Shown here one piece after another: positions 1-64,000 of a stretch of 64,000 nt of DNA. The DNA is taken from IMG/VR virus record IMGVR_UViG_3300042013_000103. One strand, 5' to 3'. The first letter of the stretch is position 1. Every line of letters starts with the position of its first letter. The DNA is from a virus. Taxonomy: Duplodnaviria; Caudoviricetes. Below the pieces are notes generated by a model, which did no database searches, was not told where the DNA came from, and saw only the letters and a program-made list of their open reading frames with translations. Both the position numbers and the translations under genes were made by a program.

Positions 1-652
1 CAATCACACCGTCAATCAGCCCGGCTTCGGTAACGCGCTTGGCCACTTCCAGCGTTTGACCGATCGAGAAGATGTCTTCCGGACGGATCAAGTGTGCTGT
101 AGGGGGCGCGAACATTTGGTTCATGCTCGAACCGATGTCCACAGGCGACACGATCTGGTTGGAACCGGCGATGACCATGTTCCGCACAGGGCCGTTGATG
201 GTCTGTTGGATGGACTCGTTGATGATGGTTTCAGAGTTGAAGTAGATACGCATCTTCGGGTCGAGGAGACCACCGTACGAGATGTCGCAGTTGTCGGAAC
301 TGCCGAAGAAGATCCGTTGTGTGGTCACGCCACCCATGAACGGGTTTTGTTCACGCACCTTCATGATGAAACGGAACCGACGCGATTTCCAGCCTTCACC
401 GGAGATCCCGACTTTACCTTCCACTTGGGCCCGTGGGCAGACGATGTCCGACGCCACGTTCTGTACCGATGCCACACCCAGGTTGGCGCCTTCTTGTGTC
501 GCGTACTGCAAGCGGCTGATCGTATCTTGGTTGACGTGCACCTCGAATGGACGCAGGTACTGTTCTTGGTACGTGCCGGTTTGCGTGAGGATGAACATCT
601 CCACACCCAGCATGTTGTTGGTCCGATTCATATTCAGGTTAAAGCTTTGCAT
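1..652 (-). CDS. picA: Phage-nucleus protein import factor PicA/Imp1 (phiKZ gp69-like), N-terminal 217 codons, runs off window start
   Basis: Translated by hand (absent from ORF track): MQSFNLN...QYLRPF...GWKSRRFRFIMKV...GGLLDPKMRIYFNS...IRPEDIF; open frame to position 1; lies directly downstream of the gp68-like gene as in phiKZ/PhiPA3. Confidence 0.8.
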   Translation of the reverse strand, partial: MQSFNLNMNRTNNMLGVEMFILTQTGTYQEQYLRPFEVHVNQDTISRLQYATQEGANLGVASVQNVASDIVCPRAQVEGKVGISGEGWKSRRFRFIMKVREQNPFMGGVTTQRIFFGSSDNCDISYGGLLDPKMRIYFNSETIINESIQQTINGPVRNMVIAGSNQIVSPVDIGSSMNQMFAPPTAHLIRPEDIFSIGQTLEVAKRVTEAGLIDGVI

Positions 653-681
653 GACACAACCTCTTTGTGAAATATTTGGAT

Positions 682-2265
682 TCAGCTATTCAGCTTACCG
701 AGGTGCAACACCAGCTCGGTGATCGTCGCCTTGATGTTGTTCGGCGGAATCAGCACCTTGTTAGCAGTCACTTGGCCCGACTCTTTGAACAGCCGGTCTG
801 GACCGCCGTACACCCAGTGTGACGCGCGGATGGAGGCGTTGAGATCGTTGATAGCTATGCCCGCCATGTTCATGGGTTCGGCTTGGACCCCATTCTGCTG
901 CATCCGCTGTTGACGCTCGTGCGGGTACAAGGCTTGCATTTCATCTTTGTACTTGGCCGGGATGCGCGTGGCCATGCGCGGTTGGTTGAGTTGATTGACC
1001 GACATGTGGTCGCCTTGCTGGAACAACCCCACCTGCAAGAATACCGCCAAATCCAAGAACTTCCAATGCCACAGCAATGCTTGGGCTTGGGCCAACAGTT
1101 TGTGCACCGACAGTTTCGGGATGTGGGGGAACGCCCGGGCTGGATACGCTTTGGCCATCACCCACTGCGCTAACAACACTTGGTGAGGGAAAACGTCAGC
1201 GGACTGGGCCATGTTGTTGACTTCGCCCATGCACTCGTGCAGCAGTGCAAAGTCCAAAGTGGGGTCCACTTTGCGCGTCAGTTTCTCCGCGTCGTTGGCG
1301 TCCAAAGTAAACGCCACGATGTCCCCGGGGGAGATTCGCTGCTTGGTCTTGTGGGCTTCGATGAACGAGGTTTTGTCCTCATCGTCCCCACCACCGCCTT
1401 CTGGTCGTTTCTCATTCACCCGGTCAGACGTCGACCGTTCCGTAGGACTCAGGTTACTATCAATGTACCGATAGATGTTGGAGACCATGCTGTGGTGCGT
1501 GGGGTCGTTCAGGGGAATGATGGTCAGACGACGAACCAGCACTTTCGACTGCAGGTGCACTGGGATCTCTACCGAGGACATCCCACGCCACAAGCTGCCG
1601 AGGGTGGTCGGTTCATCTTCCACACAGAAGCGCACGTACGCCGCCAGTTTCTCAAAGACCGTTTCCACTTCCTTCCCGTCGGGGCCGACTTCCCCCACCG
1701 GCCAGTTGGCCATTTCACAGTCGTCAATCAACCCCACGACTTCGTTCTCTTTGTAGAGTTCTTGGTCGCTGCCTTGGTCAATGTACTCCCCCCAGATCGG
1801 CACCAACGGACGTTCGGCCAAGGACACCGCCGCCAAGTTGATGTAGTCATGGCGCAAATACGTTTGCTCCGGTTTGTTGTACCGGGATTCCGACGTGATC
1901 ACCGATTCGATGTCCAGCGGAATGTGGATGTTCCCCACGGTCATCAACCACCGACGGAACGTGTCCATCGGCATGTAGGTGAACATCTCTTTGATGTAGT
2001 GCCGAAGCGTGAGTGCCACCCGCATGGAATCCATGGACATGTCCATGACATCACGGATCTTCACGTAACATTCCCACACGTTTTGCTGTACTTCGGGACC
2101 CATGTATTCCCAGTACGCGTTGATCTCTTCGAAGATGCGATTCGGATCGTTCAGGCGCACTTTACTAAAGGCTTTGCCCGTGGTCCAGACGCGGGTCTGT
2201 GTCCGGTGTTCTGCAGTGACTTCAATGAAACCGGTGCCCTGAAGGCCTGAAACAGATAGCTTCAT
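682..2265 (-). CDS. Non-virion RNA polymerase promoter-specificity subunit (phiKZ gp68-like), 527 aa
   Basis: Size about 520 aa; position between ChmC-like and PicA-like genes. Confidence 0.75.
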   Translation of the reverse strand: MKLSVSGLQGTGFIEVTAEHRTQTRVWTTGKAFSKVRLNDPNRIFEEINAYWEYMGPEVQQNVWECYVKIRDVMDMSMDSMRVALTLRHYIKEMFTYMPMDTFRRWLMTVGNIHIPLDIESVITSESRYNKPEQTYLRHDYINLAAVSLAERPLVPIWGEYIDQGSDQELYKENEVVGLIDDCEMANWPVGEVGPDGKEVETVFEKLAAYVRFCVEDEPTTLGSLWRGMSSVEIPVHLQSKVLVRRLTIIPLNDPTHHSMVSNIYRYIDSNLSPTERSTSDRVNEKRPEGGGGDDEDKTSFIEAHKTKQRISPGDIVAFTLDANDAEKLTRKVDPTLDFALLHECMGEVNNMAQSADVFPHQVLLAQWVMAKAYPARAFPHIPKLSVHKLLAQAQALLWHWKFLDLAVFLQVGLFQQGDHMSVNQLNQPRMATRIPAKYKDEMQALYPHERQQRMQQNGVQAEPMNMAGIAINDLNASIRASHWVYGGPDRLFKESGQVTANKVLIPPNNIKATITELVLHLGKLNS

Positions 2266-2267
2266 TT

Positions 2268-2801
2268 CTACTTCCCGAGTTTGGTAACGATCTCCGCGAA
2301 CGTGGAATCGCTGCGCAGGTGACGTTCTTGGTCCAGCAACCAGCCGGATTTGGTTTGAATCAGGGTGTCATCGATCGTGTGACCCATGATCCCATAGACC
2401 GTCATGATCTCATCAACGGTTGGCTTGAACCCCAGTGAGCCGAAGTACGTGATCTCATGGACTTGGAAAGAATACCAAACCTTGCCCAGGGATTCCAAGC
2501 CGTACTGGTGCATTACGAATTCAGTACCGGTAGCCACCACACACCAGGTGTTGGTTTTGTCCCGAACCTTTTCGATGGAGGGTGTGCCAAACAAGTGCGT
2601 GTGTTTAACCACATCGACAATGGCGTCTTCGATCTGCTGTGCCCGCGCACGAACAAAGCTGTACACGTGTTTGTTGCAGTCGTCGTTGAACGCGTCCGCT
2701 TCTTCGCTCCAGCGCCGTTCTGGGAACCGGGTGAACACTTCTGTCCGGCATTCCGTGTACAGTGCCAACAATTCATCCGAGCCCATTTGCATTGGTTTCA
2801 T
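2268..2801 (-). CDS. Hypothetical 177-aa protein inserted between ChmC-like and gp68-like genes
   Basis: ORF with GAGGAG RBS and early promoter upstream. Confidence 0.7.
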   Translation of the reverse strand: MKPMQMGSDELLALYTECRTEVFTRFPERRWSEEADAFNDDCNKHVYSFVRARAQQIEDAIVDVVKHTHLFGTPSIEKVRDKTNTWCVVATGTEFVMHQYGLESLGKVWYSFQVHEITYFGSLGFKPTVDEIMTVYGIMGHTIDDTLIQTKSGWLLDQERHLRSDSTFAEIVTKLGK

Positions 2802-2838
2802 GGTGTTCTCCTCGTGTGTGAATTCTCAATTGCTATCC

Positions 2839-2867
2839 CAGTAGTAATATAGTCCTGAGTTTTTTTA
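2839..2867 (-). promoter_or_regulatory. Early (virion RNAP) promoter driving the 177aa-gp68-picA operon
   Basis: CTATATTAC core at 2844-2852 (minus) with upstream A-tract; matches phiKZ early TATTAC-type motif; identical 29-mer at 14039. Confidence 0.75.
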
Positions 2868-2944
2868 AGATGCACCAGAGGGCAAAAGGGCATAACAGTA
2901 TCTCCTCTATTTCGAGAAAGATACTGTTAGGTTATTATTGGTTA

Positions 2945-3721
2945 TTAGAAGTCGGGAACGTCAGCATCGAAGTTCGCTTTCGGAGCGGAGCTGTAACCAC
3001 CGCCGCCTTGACCGCCACCCTGTGGTTTCCAACCGCCATTGCCGCCACCGTTACCGCCGCCTTGAGGTTTCCAGCCGCCACCGGAGTTACCACCAGCACC
3101 CGCACCGTTGTTCATGTTGTTCGGGTTGGCCACGCCTTTGGCATTCGGATCGAAGCTGTTCACCAGATAGTGGATGACCAGATCGTACGCCGGTTTGGCC
3201 CAGCCTGCTGCGTAGCATTCGGACATCAGTTTCTGCGACGCTTGCGAACCATCACCCAGACGAATGTCGTGGTACTTGGACGGACCGAAGAAGAAGCGAA
3301 TGCGCGGACGGCTCGATTGGCCGGAGATACACGCGATGTAGATACGGCCAGTGGCTTCGTCACGACCCACTTGCAACGTGGTCAATGGCATCACCGAGTC
3401 GAGTTTCTTGCCCGCAACGAAGTCGTCTTGGTAAACGAACTTCATGACCGGATCCAGACCTGGCTCATTGCGCGACAGGCGCTCAATGTAGTTGGTGGCC
3501 GCCGCGAAAGTCGCGAGGTCAGTTTTGAATTCGATCTTGCCGTGCTGTTGGTCGCCATCCACGTTGGTACGCACAGTGATGCGCGGCTGGTTACCGAAGA
3601 CACCGACGCGAAGGGTAGGGCGTTTCTTGCCACCTTCGACGGGATCGGCAAACAACCAACCGTTCATGACCGAGAACATGTTGACGACGGCTGGTGGCAA
3701 TTGCTGTTGCTGTTGGGACAT
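2945..3721 (-). CDS. chmC: Phage-nucleus RNA-binding protein ChmC/Imp6 (phiKZ gp67-like), 258 aa with Gly/Asn-rich tail
   Basis: Folded N-terminal part followed by NPNNMNNGAGAGG...GGWKPQGGG low-complexity tail; synteny upstream of gp68 and picA. Confidence 0.7.
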   Translation of the reverse strand: MSQQQQQLPPAVVNMFSVMNGWLFADPVEGGKKRPTLRVGVFGNQPRITVRTNVDGDQQHGKIEFKTDLATFAAATNYIERLSRNEPGLDPVMKFVYQDDFVAGKKLDSVMPLTTLQVGRDEATGRIYIACISGQSSRPRIRFFFGPSKYHDIRLGDGSQASQKLMSECYAAGWAKPAYDLVIHYLVNSFDPNAKGVANPNNMNNGAGAGGNSGGGWKPQGGGNGGGNGGWKPQGGGQGGGGYSSAPKANFDADVPDF

Positions 3722-3803
3722 GGGTGAGACTCCGGAATTAAATTAATGCACTTTGCGCAAAGTGACTAACAGGTTTCAACACGTATCATAAGCCTGATCA
3801 GTA

Positions 3804-4634
3804 TTATCTTCTCAGTTGCTTATAGGCCGCAATGAGCTCTTCGCTTTTGGATGACATGATGTCGTGATGAATCTTGTCTTGTGTGGTCATCCCCGTCCAG
3901 CGCTTGGCTACGGCGAGTTCCTTGAGTTGTTTCTTGACCTTGATCGATTGCGAATCCAACACAACCGAATCCCCAAACACCTGGAGCGTAAAGCTGTTGA
4001 AAGGCATCAAGGTATCTTCCTTAATACCGTTCAGTTTGGTGTACCACTGGTTGAAGGTCTTGAGCTTTCCGGTGTGCGACTCTAACAGCAGCAGTCGAGC
4101 AAACTGGGAGCGCCACAGCAGTTCGGTGGGGAAGTGGGTAATCAGCGCCACGGTCCCATCGGTCTTCGGTGGCAGACGGTCAATCTCCAGCACATCGACC
4201 CCAGACGCTTTAATACGCTGGAACAGTTCGATGCTGCAGAAGCGTTCGTACATATCGTAACCGAGTTGCTTCGGTGTTTTGGCCTGTTTGAAGTTGGCGT
4301 GGGGGAACGCCCACTTGATTGCGTCCTTAGACGCCATGTAGAAGCGCACACGGCATTTGGAGCCATGCTGGGCCAATACGGTACTGAGGGTTTTCACCTC
4401 TTCCTCCAGCACGTCCACAGCACCCACCAGGTCAATCTGCTGGGTGGCCTCGGAAGGCATGGCGGCGTACAGATTTCGGGCCAAGGTGCGGAGATTCACC
4501 CACACCTCCCGAACCGACTTCAAATCAACAGGCTGTCGGATGGGCTCAGGGAGAGTACCCAACAGTCCGGCAAAGGCTAAAGCGGTCCCGATACTAACCG
4601 GGATGTCCCCGACCGTACGTTCGATAATGTCCAT
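3804..4634 (-). CDS. Conserved Chimalliviridae core protein (phiKZ gp66-like), 276 aa
   Basis: Synteny between SbcD-like nuclease and ChmC. Confidence 0.55.
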   Translation of the reverse strand: MDIIERTVGDIPVSIGTALAFAGLLGTLPEPIRQPVDLKSVREVWVNLRTLARNLYAAMPSEATQQIDLVGAVDVLEEEVKTLSTVLAQHGSKCRVRFYMASKDAIKWAFPHANFKQAKTPKQLGYDMYERFCSIELFQRIKASGVDVLEIDRLPPKTDGTVALITHFPTELLWRSQFARLLLLESHTGKLKTFNQWYTKLNGIKEDTLMPFNSFTLQVFGDSVVLDSQSIKVKKQLKELAVAKRWTGMTTQDKIHHDIMSSKSEELIAAYKQLRR

Positions 4635-4646
4635 GGTGGTTGGCCT

Positions 4647-5786
4647 TTAGAGGAATTCATTCAGGCGTTGCAGGCAACGACCTATAGTGGTTGGGTCAGC
4701 AGTTAATTGTTCCAACTCCTTCACCAACAACTGTTCGATGGAATCTTTGGTGATGTCCACGAACTTGGACATGTCGAATTTAGCCAAGGTTTCATTCATG
4801 GTGGATTTCTTCTTCTCCGTCTTCTCCACGATGATCGACCATTCGTACTTGGGGTACTCCATTCGGTAAGTGTCGATGTCCCCGTTGGCCACGTCCAGTG
4901 GATCGCAGCGCAGACGCACCGCAGAGCCCCGTGGGAGGTCTTTGAGCTTCTCCCGGATGGCCACGTTGAGTTCCTTGGTGTCGAGCCCGTGCACGTTCAG
5001 CGTGTCGTAACGCTTGGCCCGTCGGTTCTCCACAAAGATCACATCGGTCTTGCCGCACTCCTGCACGGAGAAGTCAAACATCCCTTTCGGGATTTCATCG
5101 CCGTGGCAGATTCGGTCAAACGACCCCGCCGCGTGGATCTTGCCGCGGATGGTCATGATGTGCACATGGCCAATCAAAATCTGGTACTTGACCAACGCTT
5201 GGTAGGCGGCTTCGTCGTGCGTCGGCTCTTCCACAATGCTCGGCAGCTGGTACCGGAATGCCCCGTGCATTATGGCAAAGTCCACCTGTTCCAACCCACG
5301 TTCCTTCAGCAGTGCCCGGACTTCTTCCAACGTCACGTCGGTCGAGGGGTTATGTTTGTCAGGGACATAAAGGAAGTGGGCATCCAAGCGTTCGTTGTAT
5401 TCGATCGTCAGATGCTTGCTGTAGTACAGGTCCACCGGGATGTTAGCGTTCAGCTTTTGCTCTACAAAGAACCGTGACTGTTCTCGGTCATGGCTGGGGG
5501 TGCCCTCCACGATGCGCAGCATGACATCATAGGCCGCACAGCGAAACATGAACTGCGTGATCCAGCGGTTGATTTGGTGTACCACTTCGTCGCCGTTGTT
5601 GAGCTGTCTATCGAACAGGTCCCCAGCAATGATCACCATGTCCACAACCTTGAGGACCTCGTCAGTGATCAACAGGTCAAGGTTGCGGATGATGCTTGCT
5701 GCCGACGTAAGGCGATGCCCGAGGTGGACATCGCCAAATTCGATATAACGAAAGACTCCAGGCTTTTTCGTTTTATCAGTCTTCAT
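4647..5786 (-). CDS. SbcD/Mre11-like metallophosphoesterase nuclease
   Basis: Motifs GDVHLG, AGDLFD, GTPSHD, MHG, GHVH. Confidence 0.85.
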   Translation of the reverse strand: MKTDKTKKPGVFRYIEFGDVHLGHRLTSAASIIRNLDLLITDEVLKVVDMVIIAGDLFDRQLNNGDEVVHQINRWITQFMFRCAAYDVMLRIVEGTPSHDREQSRFFVEQKLNANIPVDLYYSKHLTIEYNERLDAHFLYVPDKHNPSTDVTLEEVRALLKERGLEQVDFAIMHGAFRYQLPSIVEEPTHDEAAYQALVKYQILIGHVHIMTIRGKIHAAGSFDRICHGDEIPKGMFDFSVQECGKTDVIFVENRRAKRYDTLNVHGLDTKELNVAIREKLKDLPRGSAVRLRCDPLDVANGDIDTYRMEYPKYEWSIIVEKTEKKKSTMNETLAKFDMSKFVDITKDSIEQLLVKELEQLTADPTTIGRCLQRLNEFL

Positions 5787-6372
5787 ATTCGTCTGTGAAT
5801 GAATCACTTCCGTTTGCCGGAATGCCCCCTGCCAGATGGTCCTGCGCGACTTTCACCACTTCGTTGCCGGCACTGTCTTCCACAATGAAGTCAGCCCCGT
5901 ACGCTTGTAGGATCGCTCGCAACGGCTTCAACACCGTTTCAGCGTAATCTGGAATCGCCGTGATGGCGTGGAGGTACTCCTGGGTTTTCCCATCGGCGCC
6001 TGTGATGTCCCCCAGTTCGTGGTCCCGTTTAAGGTGGTCCATGAAGTGGTACAACGTCAGGCCGTTTTCGACATTGGGGATCGTGGTGGAAGGGCGCAAT
6101 ACCAAACCCGGCACCGTGTGGACTATCACAGGGTTAGGGCCGTCAGTAACAACGTGCAGTGGGAAGGTCAGCTCCTTCACCACCACTTTCCACTGGCGCA
6201 TGAACTCTTCGCCGTAGGGCTTCTGCAGCAGGGGGATCAGGAACTGACGGAACTTGGATTCACTGATCGTCGGGTAATTTTCATTCACCGTGTTGACGAT
6301 CGCGTCCATGGACTTGTTGATCCCGGAAGTTACCCGTTCCCGACGAATATCATCGTTGTTGGGTGTGGTCAT
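5776..6372 (-). CDS. Conserved hypothetical protein, 198 aa
   Basis: ORF coupled to neighbours within the core block; acidic C-terminus. Confidence 0.6.
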   Translation of the reverse strand: MTTPNNDDIRRERVTSGINKSMDAIVNTVNENYPTISESKFRQFLIPLLQKPYGEEFMRQWKVVVKELTFPLHVVTDGPNPVIVHTVPGLVLRPSTTIPNVENGLTLYHFMDHLKRDHELGDITGADGKTQEYLHAITAIPDYAETVLKPLRAILQAYGADFIVEDSAGNEVVKVAQDHLAGGIPANGSDSFTDEYED

Positions 6373-6914
6373 GCAGCACCGCCTTCGGGCGGCACTTCAC
6401 CACCATCCACGTTATGCGCCTCGGGTTCCGGCAGCGCAGGGTCAGCGGCCAACTCGGTGTAATTGAACAGCACCGCTTTGCGATTGGTGAACAGCTCGGG
6501 GCGTTGGGTGAACCAGTCGACGATGTGGGCCCCGACGTTCTCGACGAACTCTTCGGGGGTAACTGGCAACGACAGTTTGACGCCTTGTTCGGTTAAGGTC
6601 GCCACGAAAGACCCGGCGTTCTCTTTCACGGTGTGACCGTCCACCACTGCCACGGACCAACCCTGTTGTTTCAACGCCTTGTCTTCATGGGCGTGTTCAT
6701 GCGCATGGTCCAAAATACCCAGCACCGACTGCAGCACGTCACGAACGCAGGTGGTTGCCCGGTCCTTGAAGGTTTTCTCGGACGCCATCAGCAGACGGGT
6801 CACGGTCGCCATGGATTTTTCGAGGTTGAAGTTCTTCTCGGTCTGGGTGTTGAGGTTGTTTTCCAGGGTTTCTACGCGTTCCATCAGGGTAGCGTATTGT
6901 GCTTCAGTGATCAT
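6369..6914 (-). CDS. Hypothetical protein, 181 aa, N-terminal coiled coil
   Basis: ATGA overlap with next gene; heptad-like N-terminus. Confidence 0.6.
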   Translation of the reverse strand: MITEAQYATLMERVETLENNLNTQTEKNFNLEKSMATVTRLLMASEKTFKDRATTCVRDVLQSVLGILDHAHEHAHEDKALKQQGWSVAVVDGHTVKENAGSFVATLTEQGVKLSLPVTPEEFVENVGAHIVDWFTQRPELFTNRKAVLFNYTELAADPALPEPEAHNVDGGEVPPEGGAA

Positions 6915-6925
6915 AGTAACTTTCC

Positions 6926-7330
6926 TTAACCGTTGTTGATACGTGCAATGTTGAGAACGCGTGACCCGGCGAATTGCACCAGCTGCCCCACGGTGTAACG
7001 TTTGCCTTCGTCCAGCACCACCCCCATGAATTTGATGGAGTACTGGTCGGGTTTGTCCGGGGATTGTTCGATGTTCACCGTGGCCGTGGCGGATTCATCA
7101 AACGTGGCCACCAGCTTATTCTGCAAGGTGGTTCGGAGGACGTCTTCCAGGGAAGGCAGGTCGTTGGCAAACTGCTTGAGCAGGTACTGCAGGGAAACGG
7201 ACTGGTTCCGATGGAGTTCGGAGTCCGAGGTGTTAGCCGTGATAAACGCACCGATGATGTAGTCCGCTTTCTCTTCGACCGTGTTCACCCATCCGTTCAC
7301 GCCGAGTGTCGGTATATGTTTCTGCACCAT
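6926..7330 (-). CDS. Conserved phiKZ-like protein (gp62-like, putative virion protein), 134 aa
   Basis: N-terminal IPTLGVNGW motif; position in core block. Confidence 0.5.
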   Translation of the reverse strand: MVQKHIPTLGVNGWVNTVEEKADYIIGAFITANTSDSELHRNQSVSLQYLLKQFANDLPSLEDVLRTTLQNKLVATFDESATATVNIEQSPDKPDQYSIKFMGVVLDEGKRYTVGQLVQFAGSRVLNIARINNG

Positions 7331-7433
7331 GGTAAAAACCCACCGAGAGGTAAAAAATAAAGGGTGGCAACGAGACCGAAGTCTCGCGCCTGGTCTACAT
7401 CATTGGGTGGTGTAGTCGATTTATCCCACCGAA

Positions 7434-7910
7434 TTACACGTCAAACACGATCGCATCGTTGGGGTCCACAGGAGGCTCCACCTGCGCGGCCAAGATCGCT
7501 TCCCGGAAAGTGGTGGCATGGCTTTGGAGGTTGCATTGCAGCTCTGGTAAGCGCCTACGGTTGACCACAGGGGCACCCTCAGGCTGGACGTGGATCGATC
7601 GCATCACCATGAAGCGTGGGGCCAGTGGATGGTCGAACGGAATGTAGAATTCATCGATCCGGATCTCGGGGTCCTCGACGTTGGTGATCCCGATTAGGAA
7701 ACTGCCATGGACTTCAAAACGGAACTCTTCGTTGCCATCAAAGGTGGCGTAATAATGGAACCAGTTCAGGTCGATGAAATCGTAGCTGTTGATCAGCTCT
7801 TCTTCCACGGCTTGGTGGGGTTCCGGCAACAGCAGGTTAATGGGAGCGCCGTTGCTGCTGACGTAATGCTCGGTGGTGACGTCATACACAATCTTAATTT
7901 GTTCAATCAT
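7434..7910 (-). CDS. Hypothetical protein, 158 aa
   Basis: ORF overlapping upstream gene end; RBS present. Confidence 0.55.
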   Translation of the reverse strand: MIEQIKIVYDVTTEHYVSSNGAPINLLLPEPHQAVEEELINSYDFIDLNWFHYYATFDGNEEFRFEVHGSFLIGITNVEDPEIRIDEFYIPFDHPLAPRFMVMRSIHVQPEGAPVVNRRRLPELQCNLQSHATTFREAILAAQVEPPVDPNDAIVFDV

Positions 7911-8340
7911 TGTCGGTTACCTCATTAGGGGGATAGCACATTTGCTGTATGAATGGATCCATTTGGCACTTTCGAAAGATGATCAAAAAGTTACCATCGG
8001 TCATGGTGTAGTCTTGCAGTTCTTCCGTACCGAACAAGCGTTTCATTTCAATGACTAACCGTACCAGCTGGTCGGCATGTTTGTTTAATTCGACTTTATG
8101 TCCCGGGGAGATTCGAGTGACCTCGTCCAACACAATGGCCAAGGGGACCTCATCATCGATGGGACCACCGGTATCAAAATACCACTTCGACACGAAGAGA
8201 TCGCCTTGCATAACCACGGGCTGGTGAAATAACACCCCGTGTATCTTACCGTGGTTGTGGTTAACGTTGTAGCTCAACACGTCCCAGAAGTCTTCTTCCT
8301 TCTTGGGTGTGATGGTAGCGGTAATCATGGCGAATGACAT
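7903..8340 (-). CDS. Hypothetical protein, 145 aa, paralog of 8362-8781
   Basis: MSFAMITATITPKKEEDFWDVLSYN vs MSFAMVTATVCPKTEEDFWDMLSYN. Confidence 0.75.
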   Translation of the reverse strand: MSFAMITATITPKKEEDFWDVLSYNVNHNHGKIHGVLFHQPVVMQGDLFVSKWYFDTGGPIDDEVPLAIVLDEVTRISPGHKVELNKHADQLVRLVIEMKRLFGTEELQDYTMTDGNFLIIFRKCQMDPFIQQMCYPPNEVTDND

Positions 8341-8361
8341 AACGCCTCCTTGGGCCTGGGT

Positions 8362-8781
8362 CTATTCAGAAGGAAGGGTAAAGTGTTTTACGTAGTCATC
8401 CATGTCACAGTTACGGAACAAGATCAAGAAATTGCCGTCGACCATAGTGAAGACATTCACCGCATCGGTGTTCAGCTCCGTTTTCAAAGCCCCCACCAAC
8501 ACCATTAACTGATCTTGGTGCAAAGCCAATTTCGTGGAGGGACTGGAACTGATGTGGGTGAACTCATCGACCAGAATCACCAAGGGCACTTCATGGTCCA
8601 AGGGGTCCTGGTTGTAGCAGAGCCACTTGGAGATGTGCAGGTCGCCTTGCGTGACCACCGGGTGGTGCAGGATCACCCCACGATGATGGCCGGTGTTGTA
8701 GTTGGGGTTATAGCTGAGCATGTCCCAGAAGTCCTCTTCTGTCTTGGGACAAACCGTTGCGGTGACCATGGCAAAGGACAT
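8362..8781 (-). CDS. Hypothetical protein, 139 aa, paralog of 7903-8340
   Basis: Full-length similarity to neighbour; GGAGG RBS. Confidence 0.75.
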   Translation of the reverse strand: MSFAMVTATVCPKTEEDFWDMLSYNPNYNTGHHRGVILHHPVVTQGDLHISKWLCYNQDPLDHEVPLVILVDEFTHISSSPSTKLALHQDQLMVLVGALKTELNTDAVNVFTMVDGNFLILFRNCDMDDYVKHFTLPSE

Positions 8782-8803
8782 AATACCTCCGCTAAAAAAG
8801 AGA

Positions 8804-8838
8804 ACATAAGGCCCCTCCCGAAGGAGGAGCTTATATGT
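8804..8838. terminator. Conserved hairpin terminator
   Basis: acataaggcccctcccgaaggaggagcttatatgt, GAA-type loop, A-tract flank. Confidence 0.55.
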
Positions 8839-8841
8839 CGG

Positions 8842-9456
8842 TTAGCCCAGCAGGTTACCACCTGGACTGGTTGGATCTTCTTCGTAGGTTTCCACGGCCG
8901 CTACAATCGTGTTCCAACTGCGGCAGATGTCCGCTTTCTCGTGCAGCGTCAGTTCCCGTTCGCCCTCTGGGAGGTCGTCGTAGTACTGGGTGTGCTGATA
9001 CGAGTTTTCGTCGTGGGTCACCACACCATCCATGACCCGGCGGAAGTCGTAGTGTAACCCGCCAATGTTCAAGCCATGGTGATTGACGTAACTGTCCGCG
9101 TAGCCTTCCACTTCCCCGTCCAAGTACATCTTGCGAATGGTCGGTTCAGCCATCAACCACCGCTGCATGATCGGGCCTGCGGTTTGCAGTTCCGGTACGG
9201 TGCCGAGGTAGTGGATGGTGTTCGATTGCCACGCATGGTCCGTTTTTGCCGTCAGGTTACGAAGCGCTTGAATCGCCGAGCTGGTATCGATCATCTGATA
9301 CAAAGCTTTCGCTTGATCAAAGAACTGATTCGCTGCGGTACTCAGGGTGCTGCGCATGGTGCTTGCGCGTTCCCCCAACCAGTTAGCTGTGTTGGTATCC
9401 AAATGACCGCCTGCATAGACGTCTATCAAATCAACACCTAAGGCAGAGTGATTCAT
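8842..9456 (-). CDS. Conserved Chimalliviridae core protein, 204 aa (candidate phiKZ gp59/Imp3 ortholog)
   Basis: Synteny downstream of nvRNAP beta-prime N subunit; orthology is inference. Confidence 0.5.
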   Translation of the reverse strand: MNHSALGVDLIDVYAGGHLDTNTANWLGERASTMRSTLSTAANQFFDQAKALYQMIDTSSAIQALRNLTAKTDHAWQSNTIHYLGTVPELQTAGPIMQRWLMAEPTIRKMYLDGEVEGYADSYVNHHGLNIGGLHYDFRRVMDGVVTHDENSYQHTQYYDDLPEGERELTLHEKADICRSWNTIVAAVETYEEDPTSPGGNLLG

Positions 9457-9468
9457 TGTCTTTCCTCT

Positions 9469-9867
9469 TTAAAGCGTTGCTTTGCGTTCGGTGGCCTGGA
9501 AGAACTTCCACACCGGGTGCTGCGACGGCAGGATGACTTCATCGACGTCCCGCAACTCAATGCGTTTGGGGATGACGTCGGATTGGTCGTAGATCCCGAG
9601 CTGTACCTTTCCGATGTCGCCGGTCAGGAACGTCAGGATGTAAACATCCCGCTCGCCGTTCAGGATGTTGAGTTCACGTTTCTCCCCGAAGAGCCCGGAA
9701 ATCCACCAGCCGTTTTCTTCGACTAGCAAATCAATCCGGTGTTCCCCGATGGCCCAGTACCCGTCCAGATCCCGGAACAACCGCGTATGGCCTTCTGGGA
9801 CCACAGTGAGCGCTTTGGGTGGAGTAGGTTCCGCAACTGGACCTTGTTGGTTTACTTCGTCGGCCAT
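9469..9867 (-). CDS. Hypothetical protein, 132 aa
   Basis: ORF with RBS within operon. Confidence 0.55.
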   Translation of the reverse strand: MADEVNQQGPVAEPTPPKALTVVPEGHTRLFRDLDGYWAIGEHRIDLLVEENGWWISGLFGEKRELNILNGERDVYILTFLTGDIGKVQLGIYDQSDVIPKRIELRDVDEVILPSQHPVWKFFQATERKATL

Positions 9868-10190
9868 GTGTAGTCCCCTTCCAGAACAAAGCGATTGATT
9901 TTAATACCCCCACTGATTTCCCAGGTAGGGTCAAACGTCAGGGCGGCGGCATGCAGCTGCGCGTCCCGGAACGTCAGGCGAAGTTTGTATTGAAGCTGAC
10001 CCAGTTCGGCCGTTCGCGGCAACTCCAAGTACGTGTACGTGGGTGCCCGTTCTTGTCCAAACCAGCATTGCACCAGTTCGGGAGTGACTGGGTGTTCTTC
10101 CAGATCGCAGGTGGGGTCACCTTTGGACACCACCCAATCCCCGTATTTGGGATCAGTTAGATCGTTTATTCGTGCAAAGGTCAGCTTCAT
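9852..10190 (-). CDS. Hypothetical protein, 112 aa
   Basis: ORF with RBS within operon. Confidence 0.55.
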   Translation of the reverse strand: MKLTFARINDLTDPKYGDWVVSKGDPTCDLEEHPVTPELVQCWFGQERAPTYTYLELPRTAELGQLQYKLRLTFRDAQLHAAALTFDPTWEISGGIKINRFVLEGDYTWPTK

Positions 10191-10203
10191 TGTAAAACAC
10201 CTA

Positions 10204-11667
10204 TTATGCCGCTACGGGCATTGCTGGTTTCGGCGGCAGGTAATCTGCGTGAACCCAGTTGACAATCGTTTCCACGATCGGCCCTTGGAGTTCCAGGTTC
10301 CCTGACAGTTCGTGTGGTTCGGAAATCGACAACACCCAGTTGTGCGGGGCAATGCGCTGGAGAGAATCCCCCAGGTAATCGTCCGGCATCAACGTGAGGT
10401 TCAACTGGTCACCGTCGAAGTCAGCATTGGGTGCCTTGAGCACCAACACCGACAGACTGATGGCGTTATCCGCCACGTCGGTTTTGACGATGGTCACTCG
10501 CAACAGCTGCGTACTGCCGCGTTGCAAGGTTGGGTTACGGTGGAACGAGCACATCAAGCCGTTGCGCTTCGATTCCCGGATCAGTTCTTTGAAGAGCTCA
10601 TCCAAGATCGCGTTGTAGCACAGCACGTTGTCGTACACAAAGCTGATTGCTTCGCGGGTGGTCATCCCATGCTTACGCTTGAGCTTGTTCACCAACGGGT
10701 ATTTCAACAGCTGGCACGCGATGCCCCACGGGATGTGGAGTTCGTCGTATTCGTGTGGGTCAGAGATCGAGGTGATCACCGCACGTGCCGTGAAGTTCAG
10801 TCGACCGCCCAACACGTGGCGACGGATCAACCCAGGCTTCTGTGCAATCCGCTGCTTGTCATAGTTTTCGTGGAAGATCGCCAGCAGCTTCAGCGCGCGG
10901 GCAATCCGGTTCTGGACTTTAATCGGTTTGAGGGGAATGGGACTCGATTTGATCGAGCTCACCGTCAACACCGCATCCATGGCCGCTGCAATCGGTTTGT
11001 CGATGTACACACCGGATGTGGTGGACTCGACTACGAAACACAGCTTCGACGGGATGGGGATGTTTTTGGGAAACAGTGCGTGTTTGTTTTCTTGGACGAA
11101 CGCGTACAGCTCGGCTTTGCCCGACGCAATGATGCTCGAGTCCAGCAGGAACTGAAAGATCTCATCGAAGTTACGGACGAAGTTGTTTAAACCCCGAGGC
11201 AACCCACGTTGGATCAGTTTGTCCATCTTCCGACGGGTTTCACGGGAACTGATCCCCTCGACGTCAACGTTGTACGTGGTGTTGGTCAACCATTCCAGGA
11301 AGTCCACTTCCTTCGTACACAAATGCCCCGACAACATGATCCACAGTTGAGGAGACACCAAGCGATCCACGCCCTCAGGGGCACGGATCCACATCGACGG
11401 CACGATCGGACGGTTGCTGGTGGAGACCACCGGCGTACCGCACGTGTTGCAGATCACACCTTTCTTGAACGCTTCTTGAATCGCCCCACAATCGCACGCC
11501 GCCGAGTTCTCGATGGCTTCTGCGTCCTGGTAATGCGAGTACAGGTAGCGCCCGAATTCTTCTTTCTCCTCCAGGTTGCTGGTATTGAAATCGTTGGCGA
11601 AGACCACTTGTCCTGTCTGTTCTGCCAACATCTCGTCATGATCGACGATCTGTGCATGTAAACCCAT
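10204..11667 (-). CDS. Non-virion RNA polymerase beta-prime N-terminal subunit (phiKZ gp55-like), uninterrupted
   Basis: Catalytic NADFDGD motif, RNPTLQRGS, Zn-finger CDCG..CNTCG; follows chimallin. Confidence 0.92.
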   Translation of the reverse strand: MGLHAQIVDHDEMLAEQTGQVVFANDFNTSNLEEKEEFGRYLYSHYQDAEAIENSAACDCGAIQEAFKKGVICNTCGTPVVSTSNRPIVPSMWIRAPEGVDRLVSPQLWIMLSGHLCTKEVDFLEWLTNTTYNVDVEGISSRETRRKMDKLIQRGLPRGLNNFVRNFDEIFQFLLDSSIIASGKAELYAFVQENKHALFPKNIPIPSKLCFVVESTTSGVYIDKPIAAAMDAVLTVSSIKSSPIPLKPIKVQNRIARALKLLAIFHENYDKQRIAQKPGLIRRHVLGGRLNFTARAVITSISDPHEYDELHIPWGIACQLLKYPLVNKLKRKHGMTTREAISFVYDNVLCYNAILDELFKELIRESKRNGLMCSFHRNPTLQRGSTQLLRVTIVKTDVADNAISLSVLVLKAPNADFDGDQLNLTLMPDDYLGDSLQRIAPHNWVLSISEPHELSGNLELQGPIVETIVNWVHADYLPPKPAMPVAA

Positions 11668-11710
11668 ACCTAAGCCCCTCGCAACACCAAACAAAAAAAG
11701 AGCTATAACA

Positions 11711-11728
11711 GACTCCCCGAAGGGAGTC
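11711..11728. terminator. Hairpin between 85-aa ORF and nvRNAP gene
   Basis: gactcccc-gaa-gggagtc stem-loop next to A7 tract. Confidence 0.45.
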
Positions 11729-11749
11729 CATTATGGCTTTGGTGTAATG

Positions 11750-12007
11750 TTAGCAGCCCTGTTGACGCGGAGTCACGATATTACCTGTGGACTCGGCCAA
11801 GTAAATGGCAGCGGCTTGAGCCAATTCGATCACCACGCGATCCGCATTCGGAAGTAGCGCTTTGACGCTCTTGTTCACGGCACCACGGAACGCCATGGAA
11901 TTGCTAATGCTTTGGCGATGCTCAACAGTCTCAGCCACCAGTTTAGAGATAGCCGAGAAACCCACGAGGGAACCCAGTGCTACTTTCACAAGAACCTTTT
12001 TCATCAC
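11750..12007 (-). CDS. Small protein, 85 aa, with basic plus hydrophobic N-terminus
   Basis: MMKKVLVKVALGSLVGFSAISKLVA; GGAAG RBS. Confidence 0.55.
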   Translation of the reverse strand: MMKKVLVKVALGSLVGFSAISKLVAETVEHRQSISNSMAFRGAVNKSVKALLPNADRVVIELAQAAAIYLAESTGNIVTPRQQGC

Positions 12008-12029
12008 GTCTTCCTAATTAGTCGGTCGG

Positions 12030-12063
12030 GCATAGGGCTGCTCCCGAAGGAACAGCCCCGTGC
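12030..12063. terminator. Chimallin gene terminator
   Basis: gcatagggctgctcccgaaggaacagccccgtgc directly after the stop codon. Confidence 0.65.
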
Positions 12064-12070
12064 TTATTGC

Positions 12071-13969
12071 TTACTGGTAGATGATACCAGTCGAGCCCAT
12101 GATCGGGCTGGCGAAACCGCCGGCCTGTTGCATGCCGCCCATGTTGGCAACGCCAGTAACAGCGTACTGCATGATGGAAGTGTTGCCGGTGAAGCGCTGG
12201 CCGCCGAACACGTTGTGCATGTTCTCGATCGCTACGTTCAGACCCGCTTCAGCAGCGGATTTGTCCATGGCTTCGATCCACTTCGGGTTGTACACAGCAC
12301 GGTCAACGCGACCGGTGCGAACTACGGTGTTGCCCAGGAACAGGGACTCGAAGTTCTCACGCTGCTTGAAACGCACTTCCGGGTGGATGCGCAGGTCAGC
12401 CATGGTGGCGTAGAAGCTCATGAACTCAGCCTGATTGCCTTTCGACAGGTTCAGACCAGCCAGAACGTCCAGGTCGCGACGGTCGGCCTTCTCGCCTTTG
12501 CCATCGATGTAGTAGCCGGTGCCCACTTCGGAACCGTACGGGAACAGGATCTCGTCGGTGTCCACGTTGAAGTACTTGGTGAAGCACTGGCCGTACAGGT
12601 TGATGCACGCACGCACCAGAGCTTGCTTGGCGCGCATTTTGTTTGGACCAGCCGACATCGCATCCAGGTAGATCGAATCGATGGCAGCATTGTCGCCGAC
12701 ACGGTTCAGGTCGATCAGGAAGATCGGGTTCGGCTTGACCATCAGGTGCATCAGTTCAGCGAAGTGCGCGTCGGTGAAAGTGTCGGACTTGGTGTCGATC
12801 ATTGCCTTGCTAGGCTCGATCATGTAACCCAGAGCGCCGATGTCTTTCGGATCGTTCTTCACGCCCACTTGTGGGAGCAGAGCACGAGCCCAGGCTTGGC
12901 CGTAGGTAGCACGGTAAGCGTTACCGGTTGCGAAGATGTGCATTTCCATGGTGAAAGCTTTGACCCATGGAGCAGGACGCACGTCGGTGATGGTGATGGT
13001 TGGGGTGAACGGCGCTGCCTGAACTGGCGGCTGACCGTAGACCTGTTGTGCTTGCACTGGCGCGTATTCCAGCGACACTGCCAGCGACACCTGGTTCAGT
13101 TGGGTGTCCGAATCGTAGTACTCGTTGGCCTGAGCCTTGGACGCTTTGTCCGAACGGTTCAGCGAGACGATGATGTCGGAACGGATTGGGTTACCCAGGG
13201 AGTCTTCCACTGGACGACCGGTGAAGTCCATTTTGACGACCAGGACTTCGTTGTCCGCTTTCAGGTCGGTAGCGACCGAGAACGGAGCTTCGCCGTCCAG
13301 ACGCATCAGGATGTCGTCGCAACGGTTGACCGAGGTCAGCAGCAGACGGGTGCAGGCTTCGACCGACTTGACGTCGAACTCGCCGTACACGCCCAGAGCA
13401 CCGGCGCAGTGAACAACAGCGTTTTCCATCGACTGCTGCGAACGCACGTAGGCCGCGATACGGCTCCAGTACTGGGCAGTGAAGATGTCGCGTGGAGTCG
13501 GCTTGACGTCCAGGGTTTCGGTGATCATGCCGTTGGCGCCTTGGATCGGCACTTGACGCGGCTTGATACGGTCGTTGTCGTTTTCCAGGATCAGCGGACG
13601 GATCACGATGACCGCGTTGCCTTTGGCGTCCTTGGCGGTTTTGCAGATCAGGATGGCCGACATGCCCACTTCGTGAGTGTGACGGTCGAAGCGGTACACG
13701 TTGTAGTCGCTGGTCAGGATCTGTTGGGCCACAGCCTGTTTGCCGGCTTCGACGAAGGTGCTCAGCGCTTCAGCGGAACGGGCATCGGAACCGGTGACGT
13801 TACCGGAGCGTTGGAAGCGTTCGTTGATTGGCAGACCAGGGCGAGCAGGTTGGGCTTGTGGAGGAGTGTAGCTTTGTTGTGCTTGGGATTGCGCAGCACC
13901 CGGTTGCGAAGCCTGGCCTTGAGCGCCGGCTGGTTGACCTTGGGATTTGTCGCCGTGTTGAACTGCCAT
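12071..13969 (-). CDS. chmA: Chimallin, major phage nuclear shell protein, 632 aa
   Basis: Size about 630 aa, Q/A-rich disordered N-terminus, G/M/Q-rich C-tail, position just upstream of gp55-like RNAP subunit, strongly biased codon usage. Confidence 0.88.
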   Translation of the reverse strand: MAVQHGDKSQGQPAGAQGQASQPGAAQSQAQQSYTPPQAQPARPGLPINERFQRSGNVTGSDARSAEALSTFVEAGKQAVAQQILTSDYNVYRFDRHTHEVGMSAILICKTAKDAKGNAVIVIRPLILENDNDRIKPRQVPIQGANGMITETLDVKPTPRDIFTAQYWSRIAAYVRSQQSMENAVVHCAGALGVYGEFDVKSVEACTRLLLTSVNRCDDILMRLDGEAPFSVATDLKADNEVLVVKMDFTGRPVEDSLGNPIRSDIIVSLNRSDKASKAQANEYYDSDTQLNQVSLAVSLEYAPVQAQQVYGQPPVQAAPFTPTITITDVRPAPWVKAFTMEMHIFATGNAYRATYGQAWARALLPQVGVKNDPKDIGALGYMIEPSKAMIDTKSDTFTDAHFAELMHLMVKPNPIFLIDLNRVGDNAAIDSIYLDAMSAGPNKMRAKQALVRACINLYGQCFTKYFNVDTDEILFPYGSEVGTGYYIDGKGEKADRRDLDVLAGLNLSKGNQAEFMSFYATMADLRIHPEVRFKQRENFESLFLGNTVVRTGRVDRAVYNPKWIEAMDKSAAEAGLNVAIENMHNVFGGQRFTGNTSIMQYAVTGVANMGGMQQAGGFASPIMGSTGIIYQ

Positions 13970-14038
13970 GATGGTGTTTCCTTTGTGTATTGAGGTTTCT
14001 TGATCAAGAGAAATCTTTACTACTCTGCGGTGTATCTG

Positions 14039-14067
14039 CAGTAGTAATATAGTCCTGAGTTTTTTTA
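14039..14067 (-). promoter_or_regulatory. Early promoter of chimallin
   Basis: CTATATTAC core at 14044-14052; identical to 2839-2867. Confidence 0.8.
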
Positions 14068-14257
14068 GAATGCAATATAGGCCTTGTGACTCGGCATAAG
14101 CGCGAGGAGGTAAGGACCTGTGTTAGTCTTTACATAACATACTACATGTTGAGGTGCCTTAATTTTGTCTGTAAAGACCAGAGGTTGGGACATAAGCTTT
14201 TGTACTCAGGATCAACCTCACGGCATTCTCCTGTATTAAATGATGTTCGCCAGTATT

Positions 14258-15469
14258 TTATTCCCCTTTGACTTTGCGTTCCACGTCATCAGCTTCGCCC
14301 GTGAGTGTTTTCCCCAGGTCTTTCAAGGCGTTACGAGCTACGTCAAGGGCGTCGGCAGGTTCCTTTGCGTCCAACAACTGAATGCCTATCGTTTTGACGC
14401 GCGCAGCGATTGTGCCGATGTGGACCAACAGTCGACCCCGTTGGTGTTCGTGCGTCACGCTGTGGCGTTGCAGGCGACGTTCTTCCAGGTTGTGCGACAG
14501 CTGTTCGGTCACGCTGGCGAGTACAGCGCGTGCTTGCTGCAGGGATATAAAGCCTGCTTTCAGATCTTGACGCAAGGCCATTTTCCAGATGTCCAGTTCC
14601 ACCGGGTGGATCAGATAACCTTCTGGGATTGGCTCCATTGGTTTCAACTGAGTGGTGTCGCTGGGGATTTGGTCGACCAACATGCATTCGTGACCGAGTT
14701 CCACCTTCCTGATCTGCAACGCAGTCAGTTCCCCAAAGTGCAGGTTAAAGCTGGTCATCTCCCGTACTGCTTTCGGGATGTGGTTGTTGATCAGGTCCAA
14801 CGGTCCAGGCCCGGCGAACTCTGGCAATTCATGTGGCGGCGATGCTGGAGTCATGGAGAGTGCGTATTGAAGGGTTTGCGCGAACTCTGGGGTGAGTTGC
14901 ATGTTGTGCTCCAAATATCCCAGGGCTTGTTGAACGTAGTCGCGCCACTCAGGGGTGATAAGTTCGCCCGTTGTCTGGTTATGGAAGATGATTTGTCCCA
15001 GTCGTACGTACGCCTCCGGCACAATTTGGTGCAGCTGCCTGCCAAAACTTTCGTCTATCCAACGCAAGGCATTCCGCTGGATGCCGCTCTGGTAATGTTG
15101 GACGGCATCCGACAGATCGAGGATGTTACAAGCCACCAGTACACTGAAGGCCCCGCGCAGCAAGGCAATTTGAGTATGGTTTTTTGAGGCCAGGTCGAAC
15201 TGGCGGGGGTTGTTGATCGCGTTCTTCACGACGGTGACCAGCCGTTCGGTTTCGTTAAGGCAGATTGCGGTGATCCCCGTTTCCGTCAAGTAACCGACGA
15301 TGACGTCATGCACCATGCCACTTGGTACCAGGTCGGTGTTATTCCGCCCTGGACCAACAGGGACCAAGGGCCCTTTCCTGATCCCGTAGTTCTTACGTAA
15401 GGCATCAACGGCAGCTCGGAATTCTTCACGTAACGCTTTCTGCATGGGATCGGACCTCTTAAGTTTCAT
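14258..15469 (-). CDS. Hypothetical 403-aa protein upstream of chimallin (phiKZ gp53 position)
   Basis: Long ORF with own early promoter. Confidence 0.65.
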   Translation of the reverse strand: MKLKRSDPMQKALREEFRAAVDALRKNYGIRKGPLVPVGPGRNNTDLVPSGMVHDVIVGYLTETGITAICLNETERLVTVVKNAINNPRQFDLASKNHTQIALLRGAFSVLVACNILDLSDAVQHYQSGIQRNALRWIDESFGRQLHQIVPEAYVRLGQIIFHNQTTGELITPEWRDYVQQALGYLEHNMQLTPEFAQTLQYALSMTPASPPHELPEFAGPGPLDLINNHIPKAVREMTSFNLHFGELTALQIRKVELGHECMLVDQIPSDTTQLKPMEPIPEGYLIHPVELDIWKMALRQDLKAGFISLQQARAVLASVTEQLSHNLEERRLQRHSVTHEHQRGRLLVHIGTIAARVKTIGIQLLDAKEPADALDVARNALKDLGKTLTGEADDVERKVKGE

Positions 15470-15504
15470 TCTATGATTCCTTCGGTGTATTACTTAGCCA
15501 GTCA

Positions 15505-15532
15505 GTAATATAGTCTTGACTTATTTTAAAAT
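15505..15532 (-). promoter_or_regulatory. Early promoter
   Basis: CTATATTAC at 15505-15513; 26/28 identical to 36034-36061. Confidence 0.7.
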
Positions 15533-15548
15533 GAAAAGGGTATAACTA

Positions 15549-16625
15549 ATGTATCATCTATTCAAGGAAATGCCCTTACACAAACTTGGCATCACTCAGT
15601 CCGTGCAGCTGCCGTACATCCGCAGAATCTACGCGGGGTTGATCCGAGACGTCCAGACGTATTACCGTAAGCGCCCGAAGTTTGTGGAATCGCAAAACCT
15701 GATCGCCAACATAATCAAACAGTTCGTGGTAGAGTTTCGTTCCGACGACCTCACCTATGCCAAGAAAGTGGAAGACCAACTCTCCAAGCTGGTGGGAACG
15801 TTAGGACTGAACTCTCCCGTGAATAAAGGAAAGATCTTTCCCGGGGTGACCTTGGGTCCACAAACCAGTGAAGTTGTGATGGCCTCCTTTGAGCGCTTTC
15901 CGACCGAAGGGCTAGGCCGGACCTGGCGCGAGATGAAACCGGTGCGGTATTTGTATCACACCCGCACCGATGTTAACCTGCCGATCATGAACAACACCAC
16001 CCCGGGGAAAGGTTACGGTGTGATTTCCGTGAACATCCCCATGCTGCTGGTGCAGTACCGGTACTGGTTGCGCCACCAGATCCAGGTCAACGGTAACGAG
16101 GTCGAAAGCCCGATGCGGTTTGTCGGGGGCTACGTGCTGCCCAATGCGATTGAATCGTACCTCGAGATCAGTTGGTTCAACCGCCTGGCCCGGAATGCCA
16201 AAGGGATCCCGAACCCGACTTACCCAGTGGCCCATCCGTTTTACATTACGGACATGTCTGCTCGGTTGGAGCAACTGGCCACCGAAACCAACAGCTACTC
16301 CGACCAGAAAGCGATTGGGGTGGAGGCCTTGGCGGCAGTGGTACCGGGAATTACCCAGAAGACCTTGTTCGACATCATCCGGCTCCCACGCGATGCGTTG
16401 ACGTTACAGAACGAATGGGCGATAGCCTTGGCTAGGTTCCCGTTCATCCAGTACCTTGCTCAGATGCTGCTACAGGGCGGCAGGTTCGATCGGGCGGAGA
16501 TGAACGAGATCATCATCGACCTGACCGAGTCCATGTACGACCAAGCGTTCCGGCAGCAAACCAACAATGACTTCATGAAACAATTCACTACTCAAGTGGA
16601 AGCGTTAGTAAAACAAATGCGTTAG
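15549..16625 (+). CDS. Conserved Chimalliviridae protein (phiKZ gp52 position), 358 aa
   Basis: Opposite-strand gene between DNA polymerase and chimallin, as in phiKZ-like genomes. Confidence 0.65.
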   Translation: MYHLFKEMPLHKLGITQSVQLPYIRRIYAGLIRDVQTYYRKRPKFVESQNLIANIIKQFVVEFRSDDLTYAKKVEDQLSKLVGTLGLNSPVNKGKIFPGVTLGPQTSEVVMASFERFPTEGLGRTWREMKPVRYLYHTRTDVNLPIMNNTTPGKGYGVISVNIPMLLVQYRYWLRHQIQVNGNEVESPMRFVGGYVLPNAIESYLEISWFNRLARNAKGIPNPTYPVAHPFYITDMSARLEQLATETNSYSDQKAIGVEALAAVVPGITQKTLFDIIRLPRDALTLQNEWAIALARFPFIQYLAQMLLQGGRFDRAEMNEIIIDLTESMYDQAFRQQTNNDFMKQFTTQVEALVKQMR

Positions 16626-16629
16626 ACCA

Positions 16630-17076
16630 TCAGGCCTCAGCTTCGGCTGGGGCTTTATGCCGCTCTTCCCCGATCACGACCTTGGCCAACCCAGAACTAC
16701 CGTAGTCCACGGCGACTACCTTCCCGTTCCATAAGCCGACGGAATCCACTTTCATTTCGACGATGTTCGCTAGAAGCTCCGCATGGTTCGAGGTGGCCAA
16801 CTGTTCTTTAAACCGGTCTAAGTACAAGAACCGATCCGGCGCATCCAAGGCTTTCACTTCAACCCGCGGCATCACGTTCAACCAGCCCCCCGGCAAACTG
16901 AACAACAGGGGCGCGACCTCAGGCATGTTCATCGTGGCAAAGTCACGTTCCTGCATGTTGCCCATCAACCCTTCAAGGAACATGCGCCAACAATAGAAGT
17001 TTGGTACCTTCAAAGCGTACTTACCAACCAGCAACACCACGCGGGTGGTTCCATTACGGCAATACTTAATGTTCAT
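16630..17076 (-). CDS. Minimal protein-kinase-like (PKL) fold protein, 148 aa
   Basis: G-loop-like NGTTRVV, YALKV lysine, MQE helix Glu, LNVMPRV hinge, VAVDYG; catalytic loop degenerate (EMKVDS). Confidence 0.5.
   Translation of the reverse strand: MNIKYCRNGTTRVVLLVGKYALKVPNFYCWRMFLEGLMGNMQERDFATMNMPEVAPLLFSLPGGWLNVMPRVEVKALDAPDRFLYLDRFKEQLATSNHAELLANIVEMKVDSVGLWNGKVVAVDYGSSGLAKVVIGEERHKAPAEAEA
16633..16661. terminator. Bidirectional hairpin between convergent genes
   Basis: ggcctcagc-ttcg-gctggggc-tttatgcc. Confidence 0.6.
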
Positions 17077-17135
17077 TACGCGTCCTTATTGGCGGCATAA
17101 ACCTCCCCCGGCTTGACGCAAGGAGAGGTTTAGGT

Positions 17136-17276
17136 TCATTTCCGCTGGTACTGCTTTAACAGTTCCATGATTTTCCGGGCGTTGTGGGGACGCATGCTTT
17201 CACCGTTATTCCGGGCGCAGACGTCTTTTTTAAAGCGTGGGCGATCCAGCGCGTGTAACCCTAGCTTCCGGGTCAC
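17136..17276 (-). CDS. Small basic peptide, 46 aa (GTG start; not in ORF track)
   Basis: MTRKLGLHALDRPRFKKDVCARNNGESMRPHNARKIMELLKQYQRK; GTGA overlap with upstream ORF; followed by hairpin. Confidence 0.4.
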   Translation of the reverse strand: MTRKLGLHALDRPRFKKDVCARNNGESMRPHNARKIMELLKQYQRK

Positions 17277-17389
17277 TTGCGTTTAACCGCTTTGGGTTGG
17301 AACCGGGCAAAGGCCGCCATGATGGTCGACGCTTGCAACTGTTTGGTGGTGGGCTTGCGCACAACACCACCGGAGAAATACGACGGCAT
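17273..17389 (-). CDS. Small basic peptide, 38 aa (not in ORF track)
   Basis: MPSYFSGGVVRKPTTKQLQASTIMAAFARFQPKAVKRK; GAGG RBS 10 nt after upstream stop. Confidence 0.5.
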   Translation of the reverse strand: MPSYFSGGVVRKPTTKQLQASTIMAAFARFQPKAVKRK

Positions 17390-17398
17390 GGAAGTACC

Positions 17399-18070
17399 TC
17401 AGAGTTCAGCAGTAGGAACGAGTGCTGCGGCCTTCGGGTTGAGGGCCACGGCGCGTTTGTAGAAGACCTCATGGAGTTCCACCACCGACAGAGCAGTGAC
17501 ACCGTCTTCTTTATAGAGTACGGCACGGTTCTCGTCGCCCACTGGTGTTGTTATCAGGTCGATCACCGGGGCATTGGCATCGGCCGCCATGATGATGTCG
17601 TGATCCGCTTGGCCGAGGAAGTCCACCAGCAGCGTGCGGGTTTCTTTGATCAGGTGCTCTTGGGCTTGTTCGTACGGGCTGCGGATCACGAACTTGGCCA
17701 AGTTGCCCATGATGGTCGCCGTGTTCAATCGGCGCTTTACCGCTGCCAGTTGTTTCTTGGACAGCTTTGGTTTCTTGTCTTTCAGGCTGTACGAACCGTC
17801 GGTTTGTTTGGTGGCCACTAGGGCACCCTTTTCGATTGGCATGATCGAATCGAATATGACCGTGTTCTCCCCACGTTCTGGGCAGATACCATCGGCGACT
17901 GGGAGTCGATCCGGGTTCAGGTAACCCAGTTCATCCACGTGCATAAGGCCGGACGGGATAGAACCGTCGGTGGACTTCGTCGCCAAGACCTTGCTGGTAA
18001 CACGGGACCCATCGTCGACCAATTTGGTCAGGACATCGGACTGCAACATTTCGGTAGGGAGTGGCAACAT
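17399..18070 (-). CDS. Hypothetical protein, 223 aa
   Basis: ORF with AAGGA RBS. Confidence 0.65.
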   Translation of the reverse strand: MLPLPTEMLQSDVLTKLVDDGSRVTSKVLATKSTDGSIPSGLMHVDELGYLNPDRLPVADGICPERGENTVIFDSIMPIEKGALVATKQTDGSYSLKDKKPKLSKKQLAAVKRRLNTATIMGNLAKFVIRSPYEQAQEHLIKETRTLLVDFLGQADHDIIMAADANAPVIDLITTPVGDENRAVLYKEDGVTALSVVELHEVFYKRAVALNPKAAALVPTAEL

Positions 18071-18080
18071 GGGTAGTTCC

Positions 18081-18431
18081 TTAGCTCATGAATTTAGTGG
18101 TAATAACATTTTGGATAGCTTTGCGAATAGCTTTGGTCAGGCGACTGACGCCATCTGAATAAGCGAGCAGCCTTTTGGGTGTCTTCGACTCGATAGTGAG
18201 TTCAGACTCCGGGTATTTGGTGAAACCGGGTTTCTTACCAGCCATGGTCTTGCGGTATCCTTCGGGGCAAGGAATCCCCGACGTCGGTAGAGCCACCACA
18301 ATGGGGTTGCGGAGGCATGACGGAATCAAGGGTTTGGTCCAGTTACCGTCGATGAGCGCGGACCGGTAAAAGAACAGGGGCCCACCGCCCATCAACAGGC
18401 GGGTGAAGTTTTCGGGGGTTTTCACGCTCAT
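18081..18431 (-). CDS. Hypothetical basic protein, 116 aa
   Basis: ATGA overlap with upstream ORF. Confidence 0.55.
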   Translation of the reverse strand: MSVKTPENFTRLLMGGGPLFFYRSALIDGNWTKPLIPSCLRNPIVVALPTSGIPCPEGYRKTMAGKKPGFTKYPESELTIESKTPKRLLAYSDGVSRLTKAIRKAIQNVITTKFMS

Positions 18432-18556
18432 TCGGCGAAATACTCCGGGGGTAGTTTAACGATGCCTTTGCGCCAGGTGTTGTCACTGCGGTAGTACCGC
18501 GTCACGTACTGACGTAACTTGGCTGGGGTGATGGGGAACTTCAGTACACGCGACAT
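18428..18556 (-). CDS. Small basic peptide, 42 aa
   Basis: MSRVLKFPITPAKLRQYVTRYYRSDNTWRKGIVKLPPEYFAE; AGGA RBS. Confidence 0.5.
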   Translation of the reverse strand: MSRVLKFPITPAKLRQYVTRYYRSDNTWRKGIVKLPPEYFAE

Positions 18557-18561
18557 GGGGT

Positions 18562-18804
18562 CTATCCTGCACGAAAGGTGGAGCTGATGATACCCGGTTC
18601 CACTCCCGGGTCGGCCACGCCTATGCGTTTGGTGTGCCATTTCTTCCGACCGAAACCACGGAGGCTTTGGTATGCTTCACTTTGGTCTTGAACGTGTCTG
18701 GGGCGGTACGCTTTGGCCAACTCTTCGGTAGACGCAACCACCACCAACGAGATGAACTCATCGAAATCCGTCAACCCCACCCGTTGCCTCAGCCAAATGT
18801 ACAT
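18562..18804 (-). CDS. Hypothetical protein, 80 aa
   Basis: AAGGA RBS right after DNA polymerase stop. Confidence 0.55.
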   Translation of the reverse strand: MYIWLRQRVGLTDFDEFISLVVVASTEELAKAYRPRHVQDQSEAYQSLRGFGRKKWHTKRIGVADPGVEPGIISSTFRAG

Positions 18805-18814
18805 GTTCGTTCCT

Positions 18815-20941
18815 TTAATAATAGTCAGAGATCAATCGGGAGTTGTTCTTGTCCGACAGGAATACCCCCAAGGACTCGAGCAACAAGTAGAACACCCGCA
18901 TGGTGTTGGAGATCACAGTACGGACGTCTGCGACACGGGTCAGTACCTCTGGCACCCCGTAGTTCTCCACGACGCTGGCGGGCACGTGCATGGCGTTCAC
19001 AGCGGTCTTGCCGGTACGCATCTGCCACGCTTTGAAACGCATCTTCATGACCGGGTCTTCAATCGACTCAATCCACGCTTCCATCTCGGTGCGGTTACTG
19101 GCCACCAATGAAATCTTCACGAACTGGTACGGCGGTGGCGGCAGGTCGCCAAAGTTCGGTTGGAACACTTCCTTCCAGAACTCGTGCTTCTTGTACGTGT
19201 CGTTTTCTTCGGACTTGTACGCCGCAATCGGTTTCACCTGACCGGTGGTCAAGTATTCGGCCGAACCCGAACGGATCGAGTTGATGATGCCGCGTTCCAA
19301 ATCCCCCACTTCTTTCAACAATGCCGGCAGGTCGATCAGTTCTTCTTTCTTGATGGTTTCAATGATGCGCACCATCATGTTCTTGCCCGCATCGATGATC
19401 TTCGGTGGGCACTTACTGTCCCGCAGGCCCACACCCTTCACTTCCATCTGCGGGGTTTCGAAGTACACCCCTTCCTGTGCATCCCGCGACGCATAGTAGT
19501 GTTTCGACGCAGTGGTCATCGACAGCACGGCGAAGTAGTACTCGTTCTTCATCGCCAACAGACGCAACTTCTCTTTCGAGACGCCCATGTTCGCCGATTG
19601 GATGGCCAAGATGTGCGCTACTGCTTGCGAGACCAAAAACACCAACCCAAACACTAAACGTTTGGCGTCCGGAATGAAGGTCACCCGACCGAAGAACTCT
19701 TCCACCCAGTACTGCATCGTAAACATCGTCGAGTCGGTGTCTGAGATGACCGCAGCGCGACGATAGGACGTGGGGAATGCATGGATACTGCTCGGCACGT
19801 TCTTCGACATGAAGAGCACTTCCAGCATCGGCTTGTACTGGTTCAATACCTGGATCGAATTGTGCGCGGTGGCGTAGATCAGGTCAAAGATCTCCGGGGA
19901 GTCACGGGTCAAGGTTTCTGGGTTCCGGCCCCGCACTTGGTCGAAGCACAGGAAGTTCGCCAGCATCTTGGTGTCACCGTCATACGCTTCGAACTGCGCT
20001 TTGGTGATGTTCTGGTCTGGAGTCCCCAAGCGGGTCAGGTCTTCCAGGAACTTGCGCACCGCCACCTTGTTGAGCTGGTACAGGTGGTACAAGTCACCGA
20101 CGTACATGATCGCTGCACGTTCAATCGGCTCCATCGCCGACACCAACATATGCAGTTGGGTCGTGAAGTGTTGGTTCTGCCAGTAATGCGCCGTCGAGTA
20201 CAACATCATCCCGATGACGTCATCAGCAGTGGGGTACACAAACCCATAGTCCCGCACCACCGCATCCAGCTTCTTCAGGTCCGTGTTGCGAATGATCGAG
20301 ATGAAGTTGGCTTTGGTGATTTCAGGGCTGTAGTAGTGGCGATTGCCCGCAATGAACTTCTCGTTGTTGGCGTTCGCATACGACGTCGCCGTACGGCAGG
20401 TGGAGGTCAAACTGGAGTGCGTCGACTTGCAGTACAGGATCGTTGCCGAGGACACCGTTGCACCGGAGTACGAGTTATTGTTTTGCTTGAGGTTTTCTTG
20501 TTCACCTTTAAAGACCAGGGCTTTCTCAAACAGTTTGTCCCGCAACGCGAACTTCTGCAGGTCCTTAACCTTGGCCCGACCTTCCACGCCTTCTTGAATG
20601 TATTCCGAGTGGGTGGATTTGCGCACGTCTTCCGGCAGGTACGCGGTCATCGACGGAGCCAACAGCAGTTTCTGTTTCTTCACCCGGTTGAGGAACCCGA
20701 GGAACGTGACGTGTTTGAGCGTGCGGTCGCCGTACTCGTTCTTGTCGAGGATGATCGTCTTGGGGTTTTGGAACGCGTTGACGCCGTCCGGACGGACTTG
20801 GGTCTTCACGAATTCCAAACACACGTCAAATGGATCCCCTGTCATCAAGGACAGATACTTTGCGTTATCACCTAGGTACGCGTCGATGATCTCCAGATCT
20901 CGCTCGTAGTATTCGGCGTCTTTCAGAAAGGGGTTGAACAT
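18815..20941 (-). CDS. phiKZ-type divergent family-B DNA polymerase, catalytic subunit (gp50-like), 708 aa
   Basis: Motif C ISDTDS, motif B-like KQNNNSYSG; synteny. Confidence 0.85.
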   Translation of the reverse strand: MFNPFLKDAEYYERDLEIIDAYLGDNAKYLSLMTGDPFDVCLEFVKTQVRPDGVNAFQNPKTIILDKNEYGDRTLKHVTFLGFLNRVKKQKLLLAPSMTAYLPEDVRKSTHSEYIQEGVEGRAKVKDLQKFALRDKLFEKALVFKGEQENLKQNNNSYSGATVSSATILYCKSTHSSLTSTCRTATSYANANNEKFIAGNRHYYSPEITKANFISIIRNTDLKKLDAVVRDYGFVYPTADDVIGMMLYSTAHYWQNQHFTTQLHMLVSAMEPIERAAIMYVGDLYHLYQLNKVAVRKFLEDLTRLGTPDQNITKAQFEAYDGDTKMLANFLCFDQVRGRNPETLTRDSPEIFDLIYATAHNSIQVLNQYKPMLEVLFMSKNVPSSIHAFPTSYRRAAVISDTDSTMFTMQYWVEEFFGRVTFIPDAKRLVFGLVFLVSQAVAHILAIQSANMGVSKEKLRLLAMKNEYYFAVLSMTTASKHYYASRDAQEGVYFETPQMEVKGVGLRDSKCPPKIIDAGKNMMVRIIETIKKEELIDLPALLKEVGDLERGIINSIRSGSAEYLTTGQVKPIAAYKSEENDTYKKHEFWKEVFQPNFGDLPPPPYQFVKISLVASNRTEMEAWIESIEDPVMKMRFKAWQMRTGKTAVNAMHVPASVVENYGVPEVLTRVADVRTVISNTMRVFYLLLESLGVFLSDKNNSRLISDYY

Positions 20942-21075
20942 GGCGTGGTCCTATTCGAAGGTGTTCCGTAAACCGTCCCCTTACACCAAAACAGGAAATA
21001 GACGGATGCCATTAAGCATCCAGGTTCCCAAGGGGCAAAGCGATTTACAACTCACATGGTTGCCCACACCAGTAC

Positions 21076-21351
21076 TTATTCGACTTTCAGCCCAACACCG
21101 GTTTCATCCGTGGACAGCGTGACCACCATCTGCAATTTATGCGCCACACCCAACAAGCGTTCAATGGTGATTGACTCCAGCTTTCCATTCAAGATCAGGC
21201 TGCATTCGGAAATGGTCAGCCCCAAGACAAACGCCGCTTCCGTTTGAGTGCGCCACTCTTTCCGGATTCGTTTGGTCAGGTGTTTGGCCAACAGGTCTTT
21301 AAAGTCCGTAACGCAGGTCGGGGTGGGTCTTTTGGTGTATGTGCGACGCAT
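21076..21351 (-). CDS. XRE/HigA-like helix-turn-helix protein, 91 aa
   Basis: TQTEAAFVLGLTISECSLILNGKLESITIERL is a typical HTH_37/XRE signature. Confidence 0.8.
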   Translation of the reverse strand: MRRTYTKRPTPTCVTDFKDLLAKHLTKRIRKEWRTQTEAAFVLGLTISECSLILNGKLESITIERLLGVAHKLQMVVTLSTDETGVGLKVE

Positions 21352-21403
21352 GGTAACCTCGGGATGGCATAGAGCCCTCCTTAACAGGAGAGCCGTATGG
21401 GGT

Positions 21404-21811
21404 TTACTCGAATGTGACGGAGTCGGGGGTTTCGTTGTTGGCTTTGATGGCCAACAGGATCCGGTCCAACCGACGCTGGTCGATGTTCTGGAAAATCAGG
21501 GTGGCCGTGGAACCTTCCGAGATGACGATGGTGCCCGCTCGGATCCAAGGACTACCAATCACCGCGTATTCGCCTGAATCGAACTTAATGCGAATCCAGC
21601 TGTACTGCGTGGGGTCATTGGGAACCCCGGCCGGCAACGATGGGTACACGTTGGCATGCGCTGGGTAAATCGCTTCCCCCAAGGTCTGGGCCAACTGCGC
21701 GTCGAACTCACCGCAGTAGGTTACGTTCTTGAAGACGTTCCCCAGCTGAGCACTGGGGTAAACCTCGAAGGAAATCTTTTGGTTAACCTGTAGGTCAGAG
21801 ATTGTGGTCAT
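21404..21811 (-). CDS. Conserved phiKZ gp49-like (SH3-barrel type) protein, 135 aa
   Basis: ISFEVYPSAQLG N-terminus, GxPWI motif, position upstream of DNA polymerase. Confidence 0.6.
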   Translation of the reverse strand: MTTISDLQVNQKISFEVYPSAQLGNVFKNVTYCGEFDAQLAQTLGEAIYPAHANVYPSLPAGVPNDPTQYSWIRIKFDSGEYAVIGSPWIRAGTIVISEGSTATLIFQNIDQRRLDRILLAIKANNETPDSVTFE

Positions 21812-22202
21812 GCTTTCTGCTCCGGATGATTTTAGCTTGAGTCATATCTTTAGGCTCAATAATAAAACCAAACGTTCCCGTCAGGTCGATGGGGATGATT
21901 GAGATGACCTCGATGCCTGGATAACGCTTGACGTAATCCGCGTAAACCTTGTAGGTGTCGACCACGTCTTGGTCATCGTCTTCCAAAAACCCGTCGTCGA
22001 TCCGAGGGGATTCAATGATGGTGTTGACGAACTCGTCCATCACCGTGGTTTGAAAGGCATGCAGCAATTTCCGACGCATCTTGAAGGTTTCTTCTTCGAC
22101 TCGGTCGGCTTCGTTAAAACGGGAGGCAATGATCTCGCTCAGCCAGCGGGCGGCGAAGAGCGTACCGGGTTGGGATTGTTCTACGTGAAGTGTGTACGCC
22201 AT
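21795..22202 (-). CDS. Hypothetical protein, 135 aa (phiKZ gp48/Imp5 position)
   Basis: Start re-set to MAYTLH with GGGA RBS; orthology by synteny only. Confidence 0.5.
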   Translation of the reverse strand: MAYTLHVEQSQPGTLFAARWLSEIIASRFNEADRVEEETFKMRRKLLHAFQTTVMDEFVNTIIESPRIDDGFLEDDDQDVVDTYKVYADYVKRYPGIEVISIIPIDLTGTFGFIIEPKDMTQAKIIRSRKHDHNL

Positions 22203-22212
22203 GTCATTTTCC

Positions 22213-22617
22213 CTAGTGAACGAATGCGACCCCCAGCTGCGTATAAGGGAGGTCAATGTACACTCGTTCCGGTTTGTTGTTGAGTGAAGGGTGTCTAAGG
22301 AACTCGAAGACGCTGTCCAGGTACGGGATCGCTTGCGCCATGGCGCTGTCAACCTCAAGGGCCGATAACAACTCCACGCCAGGCACCGCATAAATCAGGT
22401 CCCACAGGAAACCGAAGGCTGAGTAATCACGGTCCGGCCACTGCCATTGTTCCCGACGGTGGTACCGGTGTTCGTGCACTGCGTATCCAATTAAGGCATG
22501 TGAAAGGCGTATACGAAATAGCTCATGTCCGGGTATGCATATATGGCCAAACATACCCACGCTGGACATTACCAAGGTTCGTGTCCACGGTTTGCGTTGG
22601 GCAATGGGGAGCATCAT
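22213..22617 (-). CDS. Hypothetical protein, 134 aa (phiKZ gp47/Imp2 region)
   Basis: Coupled ORF; orthology by synteny only. Confidence 0.5.
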   Translation of the reverse strand: MMLPIAQRKPWTRTLVMSSVGMFGHICIPGHELFRIRLSHALIGYAVHEHRYHRREQWQWPDRDYSAFGFLWDLIYAVPGVELLSALEVDSAMAQAIPYLDSVFEFLRHPSLNNKPERVYIDLPYTQLGVAFVH

Positions 22618-23435
22618 AGGTAGTCCGTTCCGCTAGAAGAGACCTCGTCGTCACTGCGCACGTTGTGCCGGTCCAACCAATCGTGGATCACATCAACGTT
22701 ACTCGGATGAATCCAGTACTTGCCGTACATCTGGGTGCCCGGCTGAGGCGTTAGGTGAATGCGTTGTGCCAGATCCCCCACCCATTCCTGGAGGGCCTGC
22801 GGGGCATCAATGCTCACGAAGTCAATGCGTTCGTACCACTTGTACGTTCGGATGTACTCGTCCGATTCCGGCACGTACTGGCCTTGGTGCAGTATCATGG
22901 CTTCCGGCACGCAGCTGTCCCCGGTGATGATGAACATCTGGGTTTGGTTGGGTTTGATGTCCACCGATTGAAACCGGGTGATCTCGTTGCCTTGCACCAG
23001 GACTTGGTGGAACGACGGCGCCAAGATCTTCGCCAGGTGCACCACCACTTCCGTGAACCACTTACTCAGTTGCAGCAGCGCCTCACGGTCTTGCAGGTCA
23101 TCACCGTTGTACATTTTCATCGCCGTGGGGAAGGTTTCCCCTAAGTACATTTCGAAGTCCAGGACCATCCCCGGTTGAGGCACCACCGTGGGGTTGGATT
23201 GCAACCAGTGGTTCACACAACCGTGGACCAGCATGATCACCGAGACGTCATCGTCCAGATGGTGGTCAGATTCCGGGTTGCGGTAAGACCAGTTCTGAAT
23301 GGAGAGGGCGATCTTGTAAATCAGTTTTTGGATTTCTTGGGTGTTTGCCGTGATGGCCACGTTGGTCGGCAAAGGGGCTTCGTACATAGTGGTCGTCCAA
23401 AAAGAATCAAGGATTGGGTCGGATGTATCGAGCAT
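22614..23435 (-). CDS. Hypothetical protein, 273 aa
   Basis: GGAG RBS; coupled ORF. Confidence 0.6.
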   Translation of the reverse strand: MLDTSDPILDSFWTTTMYEAPLPTNVAITANTQEIQKLIYKIALSIQNWSYRNPESDHHLDDDVSVIMLVHGCVNHWLQSNPTVVPQPGMVLDFEMYLGETFPTAMKMYNGDDLQDREALLQLSKWFTEVVVHLAKILAPSFHQVLVQGNEITRFQSVDIKPNQTQMFIITGDSCVPEAMILHQGQYVPESDEYIRTYKWYERIDFVSIDAPQALQEWVGDLAQRIHLTPQPGTQMYGKYWIHPSNVDVIHDWLDRHNVRSDDEVSSSGTDYL

Positions 23436-23445
23436 GAGGCGCTCC

Positions 23446-23835
23446 TTAAGCAGTCACTAGAATGATAACCCGCTTATGGTCCACCCCTAGGCACCGCAAA
23501 TCAACCGCCACGCCCATGGGGTCTTGGGTTTTCAACATACCCAAGATTAACTTGCGGTACTCGTGGTCAATGCGCTTGATCAGCGACCGGTACTCGGGAT
23601 AGAGGTCTTTGTTGGTCACATAGACTCCGCTATCCACGTAAATGTTCACCAGTTCACTGTACCCGGCCTGGGTGTTGTTCTCCAGAATCTGTTCGTACGT
23701 CAGGCACCCGGTGCAGTACCAGTATTCGTAGATGCTATTCAGGACTTGTTGCACGCAATGCTCGACCCGCCAATGCCCCAGTTCTTTGATCTCGTGTGTA
23801 GAAAGCCTCTGCTCTAAGACGATTAACAATTTCAT
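23446..23835 (-). CDS. Hypothetical protein, 129 aa
   Basis: Start re-set to MKLLIV with GGGA RBS. Confidence 0.55.
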   Translation of the reverse strand: MKLLIVLEQRLSTHEIKELGHWRVEHCVQQVLNSIYEYWYCTGCLTYEQILENNTQAGYSELVNIYVDSGVYVTNKDLYPEYRSLIKRIDHEYRKLILGMLKTQDPMGVAVDLRCLGVDHKRVIILVTA

Positions 23836-24250
23836 ATTGTTCCCACTTGTCCGCGGTGTAAACCACGATAAAAATTGCCTTGTTTCGTTTGAACTGCACG
23901 GGGAACACGGCGTTGACTCCTTTGGGTAAGGCTTTCCACAACACCAAGGCCGTGTCAATAAAGAGCTTCTCATAGCGAGCAGCCCGTTTCCCTTTGCGCC
24001 TTTCAAAACCGTCGGGCATCCGCAACCAGTTCCCGGGAATCACAAACTCCCAGTCGTAGGTCATGTCTTCCCGTTCCACGGTAGCAATCCCGCGCATCAC
24101 CCAGTCGATGATGTCGTTAAACACCCCGCACGGTCCCACACCGACGTAGGCATGGCCGGTGATGATCTTGGAATGCAGTTTCTCCAGTTCTTCGTAGTGG
24201 GGGAAGTAGGTGGGGATGTCCAGCGTGTACACCAACTCTTTACGTTCCAT
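23735..24250 (-). CDS. Hypothetical protein, 171 aa
   Basis: Start MERKEL with GAGG RBS; 3' end overlaps next gene by about 100 nt. Confidence 0.55.
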   Translation of the reverse strand: MERKELVYTLDIPTYFPHYEELEKLHSKIITGHAYVGVGPCGVFNDIIDWVMRGIATVEREDMTYDWEFVIPGNWLRMPDGFERRKGKRAARYEKLFIDTALVLWKALPKGVNAVFPVQFKRNKAIFIVVYTADKWEQYEIVNRLRAEAFYTRDQRTGALAGRALRATSPE

Positions 24251-24300
24251 TAGATACACCTCTTGACAGCATATCGCCCCAGCCGAAGCCGGGGCGAAAG

Positions 24301-24564
24301 TTACGTGTTGACCACGGGGAGCGTTAACCCGCTGAGCGAGTTGCGGCAAGAATGGTGCATTTGTTCTTGCAGCAGGGCTTGCTTGGCTTTGGTCACCAAC
24401 ACGTATTGTTCAGTGGTTCCGCGGTGGCTGTAGGCATTGACCACGTAACCTTTTGTTTCCAGGGCCGACAGGGCGATGGCTTTGAGTGGGTCATTGACGG
24501 TGAACTCAACCACGTGGAACCCTGTCCCCTGATATATCTTAATACCTTGACGAAAATCAATCAT
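24301..24564 (-). CDS. Hypothetical protein, 87 aa
   Basis: ATGA overlap; followed by hairpin gccccagccgaagccggggc. Confidence 0.5.
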   Translation of the reverse strand: MIDFRQGIKIYQGTGFHVVEFTVNDPLKAIALSALETKGYVVNAYSHRGTTEQYVLVTKAKQALLQEQMHHSCRNSLSGLTLPVVNT

Positions 24565-25484
24565 TGACGGTTCTCCATAATCCAACGCTCCGCGATGTCC
24601 ACTTCACCCGGCAACAACCGATCACCGCGCTCGTAGGACTCCACCAGTTCCAGGATTTCGCGCTCACTGGCACTGCGGTTCACTTCCCGGATGGTCAGCA
24701 AGCCATTGATCAAGTCGGCTTCGTAACTTTTGTTCCGTTTGATGTACGTCGAGAAGTACGTCAACCCGAACGCGTGCAGTACCTTGGAAACGACGTTAGA
24801 CTTGAAGGTGTCGTAATGGAAGATCCCCATTCTCGCCAACAGTTTGCTGTCCACCATAGGAGTGTGCTTGCTGAAGCGCAGCTGAGGATACAGTTCCACG
24901 AACACTTCCGCCACCAGTGCGGTAATAAACCCGGCGGTGAATTCCATGCCGTAGTGGGTTTCGAACTTCTCATGGATGTACTCGATCGGGTTGGAACAAT
25001 TCAACGAGATGTACGGACGTTCGTTCTCGTCCACGTACTCGTTCGCTTGCTCCCACTCGGACACGCGGTAGTCCTTGCCTTCCGCCATGGCCAAGATCCC
25101 CGCCATGGAAATGATCTTCCACTCGGTCCAGGTCTTTTCTTCGATGTGCCGGTAGATCTGCCCTGACAGTTCATGCACGATGCCGTCAATCGACGGTTCA
25201 CGGTCCACAATCTCGGCGATGTCGATTTGGTGCGGTTGGACTTGTTCCTGTTCGCAGTTAAACAGGATCGCGGCTTTGGCCAAGGTCCAGTCATACCCGT
25301 TGGTGGGGATCAACGATCGGGCCGCCAATAACTCTTCGGCCAACACTTTTACGTACCGCATCCCCATGGCTTTCGTTGGGAACGCAAAGGATGCATTTGG
25401 GTTGTTTTCTTTTAGGAAGATAAAGTAATCCAGCGCCACGGACACGTGTTGGCGCGCTTCCAGTACAATAAACCGCTTATGCAT
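24561..25484 (-). CDS. Hypothetical protein, 307 aa
   Basis: Long ORF with RBS. Confidence 0.65.
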   Translation of the reverse strand: MHKRFIVLEARQHVSVALDYFIFLKENNPNASFAFPTKAMGMRYVKVLAEELLAARSLIPTNGYDWTLAKAAILFNCEQEQVQPHQIDIAEIVDREPSIDGIVHELSGQIYRHIEEKTWTEWKIISMAGILAMAEGKDYRVSEWEQANEYVDENERPYISLNCSNPIEYIHEKFETHYGMEFTAGFITALVAEVFVELYPQLRFSKHTPMVDSKLLARMGIFHYDTFKSNVVSKVLHAFGLTYFSTYIKRNKSYEADLINGLLTIREVNRSASEREILELVESYERGDRLLPGEVDIAERWIMENRQ

Positions 25485-25503
25485 TTCTTTGTCCTCTAGG
25501 TAA

Positions 25504-25851
25504 CTATTTACGGCTGTACGTCAACCACATCCTTCGGTCTTGCCGAAATAGGTGTACGAAAGAGCCTGCGCTTTCGTTGGGTAAGGCCAGGATCTGGTAT
25601 AGCCAACTGCGTGCTTGTGTGTTTAGTTCAAACCATCTCAACTCGGGCAACGTGTTCTGCTGAACGTTGTAACCTGCAACGTAGACCATCTGAAAGCTAT
25701 TAATGGTGTAGGACAAGAAATTGTCAATTAATAGTTGACGCTTTAGGTGGCGTTCGGTCAGGGTTCCGGGGATGTACAAGGGGTGCTCGGTGAGCGCGTC
25801 CAGGACGATCCCGATCTCGTAGCCGATGATGGTCGAAGGGGGTTTGGTCAT
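25504..25851 (-). CDS. Hypothetical protein, 115 aa
   Basis: GGAG RBS; first gene after early promoter. Confidence 0.55.
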   Translation of the reverse strand: MTKPPSTIIGYEIGIVLDALTEHPLYIPGTLTERHLKRQLLIDNFLSYTINSFQMVYVAGYNVQQNTLPELRWFELNTQARSWLYQILALPNESAGSFVHLFRQDRRMWLTYSRK

Positions 25852-25887
25852 TGGTGAGACTCCAACCATTATTTATTTCTCCAGACC

Positions 25888-25910
25888 GTAATATAGTCTT
25901 GAGATTTTAT
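25888..25910 (-). promoter_or_regulatory. Early promoter
   Basis: CTATATTAC at 25888-25896 with ATAAAATCTCAAGA upstream. Confidence 0.7.
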
Positions 25911-26026
25911 GTAATGGGTGCTGAGATTTTATATGACGATCCCTGAGCCCTGCTGTATACAATACGCTACCCAAGTATTATCTTACGAGCGATCGTTCAA
26001 CCAGTGGCCTCACAGGAGCCTTTAAG

Positions 26027-26827
26027 ATGAATCCTATCACGAAAGCGTTGTCGGATTTGAAGTTTAAGATCCCACCCGAGATTTTAAAGACCGCTTTCAT
26101 CACAGCGGAACAACAGCTATGCGGTTTGAACATTTCGCTGGAAACGTTGATCCGAGAAGCCGTGATCGAAGAACGCGTGATGGTCGACATGAACCTGATC
26201 GGCGGCGCGAAAACGTACATCCCGTTGGATTTCCCCGTTAAGTCGGAGTACATCGATCCGTTCTGCGTGGTCTACTACATCCCGGACGAGTACACCCAGC
26301 AGCGCGACATCGTACAGGTGTTCTCGATCCACTTCGGGATCTTGGGCTACCAGAACACCGGGTACGCCATGAACTACTCGGAATCGGTGATGGGGGCGGA
26401 AACCCGCAAAGTGCTGGATGCGGCCAAACGCTTGCCGGTGGCCCAGACCTCGTACATCAACATCATCAACCACAACACCATCATGGTCCGCTACATTTAC
26501 CTGCCGACGCATGCCGCTTACCTGAGCTGTCGCTTGGGCAATGACCAAGAACTGAACACAATCCGGGCCCAAGCCATTCCCGCGTTCTCCAAACTCGTGG
26601 AGATGGCGGTCAAGTCCTACATCTACAACAACATGTACGTGAGCATGGGTGAATCGGTGTTGCAAGGCGGTCAAGCGCTGGGTGAGTTCCGTGACAAAGT
26701 CATGGAGTACGCCGATGCGGAAGAACTCTACGAAGAGGCGCTGAAGCGCTGGCGGAAGATCTCCCGTTGCTTCAACGACCCCGAAGGCAACCGTCACCAC
26801 ATCCGCACGATCATGGCGGCCCCGTAA
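26027..26827 (+). CDS. Conserved phiKZ-like virion protein (gp42 position), 266 aa
   Basis: [21 protein letters not shown]-terminus; strand and position match phiKZ-like genomes. Confidence 0.6.
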
Positions 26828-26895
26828 TGCATTAAAAAGAAAGGAGTTCTCGCCATGCGCGTTAAAGAACTGGTTTGAAACCAAAAAAATAAATG

Positions 26896-26932
26896 ACATA
26901 GGTCCTCTCCGGTTCGGAGAGGACTTTATGCC
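26896..26932. terminator. Bidirectional hairpin terminator
   Basis: acataggtcctctccggttcggagaggactttatgcc between convergent genes. Confidence 0.7.
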
Positions 26933-26943
26933 GTGTTGAGCGG

Positions 26944-27177
26944 TTATTGCACAGTGGCCAGCACACTGCTGACGATTTGTAAAGATCCATCATGGTGCAA
27001 GTGCACTCCACGGGGGCGGGGGTGAATCGTCGCGATTTGATTGTTCGCGAGGATGTCCCAAATGATCACGCAATGTTTCTTGACGATGATCTGGTGGTCA
27101 AAGGCCGAGTACAAACGTTTGGCTCGGGTCATTAAACGCTTAGCGTTGCTCACGATGTCAGTTTCATAGGTTTCCAT
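26944..27177 (-). CDS. Small paralog-array protein, 77 aa
   Basis: GGAG RBS; helix plus beta-strand pattern shared with neighbours. Confidence 0.6.
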   Translation of the reverse strand: METYETDIVSNAKRLMTRAKRLYSAFDHQIIVKKHCVIIWDILANNQIATIHPRPRGVHLHHDGSLQIVSSVLATVQ

Positions 27178-27279
27178 TATAGTTGCTCCTGTGACTTTGA
27201 GTTACACTTACTCCGTACCGGGGTTTTAGTGGGAAAGACGACATAAACCCCCTCCACACTGGAAGGGGCTATGTTGGGG

Positions 27280-27522
27280 TCAGTTGCGAATCATGCTGGC
27301 AAACAGGTCCACCACAATCCAATTCCGTTCGTGGAACGCAATGCGGTTTTCCTTCGGGAAGATTGACAGGATGTAGGTGTGGGGGCTGAAGATGCTCACT
27401 TCTTGGTTTTGTACCGTGCACCGGTATCCCCCCGGGTAGCGAATCTCTTGGGGTGGTGGATCCATGGCCAGAATGGTGGTGCCCCATCTGATCAGTTTAG
27501 CGGTGTGTTTTTCAGCCTTCAT
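27280..27522 (-). CDS. Small paralog-array protein, 80 aa
   Basis: Start re-set to MKAEK (ATGA overlap); SIFPKENR motif. Confidence 0.65.
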   Translation of the reverse strand: MKAEKHTAKLIRWGTTILAMDPPPQEIRYPGGYRCTVQNQEVSIFSPHTYILSIFPKENRIAFHERNWIVVDLFASMIRN

Positions 27523-27764
27523 GGAGCGGTTCCGATCAGTACGATGAATTGGTCCACGGCCAGGCAATTGGCCACGTGCTGTTCCACCCGGTTTTCCTTC
27601 GGGTAGATGGTGAACAGCACCACGGTATCCGACAGCACGTGCACCACGGTCATTTCCACCCGGCACTCGTACCCGTTGTAGTGGGTGCGTTTGGGCAGGG
27701 GGCTTTCGTGCAACAAGGCCGAAGCCCATAACAACAACAAGTCTTTCTTGTAATCTCGGGTCAT
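27519..27764 (-). CDS. Small paralog-array protein, 81 aa
   Basis: GAGGAG RBS; TIYPKENR motif. Confidence 0.65.
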   Translation of the reverse strand: MTRDYKKDLLLLWASALLHESPLPKRTHYNGYECRVEMTVVHVLSDTVVLFTIYPKENRVEQHVANCLAVDQFIVLIGTAP

Positions 27765-27786
27765 GTAACGCTCCTCTTAACTACAT

Positions 27787-27811
27787 GGTTTATCCCCGTT
27801 GTAATATAGTC
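27787..27811 (-). promoter_or_regulatory. Early promoter
   Basis: CTATATTAC at 27801-27809; 24/25 identical to 43506-43530. Confidence 0.7.
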
Positions 27812-27840
27812 GCAGAAAGCCTTCCAATGCAAAAAAATAA

Positions 27841-27878
27841 GGCATAAAGCCCTCCCCGAAGGGAGAGGCTTTTATGCC
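27841..27878. terminator. Conserved hairpin terminator
   Basis: ggcataaagccctcccc-gaa-gggagaggcttttatgcc. Confidence 0.75.
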
Positions 27879-27880
27879 AG

Positions 27881-28360
27881 TCACAGCTCCATCAAGATCG
27901 CATAGATCTGCTCCAGTGTCCCGAAGGTATCGTAGATGCTGATCGTTTTTGGGATAAAGAACAAGGTGGCGTAATCCGCCCCCGCCTTTTTGATCGTGAT
28001 GGTGGTGGATCGAATGTCCACTTTAAACATCCCCACATCTTTAACCACGGGCACGTCGGTTAGGAACTTACGTCCGGCACCGAGCACTTCCTCTGTAGTC
28101 AACACCTTGGGCAACGACAGCGCCATCAATTCCTTGGCGATCAATGTCCGCAGGTCTCCTGACGTTTCCATGGCACGATGGTACATAACGCTCCCATCGT
28201 TCGGAAAAATGCTGACTACATCGTGTCCGTTTTTAGAAATACGCACATGGTCCGACATGAGATCGATCTTGTAATCACCCAGACGCGTCAAATGAACCAC
28301 GTCCGGAGTAAGATAACGTTTCGCGAAATCGAGCAGGATTTGTTCGTTGGGTGTGTTCAT
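27881..28360 (-). CDS. Two-module paralog-array protein, 159 aa
   Basis: Internal duplication of an about 75-aa unit. Confidence 0.65.
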   Translation of the reverse strand: MNTPNEQILLDFAKRYLTPDVVHLTRLGDYKIDLMSDHVRISKNGHDVVSIFPNDGSVMYHRAMETSGDLRTLIAKELMALSLPKVLTTEEVLGAGRKFLTDVPVVKDVGMFKVDIRSTTITIKKAGADYATLFFIPKTISIYDTFGTLEQIYAILMEL

Positions 28361-28466
28361 TTTCGTGTTACCTATTTGCTACTACATACCAGTCCCGTCA
28401 CCGGTCTGGGCTCTTACGCCCCTTGCGGGGCATAACTTTAAAATCCGAGCGAGCGGCAGCGCTCTG

Positions 28467-28958
28467 TTAAGCGGGTACCGCCAAAGGTTTCCGGAGAATA
28501 ACGCCCCAGTTAAAGGGCAGTGCTTGCTGAGTATAAAGGGAGTACTTCCGCAGCTTCGGGCATTCCTCATTAAACACGGTTAACGTCCGATGACTGGGGT
28601 TATCATCAATTAAAAAATAGAAGTTTTCTTTGAGGTCTTCGGTCTTGGCTGTTTGCACCGGGAATAGTTCCCCGCCGCCCCTCACATACCACCGCCGATA
28701 CTGCCGTTTCGCTAACCGTTCCTCCACGAGGGGATTAGAGATGAACTTTTTGATCTTTGCTCGCATCCCATTAGCATCATTCCAAGTGTCAACTGTATCC
28801 ACGTGGATGTAATCGCCCTGCACTAGGGCGAAGACGAACCCGTCCACCAGCTGGCGCAACCCGACAACGTGTCTGAGAATCATGGTAAAGGGAGAGAGCA
28901 CTAAACCCAGCTCGTTTGCTACGGCTTGGTCCAGTTGCTTAGCTATTGACTTGGTCAT
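28467..28958 (-). CDS. Hypothetical protein, 163 aa
   Basis: GGAGG RBS; promoter variant AATATTAC at 28993. Confidence 0.55.
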   Translation of the reverse strand: MTKSIAKQLDQAVANELGLVLSPFTMILRHVVGLRQLVDGFVFALVQGDYIHVDTVDTWNDANGMRAKIKKFISNPLVEERLAKRQYRRWYVRGGGELFPVQTAKTEDLKENFYFLIDDNPSHRTLTVFNEECPKLRKYSLYTQQALPFNWGVILRKPLAVPA

Positions 28959-29050
28959 ATAGCCTCCCGCTTTAGTCTAGATTGGATGCACGGTAATATT
29001 CCTTCATTGCAGGTACGGTTTACACAGCATGGGACAGGCGAGTAGAGTTT

Positions 29051-29323
29051 CTACGTCAGGTTCTGTTGCAGCAGTTCCCGAAACTTGTCATCCACATTGA
29101 CTTTACCGGCGGCGACGTCAGGGTGGGACCGCGCTACGCGTTCCAGTCGTTTGACATCCAGCACCACGTTCGCGGGTTTGGGTTTCCCCAACACTTCATT
29201 CAGGGCAGACAGGGCCCCTTCCTTGATTGCGTCGATGGTTGTCTTGGTCGCGTAAGCTTCGTTGTGGCGTTTGATGTCCGCTTCACGCAGGCGGCGCTTT
29301 AACGTTTTCTTGGACTCCGTCAT
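29051..29323 (-). CDS. Hypothetical protein, 90 aa
   Basis: Start re-set to MTESKK with GAGG RBS. Confidence 0.55.
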   Translation of the reverse strand: MTESKKTLKRRLREADIKRHNEAYATKTTIDAIKEGALSALNEVLGKPKPANVVLDVKRLERVARSHPDVAAGKVNVDDKFRELLQQNLT

Positions 29324-29730
29324 TACGGCACCTCGGGTGGGGTGTAAAGTGGGATGCGCTGTTGTTTGGACGTGTTCCCATTGGCATCGGTCGTTTGTGC
29401 TGGGGACCAATACAACAATTTACCTAAATCACTGTCCACGGCAATGGTTACCGTGTCCAAGGTCAGAACGCAATCCATCGCTGGCTCGCCATTGGAATGG
29501 AAATCCCGCTCTCGCGTCCGTACTTCTTTCAGGGCTTCGTTCAACACCACGTATTCGCGTGAGCGTTCGCAATCGAGGCGCTCCACCAGAACCCTGCGCC
29601 CGTGGAAGACTTCGGTCAAGTCAGCGAAGCCTGCGTATTCCAGCGGTGACATGATCCGCACTAACTCGCCGTTGGGGAACTGAAACCAGTTGCCGGAACG
29701 GGACAGGGTGACGTAACCGTTGTCGATCAT
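29323..29730 (-). CDS. Hypothetical protein, 135 aa
   Basis: ATGA overlap. Confidence 0.55.
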   Translation of the reverse strand: MIDNGYVTLSRSGNWFQFPNGELVRIMSPLEYAGFADLTEVFHGRRVLVERLDCERSREYVVLNEALKEVRTRERDFHSNGEPAMDCVLTLDTVTIAVDSDLGKLLYWSPAQTTDANGNTSKQQRIPLYTPPEVP

Positions 29731-30128
29731 GCACGCACCCCCTCAGGACTGTCCGACTGGTGTGCTTCTGCCCAGGCGTCGAATTCTTGTTTCGCTGTTT
29801 CCGCCAGCTTGGCGTGTTTGGACAGGTCGCGTTTGTAATCGTACTGCGGGGCACGGTACAGCGCTTGCCAGAACCAGTTGTCCGGGTACGGCACCAGGTG
29901 TTCCGCGGACTCTCCGTCGTTGATCCGGTGCGAGACGTACTGCAGCACCAGCGCCCACCGGGAGTTCTCACGGGGATCATCGATGAGTTTGGCCAAGAAC
30001 GCTTTGAGCATGGCTTCGTCGAGTTGAAGCTTGGCGGCCAGATCAGTGATGGTGATGGTTTCTTTGGCAACAATCGCACTCATCAGCGCGGCCATGGCCC
30101 GACCCATTAAGTTCAGGTGGTAAGACAT
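29727..30128 (-). CDS. Putative HTH-containing protein, 133 aa, paralog of 30128-30583
   Basis: TITDLAAKLQLDEAMLKAFL HTH-like segment. Confidence 0.55.
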   Translation of the reverse strand: MSYHLNLMGRAMAALMSAIVAKETITITDLAAKLQLDEAMLKAFLAKLIDDPRENSRWALVLQYVSHRINDGESAEHLVPYPDNWFWQALYRAPQYDYKRDLSKHAKLAETAKQEFDAWAEAHQSDSPEGVRA

Positions 30129-30583
30129 CAGGGGGTTACCTTGTCAGTGAGGAGTTTGAGTTGTTCTGCACGAAAACGAGCCCGCTGGTTCGAGAAGTCC
30201 CATAGCGTCGCCTCGATCACCGATTTGAACGGCTCTTTTCCGAACTGGTGATCGGGTGTGCCGGTGGCTTGAGCAAGGAACCAGGTTGGAGGGCGATCGA
30301 CCGGGGTAGAGCGGCCGGTGTCCCCTTCATACACAACCGAATGCATGGTGCTGACCAACAGACGCCACAACCCATCCTGCTCCAACGCAATGTTGCGGGA
30401 CAAAAGGTCGTAGATGTCAGCGTTGCGCAGGTGCATGGCCGCAGCCAGTTCGTCCATGGTCGGGTGTTCGTCCAGCATCACTGCCTTGTACAACAAGGTC
30501 TTCAGGTAGTGACGCTGGAAAGCAATGCGGGGGTCGAACATTTCGAGGGTGATGCGTTGGTCTTGAGCAAACAATACGTCCAT
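30128..30583 (-). CDS. Putative HTH-containing protein, 151 aa, paralog of 29727-30128
   Basis: PTMDELAAAMHLRNADIYDLL HTH-like segment; AAGGA RBS. Confidence 0.55.
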   Translation of the reverse strand: MDVLFAQDQRITLEMFDPRIAFQRHYLKTLLYKAVMLDEHPTMDELAAAMHLRNADIYDLLSRNIALEQDGLWRLLVSTMHSVVYEGDTGRSTPVDRPPTWFLAQATGTPDHQFGKEPFKSVIEATLWDFSNQRARFRAEQLKLLTDKVTP

Positions 30584-30648
30584 TGAAAGGTTCCTTTTGA
30601 TGGGGGACATAAAAGAAGGCCCGAAGGCCCTCTCTTACGCACAGTCGA

Positions 30649-31602
30649 TCAGGAGATAACCAAGCCATCGCTGGTGAGGTTGTCGTCCACGTCGGTCATG
30701 GGTTTGCGGGTGCGGTAGGCGCCGAAGGTACGGGCCATGGCCTGACCGCGTTCGCTCAGGGTGTTGTGAATTTCATCCACACCGATGACGTTGATCACGA
30801 AGTGGGCTTGGTCACAGTCCATCGCATCGGGGTCGATCGGGAAACCCGCGGTTTTGCTGTACGCTTCACCGAAGGTGGTTTCCTTGGCCTCGTCCGCGAA
30901 CAACGAAGCAATTGCGATCGGTTCCAACACACCCGCCGCTTCAGCCCGCGAGTCGGTGATGAACAGGGTGGAGAGTTGTGGCTCGATCGGGTGCAGGCGT
31001 GAGTACTGCAACCAGTTCTGCACGTCTTTGGTGTCGAGGCGATGGTTGTTCTGCGAACTCAGGGTCAGCAGCAGGTCAATGCCCCATGCCGCCCGGTCGT
31101 TGGTTTCCGCAAACGAAACCCCGGTCTTGTTTTCCAGGTAGTGCATGACCACCGGGAGCTTCAGTTCCACGGCGTTCACTTCCAGGCCTTTCAACGTGTC
31201 ACGGGTGTTGCTCCATTGTTTCTTGGCGGTGTCGTCACCGACCACCACCAGCACCGTGGACAGCCCATCCTTCAGCAGAGAGCGCGCCAACAGCGGACCG
31301 ATCACCGAACCCGAACCACCACCGGCACAGAACACCACGATGTTGAATTCAACGCCCGGGAACTCGGCAAGCACGCTTGGGATTTGTGGCGCAGCTTTCG
31401 GGTAACTGTAGGAACGGTCAGAACCCGCACCGTGCAGCCCTTCGAGCAGGTAGATGTTGGAGTCTTGCATGTCGGGAGTGATGTTCGCATCACCGGTGTC
31501 GACGAAGGCGAAGCGGGGATCATTCGGGCCCATCAGGCGACCGATGTTGAAGCCAGTGCCGCCACAGAAGTACACACGGTGTTTCAATACAGGACTGCTC
31601 AT
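30649..31602 (-). CDS. phuZ: Phage tubulin PhuZ, 317 aa
   Basis: YFCGGTGFNIG, tubulin signature GGGSGSVIG, acidic C-terminal DDNLTSDGLVIS tail. Confidence 0.93.
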   Translation of the reverse strand: MSSPVLKHRVYFCGGTGFNIGRLMGPNDPRFAFVDTGDANITPDMQDSNIYLLEGLHGAGSDRSYSYPKAAPQIPSVLAEFPGVEFNIVVFCAGGGSGSVIGPLLARSLLKDGLSTVLVVVGDDTAKKQWSNTRDTLKGLEVNAVELKLPVVMHYLENKTGVSFAETNDRAAWGIDLLLTLSSQNNHRLDTKDVQNWLQYSRLHPIEPQLSTLFITDSRAEAAGVLEPIAIASLFADEAKETTFGEAYSKTAGFPIDPDAMDCDQAHFVINVIGVDEIHNTLSERGQAMARTFGAYRTRKPMTDVDDNLTSDGLVIS

Positions 31603-31633
31603 GATTGTTACCTTATTGCTAGGAGTTTTGAGA

Positions 31634-32095
31634 TTAGTGGTCACTACGGGCAGTAATGGCCATGACGATCTTTTCGAAACAGTTGTAGAACAGAACTTCT
31701 ACGTAACCGTTGCACAGTTTCGTTTCCCAGGTGCCCCCGTTGGTCACGTGCGTGAGGATTTGTTCACGTATATAAGTAAGCTTGTAAACCTCGGGTTTCA
31801 ACCACAACGGGGCAAACAGTTCCGTCAACCATTCCAGCGAAGGCACCCGTCGCTTGGGGTTGTTGGTGTCATTGGCCATGAACCGAGAGGTATCCACGAT
31901 GTTGTTCTCGGCATCAAACAGCACCAGTAGCACACCGGCGTCTTTGGCGTATTTGTTGAGGGTGTAACCCCCTTGGGCGTCGATGTTATTGGCAATGGCC
32001 TGGGTCACCAATGCAGCGGTGTACTCCGAGAGCATCACCCCATGTCGCTTAAAGGTTTGTTGGATGGCTTCCTGGGTAGGTTTAGCTTGTGGCAT
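31634..32095 (-). CDS. Hypothetical protein, 153 aa
   Basis: AGGAG RBS. Confidence 0.6.
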   Translation of the reverse strand: MPQAKPTQEAIQQTFKRHGVMLSEYTAALVTQAIANNIDAQGGYTLNKYAKDAGVLLVLFDAENNIVDTSRFMANDTNNPKRRVPSLEWLTELFAPLWLKPEVYKLTYIREQILTHVTNGGTWETKLCNGYVEVLFYNCFEKIVMAITARSDH

Positions 32096-32140
32096 TCTGA
32101 CGCTCCTATTTCCTGTACATCATCTACCTCCGCAGTATTG

Positions 32141-32245
32141 TTACACAATGCGGACGATGCTTCCTTTACCGTTCCGGTAGATGACCCACTCGATCTTGCG
32201 CCCTTGGTCGAGGGCTTGTTGCAGTGCGTTGTTCGTGTTCGGCAT
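32141..32245 (-). CDS. Small peptide, 34 aa (not in ORF track)
   Basis: MPNTNNALQQALDQGRKIEWVIYRNGKGSIVRIV; AGGA RBS. Confidence 0.4.
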   Translation of the reverse strand: MPNTNNALQQALDQGRKIEWVIYRNGKGSIVRIV

Positions 32246-32493
32246 GCGGTGGTTTTCCTGGTCACTTGAGATGAATCGGCTTACTAAATAAGGAATAATT
32301 ACGCGGGTCCTCCCCAGAGGGTCCCCCCCACATAATTATATTCTTTATAGGTAAATCTTTGTTAGAAAACAAAAGCTTTTAAAAGAAAACAGCTTACTGA
32401 ATTCCCTGTCGTTCCAAAAGCTTTATAGCGCGATTTTGTTAAAACCGACGAACGGCATACCACCTCCCCAGAGGGAGGCAGCGGGCTCAGACA

Positions 32494-33819
32494 TTACTCA
32501 ATGGTTTCGATGATGCCGGTTTCCGTGATCACGTCTTCTTCCTTCTCCCCAAGCAAAAATTGGGTCGAGATCACTTTGAAGCTGAAGTCCCGTGTGAGCG
32601 ACTTGTACACCAACCCTTCCCGGTAGCTACCTTTGCGTCCGTTAAAGACCGCAGGGCCCTCAGCGGCGGCCAGGCAGTCCTTTACCGTAGGAGGCAGCAA
32701 AGTGCAAGGGTCAGCCACTGGAATGTACCTCAACCCCAGGACTTCACAGATGGAACGGGCACCGTGAGGCGGTAGTTCCATGTTGCCGTTGCTGTAAATC
32801 TTGTACACGAAGAACTCGCGGGCTTCCAACCCTTCGAAGTTCGACTGAATGCCCGGACCACAGAGTTCCCCTTGCAGGGTCAACGCCACCCCCGAGTTCT
32901 GCTGGTAACGTTGCAACTTTTCCACCAGGCCATGGGCTTTCACGTAATTGGTGAAGTCGTTGCTATCGTTCTTGCTGACTTTCCAGGCCGGCCAGATCAA
33001 ACGGCGACGAGCGATGCACCGGCGGTTGCGACCCAAGAAACTGGCCACCCAGTAACGCAGCTGTTCAAAGCGGGTCCATGGCACGGGTTCCAGGTCGTAC
33101 TCAACGTTCCGGGAACACACCCCCGACAACATCATGGCGTCTTGCACCACGTTGTAGACGGTCATCGACGCGCCATTCAGCTTGATCGACGCTTCGAAAA
33201 GCTCATTGTTCTCCACAGCCTTCCGGTACGCCATTGTGAGGTTCTGTACGCGATCCTCAGTCGACTTGGTAAGAAACTTAGGCCACGGCTTCTCATTCTG
33301 CAGATCGCCCATTACACGGGCTACCAGGCGCTCGTACCAATCCGGGGCTTTCAGGGACTCGGCGTTCTTCTTACCGGAGGATTCGTACTTCAGAATCCCC
33401 AGTTCCAAGGTCACGTTGTCGTCGACCTTCTTGCCGCTGAGTTCTGCGGGGATCGGCACCACCAACCCTTGGGCCAGCTCCTTGCGGAACTTGGTGGTCT
33501 TCAGGCGGTGGTAGTTGGTCCCGTTGACGGTGCGCAGGTCAGAACGACGCGCTTCCAAGAACGAAAACAGCGGGTGTTCAACCGGCAACAAACTGTCGAT
33601 CTCACAGTAGATCGCGCGATCCCCGGCTTTGTATTCGTCGAGTTTGACCACACACTGCCAGCCCCCAACCAACGCCAAGGACAACCGATCGGCGTTAGGA
33701 TGTTTGATCACTTCGTCGATGACGACGATGCGGGCCAGTTTACGTTCGGTTTCCACCACCCCCACGCCAGAACGGATCGGCGCGAGTTCTTCGGGCAGTA
33801 CAGTTTCAATTGCAGTCAT
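32494..33819 (-). CDS. ATP-dependent RNA ligase, DRB0094/Rnl2-like family, 441 aa
   Basis: N-terminal HPNADRL...GWQCVVK OB module, motif I KLNGAS, LQGELCGPGIQ, EGLV, SFKVIS. Confidence 0.88.
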   Translation of the reverse strand: MTAIETVLPEELAPIRSGVGVVETERKLARIVVIDEVIKHPNADRLSLALVGGWQCVVKLDEYKAGDRAIYCEIDSLLPVEHPLFSFLEARRSDLRTVNGTNYHRLKTTKFRKELAQGLVVPIPAELSGKKVDDNVTLELGILKYESSGKKNAESLKAPDWYERLVARVMGDLQNEKPWPKFLTKSTEDRVQNLTMAYRKAVENNELFEASIKLNGASMTVYNVVQDAMMLSGVCSRNVEYDLEPVPWTRFEQLRYWVASFLGRNRRCIARRRLIWPAWKVSKNDSNDFTNYVKAHGLVEKLQRYQQNSGVALTLQGELCGPGIQSNFEGLEAREFFVYKIYSNGNMELPPHGARSICEVLGLRYIPVADPCTLLPPTVKDCLAAAEGPAVFNGRKGSYREGLVYKSLTRDFSFKVISTQFLLGEKEEDVITETGIIETIE

Positions 33820-35210
33820 TCAGCAGCATCCTTTTTAGGGTCGATTCCAGAGACATAAGTTTCGAAGATAGCCAACAAACGTTCGGGGTTTAACGTGCTT
33901 TCATAGTCGTACATCACCATGGGTTTGGTCATGTCGGTCTGACCAGTAGCGATCCGGTAACGGACTTCGGCCCGCCATTCGTTTTCGTCTCGACCTTCCG
34001 GTACGGGCATGGCGTTGACTAGGAAATCCGACGGCCCCGACTTACCTAGGTTCGAGGCATGGGACCAATAAACCCCCTCTTGGAATTGACCGGTGGAAAA
34101 GTCGAAAAGGGGTTGATCGTTCAGGGTCTTCCGGAGGTGGGCGTTGGTGAACGACCCCGCCACACCATCCGATTCTGAGCAATGGCGTAAGCGCTCGGAC
34201 AGGTTTGCCATCACCGCGTTCGGATCGAGTGGTGCGACATTTGTGCTTTCTGTTGGGTGGACGTAGAAAGCCATCGTTTCGTTACGACCAGTTTGCGTAG
34301 TCTCAGCCATGATCTGAATCAGGTCATGGACGTTACCTAGGGACGTACCCTCTTCATGTTCTGCGTATGTACGTAAACGCTCGGACAGGTTTGCCATCAC
34401 GGTGTTCGGATCAACCCAAGGGGCGAATGGCCGTTCGCCAAAAATGATCTGGTACAGACGACGGTGGGTCTCTACCATTGCACCTTCTTCAGGTACTGGT
34501 CCGAAACGGAGAACGTCATGCCAGGTTGCCGTGTCCACCATCAAGCCTTTGCCGCTTGGGGTGTCGAGGATGCTGTACGCCGCCAGTCCGATGGAACCCA
34601 GCACTTTCAAGTCACCCACCACAATGGTGAACGGTCCGCCTACTTTGGCTTCCAGTTCCGCCAAGACCTCGACGTCGCTTTTGAACAGTTTGCTGCTGGC
34701 ATCCTGCAACGCATCCCGAATGGCCAGTTCCCGTTCCATTTGGCGTGCTTGTGGTTCCAAGGCCGCAAAGCCTTCCCGGACCACATCGGCAGTGGTCTTG
34801 CCGAACGTGGAATTGGGGACGATGTTCTTTACCAAACGGGATGGTTTGGCACGTTGCAACAGTCGATTAAACATAGACGACATATCCTGAGGAATGTTGT
34901 GGGTGGCTTTACGGTCCCGGCCTTCGCCTTGTACGGGTTGTTCCAGTTTGGCGTACCAACTGCAATCGTCCGCGTCCGAGTACATTGGAATCTCGAGGTG
35001 CTTGGTGGAATCCCGCGACACCTGGGAAGCCAGGTTTGCCATGCTCAGGGCCAAAGAGAGTCGATGGGAAAACATATCTTCCTCCATGAGGACCATGCCA
35101 AAGTTGTGGAGACCGGGATCGATCCCCAAAATGCGGCGCGTGGGTGGGGTTACCGGCAAGGGGCTATCTAACCCGACGCAGACGAACGACAAGCCATCGA
35201 ATGGGTTCAT
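33816..35210 (-). CDS. Mosaic hypothetical protein, 464 aa, with RuvC-like N-terminal strand and internal repeat
   Basis: RILGIDPGLHNFG; repeat DPNxVMANLSERLR twice. Confidence 0.6.
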   Translation of the reverse strand: MNPFDGLSFVCVGLDSPLPVTPPTRRILGIDPGLHNFGMVLMEEDMFSHRLSLALSMANLASQVSRDSTKHLEIPMYSDADDCSWYAKLEQPVQGEGRDRKATHNIPQDMSSMFNRLLQRAKPSRLVKNIVPNSTFGKTTADVVREGFAALEPQARQMERELAIRDALQDASSKLFKSDVEVLAELEAKVGGPFTIVVGDLKVLGSIGLAAYSILDTPSGKGLMVDTATWHDVLRFGPVPEEGAMVETHRRLYQIIFGERPFAPWVDPNTVMANLSERLRTYAEHEEGTSLGNVHDLIQIMAETTQTGRNETMAFYVHPTESTNVAPLDPNAVMANLSERLRHCSESDGVAGSFTNAHLRKTLNDQPLFDFSTGQFQEGVYWSHASNLGKSGPSDFLVNAMPVPEGRDENEWRAEVRYRIATGQTDMTKPMVMYDYESTLNPERLLAIFETYVSGIDPKKDAAE

Positions 35211-35992
35211 TCACGGTCTTCCATAGCCAACGCAACTGATTCGTGGAACTTACCGGTGGCCAGATCCACTGCCGCGTGGTAGAGGTTGAAACGGTAGGTT
35301 TCCGGGTTCCCATTCACCGCTGGAATGGACATTTGGAAGTGTTCCACCACCACCTTGCCTTCGGCATCCGTGCGTTTGCCGTAGGTGTAGGTCATGGCGG
35401 CACCGGGTTGGCCAGTCTCTTCGAGCAAGTACGCGATTTGGGCAGCGTACAAGTGTAACGCTTCGCCCAACCACGCCGGCCGGTTGGATTTGACCAAGGC
35501 CAAAAAGCTCTTCTTACTGGAGAGAGTTTTTTGATCGTCCAACTGGGACGGTTTCTCGGTGAAGGTGAAAATGCGGAAACTGTTCTGCGTGCACGGTTCT
35601 CGTTTGACGATAGTGCAGGTTTTACGGCTGGAGTGATTGTAGCCCTGGCAGATGAAGGTGTCTTGAATGAACAGTTCTGCAGCTGCGCGACGGCGACTGG
35701 TGATGAAGTCCATGGAACGGACGTCCGCCAGCAACACGTTCAAGGCTTTTTCGGCCACGGCCTCGTGATTGAATTTCTGTTCCGGCAACTCAGCGAAGCG
35801 CACCGTGATATGCCCCAGGACTTTTTGGTCGTGTGACACCTCCACTACCGCGTTGTCGTCATTCGCTTGAATTTTGATGTCCAAGCAAGTGGCGCATTGT
35901 TCCATATGGAAGATGTGCTTGGTGCCGCGTTGGAACAGTTCGTCGGAAACGCCCAGTTGGTTGTACCAGCCAGGAAAGAAAAAATGAGCCAT
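35207..35992 (-). CDS. Hypothetical protein, 261 aa
   Basis: First gene after early promoter at 36034. Confidence 0.6.
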   Translation of the reverse strand: MAHFFFPGWYNQLGVSDELFQRGTKHIFHMEQCATCLDIKIQANDDNAVVEVSHDQKVLGHITVRFAELPEQKFNHEAVAEKALNVLLADVRSMDFITSRRRAAAELFIQDTFICQGYNHSSRKTCTIVKREPCTQNSFRIFTFTEKPSQLDDQKTLSSKKSFLALVKSNRPAWLGEALHLYAAQIAYLLEETGQPGAAMTYTYGKRTDAEGKVVVEHFQMSIPAVNGNPETYRFNLYHAAVDLATGKFHESVALAMEDRE

Positions 35993-36033
35993 TAGAAAAA
36001 TGCCTTGTGGTGGTTAGGGTAAAGATCACTAAC

Positions 36034-36061
36034 GTAATATAGTTCTGACTTATTTTAAAAT
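36034..36061 (-). promoter_or_regulatory. Early promoter
   Basis: CTATATTAC at 36034-36042. Confidence 0.7.
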
Positions 36062-36071
36062 CTACCGAACG

Positions 36072-36100
36072 GGCATAAGAAGAGCCCGAAGGCTCCTCTT
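36072..36100. terminator. Hairpin terminator
   Basis: ggcataagaagagcc-cgaa-ggctcctctt. Confidence 0.55.
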
Positions 36101-36110
36101 GTGGGGGTTG

Positions 36111-36398
36111 TTACGGGAACGCTTGACGGTCGATCACGGCGAAGCTGCCCTTCTCGATGTAAGCCAACAGCGTGGCCTTGTTGGTCACGTTGGAACTGCG
36201 GTCCACGGAAAACTGGATGGACAACTTACCCGCCACGTTGTAAATGGCTGCTTCGTGGTGCACGGGTTCGAATTCCAGGGTATCGGTGACATCCGTGAGG
36301 TAGCTGAGGTTAAACAGACGACGGATCACTTCCTTGCAAAACTCCACCGGCAACCGAGTTGCGGTGGACACTTCAGCCAACGTTACTTCAATTTTCAT
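36111..36398 (-). CDS. Hypothetical protein, 95 aa
   Basis: ORF with RBS. Confidence 0.55.
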   Translation of the reverse strand: MKIEVTLAEVSTATRLPVEFCKEVIRRLFNLSYLTDVTDTLEFEPVHHEAAIYNVAGKLSIQFSVDRSSNVTNKATLLAYIEKGSFAVIDRQAFP

Positions 36399-36407
36399 AG
36401 GGGTACC

Positions 36408-37172
36408 TTAGAGGGTGTAGTATTCGTGGTACTGAGCCAACGTGGGGTCGGTCAGTTGAATGTCTTGGCGGGTTAAGCGCACCACATAATGAGTGGTGTT
36501 ATCGCGCTTGATCCTGCCGCTGATGGTCGTCTTGGCGTAATCCTGCACCGTCAATTCTTCCACCGTGTCAAACACCACACCTAACTTCATGTACCGTGTC
36601 ACCAAGCGAGCCAAAGCCCGACCTGCTTCTCCTGGAACCACCGCCAGCGCTTCCCACAATCCAGGGTGCGTTACGCGGTCGAGAGGCACGGGGCCTAGTT
36701 CGGTTAAAATATCCAGTTGGAACGGCACCAACCCTAACGTGACGATAATCGGACGGAAAATGCGGTAGCCAGTCGCCGTGCATTCCATTCGGTAGTGGGC
36801 AGTCGGATTAGTATCCTGCAAGGCCTCTAGGTGGTCTTCTAAGGCACGCATGATGGAGACGTTGTACCGTAGGGTACTTTCGATATAATCCCGCTCAAAC
36901 GCAGCCTGAGCGCTTTCATTAGGAAAGGCCTTCATCACACTCCAACTCAATGTTTGTCCCGTTGCTTTCTCCGTCAACACGAACATGTAGTGCGTGGCAT
37001 CAATCAATTGCCATTGCACCGACCAGGCGTCCGGTTGGCACAATGCGTTGCACCGTTTGCACAGGTCTTTCAGCCGTTCCCGGTCTTTCAGTTGCTGTCC
37101 CAGTTGACACACGTCGTACTGACTGAGGTCAATGCTGGTGTCAACAACCGGTTTAATCGTACACCAACTCAT
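36408..37172 (-). CDS. Hypothetical protein, 254 aa
   Basis: GAGGAG RBS. Confidence 0.6.
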   Translation of the reverse strand: MSWCTIKPVVDTSIDLSQYDVCQLGQQLKDRERLKDLCKRCNALCQPDAWSVQWQLIDATHYMFVLTEKATGQTLSWSVMKAFPNESAQAAFERDYIESTLRYNVSIMRALEDHLEALQDTNPTAHYRMECTATGYRIFRPIIVTLGLVPFQLDILTELGPVPLDRVTHPGLWEALAVVPGEAGRALARLVTRYMKLGVVFDTVEELTVQDYAKTTISGRIKRDNTTHYVVRLTRQDIQLTDPTLAQYHEYYTL

Positions 37173-37254
37173 GGCGTTCTCCTCTGTGGAATTCTTCTAC
37201 AGATTATTGCGCCATAAACCCCTCCTGGTTGCCGGCCAAGGAGAGGGAATTGCA

Positions 37255-38295
37255 TTACAGGTTGATGTGGATGGACTTGGGTTTCTCCACCCCGGTTTCC
37301 ATCAGGTTAATCGACAAACGCGACTGGCCGTAGTTGGACAGTTCGAAGGAGGTCACCACAGGGTCGTTCAAGGACTTCAAGACCATGACCAAATACTCGT
37401 TGATCCAACCGAGGGGCAACTTCAGCAGTCCGGCGAGTTTCTCGAGGCCCTGGGAAGCCCGCTCGATGGACATGCACGCCACCGCATGGCTGTCTTTTTT
37501 GTGTTCGTGTGAATTGACGTCCATCGCGTGGATGGTGGCGTCGTCTTTAAACAGGTAATAGCTTCCGGTGTATTGCGACGTCAATTCGTCATGACCATAC
37601 CGGTGTGTCGTACGCACTAGCTGCCCGTACTGCGGGTCGAGTTTCGGGATGAGCGAAACAGGCGCAACGCCGAGGTTCAACACCACCGAGTAACTCAGGC
37701 CGGCTTTCAGGTAATTGGCCGTGAGGGTGTAATCATGACTGGATTTGGTCAACCGCATGTTGTCGCAGCCAAAACCCTTCTCACTCAGGGCTTTGTCCAG
37801 CTGAGCGAACATGCTGACGCGGGCAATGGAACTGTCCCCGCCGTCGCGGCACAGGGTCACGGCCGTAATGATCGTGCGCTTGCGGACGTCCGCGGTGACC
37901 AGTTCCTCGACAGACCGGTCGACGTACCAGCTGTTCCGGGGTTTCAGTTCCAGGATGCTGAAACCGGTGGCTTTCACCACCACGGTGCCGCCTTTGGGTC
38001 GGAACCCCACCAACGGGTATGTCCCGCCATCGCGGGTGTCGTCGATGGCACCTTCAATCAGATGATATTCAGCCGGCACATGGCCGTTCAACACGTCGGA
38101 CAGGAGGACCTGGTCTTCTTCTTTGATCTTGGTGCGTTCGGGTTGGCATGCAGCCTGCCACGGCAGAAAAGGATCGGCACCCGTGGCCGATGCCGAGGCG
38201 TTCACAGGAGCACCGGCGGTTACAGCGACTTGCGGTTCTTCCGACGGAGCAATTTCGGCATCGGTTTGTTGCTCATTAACGAGGGACATCGGCAC
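37255..38295 (-). CDS. Hypothetical protein, 346 aa
   Basis: Long ORF followed by hairpin at 37211-37247. Confidence 0.6.
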   Translation of the reverse strand: MPMSLVNEQQTDAEIAPSEEPQVAVTAGAPVNASASATGADPFLPWQAACQPERTKIKEEDQVLLSDVLNGHVPAEYHLIEGAIDDTRDGGTYPLVGFRPKGGTVVVKATGFSILELKPRNSWYVDRSVEELVTADVRKRTIITAVTLCRDGGDSSIARVSMFAQLDKALSEKGFGCDNMRLTKSSHDYTLTANYLKAGLSYSVVLNLGVAPVSLIPKLDPQYGQLVRTTHRYGHDELTSQYTGSYYLFKDDATIHAMDVNSHEHKKDSHAVACMSIERASQGLEKLAGLLKLPLGWINEYLVMVLKSLNDPVVTSFELSNYGQSRLSINLMETGVEKPKSIHINL

Positions 38296-38401
38296 GTACT
38301 CGTGAAGGTTAGCGGGGCTATCACAAAATGAGACAGCGCAGTATAACTACATTTCTGAAGCCAATGGTGTAGATTAATAACTGGCCTAAACAGGTGTACC
38401 C

Positions 38402-39634
38402 ATGACCAGAGTGACCATTAAGGAAGTCTTGGACGAAGAGTTCAAAGACGTGAAGTTCGACACTGAACTCTGCAAGCGGATCATCAAATACAACGTGCGG
38501 TTGATGAACGTCAACGCCAACCACTCCGCGTTCTTCGGCGGGGTGTTGATTGGGGTGAATGAAATCCGGTTTCACGAGTCGGACATGGAACTCTGGTACG
38601 AGGACGTGTTGGGCATTGACGAAGAGATGCTGAAGCACAACTTCGCCCGGGTGTCGTCCATCGACAAAGACCACAAAGTGATCTCCACGGCGTTCAACCA
38701 CCTACCGGGGTACATCACTTACCGGTTGAACCAAGAACGGAACATCCCGCAGAACGTCCGGCACGAAGCGGAAGTGGCGTTGTTCATGATCATGCACATT
38801 CGGTTCTTGACCTCGTTGTTGGTGCCCCGCTTTAAGTACCCGGCCAAGAAAGCCATCGCCGAAGCGGCCTTTGCCGCGTTGTCGTACAAATACGACATCA
38901 AGAACTACGGCAGTTGGCGGGATTTGCTGAAGGCCCGTTCCGAAGACATCCTGGTGCGGGATTCGATCTACGCCAAAGTGTTCCAGCAGTACAACGACGA
39001 ACACATGGCGATCCGTTTGGTGTCCGACAAACAAACGCTCATCCGGAAACTGATCAACAAGTATTTCGGTGTGTATTGCCTGGTCAAAGAAAACGGGGGT
39101 CGGATTGTAACGACCTCGGACATGATGATGTCCACCGATGGTGACATGGTGCTGAAAGACCGAACCACGGGGTATTCGACCTACGTCAGTTACCTCAACA
39201 CAGTGATCCAACGGGAACGGGACTTCATTCGCCCAGAGTTGCAAACAGTGGTGGAACAAGCGGTGGAGCAGATGCCACCGCAGCTGCTCGACAAAACGTT
39301 GGCGTACATGTCCAAGAACTACACCCAAGCGCGCATGAAGCACTTGGAGACGTTTACGGAAGAGTGCTTGCTCTACACCTTTGATTACCTGCAGTCGATC
39401 CGGACTCAAGCAGGGCGCAACACGGACCTGGTGGGCATGGTCACCCAAGTGCGGGCCAAACTCATGGCCTCCCGGTCGGAAGACATTCGGGTGTTGACCA
39501 TTCGGGAAGCCGGGGAACAGATTGTCAAGGAAGCCACGGGCGTGAAAACCCCCGCCTCCTTAGCGGCCACCCGGACGGGGTTGATGCTGTACCTGATGTT
39601 GCGGGCGATGACCCGTCAACATTACGACAGTTGA
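38402..39634 (+). CDS. Conserved phiKZ-like virion protein (gp32 position), 410 aa
   Basis: Opposite-strand core gene following the tube/sheath block. Confidence 0.6.
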   Translation: MTRVTIKEVLDEEFKDVKFDTELCKRIIKYNVRLMNVNANHSAFFGGVLIGVNEIRFHESDMELWYEDVLGIDEEMLKHNFARVSSIDKDHKVISTAFNHLPGYITYRLNQERNIPQNVRHEAEVALFMIMHIRFLTSLLVPRFKYPAKKAIAEAAFAALSYKYDIKNYGSWRDLLKARSEDILVRDSIYAKVFQQYNDEHMAIRLVSDKQTLIRKLINKYFGVYCLVKENGGRIVTTSDMMMSTDGDMVLKDRTTGYSTYVSYLNTVIQRERDFIRPELQTVVEQAVEQMPPQLLDKTLAYMSKNYTQARMKHLETFTEECLLYTFDYLQSIRTQAGRNTDLVGMVTQVRAKLMASRSEDIRVLTIREAGEQIVKEATGVKTPASLAATRTGLMLYLMLRAMTRQHYDS

Positions 39635-39647
39635 CAAAAAAGAAAAT

Positions 39648-39682
39648 CATACGCCCTCTCCCGAAGGAGAGGGCGATATGCC
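39648..39682. terminator. Bidirectional hairpin terminator
   Basis: catacgccctctcc-cgaa-ggagagggcgatatgcc; near-identical to 61208-61244. Confidence 0.75.
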
Positions 39683-39683
39683 G

Positions 39684-39956
39684 TCACACCCGAGGGGCGA
39701 GAAAGTGCATCGGGTCATCGCGCGGGTCTTTGACCAACGTGCAGTCGACTTCCCACCAGCGTGCGCCGTAAATGTCCCAGCGGCGATAGCTGTTGTTGTA
39801 GGGTTGACGGAAACTGACGTTTTTGAAACGTTTGCGCAACCGCATCATGGCCATGTCTTTAAGGATCCGCCGTTCCCACGTAGGGCCCAACAGGACCCCG
39901 TCTTCCAGGTACGCCGAGAGGAGCTTGCCCATGGGCAATGGTTGGTGGTTGAGCAT
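39684..39956 (-). CDS. Hypothetical protein, 90 aa
   Basis: AGGA RBS; accessory operon. Confidence 0.55.
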   Translation of the reverse strand: MLNHQPLPMGKLLSAYLEDGVLLGPTWERRILKDMAMMRLRKRFKNVSFRQPYNNSYRRWDIYGARWWEVDCTLVKDPRDDPMHFLAPRV

Positions 39957-39973
39957 TATAATGTTCCTATTGG

Positions 39974-40285
39974 TTAAAGTTCGTGGGTGTTCTCGATGGG
40001 TGGGAAATAAAAGACTATGGTTTGGCGTTCGCCGCTGTCGCAGTTATACGCCTTGCGTTCAACGATGACCTTGGCCCAACCGGCAGCCAGGTACTTTTCC
40101 CGGACGGTGTTTTCTTCATGGACGTCGAGCATGTCGTCGAGGTCGTAGATAACCATCTCGATGTGCGCGTCTTCACCGCAGCCGTGAATGCCGTTCTCAC
40201 GATCCATGAAATCTTCAATGCGTTGAATGGCCAGCGCCGCATAGTTGGTTTGCATGAATTTGCGAGGGCCAGTGACGTTACTCAT
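39974..40285 (-). CDS. Hypothetical protein, 103 aa
   Basis: GGAGG RBS. Confidence 0.6.
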   Translation of the reverse strand: MSNVTGPRKFMQTNYAALAIQRIEDFMDRENGIHGCGEDAHIEMVIYDLDDMLDVHEENTVREKYLAAGWAKVIVERKAYNCDSGERQTIVFYFPPIENTHEL

Positions 40286-40297
40286 GTGTTGCCTCCG

Positions 40298-40702
40298 TTA
40301 AGGTTTTGAAATGTTCGGGTGACAGCACTCGGTGGTGATGATCTCGGAGTTGAAGTAGAGGCGCATCTTCGGGTCGAGGAGACCACCGGACGAGACATCG
40401 TCTTCCGCATCATCGTGCCCCGGGAACACGATGTGGTTGTAGGTGCGGTTGTTCCCGTTGATCGAAGGTGACATCGAAACCACCACCTCGTAGTGTGCGT
40501 TGCCGTGGATGTCCCACACTTCGTAGTTCCCGCTGTTAGGGAGCTTGCGTTTAAACGCCACGTTGATGAAACGTTTTAACAAAGCTTGTTGCGCCCGGTC
40601 CACGTGTTTCGGTTTGGTCCAGAAGACATCGCTGTCCTCGAAAATGATGACCTGTCCGTTTAGGCCACGGACGTTTTCCGCCATTTCAAGAAGGGTGGAC
40701 AT
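40298..40702 (-). CDS. 134-aa accessory protein carrying a PicA-derived C-terminal segment
   Basis: SSGGLLDPKMRLYFNSEII vs PicA SYGGLLDPKMRIYFNSETII; 40/42 nt identity. Confidence 0.7.
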   Translation of the reverse strand: MSTLLEMAENVRGLNGQVIIFEDSDVFWTKPKHVDRAQQALLKRFINVAFKRKLPNSGNYEVWDIHGNAHYEVVVSMSPSINGNNRTYNHIVFPGHDDAEDDVSSGGLLDPKMRLYFNSEIITTECCHPNISKP

Positions 40703-40729
40703 TATAATTTTCCTATTAAACGGGGGTGG

Positions 40730-41095
40730 TCAGGCTTTTGGTGCGTCACGCCGGATGTCTACGGTCACGTAGGACCCCGTGAGGTCCACACGGGCTTCTT
40801 CGATGACCTTACTGTGGATGCCCGCCAGGCTGCTGAAGTCGATCTCCACCAGCCGCACCTGCTTGCGTCCCGCCAAGCGCTGTTTGCACATGTCTTTCAC
40901 GTACGGCAGGTTGCACAGATTGGCCGTGGTGGTGAGCAGGTTGAATTCCTTCACCGCAGTGGCACAATCCATGAACCCCGACGGGACCATGTGATCGCTC
41001 CAGAACGGCACGCCGCCTTTGATGATGTCAATGCCCATGAAACGGATAGAGCCGTCGTCCAAGTCCATCGCTTCGATTGCATAGAGTAAGTCCAT
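40730..41095 (-). CDS. Hypothetical protein, 121 aa
   Basis: GAGG RBS. Confidence 0.55.
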   Translation of the reverse strand: MDLLYAIEAMDLDDGSIRFMGIDIIKGGVPFWSDHMVPSGFMDCATAVKEFNLLTTTANLCNLPYVKDMCKQRLAGRKQVRLVEIDFSSLAGIHSKVIEEARVDLTGSYVTVDIRRDAPKA

Positions 41096-41107
41096 GGTAA
41101 TGTCCTC

Positions 41108-41416
41108 TCAGTACATCGTGACGTAGGTCGAATAGAAGTCCGCAATGGCGTCGGCGTACTTCTGTTGGGTGGCCAGTGAATACTTGCCGTTAGGGAAGAT
41201 GACGCTGTAGCCGTCTTCCACCAACCCCGAAATGGCCACCGGTTGTTTCTTGTCGTAATCCACGCAGACTGAATCGACACAGTGGATCAGGGTCGAGTCG
41301 AGGATCATTTGGTGCAAGAGGTCTGCGTCGACCTCCGGGTGGTCCAAGGCAGGGTGATCCGCTGCGTGGGCTACATTCAACAACAAACCGCAGGTCAAGG
41401 CGAGAAGTAGTTTCAT
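41108..41416 (-). CDS. Secreted/periplasmic protein, 102 aa
   Basis: Sec signal MKLLLALTCGLLLNVAHA-A; mature part has HC-x4-C. Confidence 0.65.
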   Translation of the reverse strand: MKLLLALTCGLLLNVAHAADHPALDHPEVDADLLHQMILDSTLIHCVDSVCVDYDKKQPVAISGLVEDGYSVIFPNGKYSLATQQKYADAIADFYSTYVTMY

Positions 41417-41847
41417 GCCAAGTCATCCAGGTAAATGTGGTAAGGTATGTCGAACTGATGCAGCCGGTTCAACAGGTCCTGTTCTTGGTTATCGGTGCGC
41501 ATTAAGAACGTGAAAGCCCAATGCCGGTCGTCCGATTCAATCGCTTCGATTTCTTCTTTGTCCGGCACCACGGGATCGTTGAGCGTGCGAACGATGTGCT
41601 CAAGGTCTTTGAGCTGGGCCCAACTGTACGCCCGTGCCTCGATAACGGAGCGGGAAACGTACTGGGACGATTGAATACCGTACGTTTCAAACAACAAGGT
41701 CACAGCCGCTCCAGCGTCGCCGGGAACTTCCAGTAACACCCAACCGTCGCCTACAGTCTTAGCCACCAGCCATTGATTGTCGTCAACAGCTTTGAGAATG
41801 CGCTCGTAGTCGCCTTCAAAAATTGAGTACACACTGATCATCGTCAT
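41413..41847 (-). CDS. Hypothetical protein, 144 aa
   Basis: AGGA RBS. Confidence 0.55.
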   Translation of the reverse strand: MTMISVYSIFEGDYERILKAVDDNQWLVAKTVGDGWVLLEVPGDAGAAVTLLFETYGIQSSQYVSRSVIEARAYSWAQLKDLEHIVRTLNDPVVPDKEEIEAIESDDRHWAFTFLMRTDNQEQDLLNRLHQFDIPYHIYLDDLA

Positions 41848-41947
41848 GGTAGTTTTCCTATTGGTAGGGGATTAACAAAGGGGCGCTAGGCCCAAGGGTA
41901 TAAAAAAGAAAAAGAGAACCCACCCGCAGCTGGGTCCCCTTGGGGCA

Positions 41948-42115
41948 TTATGGAACGATGCCCGCCATCGTCATCAGTTTCTCCACGGCCAAGTAAATAC
42001 CGTACGGGGGAAACCACGAGAACAGCGTTTGCCAAGCCCCCTTGGCGATCACCACACCCATGCACCAGAGCACGACGATAAACGCCACGCCCATACCGTT
42101 TGTTTTTATCTCCAT
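41948..42115 (-). CDS. Small membrane protein, 55 aa (not in ORF track)
   Basis: MEIKTNGMGVAFIVVLWCMGVVIAKGAWQTLFSWFPPYGIYLAVEKLMTMAGIVP, hydrophobic. Confidence 0.6.
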   Translation of the reverse strand: MEIKTNGMGVAFIVVLWCMGVVIAKGAWQTLFSWFPPYGIYLAVEKLMTMAGIVP

Positions 42116-42118
42116 GTG

Positions 42119-42388
42119 TTAAGCCACCGCATTTAGGTTAAAGATTTTCTTCAGGACCGTCCGGGCGTCCACCGTCAACGCCGTTCGTTCCTCGTCGTTC
42201 AATGACGCGAAGACCGTTAATACTTCGTCAATGGCATTATCCAACGACAAGTGCTGTTGGGTCGGACTGAAGTCTTCGATGCCGAAGCAACGTTCATTGA
42301 CTTCCACCGCAACCGCATAACGGATGCTGGAGAGGAAAGAAGTGCGTACGGGGACTTCGTCTTGCAGCAGCTGTTGAAGGGTGCGCAT
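42119..42388 (-). CDS. Hypothetical protein, 89 aa
   Basis: AAGGAG RBS; promoter variant CCATATTAC at 42431-42439. Confidence 0.6.
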   Translation of the reverse strand: MRTLQQLLQDEVPVRTSFLSSIRYAVAVEVNERCFGIEDFSPTQQHLSLDNAIDEVLTVFASLNDEERTALTVDARTVLKKIFNLNAVA

Positions 42389-42442
42389 CGGTAAAGCTCC
42401 TTGGGTTAGTGTGAGAACAGTCTCACTTCCGTAATATGGCCG

Positions 42443-42787
42443 TTATGGGTTTTTAAAGGTGGTCAGGTAATCCGAGGGTTCCGCTGTAGAAGCTTGTATC
42501 GTTCGGATCACTTTCCCCAGCAGACTTTGTACGTACTGGTACGACTCGTCCTTCACGTCTAAGTCATTCCACGCTTGGGTGCACCGCAGGTAAAACCCTG
42601 AGGCACGTTCGAGGATATTCCCCAACACCACGTCGGGGTTATCCAACCGCATGAAGTTCACCCGCCGTTCACGCACGTCCCAGGTCACCAAGATGTTATC
42701 CTCTGGCAATTCCATGGAGTAGCCCGTGTGGGTCCGTGCCATCAGGATCAATTGAGTGGCGCGGTTCAGGAACATGGCTTTGCTCAT
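42443..42787 (-). CDS. Hypothetical protein, 114 aa
   Basis: AGGA RBS. Confidence 0.55.
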   Translation of the reverse strand: MSKAMFLNRATQLILMARTHTGYSMELPEDNILVTWDVRERRVNFMRLDNPDVVLGNILERASGFYLRCTQAWNDLDVKDESYQYVQSLLGKVIRTIQASTAEPSDYLTTFKNP

Positions 42788-42820
42788 TGTAAACAGTCCT
42801 ATTGGTTATTATGGTTGGGT

Positions 42821-43186
42821 TTACCTGGGGGTATCTGTGTCCAGATCCCAGTCGAGGATGAACTCGGAGATGCAGATGCCCGGATGGGCGTTGTCGAGTG
42901 ATATACGGGCGAACAGGATCTCTTCGTCTCGGAAGGTGAGTTGGGTGTAGATCAACTGATCGCGCATCCCCAAGATGCTGTGGGTGCGTGGCAACACCAC
43001 GGTGTATTCCATGCCCGGACGACACTCAACGCCGAAGTACTTCCGGATCATGTCATAGTCCACTGTACGGCTGGTGCCTGTCCGTGGGTTCATGACGAAC
43101 CACTCTTTGAAAGGAGCCGCCGCACCGAACGTGGTGAGGTCACGGAGTTCAAACTTGACAAACTGATCACTGCCTTGCATACACAC
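42821..43186 (-). CDS. Hypothetical protein, 121 aa
   Basis: GAGG RBS. Confidence 0.55.
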   Translation of the reverse strand: MCMQGSDQFVKFELRDLTTFGAAAPFKEWFVMNPRTGTSRTVDYDMIRKYFGVECRPGMEYTVVLPRTHSILGMRDQLIYTQLTFRDEEILFARISLDNAHPGICISEFILDWDLDTDTPR

Positions 43187-43194
43187 CTCTTGGT

Positions 43195-43419
43195 TTATTT
43201 TTCAGTACAGGTAAAGATGGCGGTGCCGCCACGCCAGTGGACGATGGCCCCGTTGCTGGTCCGAGCGATCAAGCTTTCCGGCAGCATGGCGGCTTCGATG
43301 GAGATGGCCTTCATGCATTTGGTTTGGTTGGTGTACTCGGACGTGCTGCGGTGAACGGGTCGAGTGGGGAGGTCATTTTGGTACAGCACCACGCTCAGAA
43401 TGGCCGATGCGATGTCCAT
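43195..43419 (-). CDS. Hypothetical protein, 74 aa
   Basis: AAGGA RBS; first gene after promoter at 43520. Confidence 0.55.
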   Translation of the reverse strand: MDIASAILSVVLYQNDLPTRPVHRSTSEYTNQTKCMKAISIEAAMLPESLIARTSNGAIVHWRGGTAIFTCTEK

Positions 43420-43505
43420 GAGATGTTCCTTTTAAGGGATAGCAACATAAAAGCCACCGAGGCACTATATGTTAGTGACCCCAGTAATCTTTCGCCGATT
43501 AAGTT

Positions 43506-43530
43506 GGTTTATCCCTGTTGTAATATAGTC
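43506..43530 (-). promoter_or_regulatory. Early promoter of accessory operon 39.7-43.4 kb
   Basis: CTATATTAC at 43520-43528. Confidence 0.7.
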
Positions 43531-43554
43531 ATTTAAATCGTTTCAATGCAACGC

Positions 43555-43590
43555 GGCATAAAGCCTCCCCCGCAGGGAAGGCCGTATGGC
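43555..43590. terminator. Terminator of sheath-tube operon
   Basis: ggcataaagcctcccccgcagggaaggccgtatggc. Confidence 0.6.
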
Positions 43591-43591
43591 G

Positions 43592-43777
43592 TTACTTGGA
43601 CGACAACGGGAACCGTTGGCTGGAAGCCGCCTGCAGGTCCTTACGGGCCGCAGCGCCTTGCTCTAACTGCGCAGCAAAGCCCACGTCAGTTGCTGAAGCC
43701 ACGTCAGTGGACAGCAGGTTGTTGTAGTCCGGCCGTTTGGGTTGCCCCGCCGGCGTGGAGATCGGTTCACCAGCCAT
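43592..43777 (-). CDS. 61-aa protein repeating the tail-tube C-terminal motif
   Basis: AAGGA RBS overlapping the tube stop; DVGFAAQLEQGAA vs tube [13 protein letters not shown]. Confidence 0.6.
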   Translation of the reverse strand: MAGEPISTPAGQPKRPDYNNLLSTDVASATDVGFAAQLEQGAAARKDLQAASSQRFPLSSK

Positions 43778-43789
43778 GTGCAGGTTCCT

Positions 43790-44659
43790 TTAAACAACGA
43801 TACGGTTAGCCGCGCCTTGTTCCAGCTGTTTAGCCAGACCGGTGTCAGCCGCACGAACGTCTGCCGTTGCCTTCTCAATCCAGGTACGGGTTTCGTTCGG
43901 GTTCATGCCGCCACGGTTCAACCCGGCCAGCAGTTCACGCGCGTACAGAATCACGCCATCAGAGATGTCGGTGATCGCCGTGAACTCGATGTTGAGGTCG
44001 AGGTTCTGACCGATCTGGCTGACGTCCTTGCGGGCGTCCCACGGACCGGTGCCGGTCGGCTGCATGTTGGTGCACAGGTACGCTTGCACCACGTCCGTCA
44101 TGGTTGGGTCCGGTTCGATGAACATCATCGACATGCCCGCGAAGGTCTGGTCGTAATGCTGCGCTTGAACCACACCGTCCGAAACGATACGTGGGTACTT
44201 GGTGTTTTCGTCCGCGATGCCGTAGGTGATCCACCACTTGATGAATTTCTGTACGGCACGGCCTTGCAGTTCCCACAAACCGAAGTTCGGGTTGCTCGGC
44301 GAACGGGTCACGTTGGTGGCCGTTTGGATACGCTCACCAGAACCGCCCCAAGGCGATTCAGCGTAGTCCACCTGGATCTGTTGAGTCAGACCTTCGATGG
44401 TGCGGGCGTGGGTTTCCACCAGAGCCTTCAGACAACGCACGAGGTAGGCTGCGTTGCTGGTGTACCGGAAGAACCGAGGTGCTTCCAGTAGGAACGGGAT
44501 CAGGTTACGGCCCACGTACGGGGTGTTCGATGCGATGTTGCCGAGAGCCGGAGCAAGCTGGAACGAGCCAGCCTGCGCCAAGTTCATCATGTTGGCAACG
44601 TTCGACGTACCGAAGCTCTGTTGAGGAGCGAACGGCGAGTTAAAACGGGTGATAGCCAT
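43790..44659 (-). CDS. Tail tube protein (phiKZ gp30-like), 289 aa
   Basis: Follows sheath gene; size and [15 protein letters not shown] motif. Confidence 0.8.
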
Positions 44660-44674
44660 TTCGTGTTCCTCTTA

Positions 44675-46783
44675 TTAACGACCGGCGACAGCAGGGACAG
44701 CCGGATCGCGATTTTCGCGACGGACCGTTTCCAGGTCGAAGTTGAAGGTGGTGTGCGGATTGTTAGCCGCAACAGTCACACGGCAGCTCCAGCTGGTGCC
44801 ATTGTTTTCGTCGATCGGCGAGATGTACGTACGCGGGATGATGTCGACACGATCACCGAAGAGATCTTTCGTCAGTTCCAGAATACGTTCGTCGGTACGC
44901 TCGATCAGCTGGTTCTTGTCGATGGACGCATCGCCCGAGAAGTCAGCGTGAACTTTGTAGATGAGACGGATCAGCACGCAGCAGATGTTCACGGTCACTG
45001 GCGACAGCAACACGGAAGTATCGTCCGCGGTCACGGAACGCAGGCACGGGTAGTACTGCGAACGGGTGTCGTACGACTGCGACCAGGTCGCGCCGTTGGT
45101 CCACACCTGGGAACGGGTGCGGGCATCGATGAACTCGATGTTCAGGCCTTTCACGAACGACACACGGTTGTTCGGCGACTTGTCCATCTTGAACGCTTCG
45201 TTCAGTTGACCGGTACCTGCACCAGCGTACTTGGCCCACTTCATCGCCACGTCGAGCAGTTGGGGCACGCGCTTGTTGTAGCCGCCCGCCATCAGTTTAC
45301 CCGACTGCAGCACGATCATCGCTCGGCAAACACCGGTGCCGTACAGGACGGATTCCGGGAAAGCTTTCAGGCGCGTGATCAACGCTTGGGTCCGGGAGGC
45401 TTCTTCCGTCACCGTCAGACCGCGCTTCTCGCCTTCGATCATGGTGGTGAAGAAGTATTGGATGTCCCGACGCGCTGCCATGGCGTTCATCGCCCGGAAC
45501 TTGGACTCCATCGGCAGGCCGGTGTCGTACAGCTGACCGAACTGGTAGATCGCGATGTTGTCGTACTGGTCGCCGAGTTTACCGAAGTTCAGGTTCTCGA
45601 TGTCAACCAGGTTGGCGTAGGTGTCCAGGTTCATGGTGCCGTCTTTGCCACCGGCCGCGAACACTACGGTTTGCTTGCCGAGCAGAATGCCGCCACCCAG
45701 AGCCCCTTCCAGTTTAACGGATTGGTACGGGTCGCCGTCTTCTTGCAGCATGGTCAAGAAGTCGATCTGAGTCGGCTCAGTGGCCTGGCTGGAAATGGCT
45801 GGGTTAACCCGCATCTCCGCGTCAAAGATCAGCTCTTGCACAACTTGTACGTTCGAGCGATATACGTATACCTGGCTGAACGGGGAGTACAGTGGGGACA
45901 GGCCCGCTTGCACACCGTCGTCGGCGTAACGGTCCACCAGCACTTCGTCGATGGTGTAATCGAGGTCGTTGGTGTTCGAGAACACGCCTTCGTCAAAGCT
46001 GACGTTGACGAAGTCTTCTTGGTTGGCCGTCTTGATAATGGTTGGGGTGGTGCCCACGGCCGGCATTTCCACGAACTGCACGCGGTACATGCGGGTCAGG
46101 AATTGAGCGGCAGTTTCTTCGTCGTACCCTTCCAGGTCCAGACGGGTCGGTGCCCAGATGCGCATGCCTTGGTTATTGCCCAGTTTGCCGAAGAAGCTGG
46201 CTGGCAGTTCCATCAACGGGTAAACCGAGGATTGACTGTTGTCGATGCTGGAAATCATTTCGCCCGGCAGGACACGCTGACCGCCGATCTCGGTGGTGTT
46301 GTCACGAATCAGCACGATGCGGGCGCGATAGCCTTCCACAGTCGCGTCGGTCGACACCGGGGAATCCGTCAGGTCCGTCACCAGGTCTGGGTAGTTGAAC
46401 CCGGAAAGCTGCTGCACGGTCACCGGGATCATGTCGCGAACCATTTCCAGGGCCATGATCAGACGCGCAGGGGCACCGGCATCTTCCGGCTTCAGACGCT
46501 TGACGTAGAAACCGTTGCCTTGACCCAGCAGGTTCAGAGCCAGCAGAGACTGCAGGTTGAAGTACTTGCTGCGCGGGGCGAGGGAGTCAGCACCAAAGAT
46601 CGATGCGAAGCCATCATCGGAGTCGCCGACATACGTGGTTTCAGTTGGACCGGTCTCGGTGAAGAGACGGAGCAAAGGACAGTGTTGGGCATACGTGATT
46701 TCCGGACGGATGAAAGGCCGACGCGAACGGTCACGGATACCATTAAACACTACCTGTGGAACGGCATTGCTATAAGTCGCCAT
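44675..46783 (-). CDS. Tail sheath protein (phiKZ gp29-like), 702 aa
   Basis: [14 protein letters not shown]-terminus, about 700 aa, divergent from the gp28-gp25 block. Confidence 0.85.
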
Positions 46784-46910
46784 GTTTTTGCTTCTCCCAA
46801 ATATGGAGCTTTGAACTCGATCTTATGAGTGTTAACTAACAATCAATCATAGATATTAATCGTAACTGACTACGCTAGTTAGGTTTTACCAATCAAAAGG
46901 AGTCACCGGA

Positions 46911-47843
46911 ATGTACTTACTTCCATATGAGACTGCAATTTGCCAGAAGCTCTACCCTAAGGTAACTGGTGATATCGTCAATAAGATCAAGCGAGTAGAG
47001 CTTGATATGAAATTGCCAGAAGTCGCTACGCCTCTCGGGTATAAACTCCAGCATGCGGTTTTTGTGACACCGAGTGATGAGCATGAACTGGTGCCACAGT
47101 TCACTCAGTATCTGGACATCGGCACCCCTAAGGACCCCAAACTGGTGATCCATGGTGGGCAGTACATGTCCATCGAGAAACGGACTGGTACATACCGTTT
47201 GGTAGCTTCTGGTGATTGGAAATTACAATGCGTCCGAATGGCCCTCAACATGCACCTGTTAAACGGTGACGAAGCGTTCTTTTCCCGCTTCACGGACCTG
47301 CCGGTGAAAGTCTTTTCGCGCTGGTTGGCGGCGACGCTGACCAAGCAGTACAACCTGGGGATTGAATCCCAGATGGCCATGTACGTCATCGGGGCCTACT
47401 ACTATTACGCCATGTTCACCCCCGAGATGCGTCAACCGGGCGATGACCGGGAACGGGCAGCCATCAACGTGTCCCGGGTGACCGGTGTGCCGATCGACGC
47501 CGTGCTCAACCAACTGACCACCATGGGTCCGTTGCGCAACGTCGACGACCTGTGCCATGAATTCTCCACCAACGCCAACACCATCCGGATCGGCAAGCTG
47601 ACGTCGTCGGCGCTGTTCGTGCTGGTGCACTCCAGTTGGTTCGGGGTGAACGCCCGTGAGAACGTGGCCGTGGCCCTGGAACATTTACCGACCTTCCTGG
47701 CCTTACTGTACATGGCCGTGGACGATCGCTCATACCGTAATTCGGGTTTGACCAGCCGGGTAGAGAACGCCGCCCGGGGCAACGAGATGGCGGTGTTTGT
47801 GGACCTGGTGTCGCGGGCAGTGTCCGACTACTACGTGGAATAA
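46911..47843 (+). CDS. Conserved virion-associated protein (phiKZ gp28 position), 310 aa
   Basis: Synteny; AGGAG RBS. Confidence 0.6.
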   Translation: MYLLPYETAICQKLYPKVTGDIVNKIKRVELDMKLPEVATPLGYKLQHAVFVTPSDEHELVPQFTQYLDIGTPKDPKLVIHGGQYMSIEKRTGTYRLVASGDWKLQCVRMALNMHLLNGDEAFFSRFTDLPVKVFSRWLAATLTKQYNLGIESQMAMYVIGAYYYYAMFTPEMRQPGDDRERAAINVSRVTGVPIDAVLNQLTTMGPLRNVDDLCHEFSTNANTIRIGKLTSSALFVLVHSSWFGVNARENVAVALEHLPTFLALLYMAVDDRSYRNSGLTSRVENAARGNEMAVFVDLVSRAVSDYYVE

Positions 47844-47858
47844 TCGAGGAGCTTCACC

Positions 47859-50528
47859 ATGAACGACTATCTGTTGCGTTACGCAATCGATAACGTTTGG
47901 TGCAACCCAACGATGGATAAACAGTTCGTCTACCAGCTCCGCCAACTGACGCCGAAGTACGGGGTCAGGGGCGCGTGGGGCGTGGACTACGAAACGTACA
48001 CCCTCCCGTCTGCACAAGACTGGTGGCACGTGTACCAGATCGGTTCTGTGATTCCCTCGTTAATGGGCCTGCCCAAACTGTACAATCAGTGGATGTCCTT
48101 GGACCTGCTGGCGAACCAACTGAAAGTCTTGGCGGAAGTCTACGTGTCCTCGGGCATTCAATTCCCCCGGCACCAAACGTACATCTTGATTACCTCGTCC
48201 CAGAACCTGATCGTGGCGGTTCGTGTGAACCCCAAGTTCCCCGACCTGGATACCCACAAACCGTACCTGCACGTGTACTCCAACTCGTTCTACAACTCCA
48301 AGCGTTCGGACCAAGGTCCGTTGTACGAAGTTGTGGTGAAGTCCAAGACCTTTGCGGTGGCAGAAGAAGTGCGCCAGTTCCAAGTGGAGCTGATGGATTT
48401 CATGGCGGCCAAGGGCGGTTACGGTCAGTACTTCGTGAACGGTCGGTTTGTCAACGAGATCTCTCCGGTGACGGCGACGATCGGCGACACGGCGGACTTT
48501 GTCTGGGACAGTTCCATTAAAGGCATGCTGGAGTTTCCAATTGCGAACCTCCCGACCTTTCTCTCGACCCTGGACAGCCAGCGCAAGTACTTGCTGCACC
48601 CCACCGTGCGGGCAACCACCATCGAGTTTTATGACGACGTGGACGCGTACCTGTACAAACCGGGTGCGGTCCCAGGCCGGTTCTCCGGGGTGAGCTACCA
48701 CCACAACGAAGGGAATTGGTTGCGGATGCTAACGCACCAAGATTACTCGTTGCCGGTGGACCGGGTCGTACGGATCGCTGCAGAGCACCCAGAAGACCCG
48801 CGGCACGGAACTGACCCTGTTAGGTGGCCCAGTGACCTATGGCCCTCTGTAGAGCCTCTCACGGTGCGCCTGTACCTGCGGCACTCGGGGTACGAACGGC
48901 CGTTGATCGCAGACAGCTCCCGGATCCAAGAACTCTACCGGTTACCGGACGCGGACATTGTGCGCGCCATGGTGGGGGCTGACTCCACTGCGATCTGGCA
49001 CGCCGCAAAGTTGGAGAACGCCCCGTACGTGCAGTTCATGTCGGCCAGCCCGGATGACATCTTCCCCATTGCGTTCCAACGCCCGGACACTTCCGTTCCG
49101 GAAAAGACCGAGGCGCAGAACTTTGCCGGGGACGTGTTCGGGTACCACGAGGCCGCTCACATCCTCAGTCAGAACCCGTGCCCTATCATCACGGACCAGA
49201 ACGTTCGCTATGCCGAGTTGGCGTACAACTACTGGGAAAACGCCACCATCTTCGAGTACACCGCAGATGGCACGTTGATCAACTATTACTACCACGTGGC
49301 CGGCACCCGGCACCAGATCATCAACCCGTCCTGTGGGCTGGTGGAAGCGATCTCGGGGAAAGGGGGGGAAACCCTGGGGGAAAGCTACGGCTTAGACCCC
49401 GTGCTGATCGGCACCGGTTTTAACTTCCGGGTCTACGTGGCTCCGGTGTGGGCTGGAGTGCCATCGGACGAATGGATCGACATTACCGATTTGCCGAACC
49501 GACATGAGTGGGGGTTCCTGGACGACACCACCGACGTGCACCGTTGGGTGTGGACCGCCAGTGCAGTGAGTTGGTTTGGGATGGTCCGCCGGGACGAACA
49601 GTTCTTGATCAACAGCTACAACTTCAACAAGACCGACGGGGTCATCCGCTTCACCTTGGGGTCGATGGAAACCTACAACACGCAGTACAACTACAAACTG
49701 CTGGAGATTCCGTTCGGGCAACTGGACGTGTTCTGCAACGGCAAGTCGTTGGTGTATGGGTTGGACTTCGTCATCGAAGACATGCAGGTCGTGGTGTCTA
49801 ACCTCAAGTGGCTCACGGACGACGTCAACAAGATCATGTACCGTGGTCATGGGTTCTGCACGCCGGACTTCCAGATGTACGAACCGACGGAGTTGGGGTT
49901 TGTGGAGTACGGGGTGATCTCGAACAACGGGACTTACAACGTGCACCGGCACAAGATGCAGCGCTTGGTGATTGACGGCCGTTACCGCGACCCGGCCACC
50001 GTGCCGTTCGAGGAAGACCGCCAGACCACCACGTTGGATGAGTTGATTGACTCCACACCGTACCAGATCCAAACCCCGCAGTCGCGCTTCCGCGACGTCT
50101 ACGACACGGACAACCAAGCCCGCCTCAAAGACGACGCGATCGACAAAGAAGTCTCGGACTTTATGACCGAGTATTTCCCACAGCGGACCCGACCGAACCC
50201 CGACGTGTTCCGTGAGCATTATTTGGTGTTCTCGGTGTTCTCCAACAAGATCCTGGCCGACCTGGTCGCTGGGCGGTTGAACCCACCGGAAATCATTGGC
50301 TTTTACTCCGACGAACAGATTCGTGTGTGGTTGAAACGCTACGAGTGGCTCGTGCCGTATGACATCGTCAACCGGGGCTATAACCACAACCACGTGAAGG
50401 TCTACCCGCATTGGCACGTCAATCCTGTAGGACTGAACCGCTACCAAATAGCGTTCTTCAAACGGATACTCGGGCTGTACTTGCGTGAACCCATGGATCT
50501 GGCTCCCTTCATCTATCAAACGGGGTAA
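47859..50528 (+). CDS. Large virion structural protein, baseplate region (phiKZ gp27-like), 889 aa
   Basis: YLLRYAIDNVWCNP N-terminus; synteny. Confidence 0.7.
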   Translation: MNDYLLRYAIDNVWCNPTMDKQFVYQLRQLTPKYGVRGAWGVDYETYTLPSAQDWWHVYQIGSVIPSLMGLPKLYNQWMSLDLLANQLKVLAEVYVSSGIQFPRHQTYILITSSQNLIVAVRVNPKFPDLDTHKPYLHVYSNSFYNSKRSDQGPLYEVVVKSKTFAVAEEVRQFQVELMDFMAAKGGYGQYFVNGRFVNEISPVTATIGDTADFVWDSSIKGMLEFPIANLPTFLSTLDSQRKYLLHPTVRATTIEFYDDVDAYLYKPGAVPGRFSGVSYHHNEGNWLRMLTHQDYSLPVDRVVRIAAEHPEDPRHGTDPVRWPSDLWPSVEPLTVRLYLRHSGYERPLIADSSRIQELYRLPDADIVRAMVGADSTAIWHAAKLENAPYVQFMSASPDDIFPIAFQRPDTSVPEKTEAQNFAGDVFGYHEAAHILSQNPCPIITDQNVRYAELAYNYWENATIFEYTADGTLINYYYHVAGTRHQIINPSCGLVEAISGKGGETLGESYGLDPVLIGTGFNFRVYVAPVWAGVPSDEWIDITDLPNRHEWGFLDDTTDVHRWVWTASAVSWFGMVRRDEQFLINSYNFNKTDGVIRFTLGSMETYNTQYNYKLLEIPFGQLDVFCNGKSLVYGLDFVIEDMQVVVSNLKWLTDDVNKIMYRGHGFCTPDFQMYEPTELGFVEYGVISNNGTYNVHRHKMQRLVIDGRYRDPATVPFEEDRQTTTLDELIDSTPYQIQTPQSRFRDVYDTDNQARLKDDAIDKEVSDFMTEYFPQRTRPNPDVFREHYLVFSVFSNKILADLVAGRLNPPEIIGFYSDEQIRVWLKRYEWLVPYDIVNRGYNHNHVKVYPHWHVNPVGLNRYQIAFFKRILGLYLREPMDLAPFIYQTG

Positions 50529-50534
50529 TGACTA

Positions 50535-52202
50535 ATGTTCCCAGTCGGTCAAACTTTTACCAACAGCAACTTCCGGGACCCCAACCGGGGTTTCCGGATC
50601 TGGGGGCGCGGCGAAATCGTTTCGGTCCCCGGCCAAGTCGACAAATACTGGCCCAACAAAGACGACCTGGTGTTCGACCCGTTGAACGGGTTTGAGATCG
50701 TGGTCGCGGTGGACCAAACCACAGGGATGTCGGACCTCATTCCGTGGTACCCACCGACGGAACCGACCGGTGACGCCAACGACATGCTGGTGGCCGTTGG
50801 CCCAGGCTACCCGTCGGAATCGTTCCGGATGTTCTTGGACACGTCCACCACGCCGTTCACCTTGACCCCGGATGACCGCCTGCACGCGTACAGTTCGTTG
50901 GCGGACTATTACTTGGTGTTCTTGGGTTCGGACATTTCGGACGCCACGGGCAAAGTGATCTCGGCGTACTACGACGGGTCCCTGACTTACCTTGGCCCGG
51001 AAGTGCCGTTTGAATCCGTGCCGGTCGAAGGCCCGGTGCAAACGGTGATCAAAGCGCACCTGCCGGCCTTTACCTCGGAACGCTTGGCAGACAACGAGCT
51101 TGTGACCATCGTGCACTACAACGCACAGAGTGGTCCCACGTCCAAGGCCCAGCTGCTGATCATGAACTCCGCGGCCATCCGTCGCTCGGACACGTCGAAG
51201 AAATACGTGAAGTCGATCAAGATCGATTCCCCGTACATCAACTCGGCGGAACCGCGCGTGATTGAGTTCCCGTTGAACGTGACCGTGGAATCGCTGCCAA
51301 TGACCTTGGTGGTGACCTACCGTGACGGCAAAACGAACCGGATGAACATGGACAACACCGTGGCGTTCTTGCACGGGTTGAACAACTACATCGCCACGGA
51401 AGTCGGTCAAGAGTTTGCCCTCGAAGCCGCCTACCAACTCGCCGAAGACGAAATCGCTTACGGGCTCACCCCTACGGCGAACCGTCGGATTGTCGAGTCG
51501 TACATTGCCCGCACGGGCCCAGTGGACGGGGCGTACGAATGTCGTTTGTTCGTGTACCCAGTGTGGGTGTCGGACCTGATCGGTTACCGGTTGGAATTCT
51601 GGCTGTACAACATGGACCGTTCGACGTTCTACAACGTGACGTCGAAAATGGTCTTGGGCCAAACGTCCCGGCCGTTCGACCCTGTGTCCTACGGCACCTT
51701 GCAGTCCCTGACCTACAGCGTGAACCTCAACGCCGTGGACGGGCGCTTCCTGCCGTTCCAATTCGTCAGCAAGTTCCAGATTGCGTTGCTGCAACCGGGT
51801 TCCAACCGCACAGCGAACTGGGAAGTCTTCTCGCGTCCAGACCAAGCTTCGGCGTACGGTCGGGATTTGAAAGGCGACATGGAGTACCTGAACGCCAACC
51901 TGTGGAACCTGCGCTTGGCCAACGGGGCACAAACCAAAGAAGACTGGCTGCGGAAGATGTACTACGGGGCCGAGCCTTTGGTCAACCCAGAGCTCGAAGT
52001 CACGGCGCCGATCCCGACGCACTTCCGTGTGGTGCTGCTGCATAACACCTACGAGTTCTCGGTCAATCAGTGGAACGAAGTGTTGAAAGTGAACGAGGCC
52101 GTGGCCGATGGGGAACTGGTGTACCTCCAGTGGATCCAGCGCACGGCATTGAACGATTTGCAGTTGGCAATGACTGCAGTTCCTTCGCTGCAACGCGTGT
52201 AA
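50535..52202 (+). CDS. Virion structural protein (phiKZ gp26-like), 555 aa
   Basis: Synteny between gp27-like gene and terminase. Confidence 0.65.
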   Translation: MFPVGQTFTNSNFRDPNRGFRIWGRGEIVSVPGQVDKYWPNKDDLVFDPLNGFEIVVAVDQTTGMSDLIPWYPPTEPTGDANDMLVAVGPGYPSESFRMFLDTSTTPFTLTPDDRLHAYSSLADYYLVFLGSDISDATGKVISAYYDGSLTYLGPEVPFESVPVEGPVQTVIKAHLPAFTSERLADNELVTIVHYNAQSGPTSKAQLLIMNSAAIRRSDTSKKYVKSIKIDSPYINSAEPRVIEFPLNVTVESLPMTLVVTYRDGKTNRMNMDNTVAFLHGLNNYIATEVGQEFALEAAYQLAEDEIAYGLTPTANRRIVESYIARTGPVDGAYECRLFVYPVWVSDLIGYRLEFWLYNMDRSTFYNVTSKMVLGQTSRPFDPVSYGTLQSLTYSVNLNAVDGRFLPFQFVSKFQIALLQPGSNRTANWEVFSRPDQASAYGRDLKGDMEYLNANLWNLRLANGAQTKEDWLRKMYYGAEPLVNPELEVTAPIPTHFRVVLLHNTYEFSVNQWNEVLKVNEAVADGELVYLQWIQRTALNDLQLAMTAVPSLQRV

Positions 52203-52210
52203 CGCACGAC

Positions 52211-52240
52211 GCCCCTGCCTTCGGGTAGGGGCTTTATGCC
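52211..52240 (+). terminator. Hairpin terminator
   Basis: gcccctgcc-ttcg-ggtaggggc-tttatgcc. Confidence 0.7.
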
Positions 52241-52296
52241 ATCTCAGGGGAGCAATGCTATAGACCTTATTCGAACGCATAGAGCGGAATACCTAT

Positions 52297-54501
52297 ATGC
52301 AATTACCTCCTTACAGCAAGAAGGGCATGTTGCCTGTCCTGTTCCAATCCGATTATGACCTGTACCCGACGGCCATTTGGGATTGGAAAACCACCAACAA
52401 ATCGTTTCTGAAACTGGTGGATTTGTACGAGAATGAAATGGGGATCAAGAACTCCCGGTTCATTCTGACGTTGCTCCAGCCGGAACTGCAGGGCGTGGAC
52501 CCTTACGCCGAAGACCTGACCAAGCACCAGAAATGGATGATTGCGATGGAGTGCAAGTTCAACCCGTGGTACGTGTTCCGGGAAGTCATCCGGATTCCGG
52601 CTACTTCCGGTTCGGTGCCGATTCGTTTCAAGGCCAACCGTGGCAACATCGCGTTGTTTTGGAGTTTCTTTAACCACGTGGACTTTGCCTTGCTCCAGCC
52701 GCGTCAGACCGGTAAGTCGGTGTCGACGGACTGTTTGAACACTGGCATCATGTTCATCTGGGGCGAGAAGACCACGATCAACCTGATCACCAAAGACTCC
52801 AAACTGCGCGAAGCCAACATTGAACGCCTGAAAGACATGCGGGATCTGTTGCCCCCGTACATCTTCGAAACCACCCGCAACGACGCCGACACCAAAGACC
52901 TGTTGACCGCAGTGATCCACGGCAACAAGTACAAGACCGCTGTGGGTCGTTCGGACAAACGTGCCGCGGATAAACTCGGTCGTGGTTTGACCGTACCCAT
53001 CATGCACTTCGACGAATTGGCGTACATCGAGAACATTGAAGCATCTCTCGGTGTGGCCCTGGCATCCGGTTCGGCAGCACGCGGTCAAGCGGCGGAGCAA
53101 GGTCAACCGTACGGCAACGTGTACACCACAACAGCGGGCGACATCACCACCCGTGACGGCGGTTACGCTCACGAGTTCATGACCTCCGGTGCGGTGTGGA
53201 CCGAGTCGTGGTTTGACCTGAGGGATAACGCGCAACTGGTTAAAGTCGTGGACAAAGAGAAGGTTGGGAAGAAGCGCCTGATCTACGGAGCGTTCAACCA
53301 CCGGCAACTGGGCAAAACCGACGCATGGCTCTACAAAGAACTGGCGGACTCCAACCAGCGGGGCGAATTGGCCGACCGTGACTTCTTCAACATCTGGACC
53401 TTGGGCGGTGAAGGTTCCCCGTTGAACTTCGAGGACAAGAAACTGCTGCGCGGGTCCCTGCGCGAACCGGCGTTCACCGAGATCACCCCCGACGGGTACA
53501 CTGTGCGTTGGTACATCCCACGGCACCAGGTGGAAGCCCGGATGCAGACGGGTCGGTTTGTCATGGGCATCGACCCTTCGGAACTGTTGGGCCAAGACAA
53601 CGACGCCACCGGCATGGTGATGATCGACGTCGAGACGCACGAAATCGTGGCTTCTGGGCGGTACAACGAAACGCTGATCCCCATGCTGGCTAACTTCATG
53701 GGTAGCATGCTGATCAAGTACCCGAACATCCTGTTTGTCCCAGAACGCAAGTCGACGGGGAGTTCGATCATCGACATGATTGTGATCATGCTGGCGAAAG
53801 TGGGCATCGATCCATTCAAACGCATCTTTAACCGGATCGTGGATGAATCCGGTATCCTCAAGACCGAGTTCGCGGAAATCCACACGCCGATGGCCCACCG
53901 TCCACCGGACTTCTACGACCGCTTCAAACGTCACTTCGGGTTCAACACCTCGGGCAGTGGTCGTTACAGCCGGAACGCGTTGTACTTGGAAGCGTTGCCG
54001 TCTTCGATGATCTACGGTGCCCGTCGCATGCACGACACCACACTGGTGAACGAGTTGTTGGGCTTGACCATCCGCAATGGCCGGATCGACCACAAACGCG
54101 GCAACCACGATGACATGGTGGTGTCGATGCTGTTGGCGCACTGGGTGCTGATCCGTGGCGAGAACCTCGGGTACTACGGCATTAACGTGTCGGTGTTCTC
54201 CAAGGCGAAAACGCAGGACCATGAGCCGACTAACATCGAACGCTACAAAACCGAGAAGATGGACCGGGAGAAAGCGGAGTTTGAAGAACTGATGGAGCAG
54301 CTGAAGAAAGAAGGTAACCAACTGGTGGCCATGAAGCTGGAATTGCGCCTGCGTGCACTCTCTCGCCGTGTGAACGTTGAAGAGACCGTAGGGGTGGGCA
54401 TTGACGCCATGTTGAAACAAGCCCGGGACGAACGGACACGTCGGGTGCGGACTGCACGGTTCGGCAGCAACAGCGGCCAACCACAGCGTTTCGCGGCATA
54501 A
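52297..54501 (+). CDS. terL: Large terminase subunit, 734 aa
   Basis: Walker A PRQTGKS, Walker B MHFDE, nuclease MGIDPS and HDD. Confidence 0.9.
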   Translation: MQLPPYSKKGMLPVLFQSDYDLYPTAIWDWKTTNKSFLKLVDLYENEMGIKNSRFILTLLQPELQGVDPYAEDLTKHQKWMIAMECKFNPWYVFREVIRIPATSGSVPIRFKANRGNIALFWSFFNHVDFALLQPRQTGKSVSTDCLNTGIMFIWGEKTTINLITKDSKLREANIERLKDMRDLLPPYIFETTRNDADTKDLLTAVIHGNKYKTAVGRSDKRAADKLGRGLTVPIMHFDELAYIENIEASLGVALASGSAARGQAAEQGQPYGNVYTTTAGDITTRDGGYAHEFMTSGAVWTESWFDLRDNAQLVKVVDKEKVGKKRLIYGAFNHRQLGKTDAWLYKELADSNQRGELADRDFFNIWTLGGEGSPLNFEDKKLLRGSLREPAFTEITPDGYTVRWYIPRHQVEARMQTGRFVMGIDPSELLGQDNDATGMVMIDVETHEIVASGRYNETLIPMLANFMGSMLIKYPNILFVPERKSTGSSIIDMIVIMLAKVGIDPFKRIFNRIVDESGILKTEFAEIHTPMAHRPPDFYDRFKRHFGFNTSGSGRYSRNALYLEALPSSMIYGARRMHDTTLVNELLGLTIRNGRIDHKRGNHDDMVVSMLLAHWVLIRGENLGYYGINVSVFSKAKTQDHEPTNIERYKTEKMDREKAEFEELMEQLKKEGNQLVAMKLELRLRALSRRVNVEETVGVGIDAMLKQARDERTRRVRTARFGSNSGQPQRFAA

Positions 54502-54511
54502 TAGCAAAATC

Positions 54512-54540
54512 AGCCTTCTCCCGCAAAGGAGAAGGCTTTA
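54512..54540. terminator. Bidirectional hairpin terminator
   Basis: agccttctcc-cgcaaa-ggagaaggcttta between convergent genes. Confidence 0.7.
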
Positions 54541-54545
54541 TTTCG

Positions 54546-55022
54546 TCACGCGGCCTCGGCTTCGAACTGCACCTTCAATGGACTGACGGCAGAACGGCCT
54601 GGGCGACGCACGATGCGGTACGCGTCCACACCGGCCTGGATGGTCACCCGACGCCACGGCTTCACTTCCAACACGCGCATGGCCTCGTACAGGATCCGAT
54701 CCACTTCGGCGCGGTCGATGTCCACCCGGGTTTCCACGCCGTTAATGCGGTGGATGATGTACATGTTCTCGCACAACCAATCGTGCAACGTCGTCGCTTG
54801 ACCGTACTCGCCCCAGGCAGGGATCAGCCAGGTGAACAAGAAGGGCACGGAAGCCCCGTCGGTGAGGAACCCTTTAGGGATGTCCACCCATTTGTCCGAG
54901 TCAAACGACCCGATGTAGTACCGGAAGGCTTTCACCCGCCAGTAGTCTTTGTGCAGTGCGAGCGAAGCTTCTCGGTCGTACGTGGTGTCCAGCGAACCGG
55001 TAAAGCGTGTAAACGTACTCAT
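54546..55022 (-). CDS. DUF1353-family protein, 158 aa
   Basis: IPKGFLTDGASVP...WGEYGQATTLHDWLC...DRILYEAM. Confidence 0.8.
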   Translation of the reverse strand: MSTFTRFTGSLDTTYDREASLALHKDYWRVKAFRYYIGSFDSDKWVDIPKGFLTDGASVPFLFTWLIPAWGEYGQATTLHDWLCENMYIIHRINGVETRVDIDRAEVDRILYEAMRVLEVKPWRRVTIQAGVDAYRIVRRPGRSAVSPLKVQFEAEAA

Positions 55023-55098
55023 GGTGTTACTCCATTCCCCGTAACAAAGTGTTACAAAAAATAAAGGCATAAAGCCCCACCCGAAGGTGAGGCCCTAT

Positions 55099-55680
55099 TT
55101 ATTCGGTTCCACCAAAGCAACGGGACGCAATCCAGTTCAGGCTGTAACGGGCCAGGTTGGGATGTGTCGGGGCAGTGACCCCGTTATAGAGTTGCCGATC
55201 CCGGGCCTTCAGGGGGATGCACGTGAGGTCACAGGTCTGCACGTGGGCCATGAACAACATAAGGTCAGCTTGGGCCTCGACGGGCAACTCGTGCTGGGAC
55301 AAGTAGGCCACGTTCTTTAAGCCTGTCTGCAGCGGCTCAGCGATGTAGTCAATGGTTCGCCAAGTCGCGGTCCGTCGTTGGTAATGGTAACTCCCCGTGG
55401 GCATGCAACACCCGCTGTCCTGTTCCAACAAGTCCAACAACTTGGTCAACATGGCACCCCCTAAGGAATCGGTGCGGGTGACCTGTTCCTTGGTGTCCAC
55501 CAGGTTCACCGACACCCGCACCATGTAAGCGCGGTAGTCCATCTGGACGGCGATCGATGCAATCCGGCCGGGGTAACACTCGTCCTCGTCCAGGAAGCTG
55601 TTGTCCTGGTCCAAGATTTGAATCAGTTTTTCGTGAAACGCATCAAGGTCCAGGTGACCTTCGGGCAAAGAACGAAACAT
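55099..55680 (-). CDS. Hypothetical protein, 193 aa
   Basis: ORF in DHFR operon; hairpin 55066-55099 after stop. Confidence 0.55.
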   Translation of the reverse strand: MFRSLPEGHLDLDAFHEKLIQILDQDNSFLDEDECYPGRIASIAVQMDYRAYMVRVSVNLVDTKEQVTRTDSLGGAMLTKLLDLLEQDSGCCMPTGSYHYQRRTATWRTIDYIAEPLQTGLKNVAYLSQHELPVEAQADLMLFMAHVQTCDLTCIPLKARDRQLYNGVTAPTHPNLARYSLNWIASRCFGGTE

Positions 55681-55694
55681 ATAACTACCCCTTG

Positions 55695-56036
55695 TTACGG
55701 CAGGATGATTTCAATACGGGTAAGTCCCCGTCCGGCTTCGAACGTGAGCTCACGGAAGTTCTTCGGCAGCACCTGCTCGAACAAGTCACCCAAGGTGGCC
55801 AACATGTGGGTCTCCATGTCGACACTAAGGTCGTCGATCGCCCTTTCCGTTAAGGGGACGGTTACCTCAAACTCGGTGTGGTACACCGTAAGGAGCTTTA
55901 CCACAAAGGAATCCTGGCGCAGAAACTTAACGGTAATGCCCTTGTACTCGCATTCGTCCATCTCGAACTTAGCGAAGTCCCTCGGGTTGTAGCGGCGCAG
56001 CACGTCCAGGACTTGGACTGTAAAAATGGTACCCAT
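55695..56036 (-). CDS. Hypothetical protein, 113 aa
   Basis: ORF in DHFR operon. Confidence 0.55.
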   Translation of the reverse strand: MGTIFTVQVLDVLRRYNPRDFAKFEMDECEYKGITVKFLRQDSFVVKLLTVYHTEFEVTVPLTERAIDDLSVDMETHMLATLGDLFEQVLPKNFRELTFEAGRGLTRIEIILP

Positions 56037-56038
56037 GC

Positions 56039-56530
56039 TCAGGTTCGCCTTGTGTAGTGTTCGAAATTAAACGTGATCGGGAACTGGCCTTGGGTGGGGG
56101 ATTGCGAGGCTAAGGCCCAAACCGCCGGGTCGACGACTTCGTCAAAGAACGCATCGCCGTCGTCCACGTCAAAATTAACCCGGGTGATGTACATGTCACT
56201 CACCAACTCACGGGCTTCTTTATACAGCCGTTCGCCACCGATGACGAAGAGCTTCTCGTGCAGCAGGTCTTCGGCCAGGTTTTTGGCCTGCTCCAAACTC
56301 GTGGCGTGGATCACCCCCGCGACTCCCGGGTCTTGACCGCATACCACGAAGTTAGTGCGGTTGGGAAGGGCTCTGCCGATCGATTCCAGCGTCTTCCGTC
56401 CTTCCACCACCGCGTGGCCTGTGGTCAATGCACGGAAGTACCTCAGGTCTTCTGAGAGCTTCCACGGGATGTCGCCGGCTTTACCGATAACACCGTTGTT
56501 GCTAACTGCTACGATCAGGCAGAGTTTCAT
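56039..56530 (-). CDS. folA: Dihydrofolate reductase, 163 aa
   Basis: VIGKAGDIPWKLSEDLRYF, GRKTLESI, LPNRTN, VIGG, GDAFF. Confidence 0.95.
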   Translation of the reverse strand: MKLCLIVAVSNNGVIGKAGDIPWKLSEDLRYFRALTTGHAVVEGRKTLESIGRALPNRTNFVVCGQDPGVAGVIHATSLEQAKNLAEDLLHEKLFVIGGERLYKEARELVSDMYITRVNFDVDDGDAFFDEVVDPAVWALASQSPTQGQFPITFNFEHYTRRT

Positions 56531-56533
56531 GGG

Positions 56534-57079
56534 TTAGTCCTGTGAGCGGAATTTAATGGCACCCCGATCGAACACAAATTCGAAGTCGGTGTTGTAGTTG
56601 TGGCGAGCGCCGAGCAGCTGGTCGCTTTGGTTGACAATCACACCCAGCAGGGCCACCCCGGCAAACGCACCTATGTTCGGGACGTGGTACTCGAACACCA
56701 CTTCTTTCCCGGTGGTGCTGTTCTCACGGAGATCCGCTAAAGGCGCACTCAACCCCGTGAGTTTGATGAACTGGCCCATGGCCGAGTAATGGATCTTGTA
56801 CACCGCCACCCCGCGACCTTGGTCTTGCAATGCGATCAGGTCTTGTAGCTGGTACTGGTACGCCACGAACTGCAGCGGCGAGATGTTCAGCTGCGTCGGG
56901 TGGGTACCGCCCATGATCGCCCCGAAGTTCATCAACTGCTGCACCGTGAGCGTGTGCTGAATACCGGCTTGCCCTTCAACCCGCACGTAGTTACGCACGG
57001 CAACACTGCCATCGGGTTCGTTGTTGATCATCGAGAGCACGATGTCGTCGAAGATGTTCTGGGTTTCTTGGATGCTCAT
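56534..57079 (-). CDS. Hypothetical 181-aa protein, candidate ChmB (gp2-like) by synteny
   Basis: Lies between nrdA and DHFR, as gp2/ChmB does in Pseudomonas jumbo phages; not sequence-confirmed. Confidence 0.35.
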   Translation of the reverse strand: MSIQETQNIFDDIVLSMINNEPDGSVAVRNYVRVEGQAGIQHTLTVQQLMNFGAIMGGTHPTQLNISPLQFVAYQYQLQDLIALQDQGRGVAVYKIHYSAMGQFIKLTGLSAPLADLRENSTTGKEVVFEYHVPNIGAFAGVALLGVIVNQSDQLLGARHNYNTDFEFVFDRGAIKFRSQD

Positions 57080-57417
57080 TGGGTAGCCTTTACGAGTTGA
57101 AATTGTTTTTCGAAGCTTTTCTTTTCATGGCGGCGGTACGCCACGATTTTGCCTTGTTGGTCACGCACTGTGACAATGTAGTCACCAGGGCACACGCGCT
57201 CAGTGCCGCACAGCTGATCATTAGGCAAAGGCACCAGCCGACCATGGTCATGACCAGCCTGATTGCACTTGACACAGAGTGTTGGAACTTTCCAGCTGCC
57301 ATAGCGCACCACCTGACCTTCTTGACTGGGATTGCTCACTTGGTCCATGGGGTGATCCCCGTTCTTAAACCACACGTGAGCCTCTAAGGTATCTGGGATG
57401 CGTGTATAAAGAGGCAT
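57076..57417 (-). CDS. Widespread phage protein with CxxC..HxHG and VCPGDY motifs, 113 aa
   Basis: WFKNGDHP, CVKC, HDHG, VCPGDYIV. Confidence 0.6.
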   Translation of the reverse strand: MPLYTRIPDTLEAHVWFKNGDHPMDQVSNPSQEGQVVRYGSWKVPTLCVKCNQAGHDHGRLVPLPNDQLCGTERVCPGDYIVTVRDQQGKIVAYRRHEKKSFEKQFQLVKATQ

Positions 57418-57683
57418 TGCCTGACTCCGGGGAAAGATAGGTTAAGTATACTCTTAGGCTTACGAGTACTTTTACCGCGAAGGGCTCTACAATGCGTTTT
57501 GAGCGGTTTCGCTACGTACCCCCTAACGTGATGTATGGAGTCAAAAATAGTCGCTTAAAACGCCTCAAGTTAGCTCGAAAAAGTAAGCACTAAAAGGATG
57601 TGTATCGTATGCGAGAGACAAATTACTGAACTGAATCTAAGTATGTTTATTCACCTCCAACACACCTTAATGGGCACAGACCA

Positions 57684-59966
57684 ATGATCAAAGTTATTGT
57701 TAAACTCGACGGAACGGAAGAAGCGTTCTCCCCTCACAAGATCAATGGCTGGGGCGAATGGGCAGCCAAAGAACTGGGTGATCGTGTTGACTGGTCCGCG
57801 GTGGTAATGGATGCGGTGGCGTCGTTGCCATCGAAGTGCACATCTCAAGAACTGCAACAAGCGCTGATTGATCAGTGCCTCGACCGCAAAACCTGGTCGT
57901 ATTACCTGATGGCCGGTCGTCTCTACGCGGTGTTGCTGCGTAAGAAGCACTACGGTACCGCGGGTATCCCGACCGTGAAAGCGTTGCACACCAAAATGCG
58001 TAAGGCCGGTGTGATCGTGAAGATGGACTACTCGACACAAGAATACAAACAAATCGAGAAGTTGATCAACCACGACCTCGACCTGAATTGCCCGCATTTC
58101 TCGCTACACCACACGCGTCGCAAGTACGCGCTGCAGAACCGCGTCACCAAAGAAGAATTCGAAACCCAGCAATTCACTTACATGCGCATGGCCATGGCGT
58201 TGGCTGAACACGAGCCCCGTGACGTTCGCATGGAACACCTGAAGAACTTCTACTGGCTGTTCTCCAACAAGAAACTGTCGGCCCCGACCCCGAACTATGT
58301 CAACCTGGGCACCGTGCTCAAAGGCTTCGCGTCGTGCTGCCTGTTCGCGACGGGTGACGAAGGCGTGTCATTGGCCATGGGCGACTACATTGCCAACATC
58401 ATGACCCAGTCCGCGGCCGGCATCGGTGTGAACGTGATGTGCCGTTCGATCGGCGACGAAGTCCGTAAAGGTCTGATCATTCACCAAGGCAAACTCCCGT
58501 ACTACGCGGTGATGGGCAAGTCCGTCGGTGCCAACCTGCAGAACGGCCGGGGCGGTGCGTGCAACGTCTTCTATAATGCCTTCGACCCGGAAGCCAACAT
58601 CATCTCCCAGCTGCGCAACCCACGCAGTCCTGAAGACCGTCGTAACCGTGACCTGCACTACACGCTGATCACCAACCAGTTCTTCGACCAGAAAGCGGCC
58701 AAGAACGAAGACGTGTTCACCTGGAACATTTACACCGCTCCGGAACTGCACGCGGCGTTCTATAGCAAAGACAACGAACTGTTCGCGGAACTGTACGCCA
58801 AGCGCGAAGCCGACCCAACGTTCAAGAAGAATTACATCTCGGCCCGTAAGCTGTTGCTGGTCGCGTTGAACGAAGCCTACGAAACCGGTACCACCTACTG
58901 GTACAACGTGGACGAGTCCAACCGCCACACGCCGTTCCTGGACGCCATCCACAGCTCCAACCTGTGCGTGGAAATCCACGAAGCGACCATCCCGTATTTG
59001 AACATGATGGACCTGTACTCCACCGAAGACCATGGCCGTGGCGAAATCGCGACCTGTTCGTTGGCGGCCATCCCGGTGGACAACATCGAGAACGATAAAG
59101 AGTACGCCCTGGCGTCGTACTACGCGTTGAAAATGATCGACTACTGCATCAACCACGCTGAATACGCTTTCCCGCACCTGGCGTTCACCGCCAAGCAACG
59201 GATGTCGGCGGCCGTGGGCATCATGGGCCTGGCCACCCACATGGCCCGTAACCAGTTCTCGTACTCTTCCCCGGAAGGCAAGCGCGAACTGCACTTCGTG
59301 GCAGAGCGCCATGCGTTCCACATGATCAGCGCGTCGCTGCGCATCGGTAAAGAACGCGGCAATGCGCCGTGGATGCACAAGACCAAATGGCCATCGGGCT
59401 GGTTGCCAATCGACACCTACAACCGTAACGTCGACACCATCCTGGAAGGCGGCTTTGAGCTGACCTACAAATGGGAACCGCTGCGTGCCGAGATTATCGC
59501 CAACGGCGGCATCGGTCACACGGTCACTTGCGCGCACATGCCAGGTGAGGCCTCCTCCAAGGCCCTGGGTGGCACGAACTCGTTGTACGGTGCTCGTCGT
59601 CTGGTCATCAACAAAACCGACGGCAACACGGTCGTACAGTGGGCTGCACCATTCGGCGACGACCCGGCATACAAGTACCACTTGGCCTGGGACATCCCAT
59701 CCGATGACATGATCGATTGCTACGCAGTCTTCCAGAAGTTCACGGACCAAGGGATCTCGGCGGACATGTTCCGTCGCATTGTCGGTGAAGAGAAGATCAC
59801 CACCAATGAAATGTTGAAACAGCATTTCCGTATGAGGAAGATGGGTCTGAAGGGACGCTACTACCAGAATACCGAAACCACCGACAACCTGTCGTTGGAA
59901 GCGTTGAGCTCAGCGTTTGAAAACGTAACCGAACAAATGTGCCCTAGCGGTGTGTGTTCCGTTTAA
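57684..59966 (+). CDS. nrdA: Class Ia ribonucleotide reductase alpha subunit with ATP cone, 760 aa
   Basis: VIVKLDGTEE ATP-cone start, ASCC, SNLCVEI, ATCSL, YY, C-terminal CPSGVC. Confidence 0.93.
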   Translation: MIKVIVKLDGTEEAFSPHKINGWGEWAAKELGDRVDWSAVVMDAVASLPSKCTSQELQQALIDQCLDRKTWSYYLMAGRLYAVLLRKKHYGTAGIPTVKALHTKMRKAGVIVKMDYSTQEYKQIEKLINHDLDLNCPHFSLHHTRRKYALQNRVTKEEFETQQFTYMRMAMALAEHEPRDVRMEHLKNFYWLFSNKKLSAPTPNYVNLGTVLKGFASCCLFATGDEGVSLAMGDYIANIMTQSAAGIGVNVMCRSIGDEVRKGLIIHQGKLPYYAVMGKSVGANLQNGRGGACNVFYNAFDPEANIISQLRNPRSPEDRRNRDLHYTLITNQFFDQKAAKNEDVFTWNIYTAPELHAAFYSKDNELFAELYAKREADPTFKKNYISARKLLLVALNEAYETGTTYWYNVDESNRHTPFLDAIHSSNLCVEIHEATIPYLNMMDLYSTEDHGRGEIATCSLAAIPVDNIENDKEYALASYYALKMIDYCINHAEYAFPHLAFTAKQRMSAAVGIMGLATHMARNQFSYSSPEGKRELHFVAERHAFHMISASLRIGKERGNAPWMHKTKWPSGWLPIDTYNRNVDTILEGGFELTYKWEPLRAEIIANGGIGHTVTCAHMPGEASSKALGGTNSLYGARRLVINKTDGNTVVQWAAPFGDDPAYKYHLAWDIPSDDMIDCYAVFQKFTDQGISADMFRRIVGEEKITTNEMLKQHFRMRKMGLKGRYYQNTETTDNLSLEALSSAFENVTEQMCPSGVCSV

Positions 59967-60031
59967 AGCCTACAACTTGGGTGGTGTAACAGCCACCCAT
60001 TTTATCCCTGATTTGTCAATTGGAACTCAGC

Positions 60032-61195
60032 ATGAACGCACCGTTTAAAGTAGACCAGCTCCCCACGAACATTTTCAACCTGCAGAAAAACGATTACGAT
60101 GTCCCGGAAATCATCCTGGGGCAGCAACCCGGGTTGTTCGACTCGATCAACAACCACTTCCCGGCGCCGTGGAAGATTTACAAACGCTTGCGCAAGCTGG
60201 ACTGGGACGAACACGAAGTCGATTTTGGCCCGTGCAACGCCGAGTTCAAATCCTGCGATCCGGACATCCGCGACATCATGATTGAAACGCTGGCCTGGCA
60301 ATGGGAAGCGGACTCGATCGCCGCCCGTTCCATCGTGGGCATCTTGGCCCCGGTGATCACCGATTCCCGCATCTGGCAAGCGTACCTGCGCATCAACGAA
60401 AACGAAGGCGTGCACGCACTGACGTACTCCGAGATCGTTCGCGTGTCGTTCGATAACCCTGACGAAATCCGTGCGGCCGTCCTCGCCGTGGAAGAAGCTC
60501 AGTCACGCATGTCGGCCGTGGCGAATATCATGGCGACGGCGTACACCGCGTCCCACGAGTACGCGCTGGGCATCCGTCAGAACGACCAGTCCATGTACAA
60601 CGACATCTTCATGTATTTCATCGCCCTCTACTTCTTGGAGCGCATTCAGTTCATGGCGTCGTTTGCCATCACCTTCGCCATCGGTAAAGCCGGGAACTTC
60701 CAACCGATCTCCGACGTGGTGAAGAAGATTGCACAGGACGAATTCGAGATCCATTCGCAGTACGGCCAAGAGATCATCCGCATCCTGTTGCAATCGGAAC
60801 GGGGCAAGCTGGCGTACATCCAGTGCAAACAGCGCATCCTCGGCCTGGCCAAAGAAATCCTGTGGACCGAAACCACCTGGGCCAAGTACATCTTCCGCAA
60901 CAACCGTGAACTGGTTGGCGTGAACATTCCGAAGCTGGTCAACTGGGTGCAGTTCAACGGCCTGGCAGCGTTCACCTTCCTGGGCATTCAAGACGACGTC
61001 GTGTCGTTGTGCCAAGAAGACTATGAAAAGGAATTCAACCTGCCGCTGGCAATGCCAAAGGTCAACCCGATCCCGTTCCTGCAGGATTACCTCGACATCG
61101 CCGGTAGTCAGGCATCGCCACAAGAGCAATCGCAAACTGCTTATATGGTGAATTTGATGGACGCTGCAGGGGAGCAAGAAGTTTTCGATATGTAA
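60032..61195 (+). CDS. nrdB: Class Ia ribonucleotide reductase beta subunit, 387 aa
   Basis: WEADS, ENEGVHALTY (ExxH plus radical Tyr), ERIQF, DEFEIH. Confidence 0.93.
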   Translation: MNAPFKVDQLPTNIFNLQKNDYDVPEIILGQQPGLFDSINNHFPAPWKIYKRLRKLDWDEHEVDFGPCNAEFKSCDPDIRDIMIETLAWQWEADSIAARSIVGILAPVITDSRIWQAYLRINENEGVHALTYSEIVRVSFDNPDEIRAAVLAVEEAQSRMSAVANIMATAYTASHEYALGIRQNDQSMYNDIFMYFIALYFLERIQFMASFAITFAIGKAGNFQPISDVVKKIAQDEFEIHSQYGQEIIRILLQSERGKLAYIQCKQRILGLAKEILWTETTWAKYIFRNNRELVGVNIPKLVNWVQFNGLAAFTFLGIQDDVVSLCQEDYEKEFNLPLAMPKVNPIPFLQDYLDIAGSQASPQEQSQTAYMVNLMDAAGEQEVFDM

Positions 61196-61207
61196 CAAAA
61201 AAGAAAC

Positions 61208-61244
61208 GGCATAAGCCCTCTCCCGAAGGAGAGGGCGATATGTC
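61208..61244. terminator. Bidirectional hairpin between nrdB and endonuclease
   Basis: ggcataagccctctcc-cgaa-ggagagggcgatatgtc. Confidence 0.75.
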
Positions 61245-61245
61245 A

Positions 61246-61932
61246 TTAAACGTAGAACCAGTCTTTCCACTGCGGCGAGTTTGATTTTAATCGAAGACGA
61301 GTTGTGTCGGCCCTAGTGTTATTCTGCCTAGCCGCTTCACGTGAGCTTGCATAGACGATTCCATTTATTGAAACCTTCTTACTGCGCGCACGATTTCTAG
61401 CCCGACACATCTCCGCAATGGATTCAGGTTGCGGCTTTCCTTTCTTTTGGGTGGATAGTATCTGTTTGGTTAGATCTGAAGTAATTCTTCCAGTTAGGGC
61501 TGCACTTATTTTCTTCCTTACCTCTTCACTAACGACCGCCCCCTTCATGCGTTCCGACAGGCGTTGTCTATGAGCAGCATCATACACCCTACCTTTATTA
61601 GAAATCCTAGCATCCATCGCGAGGTTTAACAATAACCCTGTTGGAGCATAATGGTTGATAAGGGCTTGTTCTACGTCATAGGCATCTTCGCGAGTCTTGG
61701 TTACATAGAACACTTTATTAAAATTAGGGTTTTCATTGTAAGCAGCCTGGAATTGATGATTAATGTGATAGTTACCCTTTAGTAACGTTAGATGGTTGGC
61801 AGCACGTAAACCGATCCGTGTGGAACTACCCACGTAGACTTTCCGGGTCTTCTCTTGGTAGAGACAATACACTCCGGTAGTCCATGATGTGTTAGTAATG
61901 TGGTCTGGATGAGGAATTAAAGTATTTAACAT
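61246..61932 (-). mobile_element. Free-standing GIY-YIG homing endonuclease with NUMOD3-type repeats, 228 aa
   Basis: GVYCLY...KVYVGSS..IGLR, repeats HRQRLSERMKG / VRKKISAALTG / TKQILSTQKKG; AT-rich; AAGGAG RBS. Confidence 0.88.
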
Positions 61933-61981
61933 AAATACTCCTTTAAGTAAAGATGATCTCCGTTGAACTACGTTCACCGAA

Positions 61982-61990
61982 ATAATATAG
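61982..61990 (-). promoter_or_regulatory. Early-type promoter of the endonuclease
   Basis: CTATATTAT, one mismatch to consensus, about 50 nt upstream of the ATG. Confidence 0.5.
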
Positions 61991-62235
61991 TCACATAACG
62001 TGTTCGAATCCATTGTACCAAGTTAACCTGATGGACTCGCATGGCGAACAAGAAGTGTTCGAGATGTAATGCTATGTATTGCTGTACCCATCCCGTGGCA
62101 AAGAACCCTTTACTTTTCTTGGAAGGGTTTTTACTGCGCGGTGGCGTTAACCCATAGGGGTCCGCCTTCGGGCGGGCTCTTATGTCGTCAATTTTATGTA
62201 ACGTCATTTAAACTTTCTGAAACTGAGTAGCCCTC

Positions 62236-64000
62236 ATGAATACTTCCGAACAACAAACACCCACGGATGGCGGGGATCAACCACCATTGCACGAAGACAA
62301 CTCACGTGAAGACCCTGCTAACCGTCCGGAACCCACGGAAGATGAAGGCTCGCGTCAACACCACGTCATTCCGACCGAACCCTTGGCGGAACCGGATTAC
62401 GACCTGTGCCCGGAAGGCAACACCCCTGGGGCCGGCAACATCTACGCCATGGAACGCTTCCTCGACCGTACTCAGTTTAAAGAACTGGTGGGCACCCCGA
62501 GCCTGGAAACGTTCCTGTTCGGTCCCCACGTGACCCCCGCTGAAACAGAAGCCGCCACGTTCACGTTCCAGGAGCACATTTACCGATCGTCGGACTTGCA
62601 GAAGTTGGTGGACTGCATTCCCGTTACGCAGTTCCCTTTGGAGAAGCTTCAGTGGATGGCGGGTTTGCCGTTTGATCAAGCCCTGGTGGATGCTGCTGAC
62701 CTCAGCTTGCCGGTGGTCGTGACCGAACACGAGATGGGCAGTTGGACCGCCCCGGATGGGCTGCCGCGTGTTATTAAAGCCCTGCAGCAGAAAGCCGTCA
62801 CCCTCCCCGCCAAAGTGGTCCCGCCTGGGTTTGAATTGAGCCTGCATCCAGTCAAGCCAGGCAACGAAGGGGTGTTCGACTTCTTTAAGAAACTGTTCCA
62901 GCCTTCCCCCAAAGCCCACGACGCCAACGCGGTGAAGGTGCTGGAGAGCCAGTACAAGAACCTGACCTGGCTGAACCAACAAAGCTTTGCGGAAGGGGAG
63001 ATTGACTTGGGCAAAGCGGGCAAAGCACTGGCCATTAAAGGCAAGGTACCCGCGGACATTCAAACCGCCGTGACCTTGGCGCTGAAAGAGTTCGGGGACG
63101 CCAGTCGGGATTTGGTCAAAGCACTCAAGCCGATTTTGGGTGAGGTCGATGAACGGCTGGATGATGTGTACGACAGCAGTTCGGCTGAGTGGGAAATGGA
63201 CCAAATAGCGGATCTGGTGGATGAAGCCAACACCCTGATTCGCAATGCCACGGCTGCCTTTACCTTGGGTGACGACAAGGTCACCTCGACCACCACCAAA
63301 GCGCTGGATGCCAAAGGCGTGCAACAGTTGGCGACGGGGTTGCTGAAGTTGATCGCTCTGTACGAGACCACCCGGCAACAGTTGGGGAACCTCGGCGTGG
63401 CGGAAGCCGAATGGCAAATGGCGGACATCCTGACCGAATACCCGGATCAGACGTTGGCGGAAAGTTCCTTTGCAGGCTTTCGTATCTTGGACGAACTCGA
63501 AGAAGTGATTCGGGTGTTGACCATCGCCATTGACAAATCGATCAAGGCCACCGGTGGCACTCCATCCACGGTGTCCAAAGAAGGCTTTGGGGATTTCATC
63601 AAAGGGCTATTCACCAAGAAACCGGTGGAAGTGGATTTCCGTAACCTCACGGAAGTGCGGCGCAAACTGAAAGAAACCCTGTTGTCGGATAAGTGGTTGG
63701 CCCAACAGGGTTTCATCACCGATGACGTGACCTTGGTGGTACCGGCTTTCTTGGTGACCGGCGACTACAGTTCCGTCGTGCGCATCATGGAGAACAGCGC
63801 CAAAGGGGCGATTGCCAAAAACAAGGCCGCCTTGCAGACGTGGTACGCGACGTGGGAACGCATTAACAAATACGCCACCAGCGGTGATATGAACAGTTGG
63901 ACCGTTGCCGGCGTCCGCGACATGATCGACAGCGTGGACACCGACGCCGACATTGATTTCGTGGACATGCCGGATCTGATGAAAGGTCCCCGTTCGGTGA
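62236..64000 (+). CDS. Internal head/ejection-type virion protein with prohead-protease sites (phiKZ gp303 position), runs off window end
   Basis: Hand-translated, open in the segments checked (absent from ORF track); acidic propeptide, AME/SLE/GNE/SKE sites, repeated E-GxxDFxKxLF modules. Confidence 0.7.
   Translation, partial: MNTSEQQTPTDGGDQPPLHEDNSREDPANRPEPTEDEGSRQHHVIPTEPLAEPDYDLCPEGNTPGAGNIYAMERFLDRTQFKELVGTPSLETFLFGPHVTPAETEAATFTFQEHIYRSSDLQKLVDCIPVTQFPLEKLQWMAGLPFDQALVDAADLSLPVVVTEHEMGSWTAPDGLPRVIKALQQKAVTLPAKVVPPGFELSLHPVKPGNEGVFDFFKKLFQPSPKAHDANAVKVLESQYKNLTWLNQQSFAEGEIDLGKAGKALAIKGKVPADIQTAVTLALKEFGDASRDLVKALKPILGEVDERLDDVYDSSSAEWEMDQIADLVDEANTLIRNATAAFTLGDDKVTSTTTKALDAKGVQQLATGLLKLIALYETTRQQLGNLGVAEAEWQMADILTEYPDQTLAESSFAGFRILDELEEVIRVLTIAIDKSIKATGGTPSTVSKEGFGDFIKGLFTKKPVEVDFRNLTEVRRKLKETLLSDKWLAQQGFITDDVTLVVPAFLVTGDYSSVVRIMENSAKGAIAKNKAALQTWYATWERINKYATSGDMNSWTVAGVRDMIDSVDTDADIDFVDMPDLMKGPRSV

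Follow-up and report, generated by a model that had tools for sequence, protein, structure and literature searches.

A 134-codon open reading frame of a jumbo phage (the mini-ORF; 40298..40702, minus strand, with ATG at 40702-40700 and stop at 40300-40298) ends in what is, by the evidence of its sequence, a fragment of the phage's own copy of picA, the gene for the import factor PicA/Imp1. The whole stretch of DNA that was analyzed, referred to here as the window, is 64,000 nt long, and the mini-ORF within it is a chimera of two parts. The first is a body of about 80 residues resembling o90, a 90-codon ORF located two genes downstream; the second is a tail of about 45 residues derived from PicA, and the two meet near residues 78–91. 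We regard the mini-ORF as chimeric because its body matches o90, which has no similarity to PicA, whereas its tail matches PicA. Since only 39–48 of its residues align with PicA, it lies outside the PicA family and is more aptly called a chimeric accessory gene with a PicA fragment. That it is a real, lineage-restricted accessory gene in which the copy has the anatomy and evolutionary history set out below and the tail is functional is a joint reading to which we give an even chance.

The sequence shared by picA and the mini-ORF is the sole long non-regulatory dispersed repeat in the 64 kb window, and several of its features stand out. First, positions 40347-40388 and 234-275 are identical at 40 of 42 nt, including a perfect 27 nt core at 40362..40388 in the mini-ORF and 249..275 in picA (both minus strand), just as the preliminary description of this DNA had reported; none of 100 dinucleotide shuffles used as a control for the 42 nt repeat yielded a match. 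Second, without gaps the repeat extends over 90 nt at 81% identity (198-287 against 40311-40400), and when scored in 15 nt bins the identity drops to background on either side. Third, the two copies are both encoded on the minus strand; they share a common reading frame, again as previously described, and the residue numbers given then are right to within one residue: PicA residues 123–144 match mini-ORF residues 102–123, with the core of the mini-ORF copy coding for the last part of S105, for GGLLDPKM and for the first part of R114. Fourth, the similarity is more extensive at the protein level. Mini-ORF residues 87–134 (the PicA-derived tail, 40301..40444, minus strand, with the high-identity part at 40311-40400) align by BLASTP with PicA residues 110–155 with 24 of 48 identical (E 2e-12), which places the donor tract at 188..325 of picA (minus strand; tblastn 325..188), where it carries the motif MRxYFNSE; a six-member PicA alignment compared with the mini-ORF by hhalign pairs PicA 113–151 with mini-ORF 92–131 at 96% probability. 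Finally, the weaker similarity noted earlier in the upstream flank is real, given a 2-codon (6 nt) in-frame indel. There is no PicA similarity in the N-terminal 86 residues of the mini-ORF.

The identification of the donor gene as picA is borne out by database comparison. The window contains its N-terminal 217 codons (2..652, minus strand), as the gene runs off the window start, and across these 217 aa the product is 49.6% identical to PHIKZ069 (phiKZ gp69) and 54.8% identical to PhiPA3 gp63 (tblastn), and it matches phrog_3141 (E 1e-53). The full-length protein of 545 aa is available from a protein collection as P0043, which is 100% identical to the window PicA across the 217 aa and aligns with 49 PicA family members. 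The gene is preceded by a homologue of gp68 (the 527-aa phrog_3209 gene, 682-2265), and this gene order is common to phiKZ, PhiPA3, PS119XW, Phabio and RVTF4. By both homology and synteny, the predicted product of 2-652 (minus strand) is a true orthologue of PicA/Imp1, a shell-associated protein shown by phiKZ and PhiPA3 genetics to be needed for selective import (PMC11087766; bioRxiv 10.1101/2024.03.27.586873). Because the window PicA has no closer relative among 5.8 billion proteins than one of 63% identity, the phage is placed by its PicA sequence in a deep-branching, uncultured lineage of the Pseudomonas-type chimalliviruses. A 177-aa ORF without a PHROG or Pfam family (2268-2801, minus strand) is located between the gp68 homologue and a phrog_3284 gene (2945-3721; a candidate Imp6/ChmC homologue), and seems to have been inserted into a block around picA that is conserved in other respects.

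Alignment of six and then of fifty PicA orthologues shows M-R-x-Y-F-N-S-E to be invariant or nearly so, with a variable loop before the motif. The loop variant YGGLLDPK is present in just one of about 120 family members, the window's own PicA, and because the GGLLDPK loop of the mini-ORF is found elsewhere among these only in that protein, the copied tract derives from the phage's own picA allele. No solved PicA structure was found by sequence. An AlphaFold2 model of PicA built from a 50-row alignment (pLDDT 81, pTM 0.80) places the donor tract in the N-terminal sheet, as a strand (109–120), a lower-confidence loop (121–134) and a long strand (135–151).

The body domain of the mini-ORF (residues 28–77; 40472..40621, minus strand) has o90 (39684..39956, minus strand) as its only relative. 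The two share 36% identity over 50 aa (BLASTP E 4e-6), the single match in an all-against-all comparison of the window ORFs, and a pattern over about 50 residues that reads KRFxNVxF...Y..WDIxG....EV; they belong to the same operon and strand. Unlike the mini-ORF, o90 is without the PicA-derived tail and ends shortly past the shared domain. A PicA profile compared with o90 by hhalign detects no PicA homology (probability 0.08%), and a tail already present in the common ancestor of the paralogues is therefore rejected. The mini-ORF has no match in PHROGs or Pfam, and a search of the ESM Atlas with it gave no usable feature match, the Atlas model being poor; an AlphaFold2 model from a 2-row alignment is unreliable (pLDDT 41) and was therefore not used for a fold search. 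A 33-residue stretch at 40442-40543 (mini-ORF residues 54–87) resembles one FG-GAP blade without the acidic calcium-binding loop, and is 32–39% identical to each of six repeats of P0003. Assignment as an FG-GAP repeat protein was considered and rejected, as there is no Pfam FG-GAP match and the DxDxDG calcium-binding loop is absent, the corresponding residues reading DIHGNAH; the resemblance probably reflects a beta-hairpin and not homology.

The mini-ORF has the appearance of a translated gene throughout its length. An RBS-like motif, AGGAAAA, can be read 8 nt upstream of the ATG (40708..40714, minus strand). The codon score is 0.635 bits/codon in frame and about -1.0 off-frame, and equals that of the neighbouring and core genes in body and tail alike. 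The stop codon lies 12 nt ahead of the start of the next gene, the frame being open exactly up to that gene's RBS.

The copy has diverged very unevenly along its length, as seen from Nei-Gojobori counts of synonymous (pS) and non-synonymous (pN) differences between the picA and mini-ORF copies. In the upstream flank, where the 2-codon in-frame indel is required, pS is 0.72 and pN 0.52. In the 10-codon core there is no synonymous change (pS 0, pN 0.04; P about 0.011 given the rate outside). In RxYFNSE pS is again 0.72 with pN of 0.06, corresponding to three synonymous changes and a single replacement, I to L, at the motif position that varies in the family, and in the last 14 codons pS is 0.34 and pN 0.42 (ratio 1.26). 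Identity grades from 100% in the core through about 80% in the shoulders to about 44% in the outer flank, and the residues after E120 of the mini-ORF evolve as though unconstrained. Identical wobble positions had been put forward in the preliminary description as pointing to recent capture or ongoing gene conversion; they are seen in the 10-codon core, but the R, S and E codons of RxYFNSE differ synonymously. A simple recent capture is contradicted by pS values of 0.3–0.7 in the flanks, with only the 27 nt core homogenized. As the synonymous sites of the flanks and of RxYFNSE are heavily diverged, the duplication is old, and the overall pattern suggests that a brief stretch was later converted, that the motif has been under selection, or that both have occurred.

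The 27 nt core could also be kept as DNA or RNA (for example because it forms an RNA structure, binds a protein or is cut by an endonuclease) and not for its coding capacity, and a 10-codon core without synonymous change beside saturated synonymous divergence is what such a nucleotide-level element would produce. However, this seems very improbable. First, the folding energies of both copies are like those of shuffled controls (z +0.38, -0.23, +0.60 and +0.71), and neither copy has a match in Rfam. Second, there are only two copies, in the window and likewise in the sequencing run of a relative. Third, no endonuclease gene adjoins either copy. Because the folding z is about 0 and Rfam is empty, we favour short-patch gene conversion that has recently homogenized the core of the two copies over nucleotide-level constraint.

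Selection on the protein is suggested for the motif itself, because its residues persist through synonymous divergence. Residues 113–120 of the mini-ORF read MRLYFNSE, thus retaining the invariant PicA motif, and core and motif together have a pN/pS of 0.21 (Fisher P 0.04). If picA is constrained and only the mini-ORF lineage is free to change, however, the expected replacements halve; by our own estimate the significance is then P about 0.01–0.1, depending on the synonymous rate, and selection on the motif of the mini-protein is no more than suggestive. Nested gene-conversion tracts from picA are a viable neutral alternative that yields the same gradient. The tail would then be a functionless passenger: an o90-like gene would have acquired a piece of picA at its 3′ end by illegitimate recombination, occasional short-patch conversion would keep restoring the resemblance of this piece to picA, most effectively where picA tolerates the least change, and any work would be done by the body. 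We consider this a substantial possibility, somewhat short of even, and a neutral tail to be nearly as likely as a functional one. The gradient from core to shoulders to outer flank fits nested tracts, the residues downstream of the motif with their pN/pS of 1.26 fit a tail without function, and four residues that are invariant or nearly invariant in the family are changed in the copy (R113 to H, T111 to Y, T142 to I and G154 to K). Moreover, a 61-aa ORF in the window likewise echoes the C-terminus of the tail tube protein, so that this genome seems prone to the duplication of gene fragments. Against a passenger, the six invariant motif residues show three synonymous differences and no replacement, so that the motif part was not recently converted and yet has kept its protein sequence; in addition, the sole indel is in frame, and the frame is open precisely to the RBS of the next gene.

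The mini-ORF is the ninth member of a tightly packed, operon-like run of 11 small ORFs on the same strand (39684..43419, minus strand; 74, 119, 114, 89, 55, 144, 102, 121, 134, 103 and 90 aa). Upstream of the run is TATATTAC (43520..43527, minus strand), given as the promoter core of phiKZ and 201phi2-1 (PMC7058600 Table 2) and preceded here by an A/T-rich upstream element, ATTTAAATGAC; the early promoters of the phiKZ virion RNA polymerase comprise an extended -10 box and an upstream T-rich element (PMC8244752). Exact copies of TATATTAC number seven in the window against 0.3 expected, and all are on the minus (coding) strand. These seven motifs are probably early promoters for the virion RNA polymerase that define accessory cassettes, and early expression of the mini-ORF operon is a reasonable inference. 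The early timing proposed before is thus plausible insofar as a phiKZ-type motif heads the operon, the timing as such being read from that motif only. The operon is closed by a terminator hairpin with a T-run (39630..39667, minus strand; repeat families D1/D3), and a terminator-like hairpin of family D1 just upstream of the promoter motif (43544..43576, minus strand) closes the tail sheath/tube unit. In a wastewater run labelled as cDNA (X3), cover is thin, with 25 of 30 bins of a 20 kb stretch represented, and because early and late tail genes are covered alike, in a manner indistinguishable from DNA, this run is uninformative on transcription.

Several other elements of the window may be noted. 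The TATATTAC copies (2844, 14044, 15505, 25888, 27801, 36034 and 43520, all minus strand) sit within longer conserved promoter-like repeats (families D2, D4 and D8). A family of GC-rich hairpins with A/T-run terminators is present at 8792, 11691, 27830, 39635, 43544, 55055 and 61197; some members are near-identical over 33–54 nt, and several adjoin promoter motifs. The 55-aa ORF of the operon (41948-42115, minus strand) belongs to phrog_16613 (E 5e-12; function unknown) and is the operon's only clear PHROG member. The 61-aa ORF lies directly behind the tail-tube gene (43592-43777, minus strand) and repeats 12 of 17 residues of the tube C-terminus (E 4e-5), and has a weak match to phrog_26103.

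The best explanation, with the chimera's anatomy, its evolution and a functional tail taken as a whole, is in our estimation evenly poised. On this account, picA codons of about 110–155 were duplicated in frame long ago and now form the end of an o90-like gene; the 27 nt core would later have been homogenized by short-patch conversion, and selection would have preserved the invariant motif residues of the small protein. As part of the 11-ORF operon, the gene would be read early from TATATTAC at 43527-43520 by the virion RNA polymerase, and translated from its own RBS. More speculatively, the borrowed hairpin might pair with the beta-hairpin in the body and so display the PicA loop and motif, giving a small early protein an affinity for the contacts that the N-terminal sheet of PicA makes at the nuclear shell. 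We tentatively propose that the tail might be a docking or competing module, and not an importer, that lends PicA-like contacts, although we do not consider this specific role likely. A complex prediction for PicA and the mini-ORF returned a score of 0.00, which is no answer and counts neither for nor against such contacts.

A more elaborate version is a 'minimal PicA module', in which the hairpin of GGLLDPK and MRLYFNSE would bind a conserved partner of the PicA N-terminal sheet at the nuclear shell and thereby tune import, or block it in co-infecting chimalliviruses, with conversion keeping the loop matched to the phage's own picA; we think this improbable. The related proposal made at the outset, that the mini-ORF product could be an inhibitory PicA decoy, an early mimic that titrates a PicA partner or host sensor or poisons the import of co-infecting chimalliviruses, whose PicA has the universal MRxYFNSE in common with it, also seems doubtful. 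It has in its favour that the copied tract contains MRxYFNSE, the most conserved motif of the family, that the lineage-specific loop is letter-identical to that of the phage's own PicA, that the operon has an early-type promoter, and that import selectivity mediates competition between related phages (PMC11087766; PMC11620839). The tract also includes the position of the phiKZ PicA mutation C121Y, which blocks import of one artificial cargo (PMC11087766); phiKZ C121 aligns with C122 of the window PicA, in a weakly conserved part of the copied tract. However, the other named phiKZ PicA mutations, and with them most of those mapped for cargo selectivity, are at residues 297–468, outside the tract (PMC11087766). 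In the PicA model, moreover, the tract appears as a pair of long sheet strands and not obviously as an autonomous surface epitope, and the gene is confined to one lineage.

This restricted distribution is evident from all of the searches performed. A DNA search with the locus among 50,697 phage records gave no match, and scans of IMG/VR with the mini-ORF, with a neighbouring 410-aa gene and with a degenerate motif pattern found nothing. A word-based search of 5.8 billion proteins with the mini-ORF revealed no homologue beyond the lineage, an exhaustive HMMER search of 1.84 billion representatives recovered only a 99% strain copy, and a profile search with the body-domain alignment added no new members. 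Two other HMMER matches, to FG-GAP and SprB repeat proteins, were judged to be inflated by repeats and non-homologous. A second PicA-like locus was absent from the other phages in the 79 and 106 records searched. The earlier statement that no gene of this type had been described stands, for no PicA-fragment gene was found in the literature searched or in other genomes.

Within the lineage, the chimeric locus is carried in three independent sequencing runs. In a rhizosphere strain that is 98.96% identical (an 8.7 kb contig), the mini-ORF is intact and without indels, with three synonymous and two non-synonymous changes, none of them within the repeat. In a third strain, from wastewater, a gap-free fragment covers 40223-40472. 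At least two rhizosphere metagenome studies contain strains of the phage, and a 95–99% relative is present in a wastewater library labelled as RNA-Seq cDNA (in both cases for 39650-43550 and 30000-49999). In the run of a related strain, the picA contig shows eight mismatches to the mini-ORF tract, all of them identical to those of the window, and there is no third copy. The strains are uninformative on co-variation between picA and the mini-ORF, because the eight mismatches are identical and only strains of about 99% identity are available.

The mini-ORF thus shares with PicA/Imp1 of the Chimalliviridae a tract of about 40 residues (PicA 113–151) that includes MRxYFNSE, the phage's own loop, the frame and the strand, but it differs in being 134 rather than 545 aa long, with its first 86 residues unrelated, and is a carrier of a fragment rather than a paralogue. 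It is also without the rest of the N-terminal sheet and without the region of about 297–468 (phiKZ) in which most cargo-selectivity mutations are located. Mosaic or chimeric accessory ORFs that arise by partial duplication are a general phenomenon in phage genomes. The mini-ORF resembles these in that a small part of a conserved gene recurs, in frame, within a small accessory ORF of a variable cassette bounded by promoter and terminator; it departs from them in that the donor is an essential import factor and the piece its most conserved motif, and in that the two copies have a homogenized core within an old divergence. If the tail is functional, it isolates MRxYFNSE on a 134-aa carrier, which would be a simple bait for the contacts of the PicA N-terminus and possibly a natural regulator or competitor of phage-nucleus import. 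If it is neutral, the locus is a clean example of how partial duplication and short-patch conversion can link an accessory cassette of a jumbo phage to one of its essential genes.

The strains may differ in one other respect. One contig from X3 skips 384 nt (128 codons) at 33833-34218, inside a 464-aa ORF (33816-35210, minus strand) that holds a 54 nt direct repeat with 83% identity (34173-34226 and 34359-34412), and this may reflect an in-frame length variant of the ORF between strains.
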